Source of the DNA: an uncultured Gemmatimonadota bacterium
GTDB taxonomy: Bacteria > JAAXHH01
DNA length: 64,000 bases
Assembly (NCBI GenBank): GCA_951812955.1
Contig: OX638340.1
Coordinates: forward strand, 2,432,001 to 2,496,000
Direction: 5' to 3'
Shown here: positions 1 to 64,000 of the stretch, piece after piece
Layout: each line of letters starts with the position of its first letter
Position numbering within the stretch: position 1 is the stretch's first letter
Made by a program: the position numbers and the translations under genes
The notes under the pieces: generated by a model
Databases searched by the model: none
What the model saw: the letters and a program-made list of their open reading frames with translations, nothing else
What the model was told of the DNA's origin: nothing

Positions 1-1412
1 TCGACGAAGCGATAGTCCCTCCGGACCTCCCGTACCCACCATCCACCGCTGACCAGGTGTTCTGGGGGCGGACCGGGACCCGAAGGCGCCTGCCAGTGCA
101 CGGGCTGGCCTTCCAGGACGCGGGGACTGGCGTGGGCGCGCCGCACCAGGGAACGCACGGCGACGGGCCGGGGACTGGCCGCTGCGAGCTTGCCGAAGGG
201 CCGCCACGCGAAACGGGCCTCCGGCAGGTGCGCCGAGGCCAACCGGGCCGTGAGGACCGAATCGGGGCCGAACTCGGCGCGGACCCGCGCCAGGGCCCGC
301 ATGGCCGACCCGGTATCGCGGTCCGGATTCTCCTGCAGCAGGTTCAGTTTATCGGCGGTGACGCCCACGGCCTCCACCTCGAGGGCCAACTCCACCGGGG
401 GAAAGGGGAAGGAGACCGTTTCCAGATGCAGAACCACCAGCTCCAGCAGGATCTTCGCGTCCAGCGTCGGTTCGGCCGCCTGGACCCGGCAGCGGTGCCG
501 CGTTCCGTTCTCCTGCCGGAACGCCATCTGGAGGGCGGCGGCCGCCTGGTATCTTTCACCCGCGGCCTTCAGCAGGGGCGCCAGCAGTTGGGACACCCGG
601 AACAGGAGGCCCCGGGCATCGGACTCGTTATCGTCCAGTTCCATCCGGGCCTGGAGCGGTTCGGGAAGCGCCCGGGGCTGGAGGGGCAGGGGGCGGTCAC
701 CCGTCGCGAAGCGGTAGAGTTCCCTCGCCTGCTCGCCGAGATGCCGGGCGATACGCTCCCCGGGAAGCGCTAGGAAGTCCCCCACGGTATGCACGGCCAG
801 CTTGTCCAGCCGCTCCCGCAGTTTCGGCTCGAGTTGCAGGTGCACCAGCCCCACCTTGCGGTATTCGGCTTCCTCGGCTTCCACGGACGGGAGTACGATT
901 ACCCCGTTCCTCGCTCTGGCGACGGCATAGGCGCCGAAACGGCCGAAACCGACCACGACGCTCGCCGAAAACTCCAGCGCGGTGAGGGCGGCGTGCATCT
1001 GTCCGGCCCAGTCCTCCAGCGACACGTAGAGCCAGTCCAGCCCCCCCGCGTCCACCCAGAAGATCCCCGGTTCCTCCCCGCTCGGTTCCACCCGGGGGCT
1101 GAAGCGATCCAGCGCGCCGTGGACCTGCCGGACTGCGGCCCCGACCTCCTCCTCCGAAACCGTCCCGGCGCACAGGCAGCGATCCAGGGAGAGGGCCGCG
1201 GCGTACCGCATGCCCGGCCGGATCCCGCCCCGGACGGCCGCGTCGTTGAGCCACAGGATGGGGCTCAGGGGTTTTTCTTCCTCTACCACCACCACCGGTC
1301 TCTCCCGCCACTGCGGATGGCTCCGCAGCAGGAGCTGCAGCGGCAGCGCCCGAATGTTAATGCAGGCCGTCCGGCCCGCGGCAGATTTCGGTGTGGCGCC
1401 AGCCCGGTCCAT
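1..1412 (-). CDS. imuB: ImuB-like Y-family DNA polymerase (5' portion; ORF runs off the window start, so it is absent from the ORF track)
   Basis: Manual minus-strand translation from the ATG at 1412..1410 gives MDRAGATPKSAAGRTACINIRALPLQLLLRSHPQWRERPVVVVEEEKPLSPILWLNDAAVRGGIRPGMRYAAAALSLDRCLCAGTVSEEEVGAAVRQVHGALDRFSPRVEPSGEEPGIFWVDAGGLDWLYVSLEDWAGQMHAALTALEFSASVVVGFGRFGAYAVARARN... with no stop down to at least ~nt 800. The N-terminal pattern (LPLxxLL...VVVVEE...PILWLNDAA...GIRPGMRxAAA) matches ImuB proteins. It sits downstream of lexA-imuA and overlaps the imuA 3' end by ~55 nt. Confidence 0.6.
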   Translation of the reverse strand, partial: MDRAGATPKSAAGRTACINIRALPLQLLLRSHPQWRERPVVVVEEEKPLSPILWLNDAAVRGGIRPGMRYAAALSLDRCLCAGTVSEEEVGAAVRQVHGALDRFSPRVEPSGEEPGIFWVDAGGLDWLYVSLEDWAGQMHAALTALEFSASVVVGFGRFGAYAVARARNGVIVLPSVEAEEAEYRKVGLVHLQLEPKLRERLDKLAVHTVGDFLALPGERIARHLGEQARELYRFATGDRPLPLQPRALPEPLQARMELDDNESDARGLLFRVSQLLAPLLKAAGERYQAAAALQMAFRQENGTRHRCRVQAAEPTLDAKILLELVVLHLETVSFPFPPVELALEVEAVGVTADKLNLLQENPDRDTGSAMRALARVRAEFGPDSVLTARLASAHLPEARFAWRPFGKLAAASPRPVAVRSLVRRAHASPRVLEGQPVHWQAPSGPGPPPEHLVSGGWWVREVRRDYRFV

Positions 1413-1992
1413 GACGTCTGTCCTTCAGGATTTCGATTTCACATTGAAAACGGTCCACCGCCAGGCGGCGGCAGGAGGTCTGGCCCCTCAGGGTGACCAT
1501 CGGCCCCAGCGAAGGCGCCTCCCGGGATTTGGCGGTCAGGCACAGCAGGGCGGCGTGGTGGTCCCGCGCCTGCCGGGCCAGGCGCACCTGCAGCGGCACG
1601 GGGACCCTGGAATCGGCGTGCAGGTCCATCACCACCAGCCCGAATCCACCCGATCGCAGGACCCGGTCCCCCGCCCGCGCCGCGGCCCGGGCGTCCGGTA
1701 CGCGGATGACCACCAGGGCGTCCAAGTCCACGCCGCTCTCCGCCGCGTCCGGCGCGAAGAAGGTGTCCGGCGTTGCCGTGATCCAGGCCGCCGGCTCGCC
1801 CTCGAGCTGGGCGTCCAGCACCAGCCGGAAGGCGGCCGTCAGCAGGGCGGCCCCGGGGACGGACGAGAGCTCGCAGAGCCGCCCGGCCAGCTGGGCCCGC
1901 GACCAGCACGGCTGCTCCTCCCGTTTCTTGACGGGCATACGCGTGAAATAGGGATCGAGATCCTGCAGATCCCGATCCCGCGGGGACGACAT
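1357..1992 (-). CDS. imuA: ImuA-like (SulA/RecA-fold) protein of the SOS mutagenesis cassette
   Basis: 211-aa ORF starting 11 nt after the lexA stop on the same strand. Family call is based on position in a lexA-imuA-imuB arrangement and a RecA/SulA-like P-loop-less fold family pattern (…VVMDLHADSRVPVPLQVRLARQAR…). Not a strong sequence call. Confidence 0.5.
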   Translation of the reverse strand: MSSPRDRDLQDLDPYFTRMPVKKREEQPCWSRAQLAGRLCELSSVPGAALLTAAFRLVLDAQLEGEPAAWITATPDTFFAPDAAESGVDLDALVVIRVPDARAAARAGDRVLRSGGFGLVVMDLHADSRVPVPLQVRLARQARDHHAALLCLTAKSREAPSLGPMVTLRGQTSCRRLAVDRFQCEIEILKDRRHGPGWRHTEICRGPDGLH

Positions 1993-2003
1993 AGTGGTTC
2001 CTT

Positions 2004-2618
2004 TTACTCAACGCTCCGCCGCACCTCGATGACCTTACCCAACAGCGAAAAAGGCGCTCCGTCCTCCCGGGGGATGATCGGACTGAAGGCCTCGTTCTCC
2101 GGATGCAGCTCGACACGGCCGTCCCGCTCCCGGTACCGCTTGACCGTCGCCTCGTCGCCCACCAGGGCCACCACGATGTCCCCCGGACTGGCCGTTGCCT
2201 GCCGACGCACGATCACGATGTCCCCCGGCAGGATGCCGGCATGAAGCATGCTCTCCCCCTCCACGGCCAGCGCGAAGAGCTCATCGTCGTCGAAACGCGT
2301 CTGCACCATGATGTATTCCGGCGGATCCTCCATGGCCTCGGTCAGTTCGCCCGCCTGTACGCGCCCCAGCATGGCGATCAACTGGGGCGGACGGGCCTTG
2401 CCGAACTCCGGCAGCCGGTAACCCCGAGACCTTCCGTCCACCTTGGCGAGCTTCCCCTCGGACACCAGCTTCTCCAGGTGCTGGCGGGCGGACTGGACCG
2501 CCCGGAACCCGAAGGCGCGCTGCACGTCCCGGGTCGTGGGCGGGATCCCGCTTAAGATCCGTTCCCGCACGAAATCGTAGATCTTCTCCCTGGTCTTTCC
2601 AGATGGCGTGTAGGCCAT
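2004..2618 (-). CDS. lexA: LexA repressor (S24 peptidase)
   Basis: MAYTPSGKTREKIYDFVRERILSGIPPTTRDVQRAFGFRAVQSARQHLEKLVSEGKL is a winged-HTH N-domain. The C-domain has the Ser/Lys dyad context (GESMLHAGILPGDIVIV…VKRY). The ATG is at 2618..2616; the 240-aa track ORF is an upstream extension. Confidence 0.9.
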   Translation of the reverse strand: MAYTPSGKTREKIYDFVRERILSGIPPTTRDVQRAFGFRAVQSARQHLEKLVSEGKLAKVDGRSRGYRLPEFGKARPPQLIAMLGRVQAGELTEAMEDPPEYIMVQTRFDDDELFALAVEGESMLHAGILPGDIVIVRRQATASPGDIVVALVGDEATVKRYRERDGRVELHPENEAFSPIIPREDGAPFSLLGKVIEVRRSVE

Positions 2619-2757
2619 GATGGTCTCCTCGGGGCCGGGCCGGTGAAAGGGGTTGATGGAAAGGACCAGCGCAACGGAGAAAAGGGCCGGCGCGAAGGGC
2701 CGATGAAACGTGCCGGGGCGCACCAAAACGCATCAACGAGCGCCTGAAAACCCATAA

Positions 2758-2775
2758 AACAGACATTTGTCTGTT
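2758..2775. promoter_or_regulatory. Inverted repeat AACAGACA-TT-TGTCTGTT (ACAG-N8-CTGT) in the lexA / DUF4143-ATPase divergent promoter; candidate LexA operator
   Basis: 8-bp perfect arms separated by 2 nt. It lies ~140 nt upstream of the lexA ATG and ~120 nt upstream of the divergent 2897 gene. It contains CTGT/ACAG tetramers as in CTGT-N8-ACAG SOS boxes, but in the opposite arrangement. Confidence 0.4.
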
Positions 2776-2896
2776 ATGTCAAGCGGTTTTTAGGAAAATT
2801 GGGGATTGGGAACGGGTGAGAACCATTTCACTAACCGCAAGTTCTTTTCAAAATTACAGCTTGCTTATTGATACAATTAACGTTAAATATATTAAT

Positions 2897-4057
2897 ATGA
2901 TGGCAGATTTTTACATTCCTCAAGCGCAACTCACCACACTCGCCCACCTGGTTACACCGGGCAAAGTCGTTGTGGTATACGGACCCAGAAGGGTGGGCAA
3001 GACCACGCTGATCAAGCGTTACATGCGAGAACACGACCCCGACGCCCTGCTCGTAACGGGGGAGGACATCGTGGTCAGGGAGTACCTCGAGAGTCAGTCC
3101 CTGGCCAAATTGACGTCCTTCGTCGGCCGTCGCCGTACACTGATCATCGACGAAGCTCAGCATATCCGGCAAATCGGGCTGAATCTCAAGCTGATCGCCG
3201 ACCACGTCGAAGGGCTTAAGATCATCACCACAGGCTCGTCCTCCTTCGACCTGGCCAATCAGACTGGCGAGCCCCTGACCGGCCGCAAGTATACCCTGCT
3301 GCTTCTGCCACTGGCCCAGTTGGAACTCCAGGAAACCGAATCCGCGCACCAGACACGAGCCCATCTCGAACTTCGGATGATTTACGGGTCGTATCCCGAA
3401 GTCGTCCTCATGGAGTCAAACGAAGACCGGCAACTCTATATCAAGGAACTGATCGCTTCCTATCTATTCAGGGACATACTCCAGCTGGAGGGCATACGCC
3501 ATGCGGACAAGCTGCTCAGGCTGCTGCAACTGGTCGCCTTCCAGATCGGACGCGAGGTATCGACTTCCGAACTGGGCACCCAGTTGGGCATGAAAGCGAA
3601 CACCGTGGATCGATATCTAGACTTACTTGAGAAATCCTATATCCTATACAGCCGCCGCGGGTTCAGCCGCAATCTGCGTAAGGAAATAACCAAGAGCCGA
3701 CGGTATTACTTCTACGACAACGGCATCAGGAACGGGTTGATCAACAACTTCAACCCACTTGCAATGCGGGATGACGCGGGGGAGTTGTGGGAAAGCTACA
3801 TCCTGGTGGAACGATTGAAGCACAACCTCTACAACGGACACCTGGCGGAAAGCTACTTCTGGCGTACATACGATCGCCAGGAAATCGACCTAGTTGAGGA
3901 GTGGGGAGGTCAACTACTTGCCACGGAAATGAAATGGACCGCCAGATCACACCGGGCGCCCGGCGCCTGGCGCAAGGCCTATCCCGAAAGTTCGTTCCAG
4001 GTTGTTCATCCTGAAAACTATCTCAGTTTTATTTCTGAATCACCGGCCGCACCCTAA
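2897..4057 (+). CDS. AAA-superfamily ATPase with C-terminal DUF4143 domain (COG1373-like)
   Basis: Walker A GPRRVGKTT, Walker B LIIDEAQ. The C-terminal region is typical of the ATPase+DUF4143 family. The start is placed at MMADF (2897) after an AT-rich promoter-like stretch. Confidence 0.7.
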   Translation: MMADFYIPQAQLTTLAHLVTPGKVVVVYGPRRVGKTTLIKRYMREHDPDALLVTGEDIVVREYLESQSLAKLTSFVGRRRTLIIDEAQHIRQIGLNLKLIADHVEGLKIITTGSSSFDLANQTGEPLTGRKYTLLLLPLAQLELQETESAHQTRAHLELRMIYGSYPEVVLMESNEDRQLYIKELIASYLFRDILQLEGIRHADKLLRLLQLVAFQIGREVSTSELGTQLGMKANTVDRYLDLLEKSYILYSRRGFSRNLRKEITKSRRYYFYDNGIRNGLINNFNPLAMRDDAGELWESYILVERLKHNLYNGHLAESYFWRTYDRQEIDLVEEWGGQLLATEMKWTARSHRAPGAWRKAYPESSFQVVHPENYLSFISESPAAP

Positions 4058-4077
4058 ACGAACAACAGATCCTTCGT

Positions 4078-4557
4078 TCAACCGGTCTGCGCAATGACCG
4101 TTTCCGGCTCGTGATCGACCGCGAAGTTCACGGACCTGGCGATAAAGCACATGGCATGGGCTTTTTCGTGCAGGCGCTCCGCGGTTTCCGCATCCCTCTC
4201 CGCCGTTATCGTAACACGCGGCCTGAGGGTCACGCGTCCGAACTGGCCCGAGCCGTCCGGATTCAGTTCCATCACGCCTTCCGCCTGGTCTTCGTAGGCC
4301 GTCACCACGACTTTGTTCACCGTGCAAAGATGCAGATACCAGAGCATGTGGCAGGCCGAAAGAGAAGCCAGCAGCATGTCCTCCGGATTATGGCGGGCAG
4401 CGTCGCCCAGGTAGCCAGGATCCGCGGAACCCTTGAGAACCGGCTTGCCCTTGCATGCGATGTCGTAATCACGCGTATAGCCCCTGTACGTGCTCGAACC
4501 GTTGCCCAGATTGCCCTTCCACACAACACCGACCTCGTACGTATGCTGCTTGTTCAT
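4078..4557 (-). CDS. osmC: OsmC/Ohr-family peroxiredoxin-like protein
   Basis: 159 aa. Has OsmC-like conserved Cys pairs (…LSACHML…, …HAMCFIARS…) and the family's size. Confidence 0.75.
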   Translation of the reverse strand: MNKQHTYEVGVVWKGNLGNGSSTYRGYTRDYDIACKGKPVLKGSADPGYLGDAARHNPEDMLLASLSACHMLWYLHLCTVNKVVVTAYEDQAEGVMELNPDGSGQFGRVTLRPRVTITAERDAETAERLHEKAHAMCFIARSVNFAVDHEPETVIAQTG

Positions 4558-4597
4558 GATGCCTCCAGGTTTCTAGTCAATTACGGTGCCTGAACTT

Positions 4598-4620
4598 AAC
4601 TGATCGGTACACGATCAGTT
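4598..4620. promoter_or_regulatory. Inverted repeat AACTGATC-N7-GATCAGTT upstream of osmC
   Basis: Perfect 8-bp arms seen in the AT-rich intergenic region ~40 nt upstream of the osmC start. Could be an operator for an OhrR/MarR-type regulator. Confidence 0.3.
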
Positions 4621-4796
4621 TCAATCGTAGTAACTCACCTGGTGCCATGCAACAGGTTAAAACCTGTGGTGCATCCGGTAGCCTTAAGACCGGGTTGGAT
4701 GTAACGGACAGAAAATTGGAAGAAACTTCTTGTTTGGTCAGATAATTACTTTAATTTTCTGACAATAATTGATACTGAGCATATCGCATATCACGG

Positions 4797-5429
4797 GTGT
4801 TTTCAATGAGCAGTATGGCCGCTAAAATCATGCGTCGGGTGTCCGCTCATCCCACCGGAAAGTGGGTTTGTACACCGAAGGATTTCCTGGACTTCGGGAG
4901 CAGGGAGGCCATTGACCAGGCTCTGTCGCGCCTGGCCAGATCCGATCGGCTGCGGCGCATAGGCCACGGCCTCTATGACAGGCCCAGGTTCAGCAACGTA
5001 CTGAGACGTCCTGCGCCGGTTGATCTGGATGCTGCAGTTAGCGCACTGGCAAGGAGGGACGGCGTTCAGATCCTGCCGGATGGCATGGCCTCTGCGAATC
5101 AGTTGGGACTCACGAACGCCGTACCGGCCAAAGTCAGCTTCGTAACAGATGGCTACTCCAGGACACTTAAAATTGAAGGAAGGACGGTCCGTTTTCGACA
5201 TGCGAGCCCGAGCGTTATGAAATGGGCCGGAAGACCGTCAGCTTCGGTGGTTCAGGCGTTGCGATGGCTTGGTCCCGCCGCGGCCGAGGACGCACGGGTC
5301 CTGTCGACCTTGAGCCGAACCCTCTCGGAAGAAGTGAAGGTCGATTTATTAAGAAACATACGCGATCTGCCGGGATGGGTATTGCCGCTGTTGCGAGAAA
5401 TAACCACTGAACATCACGACGCAATATGA
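4797..5429 (+). CDS. abiEi: AbiEi-family antitoxin/transcriptional regulator (type IV TA)
   Basis: The N-terminal region (…AIDQALSRLARSDRLRRIGHGLYDRP…) resembles AbiEi wHTH antitoxins. It is followed 7 nt later by an AbiEii-like ORF. Confidence 0.55.
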   Translation: MFSMSSMAAKIMRRVSAHPTGKWVCTPKDFLDFGSREAIDQALSRLARSDRLRRIGHGLYDRPRFSNVLRRPAPVDLDAAVSALARRDGVQILPDGMASANQLGLTNAVPAKVSFVTDGYSRTLKIEGRTVRFRHASPSVMKWAGRPSASVVQALRWLGPAAAEDARVLSTLSRTLSEEVKVDLLRNIRDLPGWVLPLLREITTEHHDAI

Positions 5430-5436
5430 AAATGGA

Positions 5437-6174
5437 TTGCGTATCTTTCCTCTCCCTTCCTGTCCAGGACAGACGGGACCTCTTCGAGTCAGCGGCAAAC
5501 TGAAAACCGCACTTTCGAGACGAATCGACGAGATCGTCGAAGGAGGTCTTGTCATTCCAGATGAAAGCGACGTCGACGGCCAGACGCTTCTCGTGGAGTA
5601 CCCTACACTTTACCCTGGAGACAGTGTCGCCTACGTGGCGCCACGGGTACGAATCGAGGCAGGGGCGAGATCGGCGCTGGATCCCAACCTGACCCGTACC
5701 ATCAAACCATTCATCGCGGATGAGGTGCGAGACTTGTCTTTGGCAGTGGAAAACATCCGCGTTATCGCACCAGATCGCACGCTCTGGGAGAAGCTGTTGA
5801 TCCTGCATGGGTTGTACTGCGGATATCGGGACGCACAGCGTCTACCGGCAGACAGAGATCGGATATCCCGCCACTACTACGATGTTGCCATGATAACGGA
5901 GACCGAGTCCGGCAGGGCCGCTCTATCCAACCTTGAATTGATGGATTCAGTTCGTAAACACAACCTTATTGCGTTTCGACAGGCCTGGAAGAAGTTCGAA
6001 GAGGCCGTACCTGGACGGGTGAAACTGGTTCCTCAGTTGGAACTGCACATGCTGATCGAGCGGGACTATGAAGCCATGCAGGACATGATCCTGGGTGACG
6101 TCCCGAATTTCAGATGGATCGTGGACCAATTGATGCATGCCGAAGCCATTGTCAATGGAACTACGAGAAGTTAA
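5437..6174 (+). CDS. abiEii: AbiEii/AbiGii-family nucleotidyltransferase toxin (DUF1814), TTG start, possibly N-terminally degenerate
   Basis: …IRVIAPDRTLWEKLLILHG… and …RHYYDVAMI… are typical DUF1814 C-terminal motifs. The ORF begins with TTG. The canonical N-terminal GGTAL-type motif is not obvious (GKLKTAL instead). Confidence 0.55.
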   Translation: MRIFPLPSCPGQTGPLRVSGKLKTALSRRIDEIVEGGLVIPDESDVDGQTLLVEYPTLYPGDSVAYVAPRVRIEAGARSALDPNLTRTIKPFIADEVRDLSLAVENIRVIAPDRTLWEKLLILHGLYCGYRDAQRLPADRDRISRHYYDVAMITETESGRAALSNLELMDSVRKHNLIAFRQAWKKFEEAVPGRVKLVPQLELHMLIERDYEAMQDMILGDVPNFRWIVDQLMHAEAIVNGTTRS

Positions 6175-6298
6175 CGTTCATGAATGCCAGGACGGCAGCA
6201 CTATCTCTAATTACACGTCATGATACCTTGACGGTCGTGCTCGATTTCGACGTCAGACAACACGAAGATCAGTCGGACCAATATGAAGGAGCTCCAAC

Positions 6299-6916
6299 AT
6301 GGCAACCCGGCGAGAACTTGCCTTTCCCGTCGAATCTCAGGAAGCCGCTGAACTCGCAATCGAAGATGACCGCACCGGTATCATCCTCGATCCGCTTCGC
6401 TGGCGTCTCCTTGAGATCCTGGGAGCGGGAAAGTCGGTGACGGAGATTTCTGAAGCGCTTGATGTTACGGACGCCCGGGTGCTGTACCACGTGCAGAGAC
6501 TGGCACAGACGGGAGTCGTGCATCTGGAGGATGATGCGGCGGCAGATCCCCGGGAATGGCGGTGTCTGCCCGCGGCGGCAGTGATTAGCGTACAGGAGGA
6601 GCAGGAGGCGGGCAGGTCATCCGGGCAGGAGGACAGACAGGCACAAGTGGCCGTCCCGGAGGCAGTGGCCGGCCAGTTTAACCAGGCTTTTCGCGAAGCG
6701 GCGGAAGGGATGTACGGACCGTCCTTCCAGATGTCCGTCAACCACAACCGCGCGCGGCTGTCAGAAGCCCAGGCCGCCGAATTCAACCGTAGGCTGCTTG
6801 CGCTCATCGAAGAGTACTTCCCTCCCGGAAAAGGAGACCGGTCGGGCGTCAAGTACGGTTTCCACGGCGTGCTAACACCGATCGATCTTCATCCGCTTGG
6901 GGATGCCGAGGGATAG
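6299..6916 (+). CDS. ArsR-family HTH transcriptional regulator with C-terminal extension
   Basis: …ILDPLRWRLLEILGAGKSVTEISEALDVTDARVLYHVQRLAQTGVV… is an ArsR/SmtB-type HTH. At 205 aa it is longer than the minimal ArsR. Confidence 0.6.
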   Translation: MATRRELAFPVESQEAAELAIEDDRTGIILDPLRWRLLEILGAGKSVTEISEALDVTDARVLYHVQRLAQTGVVHLEDDAAADPREWRCLPAAAVISVQEEQEAGRSSGQEDRQAQVAVPEAVAGQFNQAFREAAEGMYGPSFQMSVNHNRARLSEAQAAEFNRRLLALIEEYFPPGKGDRSGVKYGFHGVLTPIDLHPLGDAEG

Positions 6917-6988
6917 GTGTTCGCGGATATCACGAACGTCATCCGCTCGGAGATGCCGGGGGATAGAGAGGTGGGTATACCATAAGCA

Positions 6989-7219
6989 TCACCGGGGTCC
7001 GCGACCATCACCGCGGCCTGAGACGACGGACCACAAGAAGACCGCCATACCTGCCAGCACAAGCACGGCCCCCAGGCAAAGGAACAAAGTCATCGAGACC
7101 GGATGGATCCAGAACAGGGTCGCCACTTCCACGACGAGGCCAACCGCAATCAACAAGCCCGCAATGTAAAGCCGGCCGGCGAATCCAGTTCGACCACCGG
7201 ACCGGAGGGATTCATGCAT
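6989..7219 (-). CDS. Small two-TM membrane protein (hypothetical), last gene of the cytochrome operon
   Basis: An ATG (MHESL…) lies 5 nt after the NrfH-like stop. It has two hydrophobic helices (LYIAGLLIAVGLVVEV…, LFLCLGAVLVLAGMAVFLW). Confidence 0.3.
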   Translation of the reverse strand: MHESLRSGGRTGFAGRLYIAGLLIAVGLVVEVATLFWIHPVSMTLFLCLGAVLVLAGMAVFLWSVVSGRGDGRGPR

Positions 7220-7224
7220 ATCGC

Positions 7225-7852
7225 TCACTCTCCCGCCGCCGGTTCCCATTTGCCAAAACGATCCAGCTTGTCCACCTCATGCACCAGGTTGTGGCACATC
7301 ACGCATGATCTGGTACCGTTGAGCATTTCTCGCAGATAGGGCCGGTGGTCCGGATGCTCCTCGTACGAGCGCGCGCCTGCGTGACATTCGAGGCAGGCCG
7401 TGTTTTCGTAGGGCTCGTACAGCGCGACGGGTTCGGACCACGTCCCCCAGACGTTGTGCCATACGTGCCGCACGCCCCGGATCTTGTCGTCCACGTCCCC
7501 GAACATCGTGTAGTCCGAATGGCAGACGTAGCAGGCATAGTCCGCGGGGATCCGCTTATTCTGGAAATGGGCGGCCGGCAGAAACCGGCCGTCGTCGATA
7601 TACAGGCTTTCCAGGAAGGGTTGGTTGACGTGGCAGGAGACGCAGAACTCGGTCGACTTGGCTTGCTCGTAGTGCTGCACGGTTCCCACCGAGCAGCGCC
7701 ACGCCGGGCAGCAGTAGAAACGTGAAGAACGCGAAGATCATGCCGCCGGCCGAGGCGGTAAGATCGGGCCGCCGCAGGACTACCGCGATCATGGCCAGCG
7801 TAATGGCCGCCAGGACGATCAGGGTGATGGTAAATCCGGTCATTCCGGCCAC
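7225..7852 (-). CDS. NapC/NirT/NrfH-family membrane tetraheme cytochrome c, split into two overlapping ORFs (probable frameshift near 7690-7705)
   Basis: ORF 7556..7852 encodes an N-terminal hydrophobic anchor (MTGFTITLIVLAAITLAMIAVVL…MIFAFFTFLLLPG). ORF 7225..7689 (GTG start, no signal peptide) has four CxxCH motifs (CVSCH, CYVCH, CLECH, CVMCH) in 150 aa. Family members are a single polypeptide of TM helix plus tetraheme domain. Confidence 0.6.
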
Positions 7853-8106
7853 TCAGTTCGACTCCTGTCCCCGGTCGCTATGGCTGCTTCGGTCGGCTCT
7901 ATTGTTCAGGCCGCCGACACTGCTCCGGCCACTTACTCCGCCGAACCGCGCCGGCCGGCTTCCTCACGAAGGTCCCGGGAGAGCGCCCTGATCTCGGCCA
8001 GGTCCTGCACCATCTCGCTCCAGCCGTACCACAGCGCATAGTCGGGATTGTTATGGAAGGTCCCCTGGAATGCCCGCATGCGATGTTCCAGGTGCATCCT
8101 GAAGAG

Positions 8107-9315
8107 TCACTGTTCGATCCTCGAAGGCGCGTCGTGAAACGCCAGCAGGTCGGGATAGTCGTATGCGTAATGTTCCGGCCGGACCAGTACCCCGTCCCGG
8201 TACAGCGCGGAGACGATGCGGATGGCCTCGGCCAGGAGGCGGTCGGTCTCGCGGATCATCTCATCGCCCTTTGCGAGTTCCGCCCGCACGAGGTTTTCCG
8301 AATGGCACTGCTCGCAGATGCCGGTCATGCGGTCGCGCTCCCGCTGCCAGTCCTCCTGGGTCAGCCGGGCCACGTCGGCCTGCCTGACCACATCCAGTCG
8401 CGGGGTGGGGTTGCCGTCCGGGTCCAGCACGCCAAGTGCCTGGAGGATCGTTGCCCGGTCCTCCGCCCACTGCGGGTCTTCCGGCATGGGAAGTCGGACG
8501 GCCAGGAAACCCCAGGCGGTCCGGACGCCGTGATCTCCCTCGGGCATGTGGCAGGTCTGGCACGTAGGCGCCTGGGCATGCTCGGGCAGCGTGCCGTTCT
8601 GCTTGAGCAGATGCCGCACGCCATGCTTGGAGGACGAGTACATTTCCCACTGGGGATGATCGAACCCCATGTGGCACGTCCTGCACGCCTGGGGCTCCCG
8701 GGCCTCCTTCACAGAAAAGAGATGGCGGGTATGACATACGTCGCAGGACGACAGGCCGAAAAGCCCGTCCTGCGCCTTGATCGTCTTAATCTCCTCTTCG
8801 CTCTTGAGGCCGATGCGGTGGCATCCGCCGCAGCCCTTCATACCCTCAGTCAGGGCCATGGGCAGGAAGTGGGTCGTCGGCATGGCGTTCATGCTGGTCC
8901 AGGCAAGGGCGTGCTTGCCCCCCGCGAACTGTTCCACCTGGATCGGATGGCACGTGGCGCACACGTCCGGGGTCGCGACGCCGGCCAGGGCCACGTCCTC
9001 CTCCGTGCGGTGATCGCCGCCGTGACACATGACGCAGTCCACGCCGTTCGTGCTGTGGGTGCTGAGTTCCCAGTCAATTACGATGCCGGGCGTGGCATCC
9101 TGGTGGCAGGCCACGCAGTCGGACGTGGCCCGCGGTGGATCGGCGGAGGGACCGCAGGCGGCAAGGGACAGCAGGAAGAATGATACGATGAAGAAGGATA
9201 CGATGTTGTTAACAAGGATGGCACGGCATACGCGGTACCTGGTTTTAGCAAGGAAGCGACTCCTGGAAAGCAGAGACGTCAGACTACCGGATTGCCGGGC
9301 CATCTTGTACCTCAT
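8107..9315 (-). CDS. Octaheme c-type cytochrome lipoprotein (HAO/ONR/OTR-like multiheme family)
   Basis: Lipoprotein-type signal (…FFLLSLAACG). Eight CxxCH motifs (CVACH, CVMCH, CATCH, CGGCH, CDVCH, CRTCH, CQTCH, CEQCH) within ~340 residues. It sits immediately upstream of the NrfH-like quinol-dehydrogenase-type gene. Confidence 0.8.
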   Translation of the reverse strand: MRYKMARQSGSLTSLLSRSRFLAKTRYRVCRAILVNNIVSFFIVSFFLLSLAACGPSADPPRATSDCVACHQDATPGIVIDWELSTHSTNGVDCVMCHGGDHRTEEDVALAGVATPDVCATCHPIQVEQFAGGKHALAWTSMNAMPTTHFLPMALTEGMKGCGGCHRIGLKSEEEIKTIKAQDGLFGLSSCDVCHTRHLFSVKEAREPQACRTCHMGFDHPQWEMYSSSKHGVRHLLKQNGTLPEHAQAPTCQTCHMPEGDHGVRTAWGFLAVRLPMPEDPQWAEDRATILQALGVLDPDGNPTPRLDVVRQADVARLTQEDWQRERDRMTGICEQCHSENLVRAELAKGDEMIRETDRLLAEAIRIVSALYRDGVLVRPEHYAYDYPDLLAFHDAPSRIEQ

Positions 9316-9321
9316 GGAAGG

Positions 9322-9723
9322 TCACTGCCGGTTTTCAACGGCTTTCCGCCGCACCTCTTCACTCACCAGAACATCCGCGATGATTGCCACGATGTAGAAC
9401 TTGCCTTCCAACAGGTGCTCGTTGCTGAAAATGGGTTCCAGTTTTATCCATCTTCGAAGGTTCAGGTTCCCCCGGACCGTGTTGTATATAATGTCGTAAA
9501 ACTTCTGCGTGTCGTCAAACACCCAGGCTTCCGTGAAAATGATCCAGAACCCGATTTCTTCGGGAATGCCGTCCCAGTCGTTTGCCACCGCCCAGTTAAT
9601 CTCGATCGCCGGGTCGCTGTCGTACTTTATGGACTTCGATTCCGTGCCCATGACGATGCGGATTTGCAGATCCATATCGTTGATCTGGTTGAGCACGCCG
9701 TTCACGTCCTCGATAATTGCCAT
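9322..9723 (-). CDS. Hypothetical protein (acidic, AT-richer codon usage), first gene of the octaheme cytochrome operon
   Basis: 133-aa ORF ending 7 nt before the octaheme cytochrome start. Its GC is visibly lower than its neighbours. No recognisable motifs. Confidence 0.4.
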   Translation of the reverse strand: MAIIEDVNGVLNQINDMDLQIRIVMGTESKSIKYDSDPAIEINWAVANDWDGIPEEIGFWIIFTEAWVFDDTQKFYDIIYNTVRGNLNLRRWIKLEPIFSNEHLLEGKFYIVAIIADVLVSEEVRRKAVENRQ

Positions 9724-9880
9724 GTGCGCTCCTGGTGATGCGCTGGTTGTTGAATTGAATTCCAGTTGAAACCGAAGGTCGTTCGGACCCCGTAATCCTT
9801 TACTGCCGGCCTTGCAATCTAAAAAGTAAATCAGGTTGAGCAGAACCGGAAGGTAAACCGAAAGTTCGGATCCTCATCCA

Positions 9881-10495
9881 TCATGGCCCCTCCCAGGGCC
9901 GTATCCTCGGAAACCAGCGCGGCACGTTCGCCTTGTACAACCGGTAGGGTTCACCGAACCGGCGCTCGAGGCCCGGCTCCTCGTAGAACGGGAAGTAGAT
10001 CGCGCACACAACGAAGAACACGCACATCCAGGCCGCAAGGTGCCATGAGCCGAAGAGCAGGGCTTCGGCGCCGAGTATGAGCACCATACCCGAATTCATG
10101 GGGTTGCGCACGTGGCGATAAGGTCCGAGGACGACCAGCTTCTCGGGCGGAGCCCAGGGCGCTGGCGTGCCCTTCCCGACCCTGTCGAACAGCGCCATGG
10201 TCCAGGCGGCAAGGAACAGGCCGTCCACCGCCATCGCGACCCCGATCCAGAACCGGAACTGCGCGGGTTCCGCCGGTGACAGCGCGCCCGGCGAGTCTGA
10301 CGATATCCACAGTATCACGCCCGGAACGTAGACCGTAGCAGCTGCCGGAAGGAGAAGGACGGTCTTCGCAGTAGTCCATTTCACGCGGGACACCCCCTCG
10401 CACGGTCCATAGTGTCCATTTCGTACATTGGCGATTATTCCATTCGGCCGCTCAGCGACACCCATGACGAAGGGATAAAAACCGGTCCATGTCAA
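9881..10495 (-). CDS. Isoprenylcysteine carboxyl methyltransferase (ICMT)/phospholipid methyltransferase-family membrane protein
   Basis: The C-terminal motif …LVVLGPYRHVRNPMNSGMVL…EEPGLERRFGEPYRLYKANVPRWFP is the ICMT/PEMT signature. The true start is probably the internal GTG (VKWTTAKTVLLL…). Confidence 0.7.
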   Translation of the reverse strand: MTWTGFYPFVMGVAERPNGIIANVRNGHYGPCEGVSRVKWTTAKTVLLLPAAATVYVPGVILWISSDSPGALSPAEPAQFRFWIGVAMAVDGLFLAAWTMALFDRVGKGTPAPWAPPEKLVVLGPYRHVRNPMNSGMVLILGAEALLFGSWHLAAWMCVFFVVCAIYFPFYEEPGLERRFGEPYRLYKANVPRWFPRIRPWEGP

Positions 10496-10595
10496 GCGTT
10501 AGTAATTAAGTGACAAATCCCCCGGCCGGGACAAATGCGACAATTATATTGCACACGTTTGTTGTTCGTTATACTATACGAAATTCGAAACGATA

Positions 10596-10641
10596 TTTGA
10601 ACGAACCTATGAACTTGAACCCTGCGATTTGAACTGGAACC
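10596..10641. promoter_or_regulatory. Array of direct repeats TTGAAC(N0-2)GAACC x3 in the ICMT/M48 divergent promoter
   Basis: tttgaacgaacc / tgaacttgaacc / ttgaactggaacc read directly from the sequence, ~150 nt upstream of the M48 start at 10792. Confidence 0.3.
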
Positions 10642-10791
10642 TTGAGAATCCGCCGCGGATCTGTAGGGTCACTGCCAGGACCGGTAACCGCTTCGGTACG
10701 GATACGCGACAATCCCGCAGAATCGGACGGCGGATGCGGGACCGCGCCTTAACGGCCAAACCCGTTCCGACACACAGCCGGAGGATAAAGA

Positions 10792-11733
10792 ATGCATGGC
10801 GCCGAGAACGATATTCCATTTGAAGGCGAGGGGACTCATACAGGCGGGCCGGACCGGGCTGTTGACGATACGATCCGGCTGAACTGGCGCGAGAAGCTGG
10901 TTGAAGTCGGCCTGATGATGGTAATGTTCACGTGCGGTATGCTGATCGGAATGTTCGTCATCATAGCTTCTCTGCTTACCATGCGAAGTACATTCGAGCA
11001 GTTGGCCCCGGGATTCATGGAAGTAGGTTCGATTCCGCTCATCATTCTGGTCGTCGTGGCCGTGATCGTCGGGAATATCTGTTCGTTCAGCTGCGCTCCC
11101 TACCTCATACGTCTCTTCTTTCGGGGCTACGAGTTGAAGGACGAGCGGATCGACCGCGCTTTGGATCACCTGATTTCCGTGACCGGGATGGAAATCAGGG
11201 CCGAACGGATCTACGCCATAAAGGGCAGGACGGCCAACGCCGTCGTGGCCGGCCTCTTCCGGAAGGGTCAGTACATCTTCTTTACCAACAGGCTTCTGGA
11301 GAGAATGAGAGAAGGAGAGATCATGGCGATCCTGGCGCACGAACTGGCCCATGTGCGGCACCGGCACATGCCGAGGATGATGCTGGGCATCGTGCTATGG
11401 ACCCTCGGCATCCAGGTATTCTTCTGGCTGATTGGCTTCCAGGTTTACTTCGAATCGATCGAAGAATCCTGGAAAATGTGGGTGTATGGCGGAATAAATG
11501 CCTTGAACTTCTACCTGCTTGTTTTCCTCGTTCTGTTCCCGCAGTCGAGGCGTCACGAATACGAGGCGGATGAGGCCGCCGCCCGGTGGGTGGGCATAAG
11601 CCAGTACAAGCAGGCCCTTTACCGGTTGCATCAATTGAATGACCAACTGAAACCACCGAGGAAGATCCTGTCGAAGCTAAGTACCCATCCGACGCTTCAG
11701 CAGAGGCTGGAGCGGGTGGGGAATCTGGAATAA
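10792..11733 (+). CDS. M48-family (Ste24/HtpX-type) zinc metalloprotease, copy A
   Basis: Two N-terminal TM helices, then HELAHVRHRH (HExxH), two more TM helices, and a downstream EYEADE third zinc ligand. ~55% identical over its length to the 16245..17192 protein. Confidence 0.8.
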   Translation: MHGAENDIPFEGEGTHTGGPDRAVDDTIRLNWREKLVEVGLMMVMFTCGMLIGMFVIIASLLTMRSTFEQLAPGFMEVGSIPLIILVVVAVIVGNICSFSCAPYLIRLFFRGYELKDERIDRALDHLISVTGMEIRAERIYAIKGRTANAVVAGLFRKGQYIFFTNRLLERMREGEIMAILAHELAHVRHRHMPRMMLGIVLWTLGIQVFFWLIGFQVYFESIEESWKMWVYGGINALNFYLLVFLVLFPQSRRHEYEADEAAARWVGISQYKQALYRLHQLNDQLKPPRKILSKLSTHPTLQQRLERVGNLE

Positions 11734-11799
11734 CGTGTGACTGGTGTTTCAGCGTGCTATCCGCGTTTGTAAGGAAGGTTACAGGACGTGTATACGGAC

Positions 11800-13023
11800 T
11801 CACTCCATGTTCATCGCATCCACCGGGCTCAGCTGCGAAGCCTTCAAGGCGGGATATATTCCGGCACATAGACCTATTGCCAGTGAGATCGCCAGCGACA
11901 AGAGGATATTGGAAACCGACGTACCAGTCGTGAAAGTGAGATCCAACACCTGATTCAATACGAACGAGAAAACCGATCCAAGGCCCAGTCCCAGCAATAT
12001 CCCCAGTAACCCCCCTAAAGCACTGATACCTATGGCTTCCAGCGTGAATTGATTCACGATATCGACGTGTCTGGCTCCTACTGACTTCCTAATACCTATT
12101 TCCCGCCTTCGTTCCGTTACGGAGACCAGCATCATATTCATGATCCCGATTCCACCCACCATCAGTGAGATGCCCGCCACGGCGGCAATCGCCGACTTAA
12201 CGGCGTTAATCACACCTCCTATCTGGTCCATTGCGTTTTTTCCGCTGACTATGTCAAATCCGGGCGCATCACCATGGATTGTCTTCAAGGCTGCCTCAAT
12301 GTCATCCACCGCAATTTCCATGACACTCGAATCCACTACCTTGATGGTCAAAAGGTCGAAGCCTTCATGGCCAAGCATCCTTTTCTGGACCGTCGTTATC
12401 GGAACGAAGACCCGGTTGCCCCAACTTTCATTGAAAACAATCTTTGGCTTCATGACGCCGATCACGGCAAATCTCTGACCATTCAGTTTCACTTCCTTGC
12501 CGACCGGATTGGTATCGTCAAACAATCTAGCGGCCAGTTCATCGCCCAGTACACATACTTTTCGCCAGCGCTTGACGTCGCGGTCGGTAATGAATCGACC
12601 CGTGGAAACCGACCACTGGTACATCTCCGGAAATGAAGGCGTCGTGCCGTACAACATCCCTCCATGCGACGTTTTTGCGAATCTGAGATCTACATTCAAT
12701 GTCGCGGCGGGGACCAATTGGCGCACGGCGCTCGATCTTCTCCCGATTTCCAGCATATCCTGCCAGACAAGATGCTCGTAATCGGATACAGGCATCCAAC
12801 TTCCTTCCCTATTTTCGTATCTCGATGGACTCACCCACACCATGGAGCCGCCACGTACGGATTCGAATTCATCCATCACCATGTCGTGAAGCCCCTCTCC
12901 AATCACGATGATGCCTGTTACAGCGCCAATGCCGACCGCAATCCCCAGCAGCGTCAGGACCGAACGCAGCCTGTAGTGAACGAGATTGGTAAACACCGTG
13001 TGGACATGGTGCGCTAAAGACAT
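11800..13023 (-). CDS. MacB/FtsX-type ABC transporter permease (YknZ-like), no fused or adjacent ATPase
   Basis: N-terminal TM1 ([18 protein letters not shown]), a large periplasmic domain, and three C-terminal TM helices with the FtsX motif region (…[14 protein letters not shown]…). No Walker motifs. Confidence 0.8.
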
Positions 13024-13045
13024 AGACGACAGGGTCCGTAGAGGA

Positions 13046-14260
13046 CTATTGGTGTTTCGATTTCAGCGCGATATGAACCGCTCTTGCATCCGCTGCGATG
13101 TGTGCTCCAGGTTCGATACCGGACAGAATCTCCACATATTCAGTCGATTCAATTCCGATCTCGACCATGGTGGATTCCAGGTATTCTTCCGGACATTTCG
13201 ACATACCAGGGTCCATCGAAGTACAACGATAAACCACGTACGGCTTGCCGGGCACCGACCCAGTAGATGCTGTTTCCTTCTGTTCAGTGGCTATACCTAC
13301 GTAATCACCCATTTCCATGACCGAAGATGCAGGCGCAAGCAGCGAGCCTTCATTCTTCTCCAACACGATGTCGATATCGCAGGACATTCCCTGCTGCAAA
13401 TCCAGCGATGGATTCGATATCACGATTTCGGCATCGAACGTTACAAGCGCACTCCCGGGTTTCCGCACACCGATAGGCGCCAACCGCTCAACATGCCCGC
13501 TGTACAATGTGTCCGGGTAGGCATCGACACGAATCCGTACTTCCTGTCCAGGCCTGACCCTGCCTGCGTCAATTTCCCCAATGGCCGATTTGACGATCAT
13601 TCTGTCCGGATCGCCAATATGAAACATCTCCGTACCGCCGGTATACGAGGAGGTGCCCGATGCTACGACCTCGCCCGTTTCCACCATGCGGGCAACGACG
13701 ATGCCGTTCAAGGGAGACAGGATCCTCACGGCATCATGCGTTCTGTTGGAATCCACCTCAACATTAACCTTCAGTTCAAGTATTTTGAGTTCGAGTTCCG
13801 CCATGTTGAGATTATGATTGGCCTTGGTTTTTTCAATCCTTGCCTTGTCGAATTCCGCAGACGATATCAGGGATCTCTCATGTAATTCACGCTTTCTTTT
13901 AAAGGAGATCTCTTGTTCTGACAGATCTATTCGAGCGCCTTCAACTCTGGCGCGCTGCCGGGACAACTGAAGGGACTGAGACGGATCCGGCTCTATCACG
14001 GCAAGGACATCCCCCTTTGATACCGTATCCCCTACATCGGCGTGAATATGCCTGATTTCCCCGGATATGGTGGGTTTGACCATGACGGTCCTGACAAACT
14101 GGATCGTACCTGTCTCCACCAGGATATCGGAGATCGTTCCATGTTGAACCTGGAGTATTGGGAACGAGGCAACCCGGACCGTGGAACTGTAAACAAAGTA
14201 CAGTAGAACGGCTACGAGAATGCATGCCGATACGCAGACAATGACTATGCGTTTTTTCAT
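13046..14260 (-). CDS. HlyD/MacA-type periplasmic adaptor (membrane fusion protein, YknX-like)
   Basis: N-terminal anchor [22 protein letters not shown], a coiled-coil segment ([19 protein letters not shown]…[12 protein letters not shown]), and barrel/lipoyl motifs (…VKPTISGEI…[13 protein letters not shown]). Confidence 0.8.
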
Positions 14261-14281
14261 GTCAGCGGTGATTTCCAGGAA

Positions 14282-15013
14282 TTACACGTAAACGGTACCA
14301 AGGTTCTCCATGGTCCTGCGAATGACAATCCACATGCACCACACTAGTCCCAACGCGAACCATGTGAGTATAACCGATCCCTGGAAAGTCCGTGCAAGAC
14401 CCAACCCCAGCAGGTAAAGAAACCAAATACCGAAAAAGTCGACACCTGTAAGGAACAGGCCCGGGAGGGTTTCGAGGTCTGCATCGTCGAGCAACACACC
14501 AGGATGGATAGCCGGATCTAGCGACCCCCAAAGCAGAACCAGCGTGGTTTTGACGACTGTTTCGGGTACGAGGACAAGCAAGGCGTAGCCGGTAATCGGC
14601 AGAACCTTGTTGTACGGCAGGAGCTTACCGAAGATCAATTCTCCGCTGTGTTTCCCTACAACCGACCACGCGACAAGCATAAGGCAGACGCTGGCCGGCA
14701 TGATTAAAAGACCGGCGAGTTGCCTATGGTCGAATTTCGAAGCCTCGCGCAGGATAATAGATTGCTGAAACATACTGAGATTCGAATAGGACTGGAGTTC
14801 CATTTCGATCAACGCCCGTTCCGTATCCAGCGCAACCGGCAAAGTTACTATCCCGGCGATCAGTACGACCGACACGATAACGATCAGAATCAGGATCGAC
14901 TCAGAGGCGGACTGTTCAGTTTCAAGATCCGCAAATGCCCTCCCGGGACTGTAATAGACTCGTAGCCATCGCCTGGCATATCTTCCCATATCTATTGACG
15001 CGCTCAAGGACAT
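14282..15013 (-). CDS. Yip1-domain family membrane protein (YknW-like)
   Basis: The N-terminal …RVYYSPGRAFADLE… followed by 5 hydrophobic helices is the bacterial Yip1-domain pattern. It sits directly upstream of the HlyD and FtsX genes, as in B. subtilis yknWXYZ. Confidence 0.55.
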   Translation of the reverse strand: MSLSASIDMGRYARRWLRVYYSPGRAFADLETEQSASESILILIVIVSVVLIAGIVTLPVALDTERALIEMELQSYSNLSMFQQSIILREASKFDHRQLAGLLIMPASVCLMLVAWSVVGKHSGELIFGKLLPYNKVLPITGYALLVLVPETVVKTTLVLLWGSLDPAIHPGVLLDDADLETLPGLFLTGVDFFGIWFLYLLGLGLARTFQGSVILTWFALGLVWCMWIVIRRTMENLGTVYV

Positions 15014-16224
15014 AGATCTCCCATGATGACCAGATGGTAGTAGCTGTGTCCGCCACCGGACCAGAATGGACTATTCCAGGGCCAGAACCTCCACCAGATT
15101 GGTTTGGAACGGGTATATGCACCTTGGCGAAAACTCTCCAGGAAGGTACTGATGTGATGTACCGTGCTCGTGGAAAGATGCCTGCCGACTCTCTTGGGAT
15201 GGGATTCCACGCCGAGGTAAGAACGAATCATAAGGCTGTGTTCATCGATTGGAAGCGCATCGACATTCTCGACGTACCAATTGAACACGTAGTAGAAGTG
15301 GTTTATGAGGAAGTACTCAACGTTAGAAACATAGAAAACGGAAATGCTCGAGTCGTGGGCTTCAGCGTAAGAACCGATGGCCCTCAACGTCTTCTCGCCC
15401 GCGAAGTTTCCCACGACGGGAATGATCAGGTTCCTGTGATGCAGGCGCTTCACGAACCTGAATGTATCTTCGGTAAACAAGAAACTGGCGAATTCTCCCT
15501 CCACAGTCGTACCTGTCATCAGGTCTTTGAACGAAGGATAGGATAACCCGTTGCCCAGTCGTGTTTCAGCGTATGTAATCGAAAGCTGTTTTTCGTAAAA
15601 CGATCGGTATATGTAGCGCATCCTGTCGAGATCGTACCGATCTTTGATCCCATACATGCCTACTTCCCGACTGAGCCGCCTCCAATTCTGTTTAAAAAAC
15701 AGTGAGTCGGCCGTGGTCGACGATTCGATGTATTCCAGGACTTCCGTAACGGAAGCGGTTTTATCCGGTAATCCGTTCAAAGCCAATCCGACTTCCCGGT
15801 TATGTCTACTGAACAGCAGCATCAGGAAGGATGTCCGGTCCCGGGCCAGGGTAAAAAGGGCTTTGTAGAGGAGATGCTGAAGCAGGTTTTCACGTCGGAT
15901 GTCGACGACAAATGCGATTTCCGGTCTCGTAGCAGCGATGTAGGAGAAGTTCTGTTCCGTACCGACGCCGATATAGACGCCGCCGCGTTTTCCCAGTTCG
16001 ATTACGGTCGGGACAACGTGCAGGTAGGACGATTCATTGGAAACGAAGTTGTCGCCGGGAAAGTGACCGGGATCTTCGGAGAACGCAGTCATGATCCTGG
16101 CGAATTCGGACAGCGCAAGGGAGTCCGGCAACGCCCCGTAAGATGGGAAGCGCAGGTCAGTCAGCGCGCCGATGGTCAGTAGCAGTATGACAACTCGAAT
16201 CAACTTCATCGGTTTTACATCCAT
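15004..16224 (-). CDS. Secreted protein of unknown function
   Basis: Signal peptide MKLIRVVILLLTIGALT. 406 aa, no motifs I can assign. Translationally coupled (overlap) to the Yip1 gene. Confidence 0.5.
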   Translation of the reverse strand: MDVKPMKLIRVVILLLTIGALTDLRFPSYGALPDSLALSEFARIMTAFSEDPGHFPGDNFVSNESSYLHVVPTVIELGKRGGVYIGVGTEQNFSYIAATRPEIAFVVDIRRENLLQHLLYKALFTLARDRTSFLMLLFSRHNREVGLALNGLPDKTASVTEVLEYIESSTTADSLFFKQNWRRLSREVGMYGIKDRYDLDRMRYIYRSFYEKQLSITYAETRLGNGLSYPSFKDLMTGTTVEGEFASFLFTEDTFRFVKRLHHRNLIIPVVGNFAGEKTLRAIGSYAEAHDSSISVFYVSNVEYFLINHFYYVFNWYVENVDALPIDEHSLMIRSYLGVESHPKRVGRHLSTSTVHHISTFLESFRQGAYTRSKPIWWRFWPWNSPFWSGGGHSYYHLVIMGDLCP

Positions 16225-16244
16225 TCCATCTGCATTTGGTTCGT

Positions 16245-17192
16245 CTATTGCGCGTCCAACCTTGACACGCGGTCGAGACGGTTCTGCATCGTGGGGTGGG
16301 TCAGAAGTACTCTAACAAATCTCGGTGGTGGCTTTAAATTGTCATTGACTTGATGAAGACGGTAGAGCGCCCGTTTGTATTGCTCCGTGCCCACCCATTT
16401 TGCCGCCGTAGCATCTGCTTCGTATTCGTTACGCCTCGATAGCGGGTAAATGACCAGAAACATGAGAAGCCACACGTTCACGGCATTTAAAAGCCCGTAC
16501 GTCCACATTTTAAAAGACTCATCCATTGCATCGACATATGCACTGAAATCTAGCAGATACAGGAAAGCCTGCATCCCGCAGACCCACATAAATGTAGCCA
16601 ACTGCATCTTGGGAAGATGCCTGTGACGAACATGGGCCAATTCGTGGGCGAATATTGCCAAAATCTCCTCTTCGTTCGCTTTCGCCAGAAGTTTGTCCGT
16701 AAAGAAGATGTACCTGTTTTTGCGGAAAAGCCCAGTTACCATCGCGTTGGCAGTCCTGCTCTTGATGGTGTACAGGGTTTCTGCCGCAATGTTCATATCG
16801 ACGGACGATATCAGCTTCCCGACTGACCGATCCAGGCGATCGTCCCGTAACTCGTATCCACGGAAGATGAGACGTATCAGATATGGAGAACACAACCATG
16901 CACAGGCGTTCCCTACGGTTGCCGACAGGATGACCAGCAACACAATCGTTAAGGAACCTTGGTCCAATAGACCCGGAACTCCCTGAACAATCATGTCATC
17001 CGCGGTTAACAGAATGCTTAAGAACACGAATACCGCGATCAATATGCCCACCAGGGTCACACTCATGTTCAACCCGATTTCGACCAGTCTGTCGCGCCAG
17101 GTCAACCGGATTGGTTCATCTTTAATCGATGAAGCGCCGCCGGCTACTTCATTTATACGGTGTGTAGGTTCGACCATTATTTCCTTCTTCAA
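16245..17192 (-). CDS. M48-family (Ste24/HtpX-type) zinc metalloprotease, copy B
   Basis: HELAHVRHRH and NEYEAD motifs. Same topology as copy A and clearly paralogous to it (RLTWRDRLVEIGL…PYLIRLIFRGYELRDDRLDR…). Confidence 0.8.
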   Translation of the reverse strand: MKKEIMVEPTHRINEVAGGASSIKDEPIRLTWRDRLVEIGLNMSVTLVGILIAVFVFLSILLTADDMIVQGVPGLLDQGSLTIVLLVILSATVGNACAWLCSPYLIRLIFRGYELRDDRLDRSVGKLISSVDMNIAAETLYTIKSRTANAMVTGLFRKNRYIFFTDKLLAKANEEEILAIFAHELAHVRHRHLPKMQLATFMWVCGMQAFLYLLDFSAYVDAMDESFKMWTYGLLNAVNVWLLMFLVIYPLSRRNEYEADATAAKWVGTEQYKRALYRLHQVNDNLKPPPRFVRVLLTHPTMQNRLDRVSRLDAQ

Positions 17193-17199
17193 ATCAGCG

Positions 17200-17850
17200 T
17201 TATGACATAACGGCTTGTACCAGGCCGTTTAGCGCGACGTATGCCAGGATCACGCCGACTGCTTTGAACCTGGGCATCAAGCAGACCCTGTGCACCGCTT
17301 CGATGGCAAAAGCGACCACCAGGGTCAAAGCAATATACCGACCGTATCGAATCCACTTAAGCAACCCGATATCCTGCATCTTCGTGATCTCGCCGGGCAA
17401 TTGATCGATCGTGGCCAGGTTCGACAGTCCGACATAGACCATCTGGTCTGAAAACGCAAGCATGAGAACGACCGCCATGATCGAATACACTGTAACCGGG
17501 GTGTATGCGACACCCAGCCATCCAAACAGCGCGCGATGACGACGTCTACTGTTCAATAGCGCAACAACGATCATTACAAACAGCCAACCGAACACGAAAA
17601 TCACGATTTCGCCCAATGTGACGCCCAATATCATGGTTATGAACATAACTGAGAATAACTGTGCATATGTTTCGGTAAGATGATCCGGTATTTGTCCTGC
17701 AACTGACCTGAAAGTCAGAAAAAGTACGATCCCGTTCATAAGCAAGTATATGACAAACATGCCGATGCCCGTCGAGAGCGGTTCGGTTACACTGATTGAT
17801 ACCAGCCTGTCGGATGCCCTGCGTGGAATTTCCATTTTCTGTCCGTTCAA
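17200..17850 (-). CDS. Polytopic membrane protein (possibly Yip1-like), hypothetical
   Basis: 216 aa with 5-6 hydrophobic helices. It follows the SpoIIM-like gene with a 4-nt overlap. Confidence 0.45.
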   Translation of the reverse strand: MNGQKMEIPRRASDRLVSISVTEPLSTGIGMFVIYLLMNGIVLFLTFRSVAGQIPDHLTETYAQLFSVMFITMILGVTLGEIVIFVFGWLFVMIVVALLNSRRRHRALFGWLGVAYTPVTVYSIMAVVLMLAFSDQMVYVGLSNLATIDQLPGEITKMQDIGLLKWIRYGRYIALTLVVAFAIEAVHRVCLMPRFKAVGVILAYVALNGLVQAVMS

Positions 17851-18518
17851 TTGATTTTGTTCGCTATTTGTCCAGTGACAAAGGTTTCTATAATCGAAGC
17901 CACCGTGATCAGAAGGAATCCGGTGACGAGTCTGCGTACGTTCAAGGCCAACCTATCCGAATCTATGAGCCATGTATCGAACTTGAGTTTTTGGCAAAAG
18001 AGGACCAGACCTTCGCATCCCACAGCGCCGAAAAACACAAACCCCGCCAACTCAATCACGCCATGGGGTAGAATCAAAGCGGCTATGTGGTATATCGAAG
18101 CACCGGAATCAACCGCAGAAAGCGTAGACCATGCCACGATAGTTCCTGTCCAGCCCAATATCACAACACTGACCAATCCAAAGGACAGAAGGCCCAATAG
18201 TATTTTCATGGAAACGAGGAAATTGTTGCCAATAATGAAACGCCATTCATCCCCACCGTCCAAAAAGGGACGTGAATCCAGCATGAGGGTGGAGCTACCC
18301 GGATCTGTTGGTTTATTCTCAATCATATCCAGGGGCATTGCCGCTCCAACACCCAAGCCGACGATGACAGAAGCAAAGGAAATTAAAATGGGTAGTTTGC
18401 TTGGTTTGCGCGTTGACATAGATCCCACACTAGGTATCATCCATAAATTCCGAGGAAAGGATGGAGGCCATTTTCGGCCTCCATCCATCGTACTTACCAG
18501 CTTGTTAAATTCCAGCAC
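17847..18518 (-). CDS. SpoIIM/DUF95-family integral membrane protein
   Basis: 223 aa with multiple TM helices. Its overall pattern resembles the stage II sporulation protein M / DUF95 family. Its start overlaps the 3' end of the peptide gene by 14 nt. Confidence 0.45.
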   Translation of the reverse strand: MLEFNKLVSTMDGGRKWPPSFPRNLWMIPSVGSMSTRKPSKLPILISFASVIVGLGVGAAMPLDMIENKPTDPGSSTLMLDSRPFLDGGDEWRFIIGNNFLVSMKILLGLLSFGLVSVVILGWTGTIVAWSTLSAVDSGASIYHIAALILPHGVIELAGFVFFGAVGCEGLVLFCQKLKFDTWLIDSDRLALNVRRLVTGFLLITVASIIETFVTGQIANKIN

Positions 18519-18789
18519 CTATAAACACGGCGCCAACACCGGTTCCAATGCCAACGCTGGCCACGAGACCATAGCCGGCTGCTGTCAGCCAACCAATTGT
18601 TCCACCACCAGCCAATCCACCCAGTGCAACACCGCCAACCAGGGACGCATTGGAACCCCACAAGCAGTAAGCGAGGTTCGGCGACGCTGCGATGCCCGGT
18701 GTTTCAGCCAGCGGCGAACTGGCCGTTGAGTTGACGCTCGCGCCTGCGATCAGGGCGAACATGAACACTGAGAGAATGAGTTTTTTCAT
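18505..18789 (-). CDS. 94-aa secreted Gly/Ala-rich hydrophobic peptide precursor (bacteriocin-like / glycine-zipper-like)
   Basis: The ATG at 18789..18787 has a GAGGGG SD 9 nt upstream. Sequence: MKKLILSVFMFALIAGASVNS|TASSPLAETPGIAASPNLAYCLWGSNASLVGGVALGGLAGGGTIGWLTAAGYGLVASVGIGTGVGAVFIGAGI. It has a Sec-type signal, then a ~73-aa uncharged segment with repeated GxxxG motifs. Confidence 0.55.
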   Translation of the reverse strand: MKKLILSVFMFALIAGASVNSTASSPLAETPGIAASPNLAYCLWGSNASLVGGVALGGLAGGGTIGWLTAAGYGLVASVGIGTGVGAVFIGAGI

Positions 18790-19114
18790 AATGATTTGTT
18801 CCCCTCGATTTTGGTATATATCGAACCAATGTGGTTTATCCTTCGAAAGACTCTGTAATGCCGTTAACCTCCTTTCCTCTCTCAAATTAGATTCCATCCG
18901 CCGTTCTCATTCGATGCGACGTCATTCTCTGCCCAGGTACCAGGAAACTCGGTTGCAGGTCTCGGAATGCGCAGTTCCGAGAGAAAGCGTCGATCTCTTA
19001 ACGGGGACTCGACCTAATGTTAAAACTGAATCCAGTAACTGTGACCGCAGCGATCTATCACAATTAGTCTCCGTGAATCCCCGGTTCTCGTAGACAATCT
19101 CTATTTCCTGCAAT

Positions 19115-19143
19115 AAAAAAGCCCGGCGATCGTACCGCCGGGC
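19115..19143 (-). terminator. Rho-independent terminator after the large secreted-protein gene
   Basis: The minus-strand RNA folds as GCCCGGCG-GUACGAU-CGCCGGGC followed by UUUUUU. It lies between the 19275 gene end and the peptide-operon promoter region. Confidence 0.6.
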
Positions 19144-19274
19144 GTTCACATATCCCATTCGCATTCCGATAAACCCAGTATTTTACCTCATCCCCTCCTT
19201 AGCCTCAATCTCGTCTCGTATTCTTTTTAAATCGCTGGATATTGTCTTACAGACTACGGCAGGATTCTTCTTTA

Positions 19275-21884
19275 CTACTCCCCGTCCCCATCCCCCACCG
19301 CATCCAGCAGCGCTTCCCGCGTCATGCCATCGGGAGGCGTGTTTAGGCCCGATTCCTCGCCCGGGTCGGCGACGAGCCAGATGCCGCGCTCGAGGGCGTA
19401 GCCATCTCGTTCGGAGGCCTTTTGGAGGAGTTCCTGCAGGTCTTCGCCATCCATCAGGCCCAGCAGCCCGACGGGGATCACCCGGGCGGAGATTCCCCTT
19501 TCGCGCAGGAAGCCCGCGTACCAGTCGGGAGGACGTTCATAGGAGAACACGAGAAAGGGGCGTTCCGGCGTGCCGGCGCCCCGCCAGAATCCCAGGCGAT
19601 ACCAGTCCGGCCGCAGGGAGCGGACGAAGGCGCCGTGGCGCAGCCGGGGATTGATTTCGTCCATGGACTGCCGGTACAGCGTGCCGAGGCGCTCCGCGTT
19701 GGCTTCCTGGAGCTGGATATAGGTCTCGAGGTATCCCGACTTGAGCAGCCACTCGAACCGGTCTTCCCGGTCCAGTCCCATGAGCGACCTGAATTCGTCG
19801 CCGTGGTACAGACCGTTCCGGACGAGATGCCGGATGAAGTACCGGAAATGCAGGTCGTCGAAGACGTCGGTCGCGGCATAGGCGTGCCGCGGACGCGTGA
19901 TATGGGGATCCCAGTCGTGCACGATGGCCTGCGGGGCCCCCTGGAGGCGGCTGTGCCGGGCGATGGCGCGGGCCGGCTCAAAGAGGTGGCGGTTCAGGTA
20001 TGCCATGTCGAGCCGGGAAGGCAGGTCGACGTCCTCCCCGCGGGCGTTCAGGGCGGCTGCGTAGTCGCCGGTGATCTCGCGCTCGCGAGGGGCGCTGACG
20101 CCGGCGTACCAGGCCGTCGGTGTGCCGCCCACGCGGCTGAGGATGGGCATGGCCCACGATTCGAAACGCACGTCGCCCGTCACCGCCGCGCCCCCGGTGT
20201 AACTGGCAGCCGGCGCCACGGTCCAAAGGAAGTCCATCCCGAGGCCGGGCAACGTTCCGGCGAGTTCGGACACGTGTTCATGCCGGCGGGCGATGAAATC
20301 CCAGACGCCTCGAAGCGGTACGGCATCCGTCGTGCCGGTAGAGAGGCCGGCGTCTGCCGAGTCGCCGGGACTGGGGCGGGCTTCGGCGTCCACGCTGGCG
20401 TCTGAGCCGGAACCCGGACCAGCGCCCAGCTCTGCACTTGAACCTGTGCCGGCTCCGGAACCCGTGCCGTCGCCTGTGCCCGCGCCGTCGCCTGTGCCCG
20501 CGCCGGGTCCGTCATCCGGACCGGACGCCGCGCTGCTGAGCACCCGGACCCGTTCGGGCGCCGCCGTCCTTATGGATACGTTGTTGAGGGAGAAATCCGG
20601 TTTCCGGTTGCCGGGCATCTGGGCCGTGGCATAGTCGTGTTCGGGAGACCAGTCTCCGGGGGAATCGACCAGCGCGCGGACGTAGCTCGCGAGTCCGTCC
20701 ATAAAATCATCCAGTCCTTCGAGATCGGCTTCCCGGGGGCGGATGCCCAGGGGCGGCAAGGGCCGGTCGAGCCCGGATAGCACCTGGCGGTCAACGGCAA
20801 GGACGAATCCCTCGTTCAGCCGGCCGGTCCGTCCCGCGGCCGCTACCGCCATGCGGCCGAAGGTCTCCTCGTCGCCTCGCATGGTTTCCAGGTCTTCGGC
20901 CGACCCGATCTCTTCCCGGATCTCCCGGTCGGCGAAAGCGGCGGCGATGATCTCCACCGGAACGCCCACCAGCGCGTATTCGGATCCCCAGCGGTTTCCG
21001 GACATGCGCACGGTCAGCGTGTCCTTCGCATCTGAAACGCCTTCCACCCTGCCCTTGAATCTCGCCGCGGTCCAGTCCACCGGCACGAGCCGATCCCGGT
21101 TCCGGTACTGCAGGCTGGTCCGCAGCTCCTGGTCGCCGCGCAGCAGCAGTTCGACGTCTTCTCCCGCAATCGCGTCCGCGGGGGAGATACGCAAGGTACG
21201 CCGGACTACGCGGTATTCGGGTTCGGGTTCGGGTGCGGGTTCCGGTTCGATCTCCTCTCCAGGGTCCGGCGCTTGAGGTTCCACGAGCAGCGGCTCGGCA
21301 CCGTCGCCCACGAGCAGCCGGGTGCCGGCGCGGGCGGCCACGCTGCCGTCCATGCCCCGCCCGACCGGGTGGCCGTCGGCAATTTCGAAATAGACCACGG
21401 GGTTCAGGACTGGACTGGTTTCGTGGTCGGCGTTCAGCGCGTGCAGGTTGATGTTCAGACGGGCCAAGATCTCGTTGAACTGATACCGGTCGTGGACGCC
21501 GGGATTGACCTTCCTCCGCTCGCTGTAGGGCCCGTCGGAGGGCATCGCCAGCACGAGCACTTTACCCCGCGACACGAAGTTGATGACCAGGTCCACTTCC
21601 TGGATGCTCATGCCCGGATCGCCGCCGCCCAGAAGCACGATGGCGTCGTAGTCCCGGGCGTCCCGTTCGACCATGGCCGGATAATACGGCCGGTAGTCGA
21701 CGTCGAACCCCGCTTCCGAGAACGCCTGTATCATCCCGGTGTGCTCTTCCGGATAGGCCATGGCGTATTCGACGACGAGCAGGCGGGGATCGCCGTTCGG
21801 CCCGGCGGACGGCTCCTGCCTCGCGCTTGCGGAGTAATTGGGCGCCAGGAATACAATCAGGCAGACAATCAGTTTGATTCGCAT
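19275..21884 (-). CDS. Large secreted protein of unknown function with Gly/Thr/Asp-rich repeat linker
   Basis: Signal peptide MRIKLIVCLIVFLAPNYSASA. 869 aa. The internal low-complexity repeat is GAGTGDGAGTGDGTGSGAGTGS. High GC. Confidence 0.6.
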   Translation of the reverse strand: MRIKLIVCLIVFLAPNYSASARQEPSAGPNGDPRLLVVEYAMAYPEEHTGMIQAFSEAGFDVDYRPYYPAMVERDARDYDAIVLLGGGDPGMSIQEVDLVINFVSRGKVLVLAMPSDGPYSERRKVNPGVHDRYQFNEILARLNINLHALNADHETSPVLNPVVYFEIADGHPVGRGMDGSVAARAGTRLLVGDGAEPLLVEPQAPDPGEEIEPEPAPEPEPEYRVVRRTLRISPADAIAGEDVELLLRGDQELRTSLQYRNRDRLVPVDWTAARFKGRVEGVSDAKDTLTVRMSGNRWGSEYALVGVPVEIIAAAFADREIREEIGSAEDLETMRGDEETFGRMAVAAAGRTGRLNEGFVLAVDRQVLSGLDRPLPPLGIRPREADLEGLDDFMDGLASYVRALVDSPGDWSPEHDYATAQMPGNRKPDFSLNNVSIRTAAPERVRVLSSAASGPDDGPGAGTGDGAGTGDGTGSGAGTGSSAELGAGPGSGSDASVDAEARPSPGDSADAGLSTGTTDAVPLRGVWDFIARRHEHVSELAGTLPGLGMDFLWTVAPAASYTGGAAVTGDVRFESWAMPILSRVGGTPTAWYAGVSAPREREITGDYAAALNARGEDVDLPSRLDMAYLNRHLFEPARAIARHSRLQGAPQAIVHDWDPHITRPRHAYAATDVFDDLHFRYFIRHLVRNGLYHGDEFRSLMGLDREDRFEWLLKSGYLETYIQLQEANAERLGTLYRQSMDEINPRLRHGAFVRSLRPDWYRLGFWRGAGTPERPFLVFSYERPPDWYAGFLRERGISARVIPVGLLGLMDGEDLQELLQKASERDGYALERGIWLVADPGEESGLNTPPDGMTREALLDAVGDGDGE

Positions 21885-22296
21885 GGCATTCGGATCCGGG
21901 GAGATGATATCGACCGACTTACCATATTATAACCATGCGACCTCGATCACAAGCCGATAAACGGCGAAACGCCCGGCAATAACAGGCCATGCTTGCCACC
22001 ATGGTCTCTTGATCGAAGGATACCGGGCGAACGGGTGTCTGTGCGGCGGACGGCTACGTTAGCGGTTACGTTAAAAGTAAACTGCAGACAGGGCAAAATA
22101 TCAGATTTTTAGTGACAAACGTGTGTAATGGTTTCGTTATTTGGAGACTAATACGCGTTTTTTCGCCTTTACAGCGGGATTTCGCGATTTCAAGCGCGCT
22201 TGCGGAAGATCCGCTGCGGAATCGTTCGGCCCGGAGGCTTAATCCGCACCCGGGACGGAATGAACGCGTGGTGGACATCCAGGGGAGGGCAGATAG

Positions 22297-24681
22297 TTGA
22301 GTGCTCGCGACGATCCGGTACCGGAGATACAGGCGTTGCGCGCACGCAACGACGCGCTCAACGCGGCGATCCTGCGTATCAACGCAAGCCTGGACCTCGA
22401 AAACGTCCTCAGGGAGGTCGTGGAGAGTGCCAGGGCGCTCACCGGTGCCCGCTTCGGCGCCATCACCACCATCGACGAGACCGGCGTTCTCCAGGACTTC
22501 GTCTCCTCCGGTCTTACCGAAGAGGATCATCGGCGCATGGTGGACTGGCCGGAAGGGCCGCAACTCTTCGAACACTTCCGCGACCTGCCGGGACCGCTGC
22601 GGCTCGCGGACATGTCCGAATACGTGCGCAAAATCGGTTTTTCGGCTGACCGACTGCCGAACGTCCGTTCCTTCCTGGGTACGCCGATGCGTCTTGGTGG
22701 CGAGCACGTAGGCAGCTTCTACCTGGTCGAAACGGCAGGCGGCGAGGAGTTCACGAATGAGGACGAGGAGGCCCTTGTACTGTTCGCTTCACAGGCGGCC
22801 GTCGCGATTGCCAATGCGCGTGCGCACCGTATCGAGCAGCGTACCAGGGCCGACCTCGAAGCGCTGGTCGAGACCTCTCCGGTGGGCGTCGTGGTGTTCG
22901 ATGCCGTGGCGGGCAGGCGGGTGTCATTCAACCGGGAGGCGAAGCGGATCGTGGAGCACCTGCGCATACCGGGCCGATCCTATGAAGCCATACTCGAGGT
23001 GGCGACCTGCCGCTTCGCCGACGGACGCGAAGTCGCGCTGGACCAGCTCTCGCTGTCCCGTGTGCTCAGTGGTTCCGTGACGGTGAAGGCCGAGGAGATC
23101 GTGCTTTCCACACCCGATGGGCGCAGTGTGACGATGCTCGTAAACGCCACCACGATCCGCGGCGAGGACGGCGCGGTTGCGTCGGTGGTGGTCACCATGC
23201 AGGACCTGGCGCCGCTGCAGGAACTGGACCGGACGCGGGCCGAGTTTCTCAGCATGGTGAGCCACGAACTGCGCGCGCCGCTGACTTCCATCAAGGGGTC
23301 GGCGACGACGGTGTTGAACGCCTCACGGGAACTGGACCCGGCCGAAGTCCGCCAGTTCTTCCGTATCATCGATGAACAGGCCAATCTCATGGACAGCCTG
23401 ATCGGCGATCTGCTCGATGCGGGACGCATCGATACGGGCAGTTTGTCTGTCTCCCCCGAACCCTCCGACGTCGGCGCCCTGGTGGACCAGGCCCGCAACA
23501 CTTTCCTGTCCGGAGGCGTCAGACACGACGTACTCATCGACCTGCCGCCCGATCTGCCCCCGGTTCTCGCCGACAGGAAACGCATCGGGCAGGTGCTGAA
23601 CAACCTGCTGTCCAACGCCGCACGCCACTCGGCGGCGACAACGCCCATCCGGATCTCGGCCGAACGGGACGGCGTATACGTCGCGCTCACCGTTTCCGAC
23701 GAGGGCCGGGGCATAGCGCCGAAACTTCTCGGACGGTTGTTTCGCAAGTACGGGCGCACCGAAGAAGACGCAGGCGTGACCGGAGGCCTGGGGCTGGTCA
23801 TCTGCAAGGGGCTGGTCGAGGCACATGGCGGGCGCATACGGGCCGAAAGCCCGGGCATGGGGAAGGGCACGCGCTTCGTCTTCACGATACCTGTTGCGGC
23901 AAAGGGCGGCGAAGACGCAGCGGACGGCGATGCCCGCCAGTCCTCGGGCATACCTTCCGAAGGCCGCCAGCCGACGCCTGTCCTCGTTGTGGACGACGAT
24001 CCACAGACCCTGCGTTACGTGCACGACATTCTCGCCGATTCGGGCTACTCCGCACTGGTCACGGCCGAACACAGGGATATTTCGAAAATCATCGAAGCGG
24101 AGAAGCCCAAACTGGTTCTGCTCGACCTCATGCTGCCCGAAACCGACGGGATCGAACTCATGCAGACTATTCCCGAGCTTGCCATCCTGCCGGTAATCTT
24201 CATCTCGGGCTATGGACGCGACGAGACGATTGCAAGGGCGCTGGAAGCCGGCGCCGAGGACTATATCGTCAAGCCCTTCTCACCGACCGAGCTCACCGCA
24301 CGGATCGGAGCCATCCTCCGCCGACGGGCCAATCCGGAACGCTTCGTGCTCGGCGAGCTGGCCATCGACTACGACCGCCGCGAGGTCGAAATCGCGGGTC
24401 GGCCGGTGCCGCTTACGGCGACAGAGTACGAGGTGTTGCGTGTGCTTTCGCTCTGCGTGGGGCGAATCGCTACCTACGACGCCTTGCTGCGTGAGATCTG
24501 GGGCAGGCGCGGCTTCGGCGACGCGAGACTCGTACGGGCCATCGTCAAGCGTCTTCGGAGGAAGCTCGGCGACGACGCGAACAATCCGTCCTACATCGCC
24601 AACGTGCGCGGCCTTGGCTACCGCCTGATCCGGCCGGCCGGAACGGGGGAATCGGGCGGACCGGGTGGACAGGGCGGATAG
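22297..24681 (+). CDS. Hybrid sensor histidine kinase / response regulator with C-terminal OmpR-PhoB winged-helix DNA-binding domain (GAF-PAS-HisKA-HATPase-REC-trans_reg_C)
   Basis: TTG start with a GGGGAGGG SD. GAF-like N-domain, H-box SHELRAPLTSIKG, G-boxes (…GGLGLVICKGLVEAHGGRI…), REC domain (VLVVDDDPQTLRYV…LVLLDLMLPETDG…), and a C-terminal …LTATEYEVLRVL…YIANVRGLGYRL winged helix. Confidence 0.85.
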   Translation: MSARDDPVPEIQALRARNDALNAAILRINASLDLENVLREVVESARALTGARFGAITTIDETGVLQDFVSSGLTEEDHRRMVDWPEGPQLFEHFRDLPGPLRLADMSEYVRKIGFSADRLPNVRSFLGTPMRLGGEHVGSFYLVETAGGEEFTNEDEEALVLFASQAAVAIANARAHRIEQRTRADLEALVETSPVGVVVFDAVAGRRVSFNREAKRIVEHLRIPGRSYEAILEVATCRFADGREVALDQLSLSRVLSGSVTVKAEEIVLSTPDGRSVTMLVNATTIRGEDGAVASVVVTMQDLAPLQELDRTRAEFLSMVSHELRAPLTSIKGSATTVLNASRELDPAEVRQFFRIIDEQANLMDSLIGDLLDAGRIDTGSLSVSPEPSDVGALVDQARNTFLSGGVRHDVLIDLPPDLPPVLADRKRIGQVLNNLLSNAARHSAATTPIRISAERDGVYVALTVSDEGRGIAPKLLGRLFRKYGRTEEDAGVTGGLGLVICKGLVEAHGGRIRAESPGMGKGTRFVFTIPVAAKGGEDAADGDARQSSGIPSEGRQPTPVLVVDDDPQTLRYVHDILADSGYSALVTAEHRDISKIIEAEKPKLVLLDLMLPETDGIELMQTIPELAILPVIFISGYGRDETIARALEAGAEDYIVKPFSPTELTARIGAILRRRANPERFVLGELAIDYDRREVEIAGRPVPLTATEYEVLRVLSLCVGRIATYDALLREIWGRRGFGDARLVRAIVKRLRRKLGDDANNPSYIANVRGLGYRLIRPAGTGESGGPGGQGG

Positions 24682-24737
24682 GGCGGATAGGGCGGAGCGA
24701 GCGGACACGGCGACGCTTAGACGGTTCTCCAGGTTCC

Positions 24738-25745
24738 TCACACCACCGCGAGCCGCTCCAGCAGGTCGACGCAGCGGTTTGAGTAGCCCCACTCGTTATC
24801 GTACCAGCCGCAGATCTTGACGAGGCCGTCGTCGATGATCATGGTCAGCTCGGAGTCGAAGATGCAGGAGGCGGGGTTGTGCACGATGTCGACGGAGACG
24901 ATGGGGTCTTCGCAGTACTCGAGGATGCCGTGGAGGGGGCCCTTCGCGGCCGCCGCGAAGGCGGCGTTGACTTCGTCGGCTGTGGGCACACGTTCGACCT
25001 GGGCAACGAAGTCGGTGAGGGATCCGTCGGGGACGGGCACGCGGACGGCCATGCCGTTGAGACGGCCGTTCAGCGCGGGGATCACCTCGCCGATTGCCTT
25101 GGCCGCGCCGGTGCTTGTGGGGATCATGGACAGTGCGGCCGACCGGGCCCTACGGGGGTCCTTGTGGGCGAAGTCGATGATCTGCTGGTCGCTGGTATAG
25201 GCGTGGACCGTGGTCATGGAACCGCGGACGACGCCGAAGTTGTCGTGCAGCACAGATGCCATGGGAGCGAGGCAGTTGGTGGTGCAGGAGGCGTTGGAGA
25301 TCACCCGGTGCGAATCGTTCAGGATCCCGTCGTTCACGCCCATGACGATAGTGGCGTCCACGTTGGTTGCCGGCGCGGAGATCAGCACCTTCTTCGCACC
25401 GGCGGAAAGGTGCGCCGACGCCTGTTCGCCGTCGGTGAAGATGCCCGTGGATTCCACCACGAGGTCGACGCCGCGGTCGCCCCAGGGCAGATCCGCAGGA
25501 TTCCGTTCGGAGACGATCTCGATCGTGTTTCCGTTCACCGCGAGTCCGCCGTTCACGGCTTCAACCGGATGGTCGTACCGGCCGTGGACGGAGTCGAATT
25601 TCAACAGGTGCGCCAGCGTGGCGTTGTCGGTGAGGTCGTTGATGGCGACCACGTCGAAGCCGCCGCGGTCCGTCATGGCGCGGAAGACCATGCGGCCGAT
25701 GCGGCCGAACCCGTTGATGCCGACTCTGATACCCATGGTACGCAT
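24738..25745 (-). CDS. gap: Type I glyceraldehyde-3-phosphate dehydrogenase
   Basis: [13 protein letters not shown]-binding motif and the active-site [12 protein letters not shown]. Confidence 0.9.
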
Positions 25746-25865
25746 GCCTCCAAAAGTTTCGGGAAACCGTCCCGTGCTACCGGGGCCGATTTCCCTTTTT
25801 CAATTCCGGCTTCGGCCGGTTCGATGTCTATGCTTTCGTCCGCCTGCCGCGTGTTGCGCGCGCCG

Positions 25866-28637
25866 CTATGCTCCGGACTTCAGCAGGCCGCGCAGCACGT
25901 ACTGCAAAATGCCTCCGTGGCGGTAGTATTCCACCTCGACCGGCGTGTCGATGCGCGTGATGGTGTCGAAATTCTTTACCTTACCGTCGTCTGACGTCAC
26001 GCGGACACGGACGCGCTGTCGGGGCGCGATGCCGCCCTCGATCCCCTCGATGTCGTAGGTCTCAAAGCCGGTCAGGCCGAGTGAATCGGCGCTCTCCCCT
26101 TCCTCGAACTGGAGGGGCAGGATGCCCATGCCGATGAGATTGCTGCGGTGGATGCGCTCGTAGCTCTCCACGATGACGGCCCGGACGCCGAGGAGGTTGG
26201 GTCCCTTGGCGGCCCAGTCCCGGGACGAACCGGATCCGTACTCCTTGCCGGCGATGACGACCAGGGGCGTGCCGGACGCGCGGTATCCCATGGCGGCGTC
26301 GTAGATGGCGACCGGCTCGGTGTCGGGCGAAGTTTTTGTCCAGCCGCCCTCAGTTCCCGGCGCCAGGCGGTTACGCAACCGGATGTTGGCGAAGGTGCCC
26401 CGCATCATGACTTCGTGATTGCCCCGCCGCGCGCCGTACGAATTGAAGTCCTTCGGCGCGACGCCGCGCTCGACCAGGTATCGGCCCGAGGGACTGTCGG
26501 CCTGGATCGAACCGGCCGGCGAGATGTGGTCCGTCGTGACGGAATCGCCGAGCACCGCCAGTACGCGGGCGCCCCGTATATCCGAGATATCGCCTGGTTC
26601 CATCTGCATGCCGTCGAAGTAGGGCGGAAGCTTCACGTAGGTGGAAGCGTCGTCCCAGGCATAGGACTCGTCCCGGGTCGCGGCCAGTTCCGCCCAGCGG
26701 TCGTCCCCCGTGAAGACGTCGGCGTAGATGGACTGGAACATCTCCCGGCGCACCGAGACGCGCACGGCCTCACGGACTTCATCCGGCGTCGGCCAGATGT
26801 CGCGCAGATATACATCGTCACCCTTCGGGTCGGTACCAATAGGCTCGGTGTACAGGTCCACGTCCATGCGCCCGGCGATCGCGTAGGCGACCACCAGCGG
26901 CGGCGAGGCCAGGTAATTGGCCTTGACGATGGGATTCACGCGGCCTTCGAAATTGCGGTTTCCACTCAGCACGGCGGCCGCGACGAGCTTCGACTCCCGC
27001 ACCGCGTCTCCGATGGGGGCGGGTACGGGCCCGCTGTTACCGATGCACGTCGTGCAGCCGTAGCCCACGACGTGGAACCGGAGCTGCTCCAGGTAGGAGA
27101 GGAGGCCCATGTCTTCCAGGTACCGGGTCACGACCTGCGATCCCGGCGCGAGGCTGGTCTTCACCCAGGGCCGGGTGGACAGGCCCCGTTCGACGGCTTT
27201 CCTCGCCAGTACCCCGGCGGCCGCGAGGACGGCCGGATTGGACGTATTCGTGCAGCTGGTAATCGCGGCGATCACGACCGATCCGTGTCCCACTTCGAAG
27301 GACGATCCGTCCATATCGACGGCCGCTTTCTTCGTCAGCGTGCCCAGATCGCCAGGTGTGTGCCCGTTGCCGTCCACCCACTGGTCGACGGTATCATCGG
27401 ACAGGCCCGGGTTCTCGTCGGACAGCATAGAGGCCAGTTCCCTCCGGAAGGAAGGTTTCATACTGGACAGCGACACGCGGTCCTGGGGCCTGCGCGGCCC
27501 AGCCATGCTCGGTTCCACGGAGCCCAGGTCGAGATCCAATGCGTCAGCGAAATGGGGATCGGGTGAATCGGAAGTGCGGAACAGGCCCTGCGCTTTCGTG
27601 TATGCCTCCACCAGGGCGATCTCCTCACGTCCGCGACCGGTCAGTTCCATGTAGGTCAGCGTCTCGCCGTCGATGGGGAAGAACCCTACAGTGGCCCCGT
27701 ATTCGGGCGCCATGTTGGCGATCGTGGCCCGGTCGGGCAGAGAGAGGCTGTCCAGGCCCGGACCGTAGAATTCGACGAACTTGCCGACGACGCCGTGAGC
27801 CCGGAGCATCTGAGTTACCGTAAGGACCAGGTCCGTGGCCGTGGCCCCGGCCGGCAGCGCTCCCGTCATCTTGAACCCCACCACGGACGGGATGAGCATG
27901 GATACCGGCTGTCCCAGCATCGCCGCTTCCGCCTCGATGCCGCCGACGCCCCAGCCGACGACGCCGAGTCCGTTGATCATGGTCGTATGGGAGTCAGTGC
28001 CCACCAGCGTGTCGGGATAGGCGATCGTTCCACCGTCGCGCTCCCGGACGAAGACAACCTTGGCCAGGTACTCGAGGTTGACCTGGTGCACGATGCCCGT
28101 GCCGGGCGGGACGACGCGGAAGTTGTCGAAGGCCCGCTGTCCCCACTTCAGGAAGAGATACCGCTCCTGGTTGCGGTCGAATTCGCGGTCCACGTTGGCC
28201 GCGAAGGCCCGGCGGGTTCCGAACTCGTCCACCTGGACGGAGTGGTCGATGACCAGGTCCACATCCTGCAGGGGATTGATGCGGTCGGCCGCGCCGCCCA
28301 GTTTTCCTATGGCGTCCCGCATGGCCGCCAGGTCGACGACGGCCGGCACGCCCGTGAAGTCCTGCATCAGGACCCGCGCGGGCCGGAAGGCGATCTCCCG
28401 TTCAGATGTTCCGGCTCCCACGCTCTCCACGACGGCGGCCACATCTTCGGCGGAGACCACCACGCCGTCTTCGTGTCGCAGCAGGTTTTCCACCATGACT
28501 TTGAGGGAAAAGGGCAGGCGGGAAATGTCACCGACGCCGCCCTCCATGGCCCGCGTAAGCGAATAGTAGGTGCTGGTGCTTCCGCCCGTGCTCAATTCGG
28601 CGCGGGCACCGAAGCTGTCCTGGTGTCTCGTGGTCAT
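25866..28637 (-). CDS. acnA: Aconitate hydratase A
   Basis: …[35 protein letters not shown]…[30 protein letters not shown]… is AcnA/IRP-family. The start is placed at MTTRHQ (ATG 28637..28635). Confidence 0.9.
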
Positions 28638-28908
28638 GCGCAACTCCGTCTTGCCCGTTCGCACTGGACGGTCGTGAAAGTGATTCTGTGGCTGGACCGA
28701 CCGGTTGCGCCTGTGGGGCGTAGATCCCTGCGGGACGGGCGAAATGGTCGTTTTCTCAAGAAAAAGCAACGTAAGAGCAAATCAGAAGGATGTCAAGCAC
28801 AAACCATCAGCGTAATAGGTACGGATACCTTGACAAACGGGGGTTCCCGGCCTACCATCATAGCGCTTCGAATCGTCGAATAACCCCGATTCCCGGAAGG
28901 GAGAAACA

Positions 28909-29787
28909 ATGCCGGCTACAGGCACGACGCTCCGCGTTCTCGCCCGTGTGGCAGGCCGGCTGTACCGCGACCTTCCCCGGGTCGGCGTGTTATGCCTGGC
29001 GCTCGCCCTGACATTGGACGCCGCAGCAGGGTCCTGGCGTTTCGCCGCGCCGCAACAGCGGCTGTTCCGTCCGCTCCTGGCCGACCCGACCGAGGCGCGG
29101 TTAGCCGTCACAACGAATCTCAACAACCGGCTGAACGGCAATATCGGAGCTTCCTGGGAGGCAGCGGACTATACATGGGACGCAGCGGGCCTGCTGCGAT
29201 TCCGGACAGGGATCCACGCCGGCGTCTTCTCGAAACTTCGCTGGTCCGGTACGACCTTCCCTCTCGAAACCGCGGACTACCTGGTCGGATTTCACGCTGA
29301 CCTGGGCAACGACGGGATGACGGGCCGATTCGAGTACGCCCACGTAAGCGCCCACCTGGCCGACGGGTACGACGGACCGGAACGCGCCTTCACCTACAGC
29401 CGGGAGTACTTCACGCTGTATGGATCCTACGCGCGGGAAGCGCGCCGGGGAACCATGATCGGAAGCGTACGGGTCTATGGAAGCTTTCGGTGGTCGAACC
29501 ACGCCATCCCGGACGTGCGCCGATGGCGGGTCCAGGGCGGTGCGGAACTGGTCTCCGGTCCACTCGCGGGCGGGGCAACCCGCGCCTATCTCGCCGGCGA
29601 CCTGCGAGTTTTCCGGGACGGGGACGTAGCAATAAACCCCACAGTACAGGCAGGATTACTATTTCACAATGAGGCGAACAGGGGCCTACGCATCGCCCTG
29701 GTCTACCACGGGGGACGCAGCGAACACGGACAGTTTCACCACCTGGAAGACAACTACGGCGGCGTCGGACTGTTCTTCGACCTGTAA
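28909..29787 (+). CDS. Putative outer-membrane beta-barrel protein (DUF1207-like), hypothetical
   Basis: Signal-like N-terminus, alternating aromatic/hydrophobic beta-strand pattern, and a C-terminal …GGVGLFFDL aromatic terminus. Confidence 0.4.
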   Translation: MPATGTTLRVLARVAGRLYRDLPRVGVLCLALALTLDAAAGSWRFAAPQQRLFRPLLADPTEARLAVTTNLNNRLNGNIGASWEAADYTWDAAGLLRFRTGIHAGVFSKLRWSGTTFPLETADYLVGFHADLGNDGMTGRFEYAHVSAHLADGYDGPERAFTYSREYFTLYGSYAREARRGTMIGSVRVYGSFRWSNHAIPDVRRWRVQGGAELVSGPLAGGATRAYLAGDLRVFRDGDVAINPTVQAGLLFHNEANRGLRIALVYHGGRSEHGQFHHLEDNYGGVGLFFDL

Positions 29788-29790
29788 AAG

Positions 29791-29900
29791 CTGCACGGGA
29801 GTGGATTCGCACGGCGGAAGCCGCGTGCTGCACGGGAGTGGATTCGCACGGCAGAGACCGCGTGCTGTGCGGGAGAAGAAGCCGCGTGCTGCGCGGGAAA
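29791..29900. repeat. Tandem ~37-bp direct repeats (2 near-identical copies plus degenerate copies), each with a small palindrome CGTGC-T-GCACG
   Basis: ctgcacgggagtggattcgcacggcggaagccgcgtg / ctgcacgggagtggattcgcacggcagagaccgcgtg / ctgtgcgggagaagaagccgcgtg / ctgcgcggg… read directly from the intergenic region before thrC. Confidence 0.6.
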
Positions 29901-29949
29901 CCTGCACGGGAGAGCGGAACGTCCCGCCGCGTCGGAAACCCAAGCGAAA

Positions 29950-31143
29950 GTGACGATCATGAGCTTTCTCATCGACCTGGAATGCAGCGACTGCGGTAAA
30001 CGGCTGACGTCGGACGAGTTGCAGAACCTGTGTCCGGACTGCGCCAGGCCGCTTCTGGCAAGGTACGACACGGACGGTGCGGCCGAAGCGCTGACCCTGG
30101 AAACTCTGGCGGTACGAGAACCCAATATGTGGCGCTATCGCGAGATGCTTCCGGTACGCGACGAATCGGCCATCGTCACCCTGAGCGAGGGCGGCACGCC
30201 GCTGATCCACGCCCGGCGCCTGGGTGATCGCCTGGGCATGGACGGGCTATACATCAAGGATGAGTCCGTCAATCCTACCGGTTCATTCAAGGCGCGGGGC
30301 CTGTCCATGGCCGTGTCCCGCGCCCTTGAACTGGGGGCCGAGTCCCTGGCCATCCCGTCCGCCGGCAACGCGGCGGGGGCCCTCTCGGCCTACGGCGCCA
30401 AAGCCGGCATCCCCGTGTACGTGTTCATGCCCCGGGACACGCCCCGTCCCTTCATAGTCGAGTGCCGGGCCCACGGCGCGGCGGTGGAACTCGTCGATGG
30501 ACTGATTACGGACTGCGGCAAACTGGTGGCCGCCCGGAAGGACGCGGAAGGGTGGTTCGACGTGTCCACCCTGAAGGAACCTTACCGGGTGGAAGGCAAG
30601 AAGACCATGGGATACGAACTTGCGGAACAGTGCGGATGGGTGCTACCGGACGCGATCCTCTACCCCGCGGGGGGCGGGACTGGACTCATCGGCATGTGGA
30701 AGGCCTTCTCAGAGATGGAGGCCCTCGGATGGATCGGACCGGAGCGGCCCCGCATGATCGCGGTGCAGGCCGCCGGGTGCCAGCCCATCGTCCGCGCCTG
30801 GGAACAGCAATGGCCCGACGCCCCGGAATGGGAGAATGCCCGCACACTCGCCAGCGGACTGCGCGTGCCCGCCGCGGTGGGCGACAAGCTGATGCTGGCC
30901 GCGATCCGTGAGAGCGGCGGCGACGCAGTGGCCGTACCCGACGGCGACATGGTGAAAGGCGTGCGGGAGATCGGGACCTGCGAGGGCATCTTCGCGGCGC
31001 CCGAAGGCGGCGCCGTGCTGGCCGGACTGCGGAAAATGATCGCGCTGGGACGCATCGACCGGGCCGACCGGGTCGTGCTCTTCAACACGGGGAGCGGGCA
31101 CAAGTACGTGGACAACCTGGCGGAGTTGCATGAAGGAGCTTAG
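29950..31143 (+). CDS. thrC: Threonine synthase (PLP-dependent, N-terminal zinc-ribbon type)
   Basis: N-terminal CSDCG…CPDCA zinc ribbon. PLP-lysine motif NPTGSFKARG. Glycine-rich PLP loop AGGGTG. Confidence 0.8.
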   Translation: MTIMSFLIDLECSDCGKRLTSDELQNLCPDCARPLLARYDTDGAAEALTLETLAVREPNMWRYREMLPVRDESAIVTLSEGGTPLIHARRLGDRLGMDGLYIKDESVNPTGSFKARGLSMAVSRALELGAESLAIPSAGNAAGALSAYGAKAGIPVYVFMPRDTPRPFIVECRAHGAAVELVDGLITDCGKLVAARKDAEGWFDVSTLKEPYRVEGKKTMGYELAEQCGWVLPDAILYPAGGGTGLIGMWKAFSEMEALGWIGPERPRMIAVQAAGCQPIVRAWEQQWPDAPEWENARTLASGLRVPAAVGDKLMLAAIRESGGDAVAVPDGDMVKGVREIGTCEGIFAAPEGGAVLAGLRKMIALGRIDRADRVVLFNTGSGHKYVDNLAELHEGA

Positions 31144-31373
31144 CTATACGTAACGGATGTATGAGACCTTGTTTCATTGTCGGATTCGAGATTATGAGTT
31201 GCGCTCCGACTGTTATTTAAGACTTGCCAAATTGTGTCTGGAAGCATGAGGCGCAACCTTGAATCATGACCTGTTTCCGTTGACCATGAGGACGAACGGC
31301 GTCATATTCTTCGATAGAGGACGGAGCAGAATGGCCGGATTTACCGATCCACTCTTTCGAAGGGAAGATTGCC

Positions 31374-31667
31374 ATGAAAGTCAGGGTTACTGTTGTAATA
31401 GAACCTGATGGCGAGCAGTTTCATGCATACTGTCCTGCTTTGCCCGGTATCCATATCAATGGTTCTACGGTCGAGGAAGCCTGTGAACGGACCATACCTG
31501 CGATAGAATGGTATCTGGACTCTTTGGATGAGCAAGGCGACCCTATTCCCGTGGGGCCGGATCTGGATATCGAAGTGAATAAAGAAATCGTCGACCTCCT
31601 TTCAAAACCTTCCGATTCAACGGTCCAGAGCGTTGAGGTCCCATGGCCGTCAGCCGTTCCTCGTTAG
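31374..31667 (+). CDS. hicB: HicB-family antitoxin (UPF0150)
   Basis: MKVRVTVVIEPDGEQFHAYCPALPGIHINGSTVEEACERTIPAIEWYL is the HicB N-terminal RNase H-like fold signature. Lower-GC locus. Confidence 0.7.
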   Translation: MKVRVTVVIEPDGEQFHAYCPALPGIHINGSTVEEACERTIPAIEWYLDSLDEQGDPIPVGPDLDIEVNKEIVDLLSKPSDSTVQSVEVPWPSAVPR

Positions 31668-31909
31668 AGCAACTCAAATCCAGAACCTCCGCCGATTTTA
31701 TACGCGCTCTTAAACGGGACGATTGGGAAGAATTGACGAACAGAGGTGCAACACGGCCATTCACCAAAACCAACGCTTCAGGTAAACGGCTTCGAGTAGT
31801 AATACATTATCACCCCAAAAACACCTATGGGCCCAAACTCCTGAAGTCACTGATGGAAGATACAGGTTGGACGGACGGTGATCTGAGACGACTTAAACTG
31901 ATCAGATAG
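31643..31909 (+). CDS. hicA: HicA-family mRNA interferase toxin
   Basis: 88-aa basic protein (…RGATRPFTKTNASGKRLRVVIHYHP…) in the HicA/YcfA dsRBD-like family. It overlaps hicB by 25 nt, in reversed order relative to canonical hicA-hicB. Confidence 0.65.
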   Translation: MAVSRSSLEQLKSRTSADFIRALKRDDWEELTNRGATRPFTKTNASGKRLRVVIHYHPKNTYGPKLLKSLMEDTGWTDGDLRRLKLIR

Positions 31910-31946
31910 TCATTCGGGCCAATTCCAACACATCCTTAAATAACCA

Positions 31947-33200
31947 ATGCGAAGATACGTCCTTTCCGTCACCGCACTGCTCCTCCTTTCCGCGCCTTCG
32001 GCCAGCGCCCAGAAGATGCTGATCTTCATGGACCTGGAACAGCAGGACCATCTCAAGGCCTACGGCATAGCCTTTCAGGCGCTGGAGCAGGGCTATACCG
32101 TTGAATGGCTGCTGAACTACCGCGGCGGATCCTTTATCATGGACCCCACGGCGGACCGGGTGCGGGCCTGTTACCTGCGCGGCGTGAGCTTCAAGGTGAT
32201 CGACGGCGCGGAACTGTTCCGGATCTACGCCCACATCGACGAGAATAATATGGACCGGGTCCTGCTCGAAAAAGCGCCCGGTATCGCCGTGTACACCCGG
32301 CCGGACCAACGGCCGTGGGACGACGCCGTGACCATGGCGCTCGAGTACGCGGAGGTGCCCTACGAGACGATCTTCGACGAGGAGGTCCTGACCGGCGCCT
32401 TGAAGGAATACGACTGGCTGCACCTGCACCACGAGGATTTCACCGGGCAGTACAGCAAGTTCTACAGCTATCACCGCATGCCCTGGTACCAGCAACAGCA
32501 GGCGACCGACGAAACACTGGCAAGGATCCTGGGGTATCCGACGGTAGCGGAGGCCAAGAAGGCCGTGGCGCAGGGCATCAGGTCCTACGTGGGAAACGGC
32601 GGGTTTATCTTCGCCATGTGCGCGGCGACGGAAACCCTGGAGATCGCGCTGGCGTCGGCACACACCGACATCGTGGCGCAGGAGTACGACCATACGCCTG
32701 TCGATCCCGATGCCCAGTCCAAGCTGGACTTCGGCCAGACGTTCGCCTTCGAGAACTTCACGCTGCAACTGAACCCGCTCGTCGGTTCCTTCTCCAACAT
32801 CGACGTGAACCAGGTCAACGCCGGCAAGGTGCCGACCGGCCCCTTCACCCTCTTCGATTTCTCCGCCAAGTACGACCCGGTTCCCACCATGCTTACCCAG
32901 AACCACGTGAATTACATCGCCGGGTTCTACGGCCTGTCCACGTCCTTTCACCGCGACGTGCTCAAGCGTACCGTGGTCGTCCTCGCCGAGGAAGCCGGAA
33001 CCGATCACGTCAAGTATCTCCACGGCAACTACGGACAGGGGACTTTCACCTTCTACGGAGGACACGATCCGGAGGACGAAGAGCACCTGGTGGGCGATCC
33101 GCCGACCGATCTCTCCCTCCACAAGAACTCCCCGGGCTACCGGCTCATCCTGAACAACGTCCTATTCCCCGCGGCTAAGAAGAAAAAGCGTAAAACCTGA
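31947..33200 (+). CDS. Secreted protein of unknown function with polybasic C-terminal tail
   Basis: Signal peptide MRRYVLSVTALLLLSAPSASA. 417 aa. Ends …PAAKKKKRKT. Confidence 0.5.
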   Translation: MRRYVLSVTALLLLSAPSASAQKMLIFMDLEQQDHLKAYGIAFQALEQGYTVEWLLNYRGGSFIMDPTADRVRACYLRGVSFKVIDGAELFRIYAHIDENNMDRVLLEKAPGIAVYTRPDQRPWDDAVTMALEYAEVPYETIFDEEVLTGALKEYDWLHLHHEDFTGQYSKFYSYHRMPWYQQQQATDETLARILGYPTVAEAKKAVAQGIRSYVGNGGFIFAMCAATETLEIALASAHTDIVAQEYDHTPVDPDAQSKLDFGQTFAFENFTLQLNPLVGSFSNIDVNQVNAGKVPTGPFTLFDFSAKYDPVPTMLTQNHVNYIAGFYGLSTSFHRDVLKRTVVVLAEEAGTDHVKYLHGNYGQGTFTFYGGHDPEDEEHLVGDPPTDLSLHKNSPGYRLILNNVLFPAAKKKKRKT

Positions 33201-33220
33201 CGGCAGATCCCGTGAAAAAT

Positions 33221-33249
33221 CAAAAACACTTGCCGGTCTGCGCCGTGTC
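33221..33249 (+). promoter_or_regulatory. Near-consensus sigma70 promoter (TTGCCG-N17-TATAAT) driving a ~290-nt leader before ecfT
   Basis: cacTTGCCGgtctgcgccgtgtcgagTATAATgtt read directly. The predicted TSS is ~33256 and the ecfT start codon is at 33538. Confidence 0.5.
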
Positions 33250-33537
33250 GAGTATAATGTTTGTTACCTCACACAGGTTTCCAGCAAAGTCATTTTAAAA
33301 GAACCTTTGCTATAAAATAGGGAATCCTGCTCCGGGTATCGATGGCATGCCTCACCAGATTGGAGGACGTCAGAACTGCCCGGGGGGACAACCACTGTTC
33401 CGAACAGGTTCTCCTAAAAATACTTATGCTCGCCTGTGTGGGGTATTTTATTGCCCGGACGCGAAAGCACGGTGTGACGTTCCAGTCCATGCTCACGCCA
33501 CCTTCCGGTAAGTAAGCTACGATATAAGAATCCCCCC

Positions 33538-34359
33538 ATGCTCCAGAACCTGACGCTGGGACAGTACTATCCCGGCGAGTCTTCCATACACCGCCTGGAC
33601 CCGCGCACCAAGCTTTGCGGCGCCCTGGCGCTGATGGCGGTGCTGATCTGGGTAAAGACCCTGCCGCTGTTCTTTTTCATGCTGGCCGCGATCGCGGTCC
33701 TGGTCCGGATCTCCGGCGTTCCGCTCCGCCTGCCCCTGAACAACCTGAAGGCCTTCCGGCTGATCCTGATCATCACCTTCGCCGCCCACGCCTGCTTCAC
33801 GCCGGGTGAAGCGGTAATTATCGCGGGATACACCGTGCCGGGTCCCAGCTGGGAGGGGATGTTTCAGGGCGTGGTTTTCTCCCTGCGCCTGATGGTCATC
33901 ATGCTGATCGCGGCGCTCCTGATGCTGACCACGGCGCCGCTGGACATATCGGATGGTATAGAGCGGCTGCTCAAACCCCTTGAACGATTCGGGCTGCCGG
34001 CCCATGAACTGGCCATGATGATGGTCATCGCCCTGCGGTTCATCCCCACGCTGGTGGAGGAAGCCGATCGCCTGCAGAAGGCCCAGGCCGCACGGGGCGC
34101 CGACTTCACCGGCAATCCCATCCGGCGCGTAAGGAAAATGACGGCTCTGCTGGTGCCGCTCATGCTTTCGGCCTTCCGTCGGGCCGAAGACCTGGCCGTC
34201 GCCATGGAGTCCCGATGCTACCGGGGCGGTACCGGACGCACCCAGTTCCGCGTCATGGCCCTTGCCCGAAACGATTACGTGGCCATCGCCGCCGTGACGA
34301 CCCTGCTCTTCCTCAGCGCGGCCGCCAACAGTCTCGAGCACATCGGCGGCCTGTTCTGA
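33538..34359 (+). CDS. ecfT: Energy-coupling factor transporter transmembrane component EcfT (CbiQ family)
   Basis: MLQNLTLGQYYPGESSIHRLDPRTKL… and the ARGA coupling-helix motifs (…LQKAQAARGADFTGNP…) are typical EcfT/CbiQ. No ecfA or S-component genes are adjacent. Confidence 0.8.
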   Translation: MLQNLTLGQYYPGESSIHRLDPRTKLCGALALMAVLIWVKTLPLFFFMLAAIAVLVRISGVPLRLPLNNLKAFRLILIITFAAHACFTPGEAVIIAGYTVPGPSWEGMFQGVVFSLRLMVIMLIAALLMLTTAPLDISDGIERLLKPLERFGLPAHELAMMMVIALRFIPTLVEEADRLQKAQAARGADFTGNPIRRVRKMTALLVPLMLSAFRRAEDLAVAMESRCYRGGTGRTQFRVMALARNDYVAIAAVTTLLFLSAAANSLEHIGGLF

Positions 34360-34390
34360 TCCGCTTCCATCCCAAACACGCCTCACCGTC

Positions 34391-35137
34391 ATGCGCACCC
34401 TGGTCCTGAAGATCGAATACGACGGCACCGGCTTCCTCGGCTGGCAGCTCCAGCCCGAAGGCCGCACCGTGCAGGGCGTCCTGGAGGAGGCGATGCGCAC
34501 CATTCTGCAGGCCGACCTCCGCGTGACCGCGGCCGGGCGTACAGACGCCGGCGTGCACGCCACCGGCCAGGTCGTCCACTTCAGGACGGATTCGGTCATG
34601 ATGGTGGATCGGCTGAAGAAAGGGTTGAACGGCGTCCTGCCTCCGGACGTGCGCGTCCTGGAGGCTACGCAGGCGGCCGATGATTTCCACGCCCGGTTCA
34701 GCGCGGTGGGACGCCGGTACGCCTATCGGATCATCCGGCGCCCGAGCGCTTTGCGCCGGCACCATGCCTGGCACGTAGCCTACCCGCTGGACGTCGACAC
34801 CATGCGCCGGGCCTGTGTTCCCCTGGTAGGCCAGCACGACTTCACGTCTTTCTGCCAGGCCACTTCGACGGCCGACGGCACGGAATGCGAGGTGCGGGAA
34901 CTGGACTGGATCGAAGAGAAGGACGAAATCCGCCTGCATATCGAGGCGAACCGTTTCCTCCACCACATGGTGCGGACCATCGTGGGCACGGCCGTGGACA
35001 TCGGCCGGGGCCGCTGGACGGAAAGCGTCATGTGGGATATGCTGAAGGCGAAAGACCGCCGGGTGGCGGGGCCAAATGCACCGGCCCATGGGCTCTGCCT
35101 GGAGGCGGTGCGCTATCCTCGCGAATTCGGGATCTGA
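34391..35137 (+). CDS. truA: tRNA pseudouridine(38-40) synthase
   Basis: MRTLVLKIEYDGTGFLGWQLQP…AAGRTDAGVHATGQVVHF, with the catalytic Asp in the RTDAGVHA motif. Confidence 0.9.
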   Translation: MRTLVLKIEYDGTGFLGWQLQPEGRTVQGVLEEAMRTILQADLRVTAAGRTDAGVHATGQVVHFRTDSVMMVDRLKKGLNGVLPPDVRVLEATQAADDFHARFSAVGRRYAYRIIRRPSALRRHHAWHVAYPLDVDTMRRACVPLVGQHDFTSFCQATSTADGTECEVRELDWIEEKDEIRLHIEANRFLHHMVRTIVGTAVDIGRGRWTESVMWDMLKAKDRRVAGPNAPAHGLCLEAVRYPREFGI

Positions 35138-35156
35138 GGCCGAACAAATCCGGTGA

Positions 35157-35924
35157 TCAAGCCCCGCCGCCGCGACGATCCACGTACGCGTCGATCTCGT
35201 CGCATACCTTGTGCAATACGGCGATGTCTCGCTGTTCCAGCCTCAGGCTCCGTCGGAGGACGCGGCGGATAGACCGCAGGAAGGTCTCCTCACTCGGAAG
35301 GGACGTGAAACCGAGCCGGAGCAGCGTCTCGTGGACGCGGTGGGTAACGCGTTCCACTTCACTGTTTCCGGCAAGGCTTACCTCGGAGACCGGTGGCGCC
35401 TCTCCTCCGGTACGAAAAAGCTCGTACGCGCAGACCATGACCGACTGGGCGAGGTTCAGGGACGGATAGGTCATCGCCGCGGGGATCCGGGCGATGGCGT
35501 TGCAGCGTTGCAGTTCATCGTTCAGCAGGCCGCGGTCTTCCCGCCCGAAGAGGATTCCGGCGGGCTGGTTCCGCGCCACGGCGGTAAGTTCGGCGCAGGC
35601 CTGGTCGATGGGTTGGATGGGATTCATCCAGATGCCGCGCGTGCGGTTGGTCGTGCCGACGACAAGGGCGAGGTCTTTCACCCCATCGTCCAGCGTCGGG
35701 ACTACGCGGGCGTTATCCAGGATCTCCCCGGCGCCGTGGGCCATCCAGCGGGCCTCAGCCTCCTGGCGGAATTCGACCGGGTTGATCAGGACGAGGCGGG
35801 AAAGCCCCATGGTCGTCATGGCCCGGGCGACGGCCCCTATGTTGCCGGGCACCTTCGGTTCTACGAGTACGATGTGAATGCGCGAGAAATAGTCCGGCGC
35901 GATGCTTTCCGTTCGATCAGCCAT
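35157..35924 (-). CDS. trmJ: SpoU/TrmH-family tRNA 2'-O-methyltransferase (TrmJ-like)
   Basis: …IHIVLVEPKVPGNIGAVARAMTTMG…LVVGTTNRTRG…ILFGREDRGL…SLNLAQSVMVCAYEL are SPOUT motifs. The start is placed at MADRTE. Confidence 0.7.
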   Translation of the reverse strand: MADRTESIAPDYFSRIHIVLVEPKVPGNIGAVARAMTTMGLSRLVLINPVEFRQEAEARWMAHGAGEILDNARVVPTLDDGVKDLALVVGTTNRTRGIWMNPIQPIDQACAELTAVARNQPAGILFGREDRGLLNDELQRCNAIARIPAAMTYPSLNLAQSVMVCAYELFRTGGEAPPVSEVSLAGNSEVERVTHRVHETLLRLGFTSLPSEETFLRSIRRVLRRSLRLEQRDIAVLHKVCDEIDAYVDRRGGGA

Positions 35925-36097
35925 TGGTATTTCCAGGTCTGTCGGGCCTTGACTGAACAACGCAGCCGTCCTCATGAGCATGGGACGGCTGGAAAATAAC
36001 GTAAATTGCTAAATGCAGGCTGGAGCGTGGCACGCGATGCAGGCCGAAACAGGGCACGCGGCACGCGATACGGAATGGACGCGGCTCACGCCCGTTC

Positions 36098-36253
36098 CTA
36101 TTCCTTCGCTTCCAGCGCTTCCACGGCGGCCTTGAGTTCAGCGATCTCGGCCTCCAGCTTCTTTTCACGGCCTGCGATTGTGAAGAGGTACACGAACAGC
36201 CCGATCCAAATCAGCGTGTATGCGGAAAACAAGTACCAGAAGTTCTGATCCAC
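36098..36253 (-). CDS. ccmD: Heme exporter protein CcmD (small single-TM protein), GTG start
   Basis: Manual translation gives VDQNFWYLFSAYTLIWIGLFVYLFTIAGREKKLEAEIAELKAAVEALEAKE (51 aa). It lies directly downstream of ccmC and was not in the ORF track (below the size cut-off). Confidence 0.5.
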   Translation of the reverse strand: MDQNFWYLFSAYTLIWIGLFVYLFTIAGREKKLEAEIAELKAAVEALEAKE

Positions 36254-36376
36254 GGTTCAAACACTCCTTTCAATGCTCAAGCCCCGGCGCATCGCCGACG
36301 GTCTCCTGAAGGCACAACTCAGCGGACTGACCGACGGGTTTCCACGCGCCCGGTCAAACCGGCGGAAAGACTTGAA

Positions 36377-37105
36377 TCAAACGCCTACGCTGCCGGGATG
36401 CCGGTGCTCCACGCGCTCCCGCAGGTCCTCGGCCTCGTCGCGCAGGCGCTCCAGCGCCATACGCCGGCCCATGAGGTAGAAGAAGAGCAGGGTGAAGACG
36501 ACCGCCGACACACCCAGCGCGATGCGCATGTCGACTTCCATGCCCGCTCCCAGGCCCTCTTCCGTCATGACCAGGGAGTCGGGGTGCAGGCCCCGCCACC
36601 ACATGGTCGCGAAATGGATGAAGGGGATATCGATCGTGCCGAGGATGCCCAGTACCGCGAGGAAGGTCTTCACCTGCGGCATGTCGTCGCCGTACACGCG
36701 CAGCATCAGGTAGGCTACGTAGATGAGCCAGAGAATCATGGAGAAGGTGAGCCGGGGGTCCCAGGTCCACCACGTTCCCCACACCGGCTTGCCCCAGATC
36801 GGACCGGTGATCATCACGAAGCAGCAGAAAACGAAACCGATCTCAGCGGCGCTGTAGGCCACGATGTCCCACTTCCGCTCCCGCAGCCACAGGTAGATGA
36901 CGCTCGAAACGCCCACCAGGACAAAGGCGAACTCCGCGATCCAGGCGGATGCTACGTGGAAATACATGATCCGCTGCACGTCGCCCATGACCCGCTCCCG
37001 GGGCGCCCAGATCAGCGAAAGGTACAGCGTGGCGACCAGTCCCAGGAGGCAGATGAGGCCGAAGGGGGTGATGCGCAGGCGGGCGGCTATTCCAGCCATT
37101 TTCAT
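36377..37105 (-). CDS. ccmC: Heme exporter protein CcmC
   Basis: WGTWWTWDPRLT tryptophan-rich WWD motif. Polytopic membrane protein. Confidence 0.85.
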   Translation of the reverse strand: MKMAGIAARLRITPFGLICLLGLVATLYLSLIWAPRERVMGDVQRIMYFHVASAWIAEFAFVLVGVSSVIYLWLRERKWDIVAYSAAEIGFVFCCFVMITGPIWGKPVWGTWWTWDPRLTFSMILWLIYVAYLMLRVYGDDMPQVKTFLAVLGILGTIDIPFIHFATMWWRGLHPDSLVMTEEGLGAGMEVDMRIALGVSAVVFTLLFFYLMGRRMALERLRDEAEDLRERVEHRHPGSVGV

Positions 37106-37782
37106 TCCTCCATAATGTACTCGAACAGCATGACGGACGCGACCAGGAATACGACCGTGAACACCGAAAGCAGCCTGATCCAGTTGGCCATGTCCTGCCA
37201 GTCGCCTCCTTCGAAGGTGGTCCGCGTCGTTTCCACCAGCGCGATCAGGACGGGCGAGGCTACGGGCAGCAGCAAGACCGGCAGCATGACGTCCCGCATG
37301 CGCGTGTTGACGGCCACGGCGGCGAAAAGGGTGGCGACGGACGAGAATCCAACCGTTCCCAGAAAGAATATCACCAACAGTTTAGACAGATGGGGCAGGA
37401 TTGTCATGTTGAAAAACAGGACGAACAGCGGAAGCATCGCCAGCTGGACCAGGCCGATGAGCGTGACGTTGCCTAGCAACTTGCCCAGGAATATGGATCC
37501 GCGGTCGATGGGCGCGAGGAGCAGTCCATCGAGTGTTCCCCGGTCTTTTTCCGGCGAGAAGGACCGGCTGGCGCTCAACATGCCTGCGAAGGCGAAGGCT
37601 ACCCAGATCATGCCGGGCACCACGCGCTGCACCACGTCCGCCCCCGCGTTGAAGGCGAAGTTGAAGATGACCACGACGATCAGCGAAAAGACGAACATGG
37701 TCACGACCCGCTCGCGGGTCCGGTATTCAACGACCATGTCCTTGCGGTAGATCTGCCATGACTGGGCGAGTAAGGATCTCAT
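37102..37782 (-). CDS. ccmB: Heme exporter permease CcmB
   Basis: 226-aa six-TM protein between ccmA and ccmC. 4-nt overlap with ccmC. Confidence 0.75.
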   Translation of the reverse strand: MRSLLAQSWQIYRKDMVVEYRTRERVVTMFVFSLIVVVIFNFAFNAGADVVQRVVPGMIWVAFAFAGMLSASRSFSPEKDRGTLDGLLLAPIDRGSIFLGKLLGNVTLIGLVQLAMLPLFVLFFNMTILPHLSKLLVIFFLGTVGFSSVATLFAAVAVNTRMRDVMLPVLLLPVASPVLIALVETTRTTFEGGDWQDMANWIRLLSVFTVVFLVASVMLFEYIMEE

Positions 37783-37912
37783 GGGTTGCGGCTTCTCACG
37801 TTTCGTATCATCACCGGGTGATCCGGGCCGGAGCGCGCCGGTATGGGTTCCGGGCCGTAGAGCGAGTTCCGGGCCGTAGAGCGCCGGGCCACGGACCGTT
37901 TACCGGCCGATC

Positions 37913-38623
37913 CTACACAGCGTGGTCCCGGTAAGCCTGTTCGAAATCTACCCTGGACAGGTCGCGTGTCCCGGCTTCGAAAACCAGACGACCCCGGTTC
38001 AGGATGGCGACGCGGTCGGCGGATTCCAGTCCGCGGGCCAGATCGTGGGTCACCAGGAGGATCGTCTTGTTCCGAGCGGTCAGGATCGTTTTCAGCATGA
38101 CCAGCGCGTCCTGGTCCAGCCCCGAGTAGGGTTCGTCGAGTAGCAGGACGTCCGGGTCGTGCAGCAAGGCGCGGGCCAGCGCCACCCGCTGGCGCATGCC
38201 GCGCGAAAGCGTGCGCACCGGACTCCCCGCCCTGGCATCCATGCCCACCGTGCGCAGCAGCGCTTCGATCCGCTCCTCGCCGTTTTTGATTCCGTACAGT
38301 TTTCCGTAGAACCGCATGTTCTCCCGTACGGTCAATTCGTCGTAGAGATAGGTCTGGTAGGACAGCACGCCGATCCGTTCTCCCAGGGACTCGTCGCGGT
38401 CCCCGGTGATTTCGTCTCCGTCCAGCAACACCTGGCCACGGGACGGACGCACGAGCCCGGCGATGACGCCCAGGAGGGTCGATTTGCCCGCGCCGTTGGG
38501 ACCGAACAGCGCCAGGAAGGATCCCGGCGCTACTTCCATGTCCACCCGGTGCAGTGCCCGGAAGCGGCCATAGGTCTTGGTCAACTGGCGGATGCTGATG
38601 CCGGGCGCGGATCGATCACCCAT
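37913..38623 (-). CDS. ccmA: Heme exporter ATP-binding protein CcmA
   Basis: Walker A GPNGAGKST, signature LSRGMRQRVALARALL, Walker B VLLLDEP. The start is placed at MGDRSAP. Confidence 0.8.
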   Translation of the reverse strand: MGDRSAPGISIRQLTKTYGRFRALHRVDMEVAPGSFLALFGPNGAGKSTLLGVIAGLVRPSRGQVLLDGDEITGDRDESLGERIGVLSYQTYLYDELTVRENMRFYGKLYGIKNGEERIEALLRTVGMDARAGSPVRTLSRGMRQRVALARALLHDPDVLLLDEPYSGLDQDALVMLKTILTARNKTILLVTHDLARGLESADRVAILNRGRLVFEAGTRDLSRVDFEQAYRDHAV

Positions 38624-39803
38624 CTCCGCTCCCGGGTTGGCGCAGGCGGAGCGCCCTGGCTTTAAGGCTGTCACGACGTGCGCGATAGGCGTCCTCGCCA
38701 AGTCCTCCAGCCTCAAACTGGTCGTCCAACGTGGCCAGGGCCTGGATGATCGCGGCATACTTGCGCTCGTCTTCCGGCGAGAGATCGGCAGTGGCCGGGG
38801 GTTCGTCCGCCTGTTCGGGCTTGACGCGGATGCCCACGACGAGCCCGGCGGCGACGATGAGCACCACGAATCCCAGCATGCTCCACTTCATGACGTCCTG
38901 CCAGGCCAGTATGCGGGGAAAGGCGACCTCCACCGACATGCCCCGCCCCACGCCCACGCGGTTCGACAGCAGCAGGTATTCGTCTTCGGCGATCTGCTGC
39001 ACGCCGTCGTTGGTCAGGTTGGTGGCCGTCACGGTCTCACTGCTGGGTGAAACCAGTACCTGGACGCGGGCTACGCCATAGTCCATCTGCCGCGTGAACC
39101 GGTGATCGATGGATGCCCTGTCCAAGTCGTAGGCGTACACGATCCGGGCGACCCCGGGGGAAATGGGCGCCGAGAAAACCAGGCCGCGGTCGGTGTGCTG
39201 AAGCCCGTCCACCATCGGCTGAAGTCCAAAGGCTTCGGCGGGGAGGGTGTAGACAAGTCCCATCCCCAAGCTGGGCGGCGGCGCGAAGGTCAGGTTTCCC
39301 CGGTTCTCCACGACGATAATTTCCGTGATGGTCAGTACATCGGGATTGGCTTCGACGACCAGGTGGACCGCGCTGTGGACCAGGGCGCTCTCATCCGTCG
39401 TGATGTCGTACACCTGGAGCGGGACTTCCTGCCGTCCGGCGCCCGGTTCAAGGGGAATATGGCCTGTCAGGTAGGGCATCTCCAGGTACCGGGTGGCGAC
39501 CACATAGTGAGAGCCGTCAGCCGCCAGTCCGGTGAATTCGTACCGGCCATCGCGATCGGTGACCACCCTTGCCAGGGTTGCGTCCGGACCCTCTTCGCTG
39601 CTGTGATTCAGCAGGACCACCTCGTGTCCGGCCATCGGCAGGCCGGTGGTACCGTTTACGACGGTGAGGCCGATGCTGCCCGTTTCCTGGGCCTGCGCGG
39701 GTCGGGCTGGCCAGAACCCGCAGACCGTCAGGGAGACAAGGGCCACCAGGGCCGCATAATAAACAAAAAGCCCCGAAGGGCTGGCGTGAAGTTGATGTTT
39801 CAT
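38616..39803 (-). CDS. Secreted protein with carboxypeptidase-regulatory-like (CarbopepD_reg) beta-sandwich domain and C-terminal TM anchor; hypothetical
   Basis: Signal peptide …ALVSLTVCGFWPARPAQAQ. The segment …GLTVVNGTTGLPMAGHEVVLLNH…VVTDRDGRYEFTGL is CarbopepD_reg-like. TM helix WSMLGFVVLIVAAGLVVGI near the C-terminus. Embedded between ccmE and ccmA. Confidence 0.45.
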   Translation of the reverse strand: MKHQLHASPSGLFVYYAALVALVSLTVCGFWPARPAQAQETGSIGLTVVNGTTGLPMAGHEVVLLNHSSEEGPDATLARVVTDRDGRYEFTGLAADGSHYVVATRYLEMPYLTGHIPLEPGAGRQEVPLQVYDITTDESALVHSAVHLVVEANPDVLTITEIIVVENRGNLTFAPPPSLGMGLVYTLPAEAFGLQPMVDGLQHTDRGLVFSAPISPGVARIVYAYDLDRASIDHRFTRQMDYGVARVQVLVSPSSETVTATNLTNDGVQQIAEDEYLLLSNRVGVGRGMSVEVAFPRILAWQDVMKWSMLGFVVLIVAAGLVVGIRVKPEQADEPPATADLSPEDERKYAAIIQALATLDDQFEAGGLGEDAYRARRDSLKARALRLRQPGSGDG

Positions 39804-39807
39804 GGGA

Positions 39808-40434
39808 TCAGTTCGAGATCAGTATAGTGCCGCACTGCGCACAGAATTTAGCTGTGGCGGGGTTTTCCGTTCCGCAGCCTTCGCACGTTATGCGCGTCAG
39901 CGAAGCGCCACACTCGATGCAGAATTTCGCGGATTCCTCGTTGACTGTACCGCAGCCACCGCATGACTGGCCACTCACGGGCTGCACGGGCTGAGCGGGC
40001 TGCACGGGCTGCACGGGCTGAGCGGGCCGCTTCTCGGAGTTCTTAGTTGCTTCAACGGGCGCTTCAACGACGGCCGCCCCGGGTTCCCTGCGGCGGCGGA
40101 TCTCCAGCACCGCCTCTTCGATCTGTTCCTCTACAGGCAGATCGCTGCCGGCGGTCCGGTCCAGTTCGTCCAGCACGTCGGAGGCTTCATTCATGTACTC
40201 CTGCCGGAGCGCTTCATGATCCTCGGCGGCCAGCTTGCCCATGCTGTAATCGATGTTCAACTCGCGGATGGACGAATAGATGAAGTCCTTCTTCTTCTGC
40301 AGGTCGTCCCGTCGGGCCAAGGCGGCCCACGCGGACCGGGCGGACCAGGGGCGGCGGTCCGATCTTTCCAGCATTGGACTTATCATGTAGGCGAGTACGC
40401 CCAGTGCGAGCAGTCCGCACGCAAGCAGTGTCAT
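39808..40434 (-). CDS. Membrane-anchored protein with PVQ repeats and C-terminal double zinc ribbon; hypothetical
   Basis: N-terminal TM (LLACGLLALGVLAYMI), then PAQPVQPVQPAQPVQPV, then CGGCGTVNEESAKFCIECG and CEGCGTENPATAKFCAQCG (two CxxC…CxxC ribbons). Confidence 0.5.
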   Translation of the reverse strand: MTLLACGLLALGVLAYMISPMLERSDRRPWSARSAWAALARRDDLQKKKDFIYSSIRELNIDYSMGKLAAEDHEALRQEYMNEASDVLDELDRTAGSDLPVEEQIEEAVLEIRRRREPGAAVVEAPVEATKNSEKRPAQPVQPVQPAQPVQPVSGQSCGGCGTVNEESAKFCIECGASLTRITCEGCGTENPATAKFCAQCGTILISN

Positions 40435-40488
40435 AGTCCGGACCGGCTCCCCTCGTACGCGCGCCGGCCAGACCGGTGCGACGGCTGG

Positions 40489-40962
40489 TCAGGACCGGGG
40501 AAGCGGTTCCGGCGACTTAGGCTCGGTCTGCTCATACTGACCGTATCCCCCCTCGGCCTCGTACTTGGACGGACACTTGGCGTACAGTGTATGGGCGTTG
40601 AAGGTCCCATCCCGGGCGTATTCGCCCTCCACGACCACTTCGGAATCGTCCCTGAACGTGTCGGGGACTACGCCGGTGTATACGACGGGGGCCTCGACAC
40701 CGCCCTCGCGGGCAATGAAACGGATGCGCATGGAGCCCACGTCTCCGCGCTGGATCGATCCGTTCACGACCTTGCCGTGCAGACGCATATTCTCATCGTA
40801 ATCCACCTCGCCGGTTTCTACGGCGGCCTTCAGTTCACTCACCGTCAGGTAGTACATGGTCGCATCGGTCGCTCCGGTATAGATCAGGTAGCCGATGGCG
40901 GCGATCACCAGTCCGAAGCCCACCAGGAATTTACGTTGCTTCTTCCGCTTGCGGTTTTCCAT
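40489..40962 (-). CDS. ccmE: Cytochrome c maturation heme chaperone CcmE, CxxxY variant
   Basis: N-terminal anchor KFLVGFGLVIAAIGYLIY followed by an OB-fold region. The C-terminal …FNAHTLYAKCPSKYEAE has C-P-S-K-Y where canonical CcmE has H-x-x-x-Y. Confidence 0.7.
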   Translation of the reverse strand: MENRKRKKQRKFLVGFGLVIAAIGYLIYTGATDATMYYLTVSELKAAVETGEVDYDENMRLHGKVVNGSIQRGDVGSMRIRFIAREGGVEAPVVYTGVVPDTFRDDSEVVVEGEYARDGTFNAHTLYAKCPSKYEAEGGYGQYEQTEPKSPEPLPRS

Positions 40963-41266
40963 AGCTTTTCTCCATGAATGCCCTGTCCTGCGCGACCTCC
41001 GCAATATAGGCGATACGCCCGGTTCCGGCAAGCACTATTTGACCCGAAGAAGGCGCATGCAACTGCCCGTGAGCAGGGGTATTCGGGGCGAAAACACCCG
41101 CTTCTCGCACAGGCGCGCGCGCAGGCGAATGTGCTTGACACCCACCCTGGCCACGCCTACCTTACGCCGGAGTTAACCCCGAAATGAATCTCGACCAGGG
41201 ATCGTGACGCCTGCCCCGTAAAATCCTGATATCGCGCCCCGTTTCGTCTTACTCTTCAGGAGCATC

Positions 41267-42184
41267 ATGACCGCTTTCACGTCTGCCCACGATGTCATCC
41301 AGCGCTTCGAAGCCCAGGACTATATCTGCGGTCCCGACCTGGCTACGCCCGTCTTCCTCATGGAACGGCTCGAAAAGCCGTTGCTGGTCGAGGGGCCGCC
41401 GGGCGTGGGGAAGACGGAGATCGCCAAGATGCTGGCCGACGCGCTGGGACGCCGCCTGATCCGCCTGCAGTGCTACGAGGGACTGGACGAATCCAAAGCG
41501 CTCTATGAATGGGAATACACCAAGCAGCTGCTGTATACGCAGATGCTCAAGGACCGCATCGGCGAACTGTTGAAACAGACGGAAACGCTCGGCAACGCGG
41601 TGGAAGCGCTCAACCGGGAGGACAGCGCATTCTTCTCCAGGCAATTCCTGCTCCCGCGGCCCCTGCTGGAGGCGATTCTCGCGCCGGAACCCGTCGTCCT
41701 CCTGGTCGACGAGATAGACCGGTCGGACGATGAGTTCGAAAGCTTCCTCCTCGAGGTGCTGAGCGACTTCCAGGTCAGCATCCCGGAACTCGGCACGCTG
41801 ACCGCGGCGCAGCGCCCCCTCGTGGTGCTGACGAGTAACGCCAACCGGAACCTGTCCGAGGCGCTGAGACGGCGGTGCCTGTATCTCTACATCAATTACC
41901 CCACTCTCGAGCAGGAGGTCCGGATCGTCCTATGCAAGACGCCGGGCATCGACGAGGACCTGGCGAACCAGGTCGTCCGGTTCGTCCAGAAAATCAGAAC
42001 GCTCAACATGCGCAAGCCCCCGAGCATCGCCGAAACGATCGACTGGGCGCTGGCGCTGGTGGTCCTGAACGCGCGGCACCTTTCGCGAGACACCCTTTCC
42101 AGCTCGCTGAACGTCCTGATGAAGGACCGCGAGGATATCGAACGGATCATGCGGGACGGCTACCATGATCAAGCGGCTGGTTGA
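41267..42184 (+). CDS. MoxR/CoxD-like AAA+ ATPase
   Basis: Walker A GPPGVGKTE, Walker B VLLVDEIDR. Followed by a VWA partner gene with a 20-nt overlap. Confidence 0.8.
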   Translation: MTAFTSAHDVIQRFEAQDYICGPDLATPVFLMERLEKPLLVEGPPGVGKTEIAKMLADALGRRLIRLQCYEGLDESKALYEWEYTKQLLYTQMLKDRIGELLKQTETLGNAVEALNREDSAFFSRQFLLPRPLLEAILAPEPVVLLVDEIDRSDDEFESFLLEVLSDFQVSIPELGTLTAAQRPLVVLTSNANRNLSEALRRRCLYLYINYPTLEQEVRIVLCKTPGIDEDLANQVVRFVQKIRTLNMRKPPSIAETIDWALALVVLNARHLSRDTLSSSLNVLMKDREDIERIMRDGYHDQAAG

Positions 42185-43370
42185 GTTCGCCAGGACACTG
42201 AGACAATCCGGAGTGCGCGTTTCCATGGCCGAGACCCTGGACGCCGCCGAGGTGTTGCGGCACGCGCCGGTCACCGAACGGCCGGCCTTCAAGGCGTCCC
42301 TGCGGACCACCCTGGTAAAGTCCCACGAGGACATCCCCGCCTTCGACGAGGCCTTCGAACGGTTTTTCCTCGTCCAGGTGGGTGGGGAGACCGAGGGTCC
42401 GCCCGACGGCCATCCCGACCTCGACGACATCCACGATGACGGGGAACAGGACATCCGGCGTTTCCAGGACGAGCAGGGAGAGGCCATGGCCGGGGAAGGG
42501 GAAGGGGAGCCCGCGGACGGCGACGAACCAGATGAATTGGAAGGTGAACTGGAGCGGATGCTCGCCCGCGTGCAGGTGGGTGAACAGGCGTCCGATGCGG
42601 TCACCGAGTCCGGCGCACAGCCGAACCAGCAGGCGGAAGACGTCGATCTCTACCAGGAACTGCCGCCGGGCGACGTCGATAACCTGTACGAGGCGGTGGA
42701 GGAACTCGCCCGGAATCTCGTGACGCGCAAATCGCTGCGATTCAGGAAATCGCGCCACGGCCGGGTCGATATCAAGAAGACGATCCAGCGGAGTTTTCGC
42801 ACGGGCAACCTGCCCTTTCACATCATCTACAAGCACCGCAAGATCAAGAAGAACGAACTGGTCGTGCTGTGCGACGTATCGGGATCGGTCTGGGAGGTCG
42901 CCCGGTTCTTCATCAAGCTGGTCCACGAGATGCAAAACCAGTTCAGCCGGGCCCGCAGTTTTCTATTCGTGGACCGGATCAACGAGGTGACGGACGAGTT
43001 CGACAGCAGGCCCTTCGAAGATACAGTCGAGAACCTGAAGGACGACCATGCCCTTAATTTCTTCGGACTGAGCGATTTCGGCAGGGCCTTCTACCAGTTC
43101 CACGACGAACACCTCCTTTCCCTCTCTGGGAACACGGTGCTCGTCATCCTTGGCGACGCGCGGACGAACTGGTTCGATCCCCAGGACTGGGTACTTGGAG
43201 AATTGAACACAAGGGTGCACCAGACGATCTGGCTGAACCCGGAACCTGTGCAGTACTGGGACACCGACGACTCCGTCATGTCCAAATACAGCCCGCACTG
43301 CGATCACGTGCTGGAATGCCGGAATCTGGTCCAACTTAAGGAGATCGGCGAACTGATCCTCAGGGCCTGA
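42165..43370 (+). CDS. VWA-domain protein (CoxE-like partner of MoxR ATPase)
   Basis: A C-terminal VWA domain with MIDAS-like DVSGS (…VVLCDVSGSVWEV…). The N-terminal region is typical of CoxE-like proteins. Confidence 0.65.
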   Translation: MIKRLVEFARTLRQSGVRVSMAETLDAAEVLRHAPVTERPAFKASLRTTLVKSHEDIPAFDEAFERFFLVQVGGETEGPPDGHPDLDDIHDDGEQDIRRFQDEQGEAMAGEGEGEPADGDEPDELEGELERMLARVQVGEQASDAVTESGAQPNQQAEDVDLYQELPPGDVDNLYEAVEELARNLVTRKSLRFRKSRHGRVDIKKTIQRSFRTGNLPFHIIYKHRKIKKNELVVLCDVSGSVWEVARFFIKLVHEMQNQFSRARSFLFVDRINEVTDEFDSRPFEDTVENLKDDHALNFFGLSDFGRAFYQFHDEHLLSLSGNTVLVILGDARTNWFDPQDWVLGELNTRVHQTIWLNPEPVQYWDTDDSVMSKYSPHCDHVLECRNLVQLKEIGELILRA

Positions 43371-43386
43371 CACCGATCGGACGGGT

Positions 43387-44172
43387 ATGATGACACGTTT
43401 TAAAAACATGAATTGCGTCGTCCTTGCGGCGCTTTGCTGCCTGCTCGGCGTGGCGCTGTGGACGAATCGCGGCGCCGGTGATTCGGGCCACGACCTCTTC
43501 CTGCGCAACGACTTCACCTTTGGCCGGGTAGTATACCAGAATTTCGGGGGCTTCTACCGGGGTTTCGGTTTCGGGCGGTGGTCGGTGGATTTCCCGTCTG
43601 CGGATTCCAACGTGATCCGCGCCCTGCGGGCCACCACTTCTCTCAAGATCAACGAACCGCAATCCGTGGAACTTACCGATCCCGAACTGTTCGATATTCC
43701 CTTTCTGTATATCCTGGAAGTCGGATCCCTGCAGTTCAGTCCGGAGGAAGTGGACGCCCTGCGGGAGTACCTATTGCGCGGGGGGTTCCTTCTGGTGGAC
43801 GACTTCCACGGTTCGCGGCAGTGGGCGGTCTGGGAATCGCAGATCAAGCGGGTGTTTCCCGGGCGGGACATCGAGGAGATACCGGCCGACCACCCGATCC
43901 TGCACTGTTACTATGATTTCGACACCTACCCCCTGGTGCCCGGGATCGCGGCGCTGTGGAACATGAACCACTACGAAAGGGACGGCGCCCTGTACGGCCA
44001 CAGGCTGCGGGGGATATTCGACGACGGCGGAAGGCTCATGGTGCTGATGAACTGGAACGCAGACCTGGGCGACGGCTGGGAACACGCGGCCGATCCCGGG
44101 TATCCGCGGGAGTTTTCCGTAACCGCCTACCGCCTGGCCGTCAATTACGCCATCTACGCGATGACGCATTGA
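43387..44172 (+). CDS. DUF4159-domain secreted protein
   Basis: Signal peptide, then …DFPSADSNVIRALRATTSLKINEP…FLYILEVGSLQFSPEEVDALREYLLRGGFLLVDDFHG… DUF4159 commonly accompanies MoxR/VWA pairs. Confidence 0.5.
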   Translation: MMTRFKNMNCVVLAALCCLLGVALWTNRGAGDSGHDLFLRNDFTFGRVVYQNFGGFYRGFGFGRWSVDFPSADSNVIRALRATTSLKINEPQSVELTDPELFDIPFLYILEVGSLQFSPEEVDALREYLLRGGFLLVDDFHGSRQWAVWESQIKRVFPGRDIEEIPADHPILHCYYDFDTYPLVPGIAALWNMNHYERDGALYGHRLRGIFDDGGRLMVLMNWNADLGDGWEHAADPGYPREFSVTAYRLAVNYAIYAMTH

Positions 44173-44236
44173 TCCAGCCGGCAGGGATCTCCCCGGACCC
44201 GTCGAGTACCCGCGGTCTCATTCTTTATTCGTTGAA

Positions 44237-45289
44237 TCAATCGGCGGAGGACAGCTGCCTGAGCGCGGAGGTCATCACTTCGACGGACCGGAGATACTCG
44301 TCCAGTACGATGTGCTCGTCCGGCGTATGGTCCAGTCTTGAGTCTCCCGGACCGTAGGCCGCGATCGGGCACCCCCATGCCGGGCCGAGGATGCACATGT
44401 CCGACGTGCCCGTCTTCTTCTTGAAGGTGGGCCGGCCCCCAGCCTGCCGGATGGCCCGCAACAGCGAACGGATCATCGGGGTGTTCTTCGGCGCGACGAT
44501 TCCTACCAGCCGCCGGTCGCATTCGATCTCCGCGGGACCCGCCTGTTCCTTCACGAAGCCGATCAGGCCGTCTATGTCGTATTCCGGCGGCACGCGCATC
44601 GAGAAATAGGCGTCCACGCCTTCGGCCAATCCATGGTCGTAGGTATTGAATCGCCGCATTTCGAGCCGGGGAGACTCGAATTCGCTTTCGGTGGCGTGGG
44701 ATGCTGCGCGGGACCGCAGAGCGTTGTAAAGATCTACGGCCCGGTCCCCCGCCCGCCGATGGTCGCCGGCGTGATGGGCGTTGGGCTGTTCGAGCCGGTA
44801 GTCGAAACCTACGAAACCCTTGTACCCGATGGTGATGCTGTCCCAGCCGCTCGGCTCGCCGATGAATACGTAGCCCGGCCGCATGCGGTCCACCAGGTGG
44901 AAGGCGCCCTTCGACGTGGGGCACTCCTCTTCCACGGCGCCGACCAGGGTGATCCGGCCGTTTTCGAGTTCCGTCAAACGGGAAAGGGCGGCGGCGAAGG
45001 CGGCCAGTGGGCCCTTGGCGTCCACGGCGCCCCGGCCGTATAGGCGGCCGCTTTCTTCGCGTATCGGAACGACGCCCGGTACGGTGTCGATATGCCCGAC
45101 CAGTGCGATATGCGGTTCGCCGCGGCCGACTTCGCCCACGGCGTTTCCCGCCTCGTCCACGTGGGCACGGATCCCCCTCCGTTCCATCCACTCGATCAGG
45201 TAGGAGACCGCCTCGCTCTCCTGCGTTGAGGGACTGAACCGCTCGATAAGGCCCCGCAGCAGCGCGACGTCGTCGCGGGCGTCGCTCAT
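44237..45289 (-). CDS. lysK: M20-family hydrolase, [LysW]-lysine/ornithine hydrolase (LysK/ArgE-like)
   Basis: ATG at 45289..45287 overlapping the lysJ stop (ATGA). 350 aa. M20 metal ligands in …ALVGHIDTVP…GRGAVDAKG… The longer 566-aa track ORF is an upstream out-of-context extension. Confidence 0.7.
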   Translation of the reverse strand: MSDARDDVALLRGLIERFSPSTQESEAVSYLIEWMERRGIRAHVDEAGNAVGEVGRGEPHIALVGHIDTVPGVVPIREESGRLYGRGAVDAKGPLAAFAAALSRLTELENGRITLVGAVEEECPTSKGAFHLVDRMRPGYVFIGEPSGWDSITIGYKGFVGFDYRLEQPNAHHAGDHRRAGDRAVDLYNALRSRAASHATESEFESPRLEMRRFNTYDHGLAEGVDAYFSMRVPPEYDIDGLIGFVKEQAGPAEIECDRRLVGIVAPKNTPMIRSLLRAIRQAGGRPTFKKKTGTSDMCILGPAWGCPIAAYGPGDSRLDHTPDEHIVLDEYLRSVEVMTSALRQLSSAD

Positions 45290-46554
45290 TTCCCCTCCCG
45301 GGCCGCGGTTCGGCCGCGGCCGGCGCGACGCCGATCCCGGCTGTTTCCTTCCCCGCGTCCCGGGCCGGACCGGCCGGACGACGGGTTTTCTCCAAGGGCG
45401 TCCAGTGCTTCGTGCGTTGCCGCCACAACCTGGTCGATTTCCTCCGTGGAGATCGACAGCGGCGGCAGGAACCGCAGCACGGTATTGCCCGCGGGCAGGG
45501 CTAGTACACCCCGTTCCATGAGCCCGCGCAGTACGGGCGTGACCCGGCTCTTCAGCTCGACGCCGATGATCAGGCCCATGCCCCGTATCTCCCGTACGGC
45601 GGGGTGGGCCAACGCCGCGAGGCCTTCCCGGAAATACCCGCCGGCCTCCCTGGCGTTCTCGACAAGGCCTTCCTCGTCCAGCACACGCAGAGTCGCCAGC
45701 CCCGCCGCGCAGATCACCGGGCTGCCGCCGAAGGTGTTTCCGTGGGACATGGACGGGACGCCCTGGACCGCGTCCCCGCAGAGCGCCGCGCCGACGGGGA
45801 GCCCTCCGGCCATGGCCTTGGCCAGGCAGAGGATGTCCGGCCGTATACCGTGGTGCTCGCAGGCAAACATGGCGCCCGTTCTGCCGAACCCGGTCTGCAC
45901 CTCGTCCACGATGAACAAAGCGCCCCGTTCCCTGCAAAGGGCCTCTACCCGCTTCAGGTACCCACCGTCGGCCACACGCACGCCGCCCTCTCCCTGCACG
46001 ACCTCGAGGATGACCGCGGCGGTCTCCTCGCCGATGGCTTCTTCCATGGCGGCGGGATCATTGTATCTGACGTGGGAGAATCCGGGCACGAGGGGTTCAA
46101 AGGGGGCGCGATACTTGGGGTTCCACGTCGCGCTCAATGCGCCGAAGGTGCGTCCGTGGAATCCGCGCTGGGCCGCGATCACGCCGGTTTTTCCCGTGAC
46201 GGCCCGGGCGAATTTCAACGCCGCTTCCACCGCCTCCGTACCGGAGTTGCACAGGAACAGCCGGTCGAGCCCCGCCGGGGCCGCCTCGACCAGGGCCGCG
46301 CCCAGTTCCGCACGCACATCGTTGTAGAAGGAGTCCGGGCATATCGTGAGGCGGTTCACCTGCCGCGTGACCGCTTCGGCCACGGCCGGGTGGCTGTGGC
46401 CAATGTTGGCCGTGCCGATCCCGCCGATGCAGTCGATGTATTCCTTACCGGCGGCGTCCCATACACGCGTGCCGCGGCCGCGGACGATCACCGCGTCGCG
46501 TTTCGGCAGGATGCCCATGGAAACGCCATTTTCCATTGTCTGGTAGTCTGTCAT
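45286..46554 (-). CDS. lysJ: Class III PLP aminotransferase, acetylornithine/[LysW]-aminoadipate semialdehyde aminotransferase (LysJ/ArgD)
   Basis: …LCNSGTEAVEAALKFAR…IVDEVQTGFGRTG…, with the PLP-lysine context in …LCLAKAMAGGLPVGA…. Confidence 0.85.
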   Translation of the reverse strand: MTDYQTMENGVSMGILPKRDAVIVRGRGTRVWDAAGKEYIDCIGGIGTANIGHSHPAVAEAVTRQVNRLTICPDSFYNDVRAELGAALVEAAPAGLDRLFLCNSGTEAVEAALKFARAVTGKTGVIAAQRGFHGRTFGALSATWNPKYRAPFEPLVPGFSHVRYNDPAAMEEAIGEETAAVILEVVQGEGGVRVADGGYLKRVEALCRERGALFIVDEVQTGFGRTGAMFACEHHGIRPDILCLAKAMAGGLPVGAALCGDAVQGVPSMSHGNTFGGSPVICAAGLATLRVLDEEGLVENAREAGGYFREGLAALAHPAVREIRGMGLIIGVELKSRVTPVLRGLMERGVLALPAGNTVLRFLPPLSISTEEIDQVVAATHEALDALGENPSSGRSGPGRGEGNSRDRRRAGRGRTAAREGK

Positions 46555-46576
46555 GTTCCCCGTACTCCTGTTTTCG

Positions 46577-47374
46577 TTACCCGATTACCGTGCCCTGTCC
46601 ACGCAGCGCAGCCGTGACGGGTCCGGGTATCCTCCCGTCGCCCAGGATCACCTTTCCCACCCCGACTTCCAGCGCCTCTTTCGCGCCGAGCAGCTTCTTC
46701 TTCATGCGGTCCCGGGCGTGGGTCGCGATCGCCTCGTCTATGTCCTCACGGGCGAGGCGGGGGATCAGCGTGTCTTCGTCCTCGGCGTCCTCGAGGAATC
46801 CAGGCGTGTTGGAAAGGATGACCAGCCTGTCCGCCCCGAGGGCGTCGGCGATCACGGCGGCCGCCCGGTCGCCGTCCACGTTGATGATCTCCCCCTCGTA
46901 GCTGATGGCCGGCGGCGTGATGACCGGCAGGTAACCCTGGTCCAGCAATGAGGTCAGCAGCGGTACGTTCGCCTTCTCGACCCGGCCTGTGTAATCGTTT
47001 CTCAGGACCTTCTTCCGGCCGTCCTCCACGATCCGGAGGGTGGGTTTCCGCCTGCCCTCGAGGAGGCGACCGTCGACCCCGCTCAGTCCTACGGCGTTGG
47101 CGCCGAGCTGCTGCAGTTTCTCCACGATGCGCTTGTTTCGCTTGCCGCAATACACCATGTTGAAGATATCCAGCGTCTCCGGATCGGTATATCGGCTCGT
47201 GTACCCGGAGGGCGACGTGACCATGCGGGGCGGCTTGCCCAGTTGTGTCGATACGGTGTTCAATTCGTCGGAACCGCCGTGCACCAGCACCAGCGGTTCG
47301 GTCTGCCGCGCGATGTCCTCCAGTACGTAGTCCAGGTTGATGCCCCTGCTGCCTCCGGTCTTCACCACGATCAT
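46577..47374 (-). CDS. lysZ: Short amino-acid-kinase-family carboxylate kinase, [LysW]-aminoadipate/glutamate kinase (LysZ/ArgB)
   Basis: MIVVKTGGSRG… begins the AAK fold. At 265 aa it is the short archaeal/Thermus-type kinase. Its start overlaps the hisS stop by 4 nt. Confidence 0.7.
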   Translation of the reverse strand: MIVVKTGGSRGINLDYVLEDIARQTEPLVLVHGGSDELNTVSTQLGKPPRMVTSPSGYTSRYTDPETLDIFNMVYCGKRNKRIVEKLQQLGANAVGLSGVDGRLLEGRRKPTLRIVEDGRKKVLRNDYTGRVEKANVPLLTSLLDQGYLPVITPPAISYEGEIINVDGDRAAAVIADALGADRLVILSNTPGFLEDAEDEDTLIPRLAREDIDEAIATHARDRMKKKLLGAKEALEVGVGKVILGDGRIPGPVTAALRGQGTVIG

Positions 47375-48636
47375 GCCGTGCCGCCTCCCTTAACCGCGTC
47401 CAGCACCTCCCACCTGGGAAGGGCCGTCTGCGTACTGTCCGCCATGCGCCGTACCATGACGACGCCGTTTTTCACCTCTTCTTCGCCGATGATCAGGGTG
47501 TATGCGGCACCGATCCGGTCGGCCTGCTTCATCTGGGCCTTCAGGCTGCGGTCCTCCCACAGGGCCGCCGCGCCCACGCCGGCCGAGCGAAGTTCCTGTG
47601 CCAGGACCACGGCGGCGTCCTTGGCCTCGGCGCCGAGATAGGCAACGAACACGGCAGGTTTCGGCACTTCCGGGGGTTCGATCCCCTCCTGCTTCATCGT
47701 GAGGATGATGCGCTCTATGCCCGACGCGAAGCCGATAGCCGGCGTTTCGGGTCCGCCCACCATTCCGATCAGTCCGTCGTACCGCCCGCCCCCGCACACC
47801 GCGTTCTGCGCGCCGATGCCCTCTGCCCAGACCTCGAACACCGTCTTCGTATAGTAGTCGAGTCCCCGCACCATGCGGTGGTTGACCTCGTAAGGGCGGC
47901 CCAGGGCGTCCAGGTACGACCTCAGCTGGACGAAGTGGTCATTGCATGCACCGCACAGGGATTTCGCGATCCGCGGCGCCCCCTCCGCTATCTTCCCGCA
48001 GGATTCCCGCTTGCAATCCAGAAGCCGCAGCGGGTTCTCGCCATAGCGGCGCCGGCAATCATCGCAGATCCCGTCCAGGTGCTGTTCGTACCAAGCCTTC
48101 AGCGTAGCGATGTATCCAGGCCGGCAAGCGGGACACCCCGTACTGTTCACCTGGAAGGACAGCCCCTTGATGCCGACGGCTTCGTAGATCTGCCAGGCGA
48201 CCTGCATCACCTCGAGGTCGATGGCCGGGTCCTGGCTGCCCAGTACCTCCACGTCGACCTGGTAGAACTGGCGGTATCTTCCCGCCTGCGGACGTTCGTA
48301 CCGGAAAGCCGGACCGATCGTATAGAGTCTCAGGGGCTGGGGCCTGCCATGGAGCTTGCGCTCGGCGTAGGCTCGGCAGATCCCCGCCGTGAATTCGGGC
48401 CGCAGCGTCATGCGCTCGTCACTCCGGTCGCGGAAGGTGTACATCTCCTTCTCCACGATGTCCGTGGTCTCGCCGACGCCCCGCTCGAAGAGGCCGGTCT
48501 GCTCGAAGACGGGCACGTCGATCCGCTCGTAGCCGTACAGTTCGCAGACCTGCCGGGTCATCTCGGTCACGAACCGCCAGTAGGCCTGGTCCTCCGGCAG
48601 GATGTCGTAGGTGCCTCTCGGTGCCTGGAATTTCAT
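47371..48636 (-). CDS. hisS: Histidine--tRNA ligase
   Basis: MKFQAPRGTYDILPEDQAYWRFVTE… class II aaRS motifs. Embedded between lysY and lysZ on the same strand. Confidence 0.85.
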   Translation of the reverse strand: MKFQAPRGTYDILPEDQAYWRFVTEMTRQVCELYGYERIDVPVFEQTGLFERGVGETTDIVEKEMYTFRDRSDERMTLRPEFTAGICRAYAERKLHGRPQPLRLYTIGPAFRYERPQAGRYRQFYQVDVEVLGSQDPAIDLEVMQVAWQIYEAVGIKGLSFQVNSTGCPACRPGYIATLKAWYEQHLDGICDDCRRRYGENPLRLLDCKRESCGKIAEGAPRIAKSLCGACNDHFVQLRSYLDALGRPYEVNHRMVRGLDYYTKTVFEVWAEGIGAQNAVCGGGRYDGLIGMVGGPETPAIGFASGIERIILTMKQEGIEPPEVPKPAVFVAYLGAEAKDAAVVLAQELRSAGVGAAALWEDRSLKAQMKQADRIGAAYTLIIGEEEVKNGVVMVRRMADSTQTALPRWEVLDAVKGGGTA

Positions 48637-48668
48637 TTTGGTCTTCCTATACCGGTCTATACCGGTTC

Positions 48669-49712
48669 CTATACCGGATGCAGGCCCGGAAACTCGAGGC
48701 CCGTCCGTTCGTCCCACCCGTACATGATGTTGAGCGCCTGAACGGCCTGGCCGGCCGCGCCCTTGACCAGGTTGTCCAGCGCCCCCATGACCACGACGCG
48801 GTCGCTGTGCTCGTCCCGTTCGAACCCGACGTCGCAGAAGTTGGTGCCCGACAGGAACTTCGGATCGGGATAGCGGAACACGCCCTGCCGCTCCTTGATG
48901 ATGCGGATGAAGGGCTCCCGTCCATAGGCCTCCCGGTAGATACTCCAGATTTCCCGTTCTGACAGGCCGTCGTTCACGAAGGCGTGGGTCGTCATCAGGA
49001 TGCCGCGCACCAGTTCGATGGCCGTCGCGGAGAAATGGACCTGCGGCGCCTGTCCCCCGAAAGTCAGTTCCTGCACGATCTCTGCCGTATGGCGATGACC
49101 CGTAGGCTTGAAAGAGCGCACCGCGCCGCTTCGGTCGGGGTGGTGGGTGGACCGGTCGGCCCGGTTACCGGCAGCGGAGGACCCGATCTTGCCCTCCATG
49201 TAGAGACGCGAGGGGTCCACCGCGCCAGCCCGCACCAGGGGCGCCAGCGACAGGATCGCCGTGGCGGCCAGGCAACCGGTGCACGCGACGTGCTCGGCGT
49301 CCCGTATCTCGTCACGGTACAGTTCGGCCAGGCCGTACACGAAGCGGTCCAGCATCTCCGGGTGCGCGTGCTCGTGCCCGTACCACGTGGGATAGTCCGC
49401 CGCGTTCCGCAGGCGGAAGTCCGCGCTCAGGTCGATGATGCGGCCGCCCAGGCCCGAAAAGGCGTCCCATCGTTTCATGGCCTCCCCGTGGGGCAGGCAC
49501 AGGCACAATACGTCGCAGGGCTCCAGGTCGGCCATGGCGCTGAATTTCAGGTCCGTGACTCTGCGGAGGTTGGGATGGGCGCGTCCGACGGGCTTGCCGG
49601 CCTGCGATTCCGACGTCACCTGATGGATTTCTATTTCGGGGTGGAAGAGCAGCAGCCGAAGCAGTTCGCCGCCGCCGTACCCGGACGCTCCTGCGATCGA
49701 CACCTTGATCAT
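48669..49712 (-). CDS. lysY: N-acetyl-gamma-glutamyl-phosphate / [LysW]-aminoadipyl-phosphate reductase (LysY/ArgC)
   Basis: [21 protein letters not shown] Rossmann motif. Active-site Cys in …[12 protein letters not shown]…. Confidence 0.8.
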
Positions 49713-50548
49713 GATCGGGCCACCTTTACCAGGTAGTCTATGATGCGCCCGGGAATGTCCACACCCGTTGGCCGGACGCTGTTACGGAATTCCATGGTGT
49801 AGTTCACCTCGTTGACCAGGATCCCCTCGGGAGATTCAAGCAGGTCGACCGCCACCACGCCGCCGCCCACCGCTTCCGCCGCGCGGGAGGACAGCGTCCC
49901 CACGTCCCCGTCGATGGGACAGTCCGCGGTCGTTCCCCCCAGGGCTGTGTTGGTCTTCCAGTGATCCGAATAGCGGTAGACGGCGCAGATGGTTTCGCCG
50001 TCGACCACGAAGGACCGGATATCCCGCCCGGGCTTCTCCACGTACTCCTGGATATAGAACACGGAGTGGTGATAGGACCCCAGGACCTCCTTGTGCTCCA
50101 GCACCGCTTCCGCCGCGTGGCGGTCGTTGATGCGGGCGATCAGCCGTCCCCACGATCCGATGGGCGGCTTGAGTACGACGGGGTAACCCATGGTTTCCAT
50201 CACCTCCAGCGCCGCTTCCGCCGTGAAGGCCACGCGCGCCTTCGGCGTCGGTACGCCGTGATCCACCAGCGCCATGGTCGTCAGGAACTTGTTCCCGCAC
50301 ACGCGGGCCACGTCGTAGGTGTTAACCGTCCTGATACCGCTGGCGTTCAGCATCTTGAGCGAGTAGAGCGCCCTGGAGTGGTTGACGCACCGCTCCAGGA
50401 TGACGTCGTGGTCGTACCGGTGGTTCTCCAGGTCGAAGATGATGCGCCGGTCGTCCATCCGGTCGAAGGCGACGCCCCGTTTCGCAGCCGCCTCGAAGAG
50501 CATCTTCTGTTCCGTGGATACAATGGAAAGTAGCATGCCGATCTTCAC
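49709..50548 (-). CDS. lysX: RimK/LysX-family ATP-grasp ligase (LysX or ArgX), paralog 2
   Basis: GTG at 50548..50546 overlapping the upstream stop (GTGA); alternatively the ATG at 50536. [26 protein letters not shown]… ATP-grasp RimK-like motifs. The 510-aa track ORF is an upstream extension. Confidence 0.7.
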
Positions 50549-51399
50549 GATGCCCTGCCTCCCTTCGTCACCGTATCCGCTACGTAGTCCATGATTTTGC
50601 CCGGTATATTGACCCCGGTGGCGTCCGACGCGTCGGAAAGGCCGGACGGCGGGCCCATCTCCTGCACGTACCAGGCGTCCTTCGTGCGGACCATGTCCAC
50701 CACCGCGACGCCGCCGCCAATGGCCTCGACGGCAGAGACCGCCAGGCCGTTCAACTCCTCCGTTACGGGTTCGTTCTCCATCAGGCCGCCGGCGGCGATG
50801 GTCCCGATCCAGTGATGGGTCAGCACCGACACGGCGGCCACCGTCTCGCCACCCACCACGTACGCCCGTATGTCGTGACCAGGCGCATCGATATGTTTCT
50901 GCATGAAGAAGATGGAATGGTGATAAGCGCCGAGTATGCGTTTGTGCTCCAGGACCGTCGCCGCCGTATACTTGTCTCCTATGCGGGAAACGAGCTGGTC
51001 CTCGGGGCCCTCCGCGGGTCTCAATACGACCGGGTATCCCATGTCTTCCATTGCCTTGAGCGCCGAGTCCGGCGTATAGGCCAGGCGCATGTCCGGAACC
51101 GGGACGCCCCTCTCCCGCAACGCCAGGGTCGTCAGCAGCCGGTTTCCGTAGGTCTCCACCACGGACTGCCGATTCACCGTGGGTATGCCCCAGTGGTCGA
51201 ACACGGAGAGCGCGTATACGGCCCGGTGGTGATCGACGCACCGTTCCAGGACCACGTCCAGGTCCATGTGCCGGCGGTCGAGTTCGAAGACCTGCCGGGA
51301 ATTGTCGATCGTCGTCACGTCGAAACCGCGCAGACCCGCTTCGGCGATCAGCCGCTTTTCGTCCTTTCGGATCCGAGACAGCACAATGCCCATTTCCAT
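50545..51399 (-). CDS. RimK/LysX-family ATP-grasp ligase (LysX or ArgX), paralog 1
   Basis: [28 protein letters not shown]… Same fold and length (284 aa) as paralog 2, clearly related but diverged. Confidence 0.7.
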
Positions 51400-51430
51400 G
51401 GTTCCCGCACCTTCTTCCTGGTCATGCCAT

Positions 51431-51481
51431 ACAAAAAAAGGAGCCGGCCTCTTCGCTCAATCGGAAGAGGAACCTGGCTCC
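51431..51481 (-). terminator. Strong intrinsic terminator/attenuator between lysW and the first lysX paralog
   Basis: The minus-strand RNA folds as GGAGCCAGGUUCCUCUUC-CGAUUGAGC-GAAGAGGCCGGCUCC (about 15 bp GC-rich stem) followed by UUUUUUU. It lies 30 nt upstream of the lysX-paralog start codon. Confidence 0.55.
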
Positions 51482-51641
51482 TGTCAGTTCCCTTGGTCCG
51501 GTTATGCCCCGTAGGGGATCAACACGGACCGCGATGAGCGAACGAACGCAAATCACAATCATGGTATCCATGTTTATGTTTCATTCGTTTATTCATCGCC
51601 GTTTCCTGTTCTCGTTTGAACCCGCAATGCGGGTGAGGGGC

Positions 51642-51806
51642 CTATTCTCCCCAGTCTTCTTCTTCTTCCGGCGCCAACTCCAATTCCAGCGGACTGACGC
51701 TGATTACCTCGAGCTCCGCGCCGCATTCTTCACACTCCAGGATTTCGCCTTCAACGACATCATCGTCCACGTTGACAGCGGCGCCACACTCCGGGCAGGT
51801 TCCCAT
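51642..51806 (-). CDS. lysW: Amino-group carrier protein LysW
   Basis: MGTCPECGAAVNVDDDVVEGEILECEECGAELEVISVSPLELELAPEEEEDWGE is 54 aa. It has a CxxC-N17-CxxC zinc ribbon and the acidic EDWGE C-terminus that is the conjugation site in LysW proteins. Confidence 0.8.
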   Translation of the reverse strand: MGTCPECGAAVNVDDDVVEGEILECEECGAELEVISVSPLELELAPEEEEDWGE

Positions 51807-51940
51807 GATATCCCCCGAATTACCTGGACATAGCCCAGTACTGAAACCCATTCCAGGGTCCTTTTACCCCATCGGGAAGGGCCCCGGTCCATGCTGGAAC
51901 GGTCGAAATATATGGCGCGGTTAAACCGTGTCAAGCGCTT

Positions 51941-54439
51941 TTATGAAGGATTTTCGTCCGTCTCCCCGGTGGATTCGTCCGCTGCGGCCGACGCCGATTC
52001 GTCATCTTCCTCGCCGGGCGTAATCCTGGACACGTCGATCACCCGGTCCCCCTCGTCGAGGTTGATGAGCCGGACACCCTGGGTATTCCGGCCGATGGGT
52101 CGCAGGTCGCGGACAGGCAGGCGTATGATGAGGCCTTTCGTGGTGATAATCATCAGTTCGTCTTCGTCGGAGACGGCGTGAATCGACACGACGGGACCGT
52201 TGCGTTCGCTGGTGCGTATGTTGCTCACGCCCTTGCTGTGCCGGCGGGTCAGCCGGTAGCTCGCGATGTCCGTCCGCTTACCGTAGCCGTTTTCCGTCAC
52301 GGAAAGCAGCGTGGTGTCCCGTCCGGACGCCAGCATGCCCACGACCCGGTCGTCTTCGCCGAGGCGAATGCCACGCACTCCCTGTGCGCCGCGGCCCATC
52401 GTCCGGACATCGCTCTCGTGAAAACGGACGGCCTGGCCATTCCGGCTGGCGATGACGATGTCGTTGCCTCCATCGGTAAGCAGGGCCTCGATGAGGGCGT
52501 CGCCCTCGAGGATGTTCAGTGCAACGATGCCGTTCCGGCGGGGATTCCCATAAGCGGAAAGAACGGTCTTCTTCACGAGACCACCCCGCGTAACCATCAT
52601 GATGTAGTGGTCGTCGTCGAACGTCCTGATCGGCAGGAAGGCCGCAATACTCTCGCCCTGGCCGAGCTGCAGCAGGTTGACCACGGCCTTGCCACGGGCC
52701 GTGCGTCCGGCTTCGGGGATCTCCCACACCTTGAGCCAGTAACACTTACCTCGGTTCGTGAAGAACAGGATATAGGAATGGGTCGAGGCGGAGAAGAGGT
52801 GCTCCACGAAGTCCTCTTCACGGGTCTTCATGCCGGTGATCCCCTTGCCGCCGCGGTTCTGGCTGCGATAGGTGTCCATGGGCAGGCGCTTGACGTAGCC
52901 GGCGTGGGAGATGGTGATGACCATTTCCTCGTCGGCGATCAGGTCCTCGATGCTGAGATCGCCTTCGATGTCGATCAACTCGGTCCGTCTTTCATCGCCG
53001 TAGCGTTCCTTCAGGTCGAGCATCTCTTCCTTGATGATCTGCATCCGGCGATCCAGGCGTGAGAGGATATCCCGGAAATCGGCGATCCGGGCGACCAGTT
53101 CGTTGTATTCTTCCTCGAGCTTGTCCCTTTCCAGTCCGGTCAGGCGCTGCAGGCGCATGTCCAGGATGGCCTCGACCTGGGCACGGGACAGTCCGAACTC
53201 GTCCACCAGGATCTCCATGGCCTCCTCGCCGGTACGCGACCCGCGGAGGATTTCGATCACGCGGTCCACGTTGTCCAGCGCGATGCGCAGACCTTCCACG
53301 ATGTGGGCCCGTTGCTCGGCCTTCTCGAGGTCGAAGGTGGTCCGGCGCACCAGCACCTCGTGACGGTGGTCGATGAAGTGCTGAATGCATTCCTTGATGT
53401 TCAGGACGCGGGGACGTCCGTCCACGAGCGCCAGCATGGTGACGCCGATGGTGGTCTCGAGCGACGTCATCTTGAAGAGGTGGTTCAGTACGATTGTGCC
53501 CGGGATATCCCGCCGCACGTCGATGGCGATGCGCAGACCCGACCGGTCGGACTCGTCCCGTATATCGGTAATGCCCAGTATCTGCTTTTCACGGACGAGG
53601 TCGGCGATCTTCTCGATCAGGCTGGCCTTGTTGACCTTGTACGGGATTTCCGTGATGACGATGGTTTCCTTCTCGCTTTGCTCATGAAGCTCGATCTCCG
53701 TGCGGGCGCGCACCTTGATCTTGCCGCGGCCGGTGTGGAAATACTCTTTAATCGCGTTGCGGCCGTATATGATCGCGCCGGTGGCAAGATCGGGACCCTG
53801 GATGTGTCCGGCGATCTCATCGATCGTGATTTCCGGGTTCTCGATCACCGCCACCATCCCATCCACCACCTCGCTGAGGTTATGGGAAGGCAGGTTGGAT
53901 GCCATGCCCACGCCAATACCGAGCGACCCGTTGCAAAGCAGGTTGGGGAACTTGCCCGGAAGCACCGTCGGCTCGTCTTTCGACTCGTCGTAGTTGGGCA
54001 TGAAATCGACGGTGTTCTTGTCGATATCCTCCATCATCTCGATGGCCAGGCGGGACATCCTCGATTCGGTGTACCGCATGGCGCCCGGGGGATCGCCGTC
54101 TATGGAACCGAAATTCCCCTGTCCGAAGACCATGGGGTAACGCATGCTGAACGGCTGGGCCATCCGCGCGAGGGTGTCGTATACGGCCAGGTCTCCGTGG
54201 GGATGGTAATCACCGATCGTCTGGCCGACGATCTTGGCGCATTTCCGCGTGGGCCGTCCCGGTGTGAGGTTCAGGTCGCGCATCGCCACGAGTATGCGTC
54301 GCTGGGACGGTTTGAACCCGTCGCGGACGTCCGGAATCGCCCGTGACAGATTCACACTCATGGAGAAGTCGAGATAGGAACTCTTCATCTCGTCTTCGAT
54401 GAAGATGGGCTGAATATTGTCGTGTTGTTCTACCGCCAT
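51941..54439 (-). CDS. gyrA: DNA gyrase subunit A
   Basis: …LSRAIPDVRDGFKPSQRRILVAMRDL…AMRYTESRMS (active-site Tyr context). 832 aa. Confidence 0.95.
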   Translation of the reverse strand: MAVEQHDNIQPIFIEDEMKSSYLDFSMSVNLSRAIPDVRDGFKPSQRRILVAMRDLNLTPGRPTRKCAKIVGQTIGDYHPHGDLAVYDTLARMAQPFSMRYPMVFGQGNFGSIDGDPPGAMRYTESRMSRLAIEMMEDIDKNTVDFMPNYDESKDEPTVLPGKFPNLLCNGSLGIGVGMASNLPSHNLSEVVDGMVAVIENPEITIDEIAGHIQGPDLATGAIIYGRNAIKEYFHTGRGKIKVRARTEIELHEQSEKETIVITEIPYKVNKASLIEKIADLVREKQILGITDIRDESDRSGLRIAIDVRRDIPGTIVLNHLFKMTSLETTIGVTMLALVDGRPRVLNIKECIQHFIDHRHEVLVRRTTFDLEKAEQRAHIVEGLRIALDNVDRVIEILRGSRTGEEAMEILVDEFGLSRAQVEAILDMRLQRLTGLERDKLEEEYNELVARIADFRDILSRLDRRMQIIKEEMLDLKERYGDERRTELIDIEGDLSIEDLIADEEMVITISHAGYVKRLPMDTYRSQNRGGKGITGMKTREEDFVEHLFSASTHSYILFFTNRGKCYWLKVWEIPEAGRTARGKAVVNLLQLGQGESIAAFLPIRTFDDDHYIMMVTRGGLVKKTVLSAYGNPRRNGIVALNILEGDALIEALLTDGGNDIVIASRNGQAVRFHESDVRTMGRGAQGVRGIRLGEDDRVVGMLASGRDTTLLSVTENGYGKRTDIASYRLTRRHSKGVSNIRTSERNGPVVSIHAVSDEDELMIITTKGLIIRLPVRDLRPIGRNTQGVRLINLDEGDRVIDVSRITPGEEDDESASAAADESTGETDENPS

Positions 54440-54495
54440 GCTTTCCCCTTGAACTTGTTATCCCGCGTTCCGGGCGTGCCAGGCAAGCGCCGGTA

Positions 54496-57185
<2,690 letters not shown>

Positions 57186-57194
57186 GCCCGAGTC

Positions 57195-58304
57195 TCAGTC
57201 ATAAGGCGTCACCGCGCCTTCGTGGACGCGGAAACGGGTAATCCCGCGCCGGTAGTCCCCGATATCGCTTTCTTTGGCCGTCGTAATGAAGGTCTGGCCG
57301 TACGTGGGAACCATTTCCATCAGGCGGCCCGTCCTGGCAGCGTCGATCTCCGCGAAGATGTCATCGAGAAGCAGCAGCGGGGGGGCCTGCAACTGGCGCC
57401 AGAGAAAGCGGGCTTCCGCCAGCTTCAGGGCCGTCGCCGCCGTCTTGTGCTGCCCCTGCGATCCAAATGTCTGCAGCGACACCCCGTTCATCCGGATGGA
57501 CAGGTCGTCCCGGTGCGGCCCCACCTCCGTCATGCCCCGCGCCCGTTCCCGGGACGCGGCACGGTCCAGCGCCTCCTCGAAGGCGGCCTCGATATCGGCC
57601 AGGGCCTCGAAATCGAAGGATGGCGCATAGCCGATCTCCAGTCGCTCCGCGTCTTCACTGACGGAGGCGTGAATACCCGACGCTTCATCCTTCAGGTCCG
57701 CGATCACTTCCACCCGTTTCCTCATGATGCGGCTGCCAAGCTCGACAAGCGGCACGTTCCATACTTCGAGGTCTCCCATCCTTCCCGGGTTCTCCTGTAA
57801 CGCACGCAAGGCCTCGTTGCGTTGGCGGACCACCCGTCTGTACTCCTGCAGGGCGGAAAGATACGCCGCGTTGGACTGCGAGATCGCAATGTCCAGAAAA
57901 CGCCGGCGTGAACTCGGCGAGCCCTGGACGAGCCTCCGGTCGTCCGGTGAAATCACCACGGCTGCCAGGATGCCGTACAGATCCGACAGGTTCCGCCGGG
58001 GAGACTCGTTTACGAATACCTTCTTTCCCGCCTGGCGGGCGTACCTGATCTGCACCTCGACCTCCCTGCCCTCCGCCGACCGCCCCGTTCCCTGTATCAG
58101 GAAATGGTCCGATCCCATGCGCACGAGATCCCGGTCCTGTGACTCGCGGCAGGAACGGGCCACGCATAGGTAGTAAATCGCCTCCAGGAGGTTGGTCTTG
58201 CCCTGGCCGTTCGTTCCGATAAAAACATTTGTCTGTAAATCACAGGCCAGCGACAGGTCCGTGTAATTCCTGAAATGGCGGAGGTCCAGCCCTTGCAGGT
58301 GCAC
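57195..58304 (-). CDS. recF: DNA replication and repair protein RecF
   Basis: MHLQGLDLRHFRNY…GTNGQGKTNLLEAIYYL Walker A and an SMC-like signature. Confidence 0.9.
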   Translation of the reverse strand: MHLQGLDLRHFRNYTDLSLACDLQTNVFIGTNGQGKTNLLEAIYYLCVARSCRESQDRDLVRMGSDHFLIQGTGRSAEGREVEVQIRYARQAGKKVFVNESPRRNLSDLYGILAAVVISPDDRRLVQGSPSSRRRFLDIAISQSNAAYLSALQEYRRVVRQRNEALRALQENPGRMGDLEVWNVPLVELGSRIMRKRVEVIADLKDEASGIHASVSEDAERLEIGYAPSFDFEALADIEAAFEEALDRAASRERARGMTEVGPHRDDLSIRMNGVSLQTFGSQGQHKTAATALKLAEARFLWRQLQAPPLLLLDDIFAEIDAARTGRLMEMVPTYGQTFITTAKESDIGDYRRGITRFRVHEGAVTPYD

Positions 58305-58306
58305 CT

Positions 58307-59437
58307 TTAACTTTCCGGTTCGGTCGTTCTAAAGGGCATGATCAGGCACTGGTAGTCCTCGCCCTCCGCTTCTTCTTTGGAAGGGGTGATGATCCCCGCG
58401 CTGACGGGTGAATCGAGTTTGAAAACCACTTCGTCGCTCTCGATCCGTTCCACGACATCGAGCAGATACCGGAAGTCGTAGGTCGTATCCATGGCTTCAC
58501 CTTCGTATTCGGCCGGCACTTCCTCCCGGGCTTCTCCGCCGATGTCATGGCTGGACGAACTCAATTCGACGAACCCCGGCCGGAACGAATACCGAATCTG
58601 CCGGGTGGAGGGGTTGGACAGGACGGACACCCGACGGACGGCGCTTTCCAGTTCTTCGCGGTTCACCTTGACCACCTTGTCGTTCCCCGTGGGAATAACC
58701 CGTTCGTAATCCGGATAGGTCGCTTCGATCAGCCTGGCGAACAGCTGGGCGTTCTCGAGTTCGAAATGGACGTGGTTCTGGCCGATCGTGATGCGGGACG
58801 GCGTATCCGATTCTCCGATGAGGCGCGAGAGGTTGTTCAGCGCTTTTGGCGGCACGATGATCCCCTCCGTGCCCTCATCGGAAACATCACAGGGGAGGGT
58901 CGTCTTGGCCAGGCGGTGCCCATCGGTTGCCACCATCCGGACGGCGCCTCTGCCTATGCGCAGGAAAGCGCCCCACAGACTCGGGTGTATCTCGTCCTTC
59001 GATACCGCATACACTGTCTTGCGGATCAACCGCTGCAACGAAGACGCCGGCAGGGAAATGGTCTGATCCGAAGGCAGATCGGGCATCGCCGGGTACTCTT
59101 CCTTGCTGATGCCCACCAGGCGGAACACCCCCCTGTCGCACCTGACCGTCACCTTGACCCCGTCCACCTCGATATCCACGGGCGCATCTGGTAACTCGCG
59201 CACCATCTCCGCGAATTTCCTTCCGGGCACCGTGATAGAGCCTCCCTCCGTTATCTGGGCGGGTATCTTCGTCACGATGAATATATCCAGATCGGTGGCC
59301 CCTATCGTCAGGTGGCCATCTTCGGTCTCGAGCAGCAAGTTGGACAGGATGGGCAGGGTGGACTTCGGTGGGACGACATTCAGGACGGTCTGTATACCGC
59401 TCATCAGCGTGGAACTGGCCGGTATGGTGATCTTCAC
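58307..59437 (-). CDS. dnaN: DNA polymerase III beta sliding clamp
   Basis: VKITIPASSTLMSGIQTVLNVVPPKSTLPILSNLLLETEDGHLTIGATDLD… The start is placed at the GTG (VKITI); the track ORF has an upstream extension. Confidence 0.85.
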   Translation of the reverse strand: MKITIPASSTLMSGIQTVLNVVPPKSTLPILSNLLLETEDGHLTIGATDLDIFIVTKIPAQITEGGSITVPGRKFAEMVRELPDAPVDIEVDGVKVTVRCDRGVFRLVGISKEEYPAMPDLPSDQTISLPASSLQRLIRKTVYAVSKDEIHPSLWGAFLRIGRGAVRMVATDGHRLAKTTLPCDVSDEGTEGIIVPPKALNNLSRLIGESDTPSRITIGQNHVHFELENAQLFARLIEATYPDYERVIPTGNDKVVKVNREELESAVRRVSVLSNPSTRQIRYSFRPGFVELSSSSHDIGGEAREEVPAEYEGEAMDTTYDFRYLLDVVERIESDEVVFKLDSPVSAGIITPSKEEAEGEDYQCLIMPFRTTEPES

Positions 59438-59512
59438 AGAGGTACTCCTTTGGGCAATCGTCGCCGGTTGCCTTGTTCGATGCACTCGGCATGGAATGAA
59501 CAAAGGCCGCAA

Positions 59513-60180
59513 TTTGTACAGTAACCTTTTACCACTATTGAATATTATAAAGAAAACAGGAGGCAGTACGCAAGGGATTTGTGAGGCAAATCCTACTTCA
59601 TGTTGTATAACGGCGTGGGTAGTCCACTGAAAAAGTACAATATATTGTGTATATGTATTAATATAGTATGAGTATATAAGAAAGACATAATACTAATAAA
59701 GGATGTGGATATGTGCATAAGTGCGTCATATGGATGATAACCACCAATTAAATCAGTTAATTACGTAAAAAACACCATGTGGAAAAAGTAGCACCTAAAC
59801 AGATGTTTATCCACACTTATCCACACACTAAAGACCAGGTACGGCAAAAACACCCGTTTATACACATTGCATCGACAATTCCTATACCCTTATCCCCCGG
59901 GTTATCCACATTAAATACAGCCCCGAATGGGCCTGTTGCGTACATGAACTGACCCGCACCGCTACGTGGCCGTTCCGTCCGGATCGGAAGCCTATCCACA
60001 TCGAGGTCGGATTCCCGTAGTGGATAGGTGTGGAAACTTCGGAAACACAGCGAGTAAACTCTTGTCGGAGAGGAGGTTATGATAGTCTTATATTGTCAAC
60101 AAAATGTGGATAACCACCAACTTATCCACATCGTGGTGGGGGAATTGCCTGGTTGGAGAGGGTGTTGAACGGCAGGCGGG
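59513..60180. other. oriC: Chromosomal replication origin oriC (DnaA-box cluster plus AT-rich unwinding region)
   Basis: TTATCCACA-type boxes at ~59827, 59837, 59902, 59992 (CTATCCACA), 60020 (rc), 60105 (rc) and 60122, plus weaker ones (TGTGGATAT ~59704). An AT-rich stretch lies at 59580-59800. Located between dnaA and dnaN. Confidence 0.8.
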
Positions 60181-61542
<1,362 letters not shown>

Positions 61543-61806
61543 TGCGTATTACCTTGTGGACCGAAGGAAATGGAATGCCCGTGAACGGACCGGTGGAATC
61601 CCGGTCCGAAAACATACTCGTACGCTCGCATGTTACATGCTAAATTGTTGTAATTACTACATTTAAGGTGGTGTTTGGTACTACAACAAATCCACGGCAG
61701 GCGGAAACGTTGCGGGTAGTATCTGAACAATAGTATGTAACGCGAAGCGGGTGCTGTCAAGATTAATATCGAAAAGATTTGCGCCTTCTCGATTACCAAA
61801 AACAAC

Positions 61807-61835
61807 TTGACAAAATCGCGATCGCCCGGTATTAT
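61807..61835 (+). promoter_or_regulatory. sigma70-type promoter of rpmH (TTGACA-N17-TATTAT)
   Basis: cTTGACAaaatcgcgatcgcccggTATTATcg read directly, ~50 nt upstream of the rpmH ATG. Confidence 0.6.
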
Positions 61836-61884
61836 CGAGGGCTGTTATTTTTAAGAAAAAAGCAGGAAATACCGGGAGTAAACG

Positions 61885-62019
61885 ATGAAGCGGACCTTTC
61901 AACCGAGCAATCTCAAGCGGCACCGCAGGCACGGCTTTCGTCGAAGGATGAGCACCAAGGCGGGACGGCTGATTCTGAATCGCCGCCGCGCCAAGGGAAG
62001 GACCCGCGTTGCCGTTTAG
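61885..62019 (+). CDS. rpmH: 50S ribosomal protein L34
   Basis: Manual translation: [44 protein letters not shown] (44 aa). Not in the ORF track because of its size. Confidence 0.85.
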
Positions 62020-62051
62020 GCGCCGCCCGAGTGCGGCAGGACCGATGTGCC

Positions 62052-62423
62052 ATGGCCGCCGGTTCCCGACGTTTCCCCCAAGACGAACGCATGAGACACC
62101 GGTGGGAGTTCGAACGAGTCAGGAAGAGCGGGCAGACCGTCCGGGGACGTTCAATGATCCTGTCCCTGGCCCCCTGCCCGGACCGGCTTGAACGCCGGGT
62201 CGGATTCGTCGTGACCAGGCGCTACCGCGGAGCGGTCAAGCGTAATCTGGTCCGCCGGAGAATGCGAGAGATCTACCGGCTGAACAGAAGCCGTCTGAAG
62301 AGGGGGATGCATCTGGTGCTCATCGCCCGAAGTCCCGGGCAGGAAGCAACGTACCGCCAGATGAACGAAGAGTTCCTGTCCCTCTACCGTACCGCGGTGA
62401 CACGCATATGTGGAAAAGGCTGA
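62052..62423 (+). CDS. rnpA: Ribonuclease P protein component
   Basis: …[34 protein letters not shown]…[21 protein letters not shown]… basic RnpA pattern directly after rpmH. The start is taken at the ATG at 62052. Confidence 0.75.
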
Positions 62424-62662
62424 CCACGGCAATCACGACCACGCTCGTCTGGGGTGTCCGCGGATACCAACTCGCCGTATCCCCGCTCCTTCCGCCAAGT
62501 TGCAGGTTTACCCCCACCTGTTCAAAGTACGCCATCGAAGCGCTGGAACGAAAGGGCCCGTTCAACGGAACCTGGCTGGCCGTGCGAAGACTGCTGCGTT
62601 GCCATCCCTTTCACCCGGGCGGTTTCGATCCGGTTGATCGACCGGGTGAACCAGGTGGTTGA
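62408..62662 (+). CDS. yidD: Membrane protein insertion efficiency factor YidD
   Basis: …[54 protein letters not shown]… YidD signature. Overlaps the rnpA end. Confidence 0.8.
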
Positions 62663-62773
62663 GGTGGTAGAATCGAACCGGACGGCTGAAGCGGTTGAAG
62701 CGGCCCAGGCGGCTTAGGCGGACCACTCGATTAGCCGCAGGCCACGGCTTGAAACCCTGGAATCACATCGACA

Positions 62774-64000
62774 ATGGAAAAACGGGTACTCGGCGCATTC
62801 GGGCTCATCATACTGACCTGGATCGGTTATTACTACATTATATATCCCATGTACGCGCCCGATCTTCCTCCTCCGGTCGACCGGACGATTACGCAGGAGC
62901 AGCCGGGAGACTTTGCGACTGGGGATGGACCGGTGGGAGACTTTCCCGCTGGAGAGACCGAGGTACCGGCATTTGACGCCCCGGCGGACGCCGCAAGGCA
63001 GGAGCCGGTGCGGACGCCGTCCGCCCGTAACACATCCACCCCTCGACCCGAACAGGCCGCGGAAAGCTGGGACCGTTCGGAGCGCGTGCTGTATCTCCCC
63101 TCTGCCGAAAACGCCGCCGAACCCCGTGAAATTGTCGTAGAGAACCAGTACTACCGCGGTGTGATCAGCACGGTGGGAGGCGTCATAACCAGTTGGAAAC
63201 TAAAGGGATATAGAGGAATCGGCGGGGACGACGTGGAACTCATCCCACCCGATCGCGAAACCGGCCCCGATATCGTGCTCACCACGGAGCGGGGACCTCG
63301 CAGCACCCGCGCCCTTCGCTTCACCGCGGACCGCGACGCGGTCGTGCTGGGTCCCGGGCAGGCCTCGGGATCGCTCACGCTCACGGCCGATACGCCTGGA
63401 GGGCTCTCCGTTACCAAGGTATTCGTGATCAACCGGGACGACTACGCCGTGGACCTCCAGGTGAAGCTAAGCGGCGGGGAGAACCTGCTCCTGGGCAGCA
63501 AGTACTATCTCCGGTGGGGCGGCGGAATCAGCGTGACGGAGAAGGACTGGGACCAGGACCTTTACGCCTTTCGGGGTTTCGCTTCGCTCAACGACACGGT
63601 GATCGATGAAGACCTCGGTAGCGAGCTGGAAGACCCCAGGCCCGAGACCACGGGCGAGACCCACTGGGTCGGCGTCCGTAGCAAGTATTTCTTCACCGCC
63701 ATGGTGCCCGTGGACCGGAAGGCCAGGGGCTACCGGCTGAACGGCCGGCCCGTGCAGCGCCCGCAATACGACGACCGGCAGATCGCCGCGGAGCTGTCCA
63801 TGGGGCTTGCGTCTCCGCTTGTGGACAACTTCCTCCTCTACCTCGGACCGGTTCACTACGATACCCTGGAACAGTACGGATACGGCCTCGAGGGCGCCGT
63901 CGACCTCGGATGGGCGATCATTCAGCCCATCAGCCGGATCACGCTCATTTCGCTGGTCTGGCTGCACCAGTTCATTACCAATTACGGCGTCGTCATCATG
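62774..64000 (+). CDS. yidC: Membrane protein insertase YidC (3' end beyond window)
   Basis: Manual translation from the ATG at 62774: MEKRVLGAFGLIILTWIGYYYIIYPMY…, a long periplasmic domain, and ending …ITLISLVWLHQFITNYGVVIM at the window edge (start of the conserved YidC core). No stop codon before the window end, hence absent from the track. Confidence 0.8.
   Translation, partial: MEKRVLGAFGLIILTWIGYYYIIYPMYAPDLPPPVDRTITQEQPGDFATGDGPVGDFPAGETEVPAFDAPADAARQEPVRTPSARNTSTPRPEQAAESWDRSERVLYLPSAENAAEPREIVVENQYYRGVISTVGGVITSWKLKGYRGIGGDDVELIPPDRETGPDIVLTTERGPRSTRALRFTADRDAVVLGPGQASGSLTLTADTPGGLSVTKVFVINRDDYAVDLQVKLSGGENLLLGSKYYLRWGGGISVTEKDWDQDLYAFRGFASLNDTVIDEDLGSELEDPRPETTGETHWVGVRSKYFFTAMVPVDRKARGYRLNGRPVQRPQYDDRQIAAELSMGLASPLVDNFLLYLGPVHYDTLEQYGYGLEGAVDLGWAIIQPISRITLISLVWLHQFITNYGVVIM

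Follow-up and report, generated by a model that had tools for sequence, protein, structure and literature searches.

A gene of Pfam family PF01944 (SpoIIM, formerly DUF95) is present in every characterised circular-bacteriocin cluster, and the role of its product in the maturation of these peptides has been open for decades; in papers up to 2026, leader cleavage and cyclization by DUF95 proteins are still only proposed. Yip1 proteins and accessory ABC parts also occur in circular-bacteriocin clusters, as do as many as three copies of the precursor and, occasionally, an M48 protease. [quoted passage not shown] Predicted circular bacteriocins come almost all from Bacillota, with a few from Actinobacteria and Thermotogae, and no paper in the literature ties them to Gemmatimonadota. 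All altitudin S-type clusters, found in Bacillales, hold SpoIIM, YIP1 and M48 genes (bioRxiv 10.1101/2025.10.31.685828), and their precursor gene lies near those of Yip1, a membrane M48 protease and SpoIIM/DUF95, as it does in the locus described here. PF01944 is nevertheless a broad and widespread family with non-bacteriocin members, most of them without a link to peptides. One of these is SpoIIM of Bacillus subtilis, a scaffold rather than an enzyme in the engulfment DMP complex, whose role in sporulation needs SpoIID, SpoIIP and a sporulating host; a membrane-remodelling role has been proposed for the SpoIIM homologues of many non-sporulating bacteria and archaea.

A second set of described systems that bears on the locus is that of the MacB pumps, which act on periplasmic, Sec-exported peptides. 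YknWXYZ of Bacillus protects against the SDP peptide toxin, and MacAB-TolC of Escherichia coli exports the Sec-delivered enterotoxin STII from the periplasm. Members of the MacB family also have non-efflux roles, such as lipoprotein extraction.

The window, by which we mean the whole stretch of 64,000 nucleotides analysed here, belongs to a Gemmatimonadota lineage known only from MAGs. It carries a chromosomal eight-gene operon that encodes a 94-aa peptide, SpoIIM (gene 2), a Yip1-like protein, an M48 protease, a DUF7790 protein, a YknW-like Yip1 protein, a membrane-fusion protein and a MacB-type permease. The features of the locus are, from upstream to downstream:

19121..19143 (-): intrinsic terminator with a GC-rich stem of 10 bp and, after it, TTTTTTATTG; it belongs to the 869-aa gene upstream
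18887..19017 (-): core of a conserved non-coding leader upstream of the peptide gene (whole region about 18790-19120)
18505..18789 (-): 94-aa peptide precursor, ATG start, GAGGGGA Shine-Dalgarno sequence
18459..18486 (-): stem-loop in the 76-nt gap between the peptide and SpoIIM genes, 11-bp stem GGATGGAGGCC / GGCCTCCATCC with a 6-nt loop
17847..18428 (-): SpoIIM/DUF95-family inner-membrane protein, 193 aa from a conserved GTG start (corrected extent of 17847-18518)
17200..17835 (-): Yip1-like polytopic membrane protein, ~211 aa, directly after SpoIIM
16245..17192 (-): membrane zinc metalloprotease of family M48 (HtpX-like), HELAH...NEYEAD site intact
15004..16224 (-): DUF7790 / LIC_10091-like protein, exported or membrane-anchored (Pfam DUF7790, E 2.7e-36)
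14282..15013 (-): YknW-like Yip1-domain membrane protein (Pfam Yip1, 30.4 bits against a cut-off of 28.6)
13046..14260 (-): MacA/YknX-type membrane-fusion protein, a periplasmic adaptor (Pfam HlyD_D23 and HlyD_3)
11800..13023 (-): MacB-type permease (MacB_PCD, E 1.3e-40; FtsX, E 1.6e-18), no adjacent ATPase
10792..11733 (+): second M48 protease gene, paralogous to 16245-17192 and convergent with the operon, whose end it faces

The open reading frame 17847..18518 does exist on the minus strand, as the ORF listing of the window shows, and it is not a product of chance, since its homologues form 34 clusters with PF01944 in every one. The original prediction had placed the protein in DUF95/SpoIIM from its overall architecture; profile score and conserved motif now bear this out. 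The PF01944 match reaches 52.4 bits (E 7.6e-14), well above the curated gathering score of 26.9 that decides membership, and spans residues 51-215 of the long reading frame and profile positions 5-162 of 163. When 78 diverse PF01944 members are aligned, As-48C of the enterocin AS-48 cluster among them, the only invariant columns are N69, H122, E126 and E181 (193-aa numbering): an asparagine in the second helix, the histidine and glutamate of a PHG..E motif and a C-terminal glutamate. The expected multiple transmembrane helices are also there: hydropathy indicates a polytopic protein that fits the family pattern of an all-helical membrane protein of ~150-220 aa, and the AlphaFold model has five helices at a pLDDT of 90.7. 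A search of the SpoIIM profile against PDB sequences gave no meaningful match. The reading frame thus encodes a genuine five-helix SpoIIM/DUF95-family inner-membrane protein. It has its Pfam family and overall polytopic architecture in common with B. subtilis SpoIIM but, unlike the latter, is embedded in a peptide/protease/pump operon, and its homologues come from Gemmatimonadota MAGs. To our knowledge, Gemmatimonadota form no endospores.

The extent of the gene, by contrast, had to be revised. The protein had been taken to be 223 aa long, starting 14 nt inside the 3' end of the peptide gene and being translationally coupled to it. Protein conservation in the long reading frame begins only around K41, and the N-terminal extension crosses the conserved hairpin at 18486-18459. 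A GTG at the position equivalent to 18428 of the window is found in nine of nine other 94-aa-type loci examined, preceded ~11 nt upstream by an AAGGA-like Shine-Dalgarno sequence in each of the nine, and in L014 an in-frame TAA stands just before it. Together these observations place the SpoIIM gene at 17847..18428, with 193 codons for amino acids and a start 76 nt past the stop codon of the peptide gene (18505-18507). Both the 223-aa length and the overlap are therefore artefacts, and the proposed coupling is wrong for the window, where translation starts past the hairpin. What does hold of the earlier description is the arrangement itself, with a small peptide gene directly upstream of SpoIIM and membrane-protein genes downstream.

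The peptide precursor consists of a Sec-like leader (MKKLILSVFMFALIAGASVNSTA..), a Pro-rich spacer, a conserved PNLxYCL motif and a ~50-aa Gly/Ala-rich, uncharged core. The leader has Sec-like n- and h-regions and an ANA/ASS site; signal-peptidase-type cleavage would leave 69 residues, among them 18 Gly, 12 Ala, no Lys or Arg and a single Glu. The leader is predicted to be cut at this site, near residue 25, or past PNLxYC, near residue 42, or at both. The peptide family comprises 55 clusters of 84-134 aa, and the only three source names given are Gemmatimonadota/Gemmatimonadetes. Its leader is near-invariant and its Gly/Ala-rich core variable, with pN/pS values of 0.18 and 0.65, respectively; between the window and L001, pN is 0.26 in the peptide core and 0.05 in SpoIIM, a roughly five-fold difference. 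One or two tandem copies of the peptide gene are present per locus. Neither Pfam nor NCBIfam contains a match to the peptide, even at E values up to 10, which includes PF09221 and any other known circular-bacteriocin family. The AlphaFold model, built with 34 family members, was uninformative at a pLDDT of 52 and showed no confident compact helical fold. Two other readings of the peptide were considered and rejected. Lipidation at the conserved Cys42 conflicts with the Tyr that precedes it, with its position ~20 residues beyond the signal h-region and with the lack of Cys in L017-type peptides. An AgrD/AgrB-like thiolactone pheromone was set aside on the same grounds, and also because the adjacent hybrid histidine kinase, in which Pfam finds only soluble domains (GAF, PAS, HisKA, HATPase, receiver, OmpR-type), starts directly with GAF and is read, from its Pfam domains only, as cytoplasmic.

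The peptide gene is framed by non-coding elements. The terminator at 19121..19143, which related loci share, delimits the peptide operon on its 5' side. Between it and the peptide gene, the non-coding leader has a mean column identity of 80% over seven loci, above that of the coding regions, and its sequence blocks recur in each of the 16 close loci; the structure predicted by RNAalifold has several stems, in which two pairs covary. Rfam contains no known RNA family for any part of the window, this leader included, which is a candidate structured cis-regulatory RNA. The hairpin between the peptide and SpoIIM genes is present in the centroid fold and lacks a U-tract, and the terminator scan did not flag it. 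Across ten loci, 97.5% of its cells are paired, as compared with 30-58% in slid controls, with compensatory changes at two pairs, and L005-L008 have a hairpin of other sequence at the same place. It may act as an attenuator or as an mRNA-stabilising 3' hairpin.

The products of the remaining genes could be assigned with varying confidence. The 211-aa protein after SpoIIM matches Pfam Yip1 below the cut-off (E 3.3e-4), as do, weakly, seven of ten orthologues; it has invariant G88, W89, R106, E184, H187 and R188. In hhalign comparisons its family showed no relationship to the YknW-like Yip1 protein of the operon or to the Yip1 proteins of L023 and L024, and we claim no homology with any of these. 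The M48 protease matches Pfam Peptidase_M48 (E 1.8e-28), with NCBIfam HtpX-family matches that all lie below the equivalog cut-offs. For the DUF7790 protein, NCBIfam LIC_10091_fam matches weakly, and PDB entry 6ulo, described as 'uncharacterized protein', with an E value of 6.8e-11. The YknW-like protein matches NCBIfam YknW_fam below the cut-off (E 4.1e-5), and the membrane-fusion protein reaches 117 bits against 94.9 for TIGR01730, with a Beta-barrel_YknX domain in orthologues. The second M48 gene, whose product also has NCBIfam HtpX matches, is syntenic in L001-L003, L005, L006 and L008; a frameshifted ABC ATPase gene downstream of the permease was considered for this stretch and rejected, as the stretch encodes the convergent M48 paralogue.

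The absence of an ATPase is a consistent property of the locus. Pfam ABC_tran is absent from every gene of the operon, the sole ABC ATPase found by a motif scan of the whole 64-kb window is CcmA (37913-38758), 20 kb away, and the orthologous loci contain none either. The pump is thus incomplete as encoded: three of the four parts of a MacB pump of the YknWXYZ or As-48EFGH type are present, namely the YknW-like protein, the YknX/MacA-type adaptor and the MacB_PCD and FtsX permease, and the YknY/MacB ATPase domain is absent from the operon. The window accordingly falls outside the mining criteria of Xin et al. (2020), which require an ATP-binding (ABC) protein in the cluster. No large (~550-650 aa) As-48B-like polytopic membrane protein is found among the operon genes, and the gaps between them, of at most 76 nt, contain no ORF for a small cationic hydrophobic immunity protein.

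The linkage between the peptide and SpoIIM is highly conserved. A scan of genome contigs yielded seven close loci. In the close loci L001-L016, mostly labelled as Gemmatimonadota MAGs, gene order is identical wherever the contig reaches far enough, and the peptide gene adjoins SpoIIM in all 16. The locus is flanked by aconitase and GAPDH genes, is syntenic and is apparently core in its clade. Distant relatives, at ~30% identity, retain a small signal-bearing peptide, SpoIIM and a Yip1-like membrane protein of ~210 aa: in every relative examined down to this level, SpoIIM directly follows at least one small signal-bearing peptide gene and directly precedes the Yip1-like gene. M48 comes after the latter in L017 and L020; the contigs of L018 and L019 end before the gene past Yip1-like could be identified, and L021, a Blastocatellia MAG, keeps the peptide-SpoIIM-Yip1-like adjacency without M48. 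The peptide and SpoIIM genes of L017-L019 have 11 nt in common, at the stop of the former and the start of the latter. No homology between window-type and L017-type peptides was detectable by hhalign and none is claimed. The mature peptides of L017, L018 and L020, far from being variable, are highly conserved, which points to a housekeeping role in those relatives; they also have sub-threshold Gly-zipper_Omp matches (E about 4e-3).

Set against the altitudin S-type clusters, the window contains the same set of SpoIIM, YIP1 and M48 genes, the second Yip1 protein scoring above the Pfam cut-off (30.4 bits) and the one adjacent to SpoIIM being Yip1-like below it. The example compared, locus L024 of Priestia sp. 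WB3, has the order precursor, Yip1, M48, SpoIIM, a 563-aa membrane protein and ABC ATPase. The latter two are missing from the window, which has, in addition, DUF7790, the YknW-like Yip1 protein, the membrane-fusion protein and the MacB permease. Both leaders are long, with a basic n-region, a hydrophobic helix and then a polar spacer before the core. The altitudin S core, however, has 76 aa, a charge of +13 and a PF09221 match, whereas that of the window is Gly/Ala-rich, uncharged and without a family. Identity between the two loci is at family level only (SpoIIM, 25% over 116 aa; M48, 23% over 163 aa), the Yip1-like protein has no significant match to the L024 Yip1, and the host is a diderm whereas those of the S-type clusters are Bacillales.

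The AS-48 and cerecyclin systems offer counterparts to the peptide, SpoIIM, the Yip1-type protein, the membrane-fusion protein and the MacB/FtsX permease. In enterocin AS-48 (as-48ABCC1DD1EFGH; the copy on E. faecalis pPD1, L009), As-48C is a PF01944 protein (42.1 bits) with a PH..IE motif and the invariant N/H/E/E residues in common with the window SpoIIM. As-48F resembles the membrane-fusion protein, and As-48H the permease, with which it is 30% identical (E 3e-26); the AS-48 leader, too, is hydrophobic. An hhalign comparison of the window SpoIIM family, represented by the smaller alignment, with As-48C gave a probability of only 19% over 65 columns, a similarity at family level only. Absent from the window are also the two ATPases of AS-48, its 556-aa As-48B and its small immunity protein; the AS-48 peptide, moreover, belongs to PF09221. 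The nearest Bacillota SpoIIM (29% over 137 aa, pairwise E 1e-15) is that of Shouchella lonarensis L023, a putative circular-bacteriocin-type cluster with the gene of a 53-aa Ala/Gly-rich hydrophobic peptide upstream and a YknX adaptor and MacB permease downstream, the latter 32% identical to the window permease (E 3e-47). Unlike the window, L023 encodes an ABC ATPase and a membrane protein of 648 aa; it has no M48, and its peptide is almost leaderless. The proposed likeness to circular-bacteriocin loci thus stands for gene content, and fails for the ATPase, the large membrane protein and a PF09221 precursor.

We consider the operon to be a circular-bacteriocin-like locus for the maturation, export or immunity of a peptide in a diderm, with a probability of roughly 55%. 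Leaving head-to-tail cyclization aside, the peptide that it makes is in all likelihood bacteriocin-like or surface-active. The 94-aa precursor would be inserted or exported through Sec by means of its signal-anchor-like leader. SpoIIM, the Yip1-like protein and the M48 protease may form an inner-membrane complex that removes leader and spacer around the PNLxYCL boundary, that shields the producer's membrane from the glycine-zipper-like core, or both. The MacB-type permease, together with the membrane-fusion protein and the YknW-like Yip1 protein, would then pump the mature peptide out of the periplasm or outer leaflet, as MacAB-TolC does for STII and YknWXYZ and As-48EFGH do for peptide toxins, with an ATPase presumably encoded elsewhere. 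The intergenic hairpin could ensure that more mRNA is made for the peptide than for the machinery. Speaking against this reading are the syntenic and apparently core position of the locus, which is unusual for bacteriocin loci, the conserved mature peptides of L017, L018 and L020, the pump without an encoded ATPase, the lack of any bacteriocin-family match for the peptide and the sub-threshold assignment of the adjacent Yip1-like protein.

Could the product be a true head-to-tail circular bacteriocin? SpoIIM, possibly with the M48 protease, would then cut the leader and ligate the termini of a ~50-70-aa core, the remaining operon genes serving export and immunity. The universal presence of PF01944 in characterised clusters and the N/H/E/E residues common to As-48C argue for this, as does the combination of SpoIIM, YIP1 and M48, the hallmark of the altitudin S subgroup, for which cyclization has been shown by experiment, in the case of altitudin S with mass spectrometry of the native product. 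Altitudin S-type leaders start with a hydrophobic segment and that of AS-48 is hydrophobic as well, such clusters typically carry several precursor genes along with a Yip1/MFP/FtsX accessory transporter, the 69 aa left after signal-peptidase-type cleavage fall within the known range of 58-76, and members of subgroup ii are neutral or anionic and hydrophobic. Yet the ATP-binding protein and the large membrane protein are both missing, the peptide has neither a PF09221 or other match nor a confidently predicted compact helical fold, and relationships of the machinery are distant (19% hhalign probability with As-48C; 25% and 23% identity with S-type SpoIIM and M48). Moreover, predicted circular bacteriocins are almost all from Bacillota, with Gemmatimonadota absent from the papers, and a Sec-type leader with an AXA site would put the substrate outside the cytoplasm. 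On balance we regard this explanation as unlikely.

To be held with similar reserve is a non-antagonistic explanation, in which the peptides are small glycine-zipper envelope proteins, structural or stress-related and associated with the inner or outer membrane. SpoIIM, the Yip1-like protein and the HtpX-like M48 proteases would insert and assemble them and control their quality, with the MacB-type module extracting or trafficking them, as LolCDE does for lipoproteins. A syntenic place in the core chromosome suits such a role, and so do the strongly conserved mature peptides of L017, L018 and L020 with their sub-threshold Gly-zipper_Omp matches, the resemblance of the M48 proteases to HtpX, a quality-control protease for membrane proteins, the non-efflux roles known in the MacB family and the scaffold function of B. 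subtilis SpoIIM. In the clade of the window, however, the leader is frozen, the core evolves fast (pN/pS 0.65) and copy number varies, features that are typical of secreted competition or signalling peptides and not of structural proteins. The codon usage of the operon is foreign to its surroundings (GC3 of 0.52-0.63 as compared with 0.76-0.88 in the flanks), and its gene set parallels that of bacteriocin clusters. An incidental neighbourhood, with SpoIIM merely on the peptide transcript and in an unrelated membrane-remodelling role, is highly improbable: PF01944 is indeed widespread and mostly without a peptide link, and the hairpin could be a terminator between two transcription units, but this hairpin lacks a U-tract, nothing promoter-like was detected from there to the start of SpoIIM, the peptide-SpoIIM-Yip1-like adjacency persists to ~30% identity across Gemmatimonadota and one Blastocatellia MAG, and the two genes overlap by 11 nt in L017-L019.

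Whichever peptide is made, the locus ties DUF95, Yip1 and M48 to small signal-bearing peptides in the diderm phylum Gemmatimonadota, with the DUF95-Yip1-like pairing, without M48, found in one Acidobacteriota MAG. This version is a reduced one, with neither ATPase nor large membrane protein and with a precursor split into a frozen leader and a variable core, and it represents a compact, testable system with a set of natural core variants. The preferred reading, a bacteriocin-like maturation, export or immunity locus, would extend circular-bacteriocin-like gene sets beyond Bacillota. It is tempting to speculate, though only tentatively, that the operon is a diderm circular-bacteriocin machinery, in which SpoIIM, the Yip1-like protein and M48 would, as a minimal module, mature a hypervariable Sec-leader glycine-zipper peptide before a MacB-type pump ejects it; cyclization would possibly occur on the periplasmic side, without the ATPase and large membrane protein of Bacillota. 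If so, it would be the first such system in Gemmatimonadota and a stripped-down model for learning what DUF95 proteins do. Should the peptide prove to belong to the envelope instead of being a toxin, the locus would still provide the widespread SpoIIM family with concrete partners: an M48 protease, a Yip1-like protein and a peptide as substrate.

The minus-strand open reading frame at 17847..18518, which has a GTG start and encodes 223 aa as the longest ORF, matches Pfam SpoIIM (PF01944) over nearly the whole profile (E 7.6e-14, 52.4 bits). Since this score lies above the gathering score of 26.9 bits, the DUF95 assignment that the original prediction had based on overall architecture is correct. 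Among 5.8 billion proteins searched, 34 clusters of homologues turned up, every one with PF01944; those that bear a name are called "stage II sporulation protein M" and come from Gemmatimonadota/Gemmatimonadetes MAGs. The window protein is a new addition to an established family, with orthologues already named in public annotation. Its subfamily is isolated: an exhaustive comparison with 1.84 billion representatives found 3 relatives at E<=1e-30, 10 at E<=1e-10 and 166 at E<=1e-3. In an alignment of 78 diverse family members, among them As-48C of the enterocin AS-48 cluster, exactly four columns are invariant, and all are kept in the window protein as N69, H122 and E126 (PHG..E motif) and E181 (numbering of the 193-aa form).

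The 223-aa length and the 14-nt overlap with the upstream peptide gene, taken originally as a sign of translational coupling, did not hold up. When homologues are compared, protein conservation sets in only around K41 of the long ORF, and automatic annotation has placed the start at many different positions. A GTG at the position equivalent to 18428, with an AAGGA-like Shine-Dalgarno sequence ~11 nt upstream, occurs in nine other loci with a window-type precursor whose DNA was examined; in locus L014 an in-frame TAA immediately precedes it. These features argue that the SpoIIM gene is 17847..18428, encoding 193 aa. GTG 18428 begins 76 nt beyond the peptide stop codon (TAA, 18507-18505), so the overlap is an artefact of the longest-ORF choice and coupling is not borne out in the window genome. 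The long-ORF extension crosses a perfect 11-bp stem-loop at 18486-18459 (GGATGGAGGCC-gaaaat-GGCCTCCATCC), for which 97.5% of pair cells are paired across ten loci, as against 30-58% in slid controls, with compensatory changes at two pairs (G-C to A-U). At the equivalent place, L005-L008 carry another hairpin, unrelated in sequence. The stem-loop has no U-tract and was not flagged by the terminator scan; it may be an attenuator or a 3′-end stabiliser, raising peptide mRNA over machinery mRNA. In the distant relatives L017-L019, where this hairpin is absent between the peptide gene and SpoIIM, the two genes overlap by 11 nt, from the SpoIIM GTG to the peptide stop, so that coupling may occur in other members of the family.

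An 869-aa gene upstream ends at a strong terminator (19143-19121), 5′ of the peptide operon, and the membrane-protein genes expected downstream of SpoIIM are indeed present, encoding Yip1-like, M48, YknW-like and MacB-type permease proteins.

Genes of the peptide operon and the convergent gene at its end.
18789-18505, minus strand: 94-aa peptide, good Shine-Dalgarno
18428-17847, minus strand: SpoIIM (PF01944, 52.4 bits), predicted start
17835-17200, minus strand: ~211-aa polytopic protein, sub-threshold Yip1 (E 3.3e-4; weak matches in 7/10 orthologues)
17192-16245, minus strand: M48/HtpX-like zinc protease (E 1.8e-28, HELAH motif)
16224-15004, minus strand: exported DUF7790/LIC_10091-like protein
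15013-14282, minus strand: Yip1/YknW-like protein (Pfam Yip1 30.4 bits vs 28.6)
14260-13046, minus strand: MacA/YknX-type adaptor
13023-11800, minus strand: MacB_PCD + FtsX permease
10792-11733, plus strand: second M48 paralogue, convergent with the operon end

Both M48 paralogues are HtpX-like, have very similar N-terminal regions and are kept in synteny. No ABC ATPase gene was found in the operon or in the orthologous loci, and the sole one in the whole 64-kb window is CcmA (37913-38758), beside CcmB and CcmC; the MacB-type permease and its adaptor are thus without a cognate ATPase gene in any of these places. GC3 is 0.52-0.63 in the operon as against 0.76-0.88 in flanking genes, and the overall GC of ~11800-18800 is also much below that of the flanks. 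This low GC, seen despite a synteny shared by every relative down to 50% protein identity, could reflect either an old, unameliorated acquisition or a maintained compositional difference.

A leader-bearing peptide gene lies directly 5′ of SpoIIM in all 16 close, syntenic loci, and wherever the contig is long enough the whole gene order is kept together with its flanks (aconitase, GAPDH, a hybrid histidine kinase/response regulator, a ~850-aa secreted protein, multihaem cytochromes and a PEMT-like gene). Inheritance in the window's clade is therefore vertical, despite the foreign codon usage of the locus; the genome scan for the locus returned close relatives only. The 16 loci come from MAGs and from Tara and other metagenomes; going by sample and bin names, the MAGs may originate from sponges or corals. 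The MAGs are labelled Gemmatimonadetes apart from two (L014 and L016) labelled Candidatus Latescibacterota, which suggests a binning or taxonomy inconsistency in public records. Among the flanking genes, the conserved 869-aa signal-peptide protein (19275-21884, minus strand) has a Gly/Thr/Asp-rich low-complexity stretch and no Pfam family. It adjoins a divergent gene for a soluble hybrid GAF-PAS histidine kinase/receiver/OmpR-type regulator (22297-24681, plus strand), which is a candidate regulator of the peptide operon because the two genes always flank it. Just beyond the operon, also in kept synteny, lie a PEMT-like methyltransferase (9881-10495) and multihaem c-type cytochrome genes (NapC/NirT-like and seven-haem type; 7225-9315, minus strand). 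In L006 (9308-9586) and L008 (3010-3288) the ~850-aa gene is separated from the peptide genes by a gene for an extra helical, charged, cytoplasmic-looking protein of 92 aa (MxG(I/F)P(D/E)GPMQFE(E/D)DL..), which is without a window counterpart.

Conservation is higher than in the genes in the ~330-nt non-coding stretch from the terminator to the peptide ATG (18790-19120, minus strand; core ~18887-19017). Mean column identity is 80% even against the L002 sequence (SpoIIM identity 50%), and blocks such as CTCTCGGAACTGCGCATTCCGAGAC (18983-18959) are present in 16/16 close loci and missing from distant ones. Indel lengths are not multiples of three, and RNAalifold predicts that ~131 nt form several stems, with covariation at two pairs. 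Rfam gave no match here or elsewhere in the window; the stretch may act as a structured leader RNA with a regulatory role.

The peptide family comprises 55 clusters, mostly of 90-96 aa; where a source is named, three times in all, it is Gemmatimonadota/Gemmatimonadetes. Residues 1 to ~25 (MKKLILSVFMFALIAGASVNSTANA) are nearly invariant and resemble a Sec signal in their basic n-region, h-region and AXA-type site. They are followed by a Pro-rich spacer closing with a conserved A(T/S)P(N/H)LxYCL motif and by ~50 Gly/Ala-rich, uncharged, highly variable residues. The leader has a pN/pS of 0.18 and the core one of 0.65; since synonymous changes are present, the leader is conserved at the protein level. 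Between the window and L001, pN is 0.26 for the core and 0.05 for SpoIIM. Each locus has one or two tandem peptide genes. Neither Pfam nor NCBIfam gave a match to the peptide, and its AlphaFold model (pLDDT 52) is uninformative.

At ~30% SpoIIM identity the core module of peptide(s), SpoIIM and membrane protein is kept. L017, L018/L019 and the Longimicrobiales locus L020 each encode Gly/Ala-rich peptides with a signal, one or two in number and 89-92 aa long, and, after SpoIIM, a 208-217-aa membrane protein homologous to the window Yip1-like protein. An M48 protease is next in line in L017 and L020; the L018 and L019 contigs end too early to identify the next gene. L020 has two additional fused ABC exporters. 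The Blastocatellia MAG locus L021 encodes a signal-bearing 85-aa peptide (not Gly/Ala-rich), SpoIIM and a 220-aa protein, without M48. The mature peptides of L017, L018 and L020 show strong conservation and a weak similarity to Pfam Gly-zipper_Omp (E ~4e-3). Homology was not detectable between these and the window-type peptides, nor could hhalign relate the window's SpoIIM-adjacent Yip1-like family to its YknW-like Yip1 protein or to the Yip1 proteins of L023 and L024. About 1 kb upstream of its glycine-rich peptide genes, L017 also has two adjacent ORFs of 65 and 71 aa (6246-6443 and 6487-6702) that look like RiPP precursors, with a shared leader (MK.KLKIE(E/D)L.V(E/D)SFV) and Cys-rich C-termini.

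A large membrane protein is a key component of circular-bacteriocin systems (PMC13463998). Yip1 proteins with accessory ABC sets of three genes occur in such clusters, as do up to three copies of the precursor and, occasionally, M48 peptidases (PMC8659200). The altitudin S subgroup is defined by M48 peptidase, SpoIIM and YIP1, and cyclization of altitudin S has been proven by mass spectrometry (bioRxiv 10.1101/2025.10.31.685828). Three reference clusters were compared. In that of AS-48 (L009, pPD1), As-48C matches PF01944 with 42 bits, hhalign relates it to the window family with a probability of just 19%, over the PH..IE region, and the window permease shares 30% identity with As-48H. Nearest to the window SpoIIM among Bacillota proteins (29% identity over 137 aa, pairwise E 1e-15) is the SpoIIM of L023 from Shouchella lonarensis, a cluster that encodes a 53-aa Ala/Gly-rich peptide bearing a C-terminal Trp, a 648-aa membrane protein, SpoIIM, ATPase, YknX and MacB. 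This circular-bacteriocin-type cluster (FMYM01000002.1, 4869-11601) is apparently undescribed; it also encodes a 236-aa membrane protein and is flanked by AimR-like regulators. In the altitudin S-like Priestia cluster (L024) the order is precursor, Yip1, M48, SpoIIM, 563-aa membrane protein and ATPase, and its leaders share the layout of the window precursor (basic stretch, hydrophobic helix, polar spacer). With SpoIIM and M48 only 25% and 23% identical and no significant match to the window Yip1-like protein, the resemblance lies in the family set and precursor layout, not in orthology. We found no link between Gemmatimonadota and circular bacteriocins in the literature.

Taken jointly, the data favour, with a probability of about 0.55, the following reading. 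The precursor would enter the Sec pathway via its leader; an inner-membrane complex of SpoIIM, the Yip1-like protein and M48 would trim leader and spacer and/or shield the producer membrane from the glycine-zipper-like core; and the YknW-like protein, adaptor and MacB permease, with an ATPase encoded elsewhere, would eject the mature peptide from the periplasmic side. MacAB-TolC expels the Sec-exported enterotoxin STII (PMC5985334), and YknWXYZ acts likewise on the SDP toxin (PMC4887032). The likeness to circular-bacteriocin loci drawn originally stands for the SpoIIM, Yip1, M48 and MacB-type gene set, but the ATPase, the large membrane protein and a recognisable precursor family are all missing, which renders the stricter reading, a head-to-tail cyclized bacteriocin, rather unlikely. 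A non-antagonistic envelope-peptide system would agree with the core-genome synteny and the conserved peptides of L017, L018 and L020; it is similarly doubtful, given that in the window's clade the core is hypervariable and the number of copies differs. That the neighbourhood is incidental to SpoIIM is very improbable.

The system is a circular-bacteriocin-like set of SpoIIM, Yip1, M48 and MacB-type parts in a diderm phylum; its precursor joins a Sec-type leader to a glycine-rich core, and it has neither the ATPase nor the large membrane protein. As the literature so far only proposes a role for DUF95, this reduced, conserved module and its natural core variants offer a useful handle for experiments.

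Follow-up and report, generated by a model that had tools for sequence, protein, structure and literature searches.

A 64,000-nucleotide stretch of DNA from an uncultured marine Gemmatimonadota bacterium (GCA_951812955.1 OX638340.1:2432001-2496000; here called the window) carries on its minus strand a short open reading frame (ORF) for a glycine- and alanine-rich hydrophobic peptide, followed by genes for membrane proteins. An earlier note, made from the sequence alone, had read this ORF as a bacteriocin-like (or glycine-zipper membrane) precursor. Does the peptide act as a weapon, and are the neighboring membrane proteins its partners, or does it serve the cell that makes it?

A conserved precursor gene heads an eight-gene operon

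The translation of positions 18505 to 18789 (minus strand) was identical to the sequence quoted in the earlier note. The coding sequence comprises 285 nt (94 codons and a TAA stop) and was delimited by translation, homologues, and alignments. More than 50 length-conserved homologues are known; the homologue search returned 48 of them, with lengths of 90 to 96 aa. The relatives are uncultivated metagenome-assembled genomes (MAGs) labelled Gemmatimonadota or Latescibacterota; for several of them, the bin name points to a sponge or a coral as the source. The precursor was always found within the same eight-gene operon, the synteny of which was kept in all of the 20+ loci read. The frame was unbroken among the homologues despite a core identity of about 35%, and all indels were in frame. 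On this comparative evidence of conserved frame, length, and synteny, the ORF is a real gene. An alternative in-frame start further upstream (ATG at 18897, giving a 130-aa ORF) was rejected, since that frame is broken by indels in relatives and all homologues begin with MKK.

A strong Shine-Dalgarno sequence and a position as the first gene of the operon had both been claimed, and both were confirmed. The motif GAGGGG (18801 to 18806, minus strand; GAGGAG in most relatives) is located 11 nt 5′ of the ATG in invariant alignment columns and is conserved in all loci, while the upstream gene is closed by a conserved intrinsic terminator (19121 to 19143). The alignments delimited a conserved noncoding promoter/5′ leader region of about 330 nt (18790 to 19120, minus strand), which showed a mean nucleotide identity of 0.66 to 0.86 and contains an invariant 7-bp hairpin (18960 to 18982). 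Analysis of this region with RNAalifold for structured RNA revealed almost no covariation, and an Rfam search of positions 18300 to 19400 returned only a subthreshold chance match. A sigma-54 promoter was judged by eye and discarded due to its wrong spacing.

The stop codon had also been described as overlapping the start of the SpoIIM-like gene, which proved to be an artefact of calling the longest ORF. The SpoIIM start is a GTG at 18428, conserved in loci of type A, the type of the present allele (the types are described below), and leaves a gap of 76 nt. This gap contains an 11-bp GC-rich stem-loop (GGATGGAGGCC / GGCCTCCATCC; 18459 to 18486, minus strand), a putative attenuator or mRNA-stabilizing hairpin. 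Every locus has a strong hairpin behind its last precursor gene, with a stem sequence that differs from type to type; this includes the remote locus L030. Type C loci often contain two tandem precursor genes.

The precursor joins a constant N-terminal part to a hypervariable core

Alignment of 50 sequences divided the precursor into near-invariant residues 1 to 43 and hypervariable residues 44 to 94. Codons 1 to 21 (18727 to 18789, minus strand) encode a putative Sec-type signal, codons 22 to 43 (18661 to 18726, minus strand) a conserved pro-region that ends with A-S/T-P-N-x-x-Y-C-L, and codons 44 to 94 (18508 to 18660, minus strand) the Gly/Ala-rich hydrophobic core. Inspection of the sequence agreed with the signal peptide proposed previously: the N terminus displays the shape of a Sec signal, with an n-region of MKK, an h-region of 14 residues, and a c-region of V-N-S in front of T22. 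An AlphaFold2 model based on a 49-sequence alignment placed a helix at residues 2 to 16; the precursor fold as a whole was of low confidence (pLDDT 55.7). The 22-residue pro-region (ending ATPNxxYCL) is conserved as much as the signal; the mature product is therefore likely to differ from the whole stretch past the signal peptide (residues 22 to 94). The Cys-containing motif is found exactly at the junction between the conserved and variable parts and persists in remote lineages. The C terminus is fixed in register and consists of an invariant Gly, one hydrophobic residue, and the stop.

Residues 22 to 94 (73 residues; 6660 Da; pI 4.05) include 18 Gly and 13 Ala. The earlier statement that this product lacks charged residues apart from one Glu holds for the present allele type but not for types B and C, in whose aligned sequences D/E/K/R occur just past YCL and the conserved Trp is followed by a Lys. 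A repeated small-xxx-small spacing could not be upheld. Six GxxxG motifs were counted versus 4.9 +/- 1.6 in shuffled sequences (P = 0.35), and the 14 small-xxx-small motifs of the 73-residue product compare with 13.7 expected from composition (P = 0.54).

None of 49 family members matched a bacteriocin family in Pfam or NCBIfam, and the PDB sequence search returned no match either. When 1.84e9 representative sequences were searched with a profile, only the precursor family itself and low-complexity noise were recovered; neither this search nor the loci read contained a precursor outside the cluster. A search of viral contigs and PADLOC gave no remote relatives. One remote homologue reaches 161 aa and has an acidic domain in its middle; therefore, the family does not consist strictly of peptides. 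The finding that had been named as fatal to the bacteriocin-like reading, a structural lipoprotein of the SlyB/YMGG kind present irrespective of the cluster, was not obtained. The precursor resembles SlyB/Pcp/YMGG lipoproteins in having a signal peptide followed by a Gly-rich hydrophobic segment, but 0 of 49 members matched any glycine-zipper Pfam model (hmmscan, E <= 10), and there is no lipobox, the sole conserved Cys being residue 42, 25 residues past the h-region and after Tyr/Leu. Furthermore, the precursor was never seen apart from the cluster and was located next to SpoIIM in all 15 genome loci and in every other contig read that was sufficiently long to include its neighbors.

The operon encodes type-specific membrane proteins and a conserved predicted pump

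The second gene (17847 to 18428, minus strand) encodes a polytopic membrane protein of the SpoIIM/DUF95 family (PF01944, E = 7.6e-14) of 193 aa when read from GTG 18428, with homologues of 190 to 193 aa. Its identity is 77 to 89% within a type and 41 to 45% between types, and single-sequence as well as profile searches returned the same subfamily only. The next gene (17200 to 17850, minus strand) encodes a Yip1-like polytopic membrane protein, Yip1a (weak Pfam Yip1 match, E = 3e-4), which co-varies with the peptide type; its start is probably ATG 17835, giving 211 aa. It is followed by M48a (16245 to 17192, minus strand), an HtpX-like M48 zinc metalloprotease with a HELAH motif (PF01435, E = 1.8e-28). 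SpoIIM, Yip1a, and all of M48a except its last ~150 nt belong to a variable cassette.

The remaining genes form the backbone of the operon. A DUF7790 protein, which begins with a signal or anchor sequence (15004 to 16224, minus strand; PF25046, E = 2.7e-36) is among the most conserved operon products (nucleotide identity of 0.85 to 0.92), and its PDB match is 6ulo, an "uncharacterized protein" (E = 7e-11). Yip1b (14282 to 15013, minus strand) is a Yip1/YknW-like membrane protein (Pfam Yip1, E = 4e-7; NCBIfam YknW_fam, E = 4e-5, under the cutoff). A periplasmic adaptor follows, a membrane-fusion protein of the MacA/YknX/HlyD type (13046 to 14260, minus strand; TIGR01730, E = 8e-34; MacA, E = 9e-27; Beta-barrel_YknX found in homologues). 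The last gene (11800 to 13023, minus strand) encodes a MacB-type permease with MacB_PCD (PF12704, E = 1e-40) and FtsX (PF02687) domains. A permease with a MacB core and FtsX, an adaptor, and a YknW/Yip1-like partner together correspond to a pump of the MacB/YknWXYZ/AS-48EFGH type. In none of the loci does the cluster encode the cognate nucleotide-binding subunit. No ORF with Walker A or LSGGQ motifs was detected between 9 and 25 kb of the window, no ABC ATPase Pfam domain occurred in any homologous locus, and no outer-membrane factor is encoded near the operon. The nucleotide-binding subunit may be encoded elsewhere in the genome.

Downstream of the operon and convergent with it, a second M48 protease, M48b (10792 to 11733, plus strand), is a paralogue of M48a (~51 to 55% identical) and was present in most loci (absent in L010 and L022). 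Directly upstream, synteny always placed a gene for an 869-aa protein with a signal peptide (19275 to 21884, minus strand) and no Pfam, NCBIfam, or PDB match; its membership in the system is uncertain. An apparently variable 3′ end of this gene was dismissed as an alignment artefact of intergenic indels and of a disrupted gene in L001. Divergently oriented is a one-protein two-component regulator (GAF-PAS-HisKA-HATPase-REC-Trans_reg_C; 22297 to 24681, plus strand), a candidate regulator of the operon that is absent from the most divergent locus, L022. A PEMT-family gene (PF04191) near the operon is syntenic in most loci and absent from L001 and L022. All relatives read have the locus at one chromosomal position, on the aconitase-GAPDH side; it thus looks like a core operon, not an accessory island. 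The set of precursor, SpoIIM, membrane protein, M48, adaptor, and permease recurs in two more distant lineages, and this core gene set appears to be ancient.

Peptide core and membrane-protein genes vary as one cassette

The core codons, the hairpin, SpoIIM, Yip1a, and most of M48a form an exchangeable cassette of ~2.3 kb (approximately 16390 to 18660, minus strand), of which at least four deeply diverged types exist. When L009 was compared with L001, the loci were 93 to 99% identical up to about +70, 33 to 60% identical up to about +2400, and 90 to 98% identical thereafter. The 5′ breakpoint is situated within the peptide gene at the leader/core junction, and the 3′ breakpoint ~2400 nt from the precursor ATG, in M48a. 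Between types, dS ranged from 1.2 to saturation for the core, SpoIIM, and Yip1a and from 1.0 to 1.3, up to saturation, for M48a, while it amounted to 0.4 to 0.8 for the leader and every backbone gene. Core identity correlated with SpoIIM+Yip1a identity with a Spearman coefficient of 0.70 versus 0.19 with the backbone; leader identity tracked the backbone (Spearman 0.47). One backbone clade (87 to 92% amino acid identity) holds four cassette types, and the type A cassette was found in all three backbone clades. In the loci compared, the cassette types are thus incongruent with the backbone phylogeny.

The two parts of the peptide also differed in selection. dN/dS was 0.25 for the leader versus a pooled value of 0.67 for the core, and dN/dS elsewhere was 0.14 to 0.28 (Fisher P of 6e-5 to 6e-3). 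In 4 of 6 pairs, core dN/dS exceeded 1, with normal core dS. Residues 1 to 43 are under strong purifying selection and track the operon backbone. Within types, SpoIIM and Yip1a showed dN/dS values of 0.25 to 0.28, indicating ordinary purifying selection. A conserved N-terminal part, a variable C-terminal part with co-varying genes, and incongruence with the flanks are the features by which polymorphic toxin-immunity cassettes are defined in evolutionary terms, and all of them were observed here. The swapping of the core together with three membrane-protein genes is the evolutionary pattern expected of a bacteriocin with its own immunity/maturation genes.

From these comparisons, we consider with moderate confidence that the gene product is probably the precursor of a bacteriocin- or toxin-like peptide that acts on membranes, is polymorphic and specific to this clade, and has cognate membrane proteins. 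This reading is supported by the conserved leader and hypervariable core, the co-variation, the incongruence, and the elevated core dN/dS, as well as by the hairpin 3′ of the structural gene, the MacB/YknWXZ-type pump, and a gene content like that of circular-bacteriocin clusters. The comparative pattern gives strong support to the bacteriocin-like reading of the earlier note, but sustains it only in part: the ATP-binding protein characteristic of circular-bacteriocin clusters is absent, and the peptide falls into no known class II or circular family. Several observations weigh against a bacteriocin. Most immunity proteins do not resemble SpoIIM and Yip1a, which are large and polytopic and have an ordinary within-type dN/dS. 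The chromosomal position is core-operon-like, and the cluster contains no pump ATPase. The absence of a family match, the pLDDT of 55.7, GxxxG motifs at the level expected from composition, and the 161-aa remote homologue point the same way.

We give a small but appreciable chance to the alternative that the peptide is a subunit, substrate, or regulator of an inner-membrane SpoIIM/Yip1/M48 complex of the producer and not a weapon. The Gly-rich C-terminal hairpin would then serve as an anchor, and the cassette pattern would reflect the co-evolution of membrane partners. A single conserved chromosomal site is housekeeping-like, it is polytopic membrane proteins, under ordinary purifying selection within types, that show the strongest co-variation, and both the 161-aa homologue and the lack of a matching toxin family agree with such a role. 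However, co-evolution leaves unexplained why dS-saturated cassette types occur in a backbone that is only 0.5 to 0.7 dS apart, and it accounts neither for four types in one close clade nor for the sharp mosaic junctions. A core dN/dS near or above 1 also argues against this alternative. A hairpin that would provide excess precursor, together with tandem precursor genes, is easier to reconcile with a secreted product than with a 1:1 subunit, and the adaptor and MacB-type pump imply transport out of the periplasm.

Comparison with known peptide systems

Nearly every circular-bacteriocin cluster encodes a DUF95/SpoIIM protein, and known circular peptides are 58 to 70 aa long. At the present locus, a DUF95/SpoIIM gene (PF01944) is located 76 nt 3′ of the precursor, and such a gene accompanies it in all loci. 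On plasmids, this SpoIIM matched a single protein, the SpoIIM encoded in a cluster annotated as circularin A/uberolysin family on Bacillus thuringiensis plasmid pSCG61 (NZ_CP017573.1). Both contain an LPHGxxE motif and are 28% identical over 93 aa (pairwise E = 4e-8). The pSCG61 cluster further contains genes for an HlyD adaptor and two Yip1 proteins, and its permease is homologous to the one encoded here (29% identical across the full length, E = 2e-38). For the cerecyclin cluster, DUF95, YIP1, and an ABC transporter have been reported (PMC8534725). The arrangement of a hydrophobic precursor 5′ of DUF95, two Yip1 proteins, an adaptor, and a MacB-type permease is shared by circular-bacteriocin clusters, such as those of AS-48, cerecyclin, and pSCG61, and the operon studied here.

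It is nevertheless improbable that the product is itself a head-to-tail circular bacteriocin, as modelled on AS-48, gassericin A, and cerecyclin, whose leader would be cut near YCL and whose core of ~50 to 56 residues would be cyclized and exported with the aid of DUF95. Beyond the precursor directly 5′ of DUF95/SpoIIM and the Yip1, adaptor, and permease genes found in annotated clusters, a C terminus fixed in register and a hydrophobic core of low charge, like that of subgroup II circular peptides, speak for such a product. The core past the motif, however, is Gly-rich and only 47 to 52 aa long, shorter than the circular peptides mentioned above, and no circular-bacteriocin family was matched by any of the 49 members (Pfam, NCBIfam, and PDB). 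An ATP-binding protein, stated to be universal in circular-bacteriocin clusters (PMC8534725), was found neither between 9 and 25 kb nor in homologous loci, and a large membrane protein like As-48B/CycB is likewise lacking. Circular bacteriocins have a short non-Sec leader, whereas a Sec-like signal and a conserved pro-region are present here; such a signal is atypical. Circularization is thought to take place inside the cell, ahead of export (PMC7132975). The acyl-enzyme intermediate of known peptide cyclases would be impossible for a zinc metalloprotease. The two M48 proteases, the DUF7790 protein, the 869-aa protein, and the Gram-negative-type host also set this locus apart.

Other systems share single traits with the operon. 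In Caulobacter crescentus, the glycine-zipper bacteriocin Cdz (CdzC/CdzD, with CdzI for immunity) is a Gly-rich hydrophobic diderm bacteriocin with a membrane immunity protein (PMC5380434). Compared by description, both systems have small, very hydrophobic, Gly-rich peptides in a diderm, an HlyD-type adaptor in the cluster, and two tandem structural genes (here in some loci), with immunity conferred by a membrane protein in Cdz. The present system differs by its Sec-like signal, its MacB-type permease without ATPase, and its candidate immunity proteins (DUF95/Yip1/M48). Class II microcins of Enterobacteria (e.g., MccV and MccH47) are also hydrophobic and rich in Gly; these Gram-negative peptides of 60 to 90 aa carry light modifications or none and employ an HlyD-type adaptor. 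Their double-glycine leader is cut by an ABC exporter with a C39 peptidase, and their immunity proteins are small. Neither such a leader nor such an exporter is found here, as the leader reads as a Sec-type n/h/c signal and the cluster encodes no C39 peptidase and no ABC ATPase.

Among MacB-family pumps, MacAB-TolC exports the enterotoxin STII, YknWXYZ protects against SDP, and AS-48EFGH serves self-protection; their substrates are Sec-exported or membrane-active peptides that are taken from the extracytoplasmic side (PMC5985334). The operon shares with them the Yip1/YknW-like protein, the adaptor, and a permease with the MacB periplasmic core domain, but a nucleotide-binding subunit is missing in every locus and no outer-membrane factor is encoded nearby. 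In the pneumococcal blp locus, conserved regions flank a variable bacteriocin/immunity region, and bacteriocin dN/dS is high, exceeding that of housekeeping genes (PMC4860687). Conserved regulatory/transport genes around a variable region, leader-based recombination, and a raised peptide dN/dS are also seen here. Membrane metalloproteases of the CAAX/Abi type are counted among the blp immunity genes, whereas the protease of the present cassette is an M48 enzyme (Ste24/HtpX family) and not a CPBP/Abi protein; blp peptides have double-glycine leaders and a peptidase-containing ABC transporter instead of a Sec-like leader.

Discrete allele types are likewise a property of pherotype systems, and a role in signalling or kin recognition, which we hold to be very improbable, can be framed in two ways. 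In the first, the conserved N-terminal part would be the signal and would end at the invariant Cys after CAAX-like processing by the Ste24-family M48 proteases and the neighboring PEMT/ICMT-clan methyltransferase. In the second, the variable part would supply "pherotypes", with the co-varying membrane proteins as their readers in the manner of agr/com. The Cys motif exactly at the conserved/variable junction and kept in remote lineages, the two M48 proteases, two Yip1-family proteins, and PEMT-family gene syntenic in most loci, and the adjacent sensor kinase/regulator would suit a signal. However, the kinase does not follow the peptide type (74 to 83% identity between backbone groups) and is absent in L022, the PEMT gene is missing from L001 and L022, and no prenyltransferase was found. 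Ste24/ICMT-type chemistry belongs to the cytoplasmic face, whereas the motif is expected to be periplasmic after Sec export, and a Gly-rich hydrophobic segment of 50 residues is unlike any known pheromone. CAAX-like processing was retained as no more than a low-probability rival on account of its wrong topology, the lack of a prenyltransferase, and the inconstant PEMT gene. Finally, the notion that the frame is a chance ORF, or the shadow of a long (292-aa) ORF that overlaps it on the plus strand (17851 to 18729), can practically be discarded, being refuted by the 48 homologues of conserved length, a leader dN/dS of 0.04 to 0.3 with synonymous variation present, exclusively in-frame indels, a conserved Shine-Dalgarno sequence and start codon, and the fact that the plus-strand ORF also overlaps the minus-strand SpoIIM gene (Pfam match, dN/dS of 0.28).

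A proposed model for a probable polymorphic membrane-active peptide

If the peptide is bacteriocin- or toxin-like, as we favor, the operon could work as follows; its transcription and the exchange of cassettes are read from the sequence, and the steps between them are inferred. Transcription is driven by its own promoter in the conserved 330-nt region, and the hairpin after the structural gene would allow the precursor transcript to exceed those of the seven downstream genes. The invariant N-terminal signal would route the precursor via Sec, with cleavage probably after V-N-S21. The conserved 22-residue pro-region would act as a constant "handle" for constant machinery and may be recognized by the DUF7790 protein and by the pump of Yip1b, adaptor, and MacB-type permease; it could then be removed, or it could persist as the kind of conserved N-terminal domain known from pediocin-like peptides. 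The pump, which would depend on an ATPase and an outer-membrane duct from other loci, would pick up the hydrophobic peptide in the periplasm or at the outer leaflet and export it, as MacAB-TolC does with STII. The variable Gly/Ala-rich C terminus of ~50 residues would form a helical hairpin in target membranes and make them permeable.

SpoIIM/DUF95, Yip1a, and M48a, each specific for a core type, would be the cognate immunity and/or maturation factors. Whole cassettes move between lineages by homologous recombination, with the leader and upstream region as one recombination arm and the M48a 3′ end and DUF7790 as the other. The M48 protease fits this scheme poorly: by analogy with HtpX topology, its catalytic domain should face the cytoplasm, while a Sec-exported substrate should be periplasmic.

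Implications

The co-variation of DUF95 with the core peptide without any ATPase argues for a direct recognition of the peptide by DUF95, rather than for DUF95 supplying the membrane domain to an ABC transporter. A more specific reading, which we regard as fairly unlikely, would take the system as an example of DUF95-dependent ribosomal peptide toxins of diderms that are exported by Sec and matured at PNxxYC without an ATPase. Maturation of the core might then consist of, e.g., head-to-tail cyclization or a Cys-linked modification, equally conjectural in our view, and the DUF95, Yip1, and M48 proteins of the cassette might, with the same reserve, carry out both maturation and neutralization. 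If this reading is true, DUF95 would bind the core directly, machinery of the circular-bacteriocin type would exist outside the Firmicutes, and the operon would be the first representative of a toxin class not yet described.

The recombination junction at the leader/core boundary provides a search signature for similar cassettes elsewhere. If the peptide is a toxin, it would represent a new bacteriocin family from uncultivated MAGs labelled Gemmatimonadota/Latescibacterota, with at least four natural specificity types whose protective genes have already been matched by evolution.

Precursor gene and operon organization

The precursor gene occupies window positions 18505 to 18789 on the minus strand (94 codons plus TAA), and the translation proposed in an earlier, sequence-only note matched exactly. 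An extended start at ATG 18897, taken from a mechanical ORF list, was rejected because all homologues begin with MKK and the upstream frame is broken by indels in relatives. The strong Shine-Dalgarno sequence described in that note (GAGGGG) sits 11 nt 5′ of the ATG and is conserved. A conserved intrinsic terminator (19121 to 19143) closes the upstream gene for an 869-aa protein; therefore, the precursor heads its own operon, as had been claimed. The supposed overlap of its stop codon with the SpoIIM start did not hold. A GTG at 18428, kept across loci of the window's type (type A), leaves a 76-nt gap that contains a GC-rich 11-bp hairpin (18459 to 18486) and yields a SpoIIM product of 193 aa (homologues, 190 to 193 aa). 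The signal peptide is likely cleaved between S21 and T in V-N-S21-T. The remaining 73 residues (6660 Da, pI 4.05) hold one Glu, 18 Gly and 13 Ala, which agrees with the near-uncharged product described earlier, whereas the reported repetition of small-xxx-small spacing was not distinguishable from same-composition shuffles (core GxxxG, P = 0.35; small-xxx-small, P = 0.54).

A search of 5.8 billion proteins returned 48 precursor homologues of 90 to 96 aa, annotated as "hypothetical" at most. We compared 23 related and 11 further metagenome loci; the 15 species-level genomes were MAGs carrying a Gemmatimonadetes or Ca. Latescibacterota label, and the names of several bins suggested a sponge or coral origin. 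Gene order was identical in every locus of sufficient length: a protein of ~860 aa without known function, the precursor (one or two copies), SpoIIM/DUF95, a 211-aa Yip1-like membrane protein (Yip1a), an HtpX-like M48 protease (M48a), DUF7790, a Yip1/YknW-like protein (Yip1b), a MacA/YknX-type adaptor and a MacB-type permease (11800 to 13023). Most loci were accompanied by a convergent second M48 gene and a divergent GAF-PAS-kinase-receiver-OmpR-type regulator. This comparison shows the precursor gene to be genuine and its operon to be conserved. An ABC ATPase was absent from the cluster in all loci examined; the permease and adaptor, here and in the homologous loci, have no nucleotide-binding partner in the cluster, and the sole ABC-like Walker A motif of the window lies near 38.5 kb.

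The operon adjoins aconitase and GAPDH, ~40 kb from dnaA. The order dnaA-dnaN-recF-gyrB-gyrA (51941 to 61542, minus strand) was confirmed by Pfam, and the window therefore adjoins the chromosomal replication origin. The G+C content of the operon (12000 to 18000) was 50 to 52%, compared to 60 to 66% in the flanks, even though the operon occupies one chromosomal position throughout the relatives; the difference may stem from an ancient foreign origin or membrane-protein codon composition. The 869-aa signal-peptide protein (19275 to 21884, minus strand), always encoded directly 5′ of the precursor, combines an EPEPAPEPEPE stretch with a low-complexity (GAGTGD)n linker and had no match in Pfam, NCBIfam or PDB; its gene is disrupted in one homologous locus (L001). 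Downstream of the cluster, a multihaem (CxxCH) cytochrome c gene (8107 to 9315, minus strand) is syntenic in several relatives. An AbiEi-like (DUF6088/AbiEi_4) and AbiEii nucleotidyltransferase pair (4797 to 6174, plus strand) constitutes a type IV toxin-antitoxin/abortive-infection module.

A conserved leader and an exchangeable cassette

In an alignment of 50 sequences, residues 1 to 21 (MKKLILSVFMFALIAGASVNS) were almost invariant and residues 22 to 43 were conserved, ending in A-[TS]-P-[NH]-x-x-Y-C-L. Beyond residue 43 the peptide was hypervariable, save for one Trp and four Gly positions among its final 28 residues. The leader carries synonymous differences, with a dS equal to that of the backbone and a dN/dS of 0.04 to 0.3; its conservation is therefore due to selection on the protein, which is unusual for a signal peptide. 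The cores fell into types A (94 aa, uncharged), A2, B (90 aa, in which charged residues follow YCL and a Lys follows the Trp) and C (often two tandem precursor genes). In six independent same-type pairs, the pooled core dN/dS was 0.67 and exceeded 1 in four of the six, compared to 0.25 for the leader, 0.24 to 0.28 for SpoIIM, Yip1a, M48a and DUF7790, and 0.14 for the permease (Fisher tests of core versus other genes, P = 6e-5 to 6e-3). Core dS was normal in these pairs.

Identity to the window proteins was uniform along the backbone when loci outside the window's own backbone group were used (DUF7790, ~80%; Yip1b, ~74%; adaptor, ~77%; permease, ~84%; kinase, ~78%). In loci of other types, SpoIIM and Yip1a fell to 40 to 47% and M48a to 57 to 63%. 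Between types, dS was 1.2 or higher, up to saturation, for the core, SpoIIM and Yip1a, and 1.0 to 1.3 for M48a, versus 0.4 to 0.8 for the leader and all backbone genes. Types A, A2, B and C all occurred within one backbone clade (87 to 92% amino acid identity), and type A was found in all three backbone clades. Core identity correlated with that of SpoIIM plus Yip1a (Spearman, 0.70) and hardly with that of the backbone (0.19), which the leader tracked. Two loci, L009 and L001, share a backbone and differ in type: they were 93 to 99% identical from −460 to ~+70 of the precursor, 33 to 60% identical up to ~+2400 and 90 to 98% identical beyond. Over the divergent stretch, L009 was 63 to 92% (mostly 75 to 90%) identical to the window, whose type is the same and whose backbone is different. 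The exchangeable cassette thus spans ~2.3 kb (roughly 16390 to 18660) and takes in the core codons, the hairpin, SpoIIM, Yip1a and the greater part of M48a. On the 5′ side it breaks within the precursor gene itself, where leader and core meet.

Upstream region and hairpins

The ~330-nt noncoding stretch that separates the precursor ATG from the upstream terminator (18790 to 19120, minus strand) is conserved to the same degree as the coding backbone (nucleotide identity of 0.66 to 0.86 across 14 loci in two alignments, A2 and A3). It contains an invariant 7-bp hairpin (TCTCGGA...TCCGAGA, 18960 to 18982), showed almost no covariation and had no Rfam match; it may represent promoter/operator sites or a structured 5′ UTR. 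Just 5′ of the Shine-Dalgarno sequence (~18815 to 18830), an 11-nt direct repeat (ACACGTTCGAT-like) is present in one to three tandem copies depending on the locus (~9935 to 9975 in L018; ~9940 to 9975 in L001, L009, L012 and L016) and could be a binding site for the neighbouring OmpR-type regulator. Every locus has a strong hairpin behind its last precursor gene, which in two-gene loci means behind the second gene only, and the stem sequence varies with type; one more distant lineage also has such a hairpin. Since no clear U-tract was found behind any of these hairpins, we read them as putative attenuators or stabilisers rather than full terminators, an operon feature typical of bacteriocin loci.

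Phylogenetic range

Searched with a profile, 1.84 billion representatives returned only the precursor's own family; searches with SpoIIM returned only that protein's own subfamily, and viral contigs yielded no relative. Two deeper lineages emerged when metagenomes were scanned with the SpoIIM alignment. The first (G+C, 0.46 to 0.49; SpoIIM, 43 to 51% identical) keeps the whole operon to the contig ends (through Yip1b) and a 15-bp hairpin; its 99-aa precursor has a different signal peptide but retains the Cys motif, as ...ASPNAVYCYL, and a Gly-rich tail. The second (G+C, 0.65; SpoIIM, 31% identical) encodes a 161-aa precursor (L034, 3306 to 3791; L035, 2194 to 2679) with a signal, TTPQLCYYL, an acidic middle domain of ~70 aa and a Gly/Ala-rich hydrophobic C terminus. 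SpoIIM, a 219-aa membrane protein, an M48 protease, an adaptor-like protein and an FtsX-like permease follow, without DUF7790 and Yip1b. Upstream of this precursor, in divergent orientation, lies the gene for a subtilisin-like protease that carries (GDRI[IV]W)n repeats. The ancient core therefore consists of the precursor, SpoIIM, a polytopic membrane protein, M48, adaptor and permease, and the Cys-containing motif behind the signal is the oldest sequence feature of the system.

Comparison with known systems

Yip1b, the adaptor and the permease have homologues in YknW-YknX-YknZ and AS-48E-F-H, and the pump proteins also in MacA and MacB. MacB-type pumps operate from the extracytoplasmic side, and MacAB-TolC exports the Sec-translocated enterotoxin STII; YknWXYZ guards against SDP and AS-48EFGH against the circular bacteriocin AS-48 (PMC5985334). 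DUF95/SpoIIM proteins occur in almost every circular-bacteriocin cluster (PMC7132975; PMC8534725), and the cerecyclin cluster also carries a YIP1 protein and an ABC transporter (PMC8534725). The sole plasmid match of the window SpoIIM was a SpoIIM on Bacillus thuringiensis plasmid pSCG61, weak in the database search (E = 0.1) and clear in pairwise comparison (E = 4e-8, LPHGxxE motif). It belongs to an annotated circularin A/uberolysin-family cluster (HlyD, ATPase, permease, Yip1, Yip1, precursor, SpoIIM, 583-aa membrane protein, ATPase), whose permease is 29% identical to ours over its full length (E = 2e-38). These homologies indicate that the likeness to circular-bacteriocin clusters is one of gene content and stops short of membership. 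A SlyB/YMGG-like lipoprotein conserved regardless of the cluster, the alternative named in the earlier note, was rejected: there was no HMM match and no lipobox, and the precursor was never found outside the cluster. A double-glycine/C39 system was likewise rejected, as both features are absent.

Discussion

The evolutionary pattern and the homologies were observed directly; export, processing, toxicity and the division of roles among the cassette proteins are what we infer from them. We lean slightly toward a polymorphic toxin with cognate membrane proteins, its maturation left unspecified. The precursor would be a Sec-exported, membrane-active, polymorphic peptide. Constant machinery (DUF7790, MacB-type pump) would deal with its constant leader and pro-region, whereas handling, neutralisation and/or maturation of the variable core would fall to the type-specific SpoIIM, Yip1a and M48a; recombination between conserved flanking sequences would swap the cassettes. 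A documented analogue of this architecture is the pneumococcal blp locus, with conserved regions, a variable region of bacteriocin and immunity genes, a high dN/dS for the bacteriocins and membrane proteases classed as immunity genes (PMC4860687, PMC9298176). Cdz provides Gly-rich hydrophobic bacteriocins of a diderm host with a membrane immunity protein (PMC5380434).

Several points argue against a toxin. The precursor belongs to no known toxin family, its structure model is of low confidence, and one of its remote homologues is 161 aa long. Across the clade, the locus keeps its synteny and appears to be universal, the cluster is missing an ATPase, and SpoIIM and Yip1a show ordinary dN/dS within types. 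By analogy with HtpX, the M48 active site probably faces the cytoplasm. A nontoxic subunit of a membrane complex is a rather unlikely alternative, given the fast-evolving core. A head-to-tail cyclised product, which the shared gene content would suit, is doubtful: an ATP-binding protein, treated as universal in circular-bacteriocin clusters (PMC8534725), is missing here, as is an As-48B-like protein, the precursor matches no circular-bacteriocin family in sequence, and its Sec-type leader is atypical of them. A PEMT-family (ICMT-clan) membrane methyltransferase gene (9881 to 10495, minus strand) adjoins the cluster in most loci and is missing from L001 and L022; together with two Ste24-family M48 proteins, two Yip1 proteins and the invariant Cys, it loosely recalls eukaryotic CAAX processing, although its position may be mere synteny, and a signalling or kin-recognition peptide, including one processed in this way at the Cys, is a very unlikely reading.

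The favoured reading, a polymorphic toxin, would make this a bacteriocin-like polymorphic peptide locus with accessory genes of the circular-bacteriocin type, a kind already known. The combination of a Sec leader, a conserved Cys motif, swappable DUF95, Yip1 and M48 genes and no ATPase in an uncultivated diderm host appears unprecedented. For bacteriocin and RiPP research, the locus would, on this in silico evidence, constitute a natural experiment on the recognition target of DUF95.

Follow-up and report, generated by a model that had tools for sequence, protein, structure and literature searches.

A sensor kinase fused to an OmpR/PhoB-class regulator: a probable self-contained two-component system in one 794-residue protein

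Can a single gene encode a whole two-component system, from the sensing of a cue through phosphotransfer to the binding of DNA, or have two adjacent genes been joined by mistake? The question is raised by the locus at 22297-24681 of the window (the 64-kb stretch of DNA that was analysed), for which an earlier note had proposed a cytoplasmic signalling unit contained in one polypeptide.

The reading frame and its relatives

The gene and its ribosome-binding region are located as follows.

22297..24681, + strand: coding sequence of the fused sensor kinase / response-regulator transcription factor (794 aa, TTG start, TAG stop)
22282..22289, + strand: Shine-Dalgarno-like GGGGAGGG, 7 nt 5' of the TTG

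The region is a single uninterrupted ORF with zero internal stops, and an in-frame TAG at 22294-22296 directly abuts the TTG start. This agrees exactly with what the earlier note had read from the letters, including the TTG start and its Shine-Dalgarno sequence. Both elements were kept in all ten syntenic orthologs, one of which uses GTG, with a purine-rich Shine-Dalgarno block in each. A downstream start is implausible because residues E10, L14, R15 and R17 are nearly invariant. Frame-0 GC3 was 0.70-0.85 over all domain junctions.

Homolog searches showed that the fusion is common to a family. The same end-to-end architecture was present in more than 120 close clusters, including 120/120 of the best database clusters, and in approximately 90 of the top 150 cluster representatives at 50% identity, and it runs unbroken through 65 full-length genomic loci that come from many MAGs. 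Members of the family come from sponge and coral MAGs that belong to several phyla, mostly from sponge-symbiont genomes, and have diverged to 37-45% identity. Genomes that harbor the family often contain several near-identical paralogs. Among the 72,556 plasmids searched there was no full-length fused relative, and plasmid carriage was dropped as a vehicle of transfer. The nearest plasmid relatives are adjacent gene pairs encoding an HK and then an OmpR-type RR, in that order. A read-through fusion of such an HK-then-RR pair fits these data and is the most likely origin of the gene.

The same plasmid pairs could be taken as a sign that two adjacent genes were merged only here, by a frameshift or a lost stop in sequencing or assembly, and a few family loci from long-read MAGs in which two or three ORFs replace the single one (L053, L057, L064, L065, L071, and L073) point in the same direction. 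These split loci are, however, a minority and look derived or erroneous, and the same unbroken architecture and linker recur in independent assemblies of numerous organisms. The earlier note had allowed for a frameshift or stop dividing the region into two genes; instead the frame was open, GC3 was even across the junctions, and the fusion was conserved. On the two latter grounds we rejected the artefact, to which we assign next to no chance. The 794-aa gene is real and conserved.

Domains and catalytic residues

A Pfam scan placed all six domains of the 794-aa protein above their gathering cut-offs, in the order GAF-PAS-HisKA-HATPase-REC-wHTH that had been proposed.

22390..22812, + strand: GAF domain, aa 32-172 (Pfam GAF_2, 50.6 bits)
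22852..23205, + strand: PAS domain, aa 186-303 (Pfam, 27.9 bits)
23236..23439, + strand: HisKA/DHp domain, aa 314-381 (Pfam, 58.0 bits; cut-off 26.9)
23263-23265, + strand: codon of the phospho-accepting H323, in the H-box SHELRAPLTSIKG
23572..23898, + strand: HATPase_c catalytic domain, aa 426-534 (Pfam, 88.4 bits)
23899..23979, + strand: kinase-receiver linker of 27 residues, aa 535-561, low-complexity and little conserved
23980..24306, + strand: receiver domain of the OmpR-class terminal type, aa 562-670 (Response_reg, 91.3 bits)
24124-24126, + strand: codon of the phospho-acceptor D610, in the receiver
24397..24627, + strand: Trans_reg_C winged helix, aa 701-777 (Pfam, 72.6 bits; model positions 1-77 of 77)

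The motifs quoted earlier for the H-box (SHELRAPLTSIKG, with H323), the receiver (VLVVDDDP, and DLMLPETDG with D610), and the trans_reg_C domain (YIANVRGLGYRL) were all recovered in the protein. HATPase_c carries the N-box (N440), the G1 box (D468/G470/G472), F482, and the G2 box (G497-L-G-L), all of them invariant. Key residues of the receiver are D567/D568, D610, S637, Y656, K659-P660, and the alpha5 motif ELxAR..LRR. These receiver residues, together with H323, N440, and the G1 and G2 boxes, are invariant in 50 close sequences. The key residues of kinase and receiver are conserved in 65 broader family members as well, among which SHELR (containing H323) is invariant, and in the full-length winged helix GYR is conserved in the family.

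Since the catalytic and phospho-acceptor residues are invariant despite divergence to 37-45% identity, phosphotransfer appears to be under selection. The same invariance bears on the possibility that a ligand bound by GAF-PAS alters DNA binding directly and that the protein can do without the chemistry of its kinase and receiver. A soluble protein with sensor and DNA-binding domains does resemble one-component systems in this respect, but a dispensable chemistry is difficult to reconcile with the conservation of all these residues, and we consider such a mode of action most improbable.

No transmembrane helix was found in the protein, its highest mean Kyte-Doolittle value over 19 residues (1.57) being located inside the REC core, and the description of the protein as membrane-less thus held. 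With the residues intact, no membrane anchor, and a conserved fusion, the proposal of a cytoplasmic signalling unit in one polypeptide is supported at the sequence level. An AF2 monomer model of the full-length protein had a pTM of 0.36, with pLDDT values below 50 at residues 535-557 and of 50-57 in the DHp domain. Because of the low pTM the docking of the receiver on the DHp domain could not be read from this model, which was dropped for that use.

The kinase core found its best solved matches in HK853 (3dge/2c2a, E ~1e-38). In the regulator half, residues 562-776 match the MtrA model of NCBIfam end to end (172 bits), and residues 562-781 align end to end with the MtrA structure 2gwr (E 1.4e-36), followed by RegX3, BaeR, and KdpE. 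Judged by these alignments, the REC-wHTH half amounts to a full regulator of the OmpR/PhoB class. The 794-aa protein is an ortholog of no named regulator, as it scores under every NCBIfam equivalog cut-off. With the OmpR/PhoB regulators (MtrA, RegX3, BaeR, KdpE, PhoB) it shares the active-site and switch residues of the receiver, the alpha4-beta5-alpha5 motif, and the winged helix. Those regulators are stand-alone proteins of approximately 225-240 aa that are phosphorylated in trans by a separate, usually membrane-bound kinase, whereas here the regulator module forms the C-terminal third of a kinase chain.

The TorS, LvrA, and HrmK models match residues 304-679 of the protein, and in the hybrid kinases CckA, TorS, RcsC, and ArcB a kinase core likewise leads into a receiver at the C-terminus of the same chain. 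Their receivers are intermediate ones without an output domain, and they need HPt proteins and a separate terminal regulator. If the receiver of the 794-aa protein acted in this way, it would pass the phosphate to an HPt protein or another regulator, and the winged helix would be vestigial or secondary. This is the usual role of C-terminal receivers in hybrid kinases, which are Rec-inter "by definition" in the framework that we used for receiver classification (PMC9981736). The receiver described here, in contrast, bears the signature of the OmpR-class terminal type (S637/Y656 and alpha4-beta5-alpha5), which is invariant in the family, and it is followed by its own conserved DNA-binding domain. 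The Pfam scan detected no HPt domain in the protein, and the 64-kb window contains no further two-component gene. We regard a phosphorelay as very unlikely, and the reading of the receiver as the terminal one, with its own output domain, is preferred.

Sensor region and gene neighbourhood

The GAF domain shares homology with GAF-A of DevS/DosT, a heme-binding domain (E 2.7e-23 to 2.4e-20; PDB 2y79, 2w3d, 4ynr, and 2vzw). In GAF-A of DevS, His149 is the proximal ligand of the heme iron (PMC4082495). Its position is occupied by R119 in the 794-aa protein, and Y142 aligns with the distal Tyr171. Across the family the column equivalent to His149 is His in only 12/66 members, and that equivalent to Tyr171 is Tyr in 46/66 and Phe in 13/66. 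With R119 replacing His149, DevS-like heme sensing by the 794-aa protein is unsupported; it stays conceivable for the few paralogs with FPENHPPMKTFL. DevS (DosS) and DosT of Mycobacterium resemble the protein in GAF-A homology, in the distal Tyr, and in being soluble kinases. DevS combines two GAF domains with a HisKA_3 kinase and a separate regulator of the NarL type, DosR, whereas the protein described here has GAF-PAS, a HisKA kinase, a fused OmpR-type regulator, and Arg in place of the proximal His. Among copies that are otherwise 90-99% identical, the DevS-type pocket residue of the GAF domain is H, R, Q, or L.

The PAS domain is strongly conserved in the family at D242, G243, P273, G275, N283, Q302, and D303, and has no close relative among solved structures. 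A LOV/flavin reading of its TCRFADG motif was rejected: C238 is Cys in only 14/66 members (Phe in 31), and zero LOV structures matched the domain at E <= 10.

No other HK or RR was detectable in the 64-kb window, which contains one copy of the fused gene, and the neighbours of this gene are non-signalling genes. The system is therefore a self-sufficient orphan. This is relevant to a branched or cross-wired arrangement, in which the kinase would also serve separate regulators, or in which the receiver would be fed by other kinases or acetyl phosphate and the fused kinase would act mainly as a phosphatase. Near-identical paralogs in the same genomes could cross-talk or heterodimerise, and phosphatase-dominant sensors exist (PMC12469816). 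Tethering, on the other hand, keeps the cognate receiver at a very high local concentration, and the gene analysed here is the sole copy in the window and has no partner genes nearby. Cross-wiring is in our judgement unlikely, and we retain the reading of an insulated, self-contained system.

Upstream of the gene, the divergent intergenic region and the gene beyond it contain the following features.

19275..21884, - strand: divergent gene of an 869-aa protein with a signal-peptide-like N-terminus; candidate target
22055..22073, + strand: direct repeat TACGTTA-N5-TACGTTA with a 12-bp period, in the divergent intergenic region
22113..22126, + strand: invariant 14-mer TGACAAACGTGTGT, 184 nt 5' of the start; candidate promoter/operator

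The 869-aa gene is syntenic in 10/10 ortholog loci (69-92% identity), and its product has no relative in Pfam, NCBIfam, or PDB. In other clades of the family, 20/63 loci have a giant fn3/cadherin/LRR gene in the divergent position. The 14-mer, near-palindromic and not plainly a direct repeat, is invariant in 10 orthologous intergenic regions; it was found a single time in each of 9 ortholog loci and in 0/73 other loci. We consider it a candidate element for the regulator gene, the divergent gene, or both. As a marker of a wider regulon it was rejected, since the sole other match in the window, with 2 mismatches, is no better than chance. The repeat TACGTTA-N5-TACGTTA had an expectation of 0 in shuffled sequences. 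Both of its copies are found only in the three closest orthologs, the others having one, and we treat it as a weak candidate for an OmpR-type site. At the scan thresholds applied, no sigma-70-type promoter was detected around the 14-mer or upstream of the gene. A structured RNA in the conserved 5' leader was rejected because the only match was to a miRNA family, at 21 bits against a cut-off of 70. In the Dehalococcoidia clade of the family, each locus has one Pho-box-like direct repeat, CTGTGAG-N4-CTGTGAG, located 5' of the regulator gene. By its form this would be the type of site expected for an OmpR-type autoregulator; the repeat is absent from the 64-kb window.

Proposed mechanism and precedents

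We propose that the 794-aa protein is a soluble, homodimeric, self-contained two-component system, and hold this to be probable. The N-terminal GAF-PAS region would sense a cytoplasmic cue and control how the HisKA/HATPase_c core autophosphorylates at H323. From H323 the phosphoryl group would then move to D610 within the same polypeptide or dimer, across the flexible 27-residue linker. Switching of S637/Y656 would let the receivers pair via their alpha4-beta5-alpha5 faces, and this pairing would set the two winged-helix domains on DNA repeats and so control transcription. The most plausible targets would be the gene's own promoter and the divergent gene of the 869-aa secreted protein. What we infer is that phosphotransfer takes place in cis or inside the dimer, that dimerisation drives DNA binding, and which genes are the targets. 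The fusion would fix a 1:1 stoichiometry and insulate the pathway against cross-talk.

The closest precedent is the HTCS class of Bacteroides (BT4124, BT1754), in which a sensor, HisKA/HATPase, a receiver, and a DNA-binding domain are likewise combined in one polypeptide, and in which the phosphorylation state of the fused receiver governs binding to DNA (PMC11253607). The class is paralog-expanded, and each copy lies beside the locus that it controls. HTCS are anchored in the membrane, have a large sensor on the periplasmic side, and use an AraC/XylS (HTH_18) output, whereas the 794-aa protein has no transmembrane segment, cytoplasmic GAF-PAS sensors, and an OmpR-type winged helix; the Pfam scan gave no match to HTH_18 in it at E <= 0.1. 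Because the REC-DBD half of the 794-aa protein is a genuine OmpR/PhoB regulator, the fusion is independent of that in HTCS. By analogy with HTCS, two DNA-binding domains tethered by a kinase dimer might need an inhibitory mechanism.

According to the earlier note, an output domain is normally missing from hybrid kinases. This stands as a rule, but HK-REC-DNA-binding fusions are established in HTCS (PMC11253607), and fusion of HK and RR genes has been described as a route of evolution (Cock & Whitworth 2007, as cited in PMC12471899). For both reasons the concept of the fusion is not new. The soluble GAF-PAS/OmpR-type version is an uncharacterised variant of these proteins, and no characterised HK-REC-OmpR fusion was found in the literature searched. 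The Lysobacter "HyTCS" proteins HtsH1-3 were rejected as an OmpR-type precedent, as they are membrane proteins whose listed domains include no DNA-binding domain.

To our knowledge, the fused kinase-regulator class has so far been studied only in membrane-bound, AraC-type form. Such fusions are probes of wiring specificity, stoichiometry, and insulation in two-component signalling. Since a soluble OmpR-type version should be purifiable whole, the full path from signal to DNA could be reconstituted with one protein, and synthetic biology would gain a compact part in such an all-in-one soluble regulator.

More tentatively, and with doubts outweighing our confidence, the family may represent in sponge symbionts what the HTCS-PUL arrangement is in Bacteroides. 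It would have spread between phyla that have the sponge or coral holobiont in common and expanded by paralogy, each copy switching a divergent gene for a surface or secreted product, and the paralogs being tuned to different cytoplasmic cues via the GAF pocket residue. If this is true, the targets would be giant "eukaryotic-like" fn3/cadherin/LRR proteins in most clades and the 869-aa secreted protein at this locus. As the family occurs chiefly in uncultured sponge symbionts and lies beside surface genes of the host-interaction type, it could give a first handle on the regulation of symbiosis genes. For the 794-aa gene itself the result is more modest, namely a well-supported, uncharacterised regulator.

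A minor observation concerns the 3' end of this gene.

24634..24706, no strand assigned: 9-bp tandem repeat CCGGGCGGA, approximately 8 copies, encoding a Gly-rich C-terminal tail and crossing the stop codon

Protein P0001, 98% identical to the 794-aa protein, has a different C-terminal tail.

Reading frame and domains of the 794-aa regulator

The earlier note had read a single 794-aa ORF with a TTG start and a Shine-Dalgarno (SD) sequence, and our data bear this out.

22297-24681, +: CDS of the regulator, single ORF, TTG start
7 nt upstream of the TTG start, +: SD-like GGGGAGGG, from sequence inspection
24634-24706: 9-bp tandem repeat CCGGGCGGA, about 8 copies, encoding the Gly-rich C-terminal tail and extending past the stop codon

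An in-frame TAG directly 5' of the TTG makes an upstream extension of the ORF impossible. The start codon is TTG in ten syntenic orthologous loci, except for GTG once, with a purine-rich SD in the same place, and residues 10-17 are nearly invariant in the protein alignment. Together with the TAG and the SD, these features fix the start of the regulator. Across both fusion junctions GC3 in the coding frame was 0.70-0.85, and there were no internal stops. The sequence and length of the C-terminal tail vary among close orthologs. The Kyte-Doolittle maximum (19-residue window) averages 1.57 and is located in the receiver core; therefore no transmembrane helix is predicted, a point the earlier note had marked for checking.

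The Pfam gathering score was used as the cut-off for domain calls. All the domains that the earlier note had listed exceeded it, and every sequence motif cited there was found in the protein.

aa 32-172: GAF
aa 186-303: PAS
aa 314-381: HisKA
aa 426-534: HATPase_c
aa 562-670: Response_reg
aa 701-777: Trans_reg_C, the OmpR-type winged helix (wHTH)

[quoted passage not shown] Whole MtrA, PhoB, RpaB, CseB, and YycF models match residues 562-776 (all below equivalog cut-offs), and the MtrA structure matches the regulator half over its full length (E 1.4e-36), ahead of RegX3, BaeR, and KdpE. In a framework of terminal versus intermediate receivers, hybrid-kinase receivers are counted as phosphorelay intermediates "by definition", and OmpR-class terminal receivers are marked by Ser/Thr-Tyr coupling and an alpha4-beta5-alpha5 dimer face (PMC9981736). 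The receiver studied here carries the terminal OmpR-class signature, and the regulator is therefore not a phosphorelay-type hybrid kinase. Its kinase core is of the standard HisKA type and nearest to HK853.

The GAF domain is a homolog of GAF-A, the heme-binding domain of DevS/DosT (E 2.7e-23). When residues were mapped by the DevS construct numbering of PMC4082495, the distal Tyr171 aligned with Y142 and the proximal heme ligand His149 with R119 (window 22651-22653), so DevS-like heme ligation is not expected. The PAS domain is strongly conserved across family members; no informative solved relative of it was found in structure comparison. An AF2 monomer built from a 50-sequence alignment backs the single-domain folds (pLDDT 82-89 for GAF and 84-90 for REC), and its pTM of 0.36 makes the inter-domain geometry unusable.

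Conservation and distribution of the fusion

The earlier note had named one scenario that would overturn its reading: two adjacent genes, revealed by a frameshift or stop on resequencing. It had also proposed a search for homologs with the same fusion. In a 5.8-billion-protein search, all of the best 120 clusters were full length (approximately 770-840 aa) at 68-98% identity and showed the regulator's Pfam domains. An exhaustive search covered 1.84 billion 50%-identity representatives. Among the best 150 matches, down to E 1e-124, about 90 align unbroken from approximately residue 10 to 780 (37-58% identity, 770-830 aa), and PAS-HK-REC-wHTH is retained in N-terminally extended variants of 987-1327 aa. 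When one genome was scanned per species, a search that reaches only relatives having exact peptide words in common with the query, 65 of 79 loci encoded an unbroken full-length relative. The conserved fusion in clusters, representatives, and loci excludes two genes joined by error; split loci are a handful, in long-read MAGs.

The chemistry is conserved as well. SHELR (H323), the N-box, G1, GLGL, the DD pair, D610, KPFS, and GYR are kept in the 65 full-length family sequences. Invariant in the 50 closer sequences are H323, N440, D468/G470/G472, G497-L500, D566-568, D610, S637, Y656, K659-P660, and the alpha5 motif ELxAR..LRR.

Copies at L053, L057, L064, L065, L071, and L073 are split into 2-3 ORFs, either as pseudogenes or through long-read errors. 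Variants among L058/L059; L040, L045, L049; and L034, L037, L067, L074 include GAF-less 612-aa forms, copies duplicated in tandem, and an additional gene upstream (420-460 aa) that matches REC-wHTH in its C-terminal half.

All 79 of the best genomic loci came from MAGs and none from cultured isolates. The MAGs that carry full-length relatives with 45-95% identity (L001-L079) bear the names of at least five phyla. The labels were Gemmatimonadota/Longimicrobiales, Latescibacterota, Dehalococcoidia and other Chloroflexota, Acidimicrobiia (including 'Ca. Poriferisocius'), Acidobacteriota, Pseudomonadales, and Rhodothermales. Many loci derive from sponge/coral holobiont bin sets (APA_, IRC1_, RHO_, COS4_, Plut_, Langseth, 'Ca. 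Poriferisocius'). The prefixes APA, IRC, RHO, and COS denote sponge hosts of Robbins et al. 2021 (PMC8163846), an assignment that covers the prefixed bins, many other MAGs carrying UUID names only. Since the regulator is 95% identical to a protein in an Aplysina-type Gemmatimonadota bin, the window is probably from a sponge symbiont.

Between phyla, full-length identity is 45-64%, and phyla are partly interleaved in the NJ tree. This pattern is compatible with lateral transfer without proving it, and mis-binning is possible for short-contig bins. Regulators from L006 and L014 ('Candidatus Latescibacterota') are 78% identical to those of L001, L002, and L004 ('Gemmatimonadota'), and these loci have the same order of regulator, upstream 869-aa gene, and downstream GAPDH. 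Some MAG phylum labels are thus probably inconsistent.

Genomic surroundings and proposed mechanism

The regulator gene is an orphan: a tblastn search of the 64-kb window with the full protein detected neither a further kinase nor a further receiver. Its surroundings are core chromosome, with GAPDH and aconitase downstream (convergent) and gyrA, gyrB, and dnaA farther away. The grouping of these three genes (51941-61542) places the window probably near the chromosomal replication origin.

8107-9315, -: multi-heme cytochrome c, 402 aa (Multi-haem_cyto, Cytochrome_C554)
11800-13023: MacB/FtsX-type permease, near the cytochrome gene
13046-14260: HlyD-type membrane-fusion protein, near the cytochrome gene
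19275-21884, -: divergent gene of an 869-aa protein, 412-bp spacer to the regulator
22055-22073: direct repeat TACGTTA-N5-TACGTTA, in the spacer
22113-22126: invariant 14-mer TGACAAACGTGTGT, 184 nt upstream of the regulator start, from ortholog spacer comparison
51941-54439, -: gyrA
54496-56874, -: gyrB
60181-61542, -: dnaA

The divergent pair is kept in 10 of 10 orthologous loci (69-92% identity for the neighbour). The 869-aa protein has a signal-peptide-like N-terminus and a central linker rich in Gly/Thr/Ala/Ser; no relatives were found in Pfam, NCBIfam, or PDB. The 14-mer occurs once per ortholog locus and in none of 73 other loci, and both TACGTTA copies are present only in the three closest orthologs. 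Neither a sigma-70 consensus promoter nor an Rfam family was found in the spacer. In the large Dehalococcoidia clade the regulator spacer holds CTGTGAG-N4-CTGTGAG, a direct repeat with an 11-bp period in Pho-box layout. Each of 22 loci has it a single time, approximately 155-175 nt upstream of the regulator start; the window lacks it. This repeat is a candidate operator of the clade's regulators.

L015:5839-5856, L018:5828-5845, L048:5827-5844, all +: examples of CTGTGAG-N4-CTGTGAG

In these Dehalococcoidia-clade loci, TTGTGA-17 nt-TATAAT comes after the repeat.

With parts list, intact chemistry, solubility, and conservation shown, the steps of a mechanism can be drawn from how HisKA kinases and OmpR-class regulators are known to behave. 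The GAF-PAS module would gate H323 autophosphorylation, and phosphate would pass from H323 to D610, inside the polypeptide or dimer, across a flexible 27-residue linker that is unconserved (pLDDT <50 in the AF2 monomer). Receivers would then dimerise via alpha4-beta5-alpha5, and the winged helices would bind repeated DNA sites. Obvious candidate targets are the conserved divergent gene and the regulator itself (autoregulation).

The closest functional precedent is the Bacteroides hybrid two-component systems (HTCS), in which phosphorylation of the fused receiver governs DNA binding and an inhibitory contact between REC and DBD blocks premature activation (PMC11253607). The sequence supports the earlier note's single-polypeptide signalling unit, but the design principle has precedent in HTCS; joining kinase, receiver, and DNA-binding domain in a single chain is a known concept. 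The soluble GAF-PAS/OmpR-type family represents a distinct variant that was fused independently, and our literature search found no characterised member. Read-through has been described as a route to kinase-regulator fusion (Cock & Whitworth 2007, cited in PMC12471899). On plasmids, the closest relatives are neighbouring genes, kinase first and OmpR-type regulator second, an order consistent with this route; the fused regulator was absent from all 72,556 plasmids searched.

Paralogs and giant neighbours

Several genomes contain two or more regulator copies, some in tandem. In 20 of 63 loci the next gene upstream of the regulator, in divergent orientation, encodes a giant repeat protein, as against only 7 of 63 for the downstream neighbour; a giant repeat gene lies within 6 kb of the regulator in 43 of 64. 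Such genes are generally enriched and laterally transferred in sponge symbionts (PMC8163846), which implies a high background rate behind the 20/63 and 43/64 counts. The arrangement was also seen in independent contig look-ups; no giant repeat gene lies within 6 kb of the window's own regulator.

Locus positions ~1-5800, -: upstream giant in L009-L011, L015, L018, L019, L021, L023-L025, L027, L031, L033, L035, L036, L048, L055, L057, L081, L082

The 19 giants scanned carried fn3 (15), Ig-like (11), cadherin-like (7), and LRR (5) domains, and also SWM and Calx-beta. Regulators 89-99% identical adjoin giants with unrelated proximal 700 aa, even in one genome (L009 vs. L010 on the same contig; also L015 vs. 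L018 and L048, and L019 vs. L027 and L055). Nucleotide identity (92-96%) is limited to the regulator gene and 120-600 bp of the spacer upstream of it; this may reflect gene conversion, recent duplication, or transfer. Among Dehalococcoidia paralogs otherwise 90-99% identical, the DevS His149 column is H, R, Q, or L. L051, L052, L054, and L079 carry the DevS-like FPENHPPMK(T/S)FL and may bind heme. As a hypothesis about the family, these observations on paralogs and their neighbours suggest modular regulator-target pairs with diversified sensing. At least one source annotates a family member merely as "response regulator".

Follow-up and report, generated by a model that had tools for sequence, protein, structure and literature searches.

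A Cys-type CcmE and its operon partners in an uncultured FCB-group lineage

The 64-kb window (the whole stretch of DNA that was analysed) encodes a CcmE protein that carries cysteine at the position of His130 of Escherichia coli CcmE, and its gene heads a ccmABCD operon. This protein is very probably the haem chaperone of the cytochrome c maturation variant known as System I*, where by analogy with characterised proteins it would bind haem through Cys130 and transfer it to CcmF. It is a further member of an already described variant and the motif itself is not new. The operon around it probably lost ccmH, and it includes a pair of genes that recurs in ccm operons of distant lineages.

Identity and motif of CcmE

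The ccmE reading frame starts with ATG at 40962 on the minus strand and encodes 157 amino acids, the stop codon being included in the interval shown in Table 1. The longest reading frame opens upstream with TTG at 41031; ATG was taken as the start because 157 amino acids is the length of all close homologs. The C-terminus of the translation reads ...GTFNAHTLYAKCPSKYEAEGGYGQYEQTEPKSPEPLPRS, and the C-terminal end of the 157-residue protein counted from ATG reads ...DGTFNAHTLYAKCPSKYEAEGGYGQYEQTEPKSPEPLPRS. The protein matches the Pfam CcmE family PF03100 (E = 1.9e-26, 92.7 bits compared to a gathering cutoff of 24.6) over profile positions 2-98 of 99. The NCBIfam CcmE equivalog models all scored below their cutoffs (best 76 bits compared to 126) because of divergence from His-type CcmE. 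The significant phmmer matches among all PDB chains are CcmE structures only.

The AF2 model, which was built on an alignment of 43 homologs, has a mean pLDDT of 83. The model consists of an N-terminal helix (residues 3-33), OB-fold strands between residues 37 and 128, and a low-confidence tail from about residue 131. The first four ranks in the Foldseek search of this model against PDB are the CcmE structures 8ce8_E, 1lm0, 1j6q, and 1sr3, and Desulfovibrio vulgaris 2kct is found at rank 11 with 36% identity. As modelled, the haem chaperone is anchored in the membrane by a transmembrane (TM) helix at about residues 3-33; the OB fold covers residues 37-128, and the C-terminal tail behind it is flexible.

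The original prediction was that this CcmE has Cys-x-x-x-Tyr for His-x-x-x-Tyr, and both alignment methods bear it out. The phmmer alignments against PDB place a-k-C130-p-s-k-Y134 of the window protein over a-k-H130-d-e-n-Y134 of E. coli (8ce8_E and 1sr3_A) and over a-k-H-d-e-n-Y of Shewanella (1j6q), and the window motif is also aligned with t-k-C-p of D. vulgaris (2kct). The MAFFT alignment of E. coli MG1655 CcmE with 14 homologs puts C130 and Y134 in the same columns as E. coli H130 and Y134. Against both E. coli CcmE and CxxxY sequences, it is Cys and not His that occupies the canonical column. His-type CcmE has His in the H130 column as part of HxxxY, whereas the window protein has Cys130 there; the feature of System I* CcmE, Cys for His with Tyr at +4, is present as C130-P-S-K-Y134. 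The residue numbers 130 and 134 equal the E. coli numbering by coincidence.

The motif is conserved among the homologs. Among the 120 best matches from a database of 5.8 billion proteins, CPSKY is found in 113 sequences, CPSKF in five, and CASKY in one, and the remaining sequence is truncated or frameshifted. HxxxY is absent from the last 60 residues of all 120 sequences. Residues C130, S132, K133, and Y134 are invariant in the 43-sequence alignment (identity down to 36%), and C130 is located two residues past the last beta strand of the AF2 model.

CcmE with CXXXY is the hallmark of System I* in archaea, Desulfovibrio, and other bacteria (PMC3601427, PMC9084895). The C-P-S-K-Y of the window was expected to fit this published spacing and it does so exactly: a 2011 review reported CPSKY as the motif of most variant CcmEs (25 of 36 bacterial genomes) and Phe in place of Tyr in four variant CcmEs (PMC3601427). 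According to the account relayed in that review, System I* was first described in archaea and some bacteria by Allen et al. in 2006, with the absence of CcmH as part of the description, and the Desulfovibrio operon was tested by Goddard et al. in 2010 (via PMC3601427).

The window CcmE is 99% identical to the CcmE on the 3.9-Mb metagenome-assembled genome (MAG) chromosome OY762445.1 and to that of "Gemmatimonadetes bacterium APA_bin_41". It is 79-95% identical to the CcmEs of MAGs labelled Latescibacterota or Gemmatimonadota.

Table 1. Coordinates of the ccm genes, the CcmE residues, the cytochrome genes, and the ccmH genes of sister lineages. Positions are those of the window except for the ccmH rows, which give positions in the named loci.
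Feature	Positions	Strand	Evidence or details
ccmE	40489..40962	-	Pfam PF03100, PDB phmmer, AF2 model, Foldseek
C130-P-S-K-Y134 codons (CXXXY)	40561..40575	-	Alignment to E. coli H130...Y134; C130 codon 40573-40575, Y134 codon 40561-40563
H124 codon (the nearby His)	40591..40593	-	Not at canonical position
Zinc-ribbon membrane protein, 208 aa	39808..40434	-	Pfam DZR / Zn_Ribbon_1
Beta-sandwich protein, 395 aa	38616..39803	-	Pfam PF13620, 30.7 bits, under cutoff 32.3
ccmA, ABC ATPase, 236 aa	37913..38623	-	Pfam ABC_tran; length equals that of homologs
ccmB	37102..37782	-	Pfam CcmB, 2.2e-35; TIGR01190 top NCBIfam match
ccmC	36377..37105	-	Pfam Cytochrom_C_asm; TIGR01191
ccmD, alternative family, 51 aa	36098..36253	-	TIGR04391 CcmD_alt_fam, 41.7 bits, cutoff 24
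Octahaem cytochrome c	8107-9315	-	8 CXXCH; Pfam Multi-haem_cyto
NapC/NirT-like tetrahaem cytochrome	7225-7689	-	4 CXXCH; Pfam Cytochrom_NNT
Sister-lineage ccmH, L004	10458-10937		PF03918
Sister-lineage ccmH, L023	10437-10931		PF03918
Sister-lineage ccmH, L024	10460-10951		PF03918

The ccm operon and the distribution of ccmH

The operon consists of seven genes on the minus strand in the order ccmE, zinc-ribbon protein, 395-aa protein, ccmA, ccmB, ccmC, and ccmD. The genes overlap or are tightly spaced; ccmA starts at 38623, which gives an 8-nt overlap with the end of the gene before it, and ccmC and ccmB overlap by 4 nt. The ccmA product scored 129 bits with TIGR01189 (cutoff 131.6). In the alignment with E. 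coli CcmC, from which one ORF of locus L021 was left out of account since it was the wrong gene, the WWD motif of CcmC is retained, as are the counterparts of H60 and H184. The earlier assignment of this machinery to the variant type of System I agrees with the Cys in the His130 column, the OB fold, and the position of the gene at the head of a ccmABCD operon.

The seven-gene order from ccmE to ccmD is kept in all 15 related genome loci of the window lineage. Comparing the window to these loci (L006-L020), CcmB and CcmC are 87-99% identical, and at least 92% except in the most divergent genome (L019). The identity is 79-99% for CcmE, 75-96% for the 395-aa protein, and 63-90% for the zinc-ribbon protein. 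Divergent from ccmE, at 41267-44172 on the plus strand, are genes for a MoxR-like AAA ATPase, a CoxE-like VWA protein, and a DUF4159 protein. This trio adjoins ccmE in L001-L005 and L023, and not in L024.

Homologs of ccmF and ccmH were searched by tblastn in the window and 20 related loci. The search found neither gene in the 64-kb window, and in 15 related genomes it found neither of them within 10 kb of ccmE. The sister lineages (64-70% CcmE identity; L004/5, L023, and L024/25) have a ccmH gene (PF03918) that separates ccmE from the zinc-ribbon gene; in the window, a 54-bp gap (40435-40488) occupies the corresponding site. The canonical CcmH motif is LRCxxC. The CcmH of the sister lineages exhibits the Cys pattern C-x-C-G-C...C-x-C instead. 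When a sister CcmH was used as the query against the 5.8-billion-protein database (exact-word seeding), 19 proteins were retrieved and none of them is encoded on the complete 3.7-4.0 Mb chromosomes of the lineage. Because the sister lineages carry ccmH while the loci of the window lineage and this CcmH search are without it, we infer that the operonic ccmH was probably lost in the window lineage and kept in the sister lineages. The absence of CcmH does not define System I*; the sister lineages combine Cys-type CcmE with CcmH. CcmH has been reported in about one third of bacteria with Cys-type CcmE, and its absence is not regarded as characteristic (PMC3601427).

The octahaem and tetrahaem cytochromes (7225-9315) are likely substrates of this Ccm system. 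Their genes are adjacent and likely form a quinol-linked redox module. Since the window encodes cytochromes with eight and four CXXCH sites, the organism needs a working maturation system. The octahaem cytochrome c also shows distant resemblance to the hydrazine dehydrogenase family.

Several other features of the window were recorded. The gyrA, gyrB, and dnaA genes are clustered at 51941-61542 on the minus strand, which probably places the window near the chromosomal replication origin. An AbiEii-type nucleotidyltransferase toxin gene adjoins a winged-helix/MarR-like gene at 5437-6916 (plus strand), and the two may constitute a type IV toxin-antitoxin pair. The 869-aa ORF at 19275-21884 (minus strand) has no Pfam or NCBIfam match.

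The zinc-ribbon and beta-sandwich gene pair

The two genes between ccmE and ccmA encode membrane proteins that share a helical motif. The zinc-ribbon protein consists of an N-terminal TM helix, a cytoplasmic CcmI-N-like helical module, and a C-terminal double zinc ribbon. The top NCBIfam match of its residues 4-80 is TIGR03142 (cytochro_ccmI) with E = 5e-3 and 17.1 bits, which is below the cutoff of 29.3. Homologs of the zinc-ribbon protein reached up to 27.7 bits (E = 2.7e-6) with this model, which is still below the cutoff. TIGR03142 is the top NCBIfam match for the N-terminal module of four homologs, and it is matched by 36 of the 84 family members examined at E <= 0.01. An exhaustive phmmer search retrieved 3921 cluster representatives at E <= 1e-3. 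Two further loci, one from Acidobacteriota and another with Cys-type CcmE, encode small TM proteins between ccmF/ccmH and ccmA, and TIGR03142 is the top match of these proteins too, again below the cutoff. No TPR was identified in the zinc-ribbon protein by Pfam, and its C-terminal half consists of a linker and the double zinc ribbon.

The 395-aa protein consists of a signal or anchor, a periplasmic CarboxypepD_reg-like beta-sandwich, a second beta domain, a TM helix, and a cytoplasmic helical tail. Its AF2 model is of mediocre quality (pLDDT 60.8) and the fold matches are generic (transthyretin-like, pilin, and Ig-like beta sandwiches), so they give no clue to function. The tail is aligned by hhalign with the N-terminus of the zinc-ribbon protein with a probability of 86.6% (E = 4.4e-6), and this is where the helical motif common to both proteins is found. 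TIGR03142 is the top match for the tail of one of four homologs of the 395-aa protein (E = 0.0028), and it has no match in the window protein. The distant homolog P0221 is one chain that contains the beta-sandwich region, the TM helix, the motif, and the zinc ribbon.

The pair is also seen in loci L027-L033. In all six distant loci examined, the zinc-ribbon gene follows ccmH and/or a ccmG-like thioredoxin gene and is in turn followed by a homolog of the 395-aa protein gene. Two of these loci have complete operons with Cys-type CcmE. L032 has the order ccmE(CPTRY)-ccmF-ccmH-ccmG-ZnR-X-ccmA-ccmB-?-ccmC-ccmD and L033 has the order ccmE(CPSRY)-ccmF-ccmH-ZnR-X-ccmABCD, where ZnR is the zinc-ribbon gene, X is the gene of the 395-aa family, and the question mark is one uncharacterised ORF. 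The protein of the 395-aa family carries a fused dihaem cytochrome c domain in L031 and L032. Judged from these gene orders, the pair behaves as a regular part of ccm operons that has gone unannotated, and both complete operons with Cys-type CcmE contain it. No paper that describes the pair was found in a literature search on ccm genes.

The zinc-ribbon protein resembles CcmI/CycH (TIGR03142) in its N-terminal TM helix that is followed by a cytoplasmic helical segment, and its gene is placed after ccmH/ccmG where ccmI often lies. Unlike CcmI, the zinc-ribbon protein lacks both a second TM helix and a periplasmic TPR domain; it has a cytoplasmic double zinc ribbon, and the periplasmic domain is on a separate partner protein. 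CcmI boosts cytochrome production and is not required for it (PMC3601427). We tentatively propose, as a possibility that falls somewhat short of probable, that the pair is an undescribed and widely conserved System I* accessory. It may do the job of CcmI, either in tethering or chaperoning apocytochromes or in coupling to a cytoplasmic signal, and in the window lineage it may compensate for the apparent loss of ccmH. This function was deduced solely from gene association.

Haem handling by the Cys-type CcmE

The family membership, fold, motif position and conservation, operon context, and presence of substrates described above were observed directly. For the steps of haem handling, we follow the literature on related systems, which is the source for Cys as the haem-binding residue, for Tyr as a ligand, for the release step by CcmAB, and for the transfer of haem to CcmF. 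One N-terminal TM helix is predicted to anchor CcmE, with the OB-fold domain in the periplasm and the flexible tail starting at C130-P-S-K-Y134. By analogy, CcmC with its WWD motif and two His ligands would present haem at the outer face of the membrane. Cys130 in place of His130 would then bind a haem vinyl group, with Tyr134 as the putative iron ligand, and the CcmAB(D) ATPase would free holo-CcmE. Holo-CcmE would pass its haem to the CcmF synthetase, which is presumed to be encoded elsewhere, and CcmF would attach it to apocytochromes at their CXXCH sites, for example to the octahaem and tetrahaem proteins of the window. The downstream half of this pathway (CcmF and CcmH) is assumed, with neither gene found in the window or within 10 kb of ccmE in the 15 related genomes.

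The characterised proteins differ in the way that haem is bound. The CcmE of Methanosarcina acetivorans binds haem covalently in an SDS-stable and C120-dependent manner, and its C120A variant loses both the haem on CcmE and the production of cytochrome c (PMC9084895). Covalent, SDS-stable haem is also reported for the Cys-type CcmE of Desulfovibrio desulfuricans (PMC3601427). The window protein may be the same System I* CcmE with Cys130 as a non-covalent thiolate ligand of iron rather than a vinyl thioether, which we regard as unlikely while giving it some weight. D. vulgaris CcmE (2KCT), which has the KCP motif in common with the window protein, is reported to bind ferric haem non-covalently through C127 (PMC3884852, citing Aramini 2012). 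That result was obtained in vitro with an isolated domain, and the covalent haem of the D. desulfuricans and M. acetivorans proteins argues for the thioether. A haem site at H124, with the Cys as an incidental residue, has a negligible probability, as does a Cys codon that results from a sequencing error or a pseudogene lesion; the sole support for either is the presence of His124 six residues upstream of Cys. The nearby His was described earlier as having two residues between it and Tyr, which is correct for H124-T-L-Y127, and its column is variable. Among 119 homologs the column holds H in 42, N in 26, T in 13, E in 12, and others including D and Q in the rest, thus H124 is substituted in 77 of them. 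It is aligned by phmmer with a non-His residue of E. coli CcmE, and in the model it is part of the last beta strand (residues 121-128). The alignments, the variable column, and the position within the strand effectively refute H124 as the haem ligand. Of the 120 best homologs, which come from many independent assemblies, 119 have the Cys, and this rules out Cys130 as a sequencing artefact.

The remaining alternative is that CcmABCDE has no part in cytochrome c synthesis and fulfils another role, for example haem export or delivery of haem to other periplasmic haemoproteins. The tblastn results for ccmF and ccmH in the window and near ccmE of the 15 related genomes are in its favour, as is the exact-word-seeded database search with the sister CcmH, in which the 3.7-4.0 Mb chromosomes of the lineage gave no match. 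However, the same operon keeps ccmH beside ccmE in the sister lineages, and distant lineages have ccmE-ccmF-ccmH followed by both extra genes and ccmABCD. Since complete ccm operons with the same extra genes are found in distant lineages, a complete maturation operon is the ancestor of the window operon. The window proteins with eight and four CXXCH sites also need a maturation system, and unlinked ccmF genes are common. An uncoupled CcmABCDE is thus very improbable, and a System I* chaperone that serves cytochrome c maturation is the preferred reading of the window CcmE.

As a System I* chaperone, the window CcmE can be compared with three characterised systems. The Desulfovibrio proteins (D. 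desulfuricans and D. vulgaris, 2KCT) likewise have the OB fold, Cys for His, and the K-C-P start of the motif, and Desulfovibrio ccmE is likewise encoded with ccmABCD and without an adjoining ccmH. The identity between D. vulgaris 2KCT and the window CcmE is about 36% over the OB domain. Unlike in Desulfovibrio, ccmF is not adjacent in the window and two extra genes separate ccmE from ccmA; the window comes from an uncultured lineage of the FCB group, whereas Desulfovibrio is a deltaproteobacterium. The archaeal CcmE of M. acetivorans (C120) has the CXXXY motif as in the window CcmE. Archaea are without CcmD, CcmH, and CcmI (PMC9084895), whereas the window operon has the alternative-family CcmD and a CcmI-N-like protein, and the sister lineages of the window organism have CcmH. 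E. coli CcmE (1SR3 and 8CE8 chain E) is the best PDB match of the window CcmE by sequence and by structure, and has the same length class, TM anchor, OB fold, and Tyr134. The two proteins differ in His130, which is Cys130 in the window, and are about 25% identical. Their CcmC partners have the WWD motif and both His residues in common. The H130C variant of E. coli CcmE takes up haem and fails to pass it on (PMC9084895), therefore the partner proteins of a Cys-type CcmE must be co-adapted.

The finding extends Cys-type CcmE to another uncultured lineage, and beyond that it is of little importance. Automated annotation from His-type models puts Cys-type proteins under the equivalog cutoffs, which is seen again here. 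Cys-type CcmE is a useful marker for reconstructing respiration in the MAGs of this lineage, as these encode multihaem cytochromes that depend on such machinery. The context, namely the probable loss of ccmH and the gene pair, is of more use than the CcmE motif. The related lineages with and without operonic ccmH offer a natural comparison for what replaces CcmH in System I*, and the zinc-ribbon/beta-sandwich pair is a concrete and testable candidate for the missing CcmI-like function.
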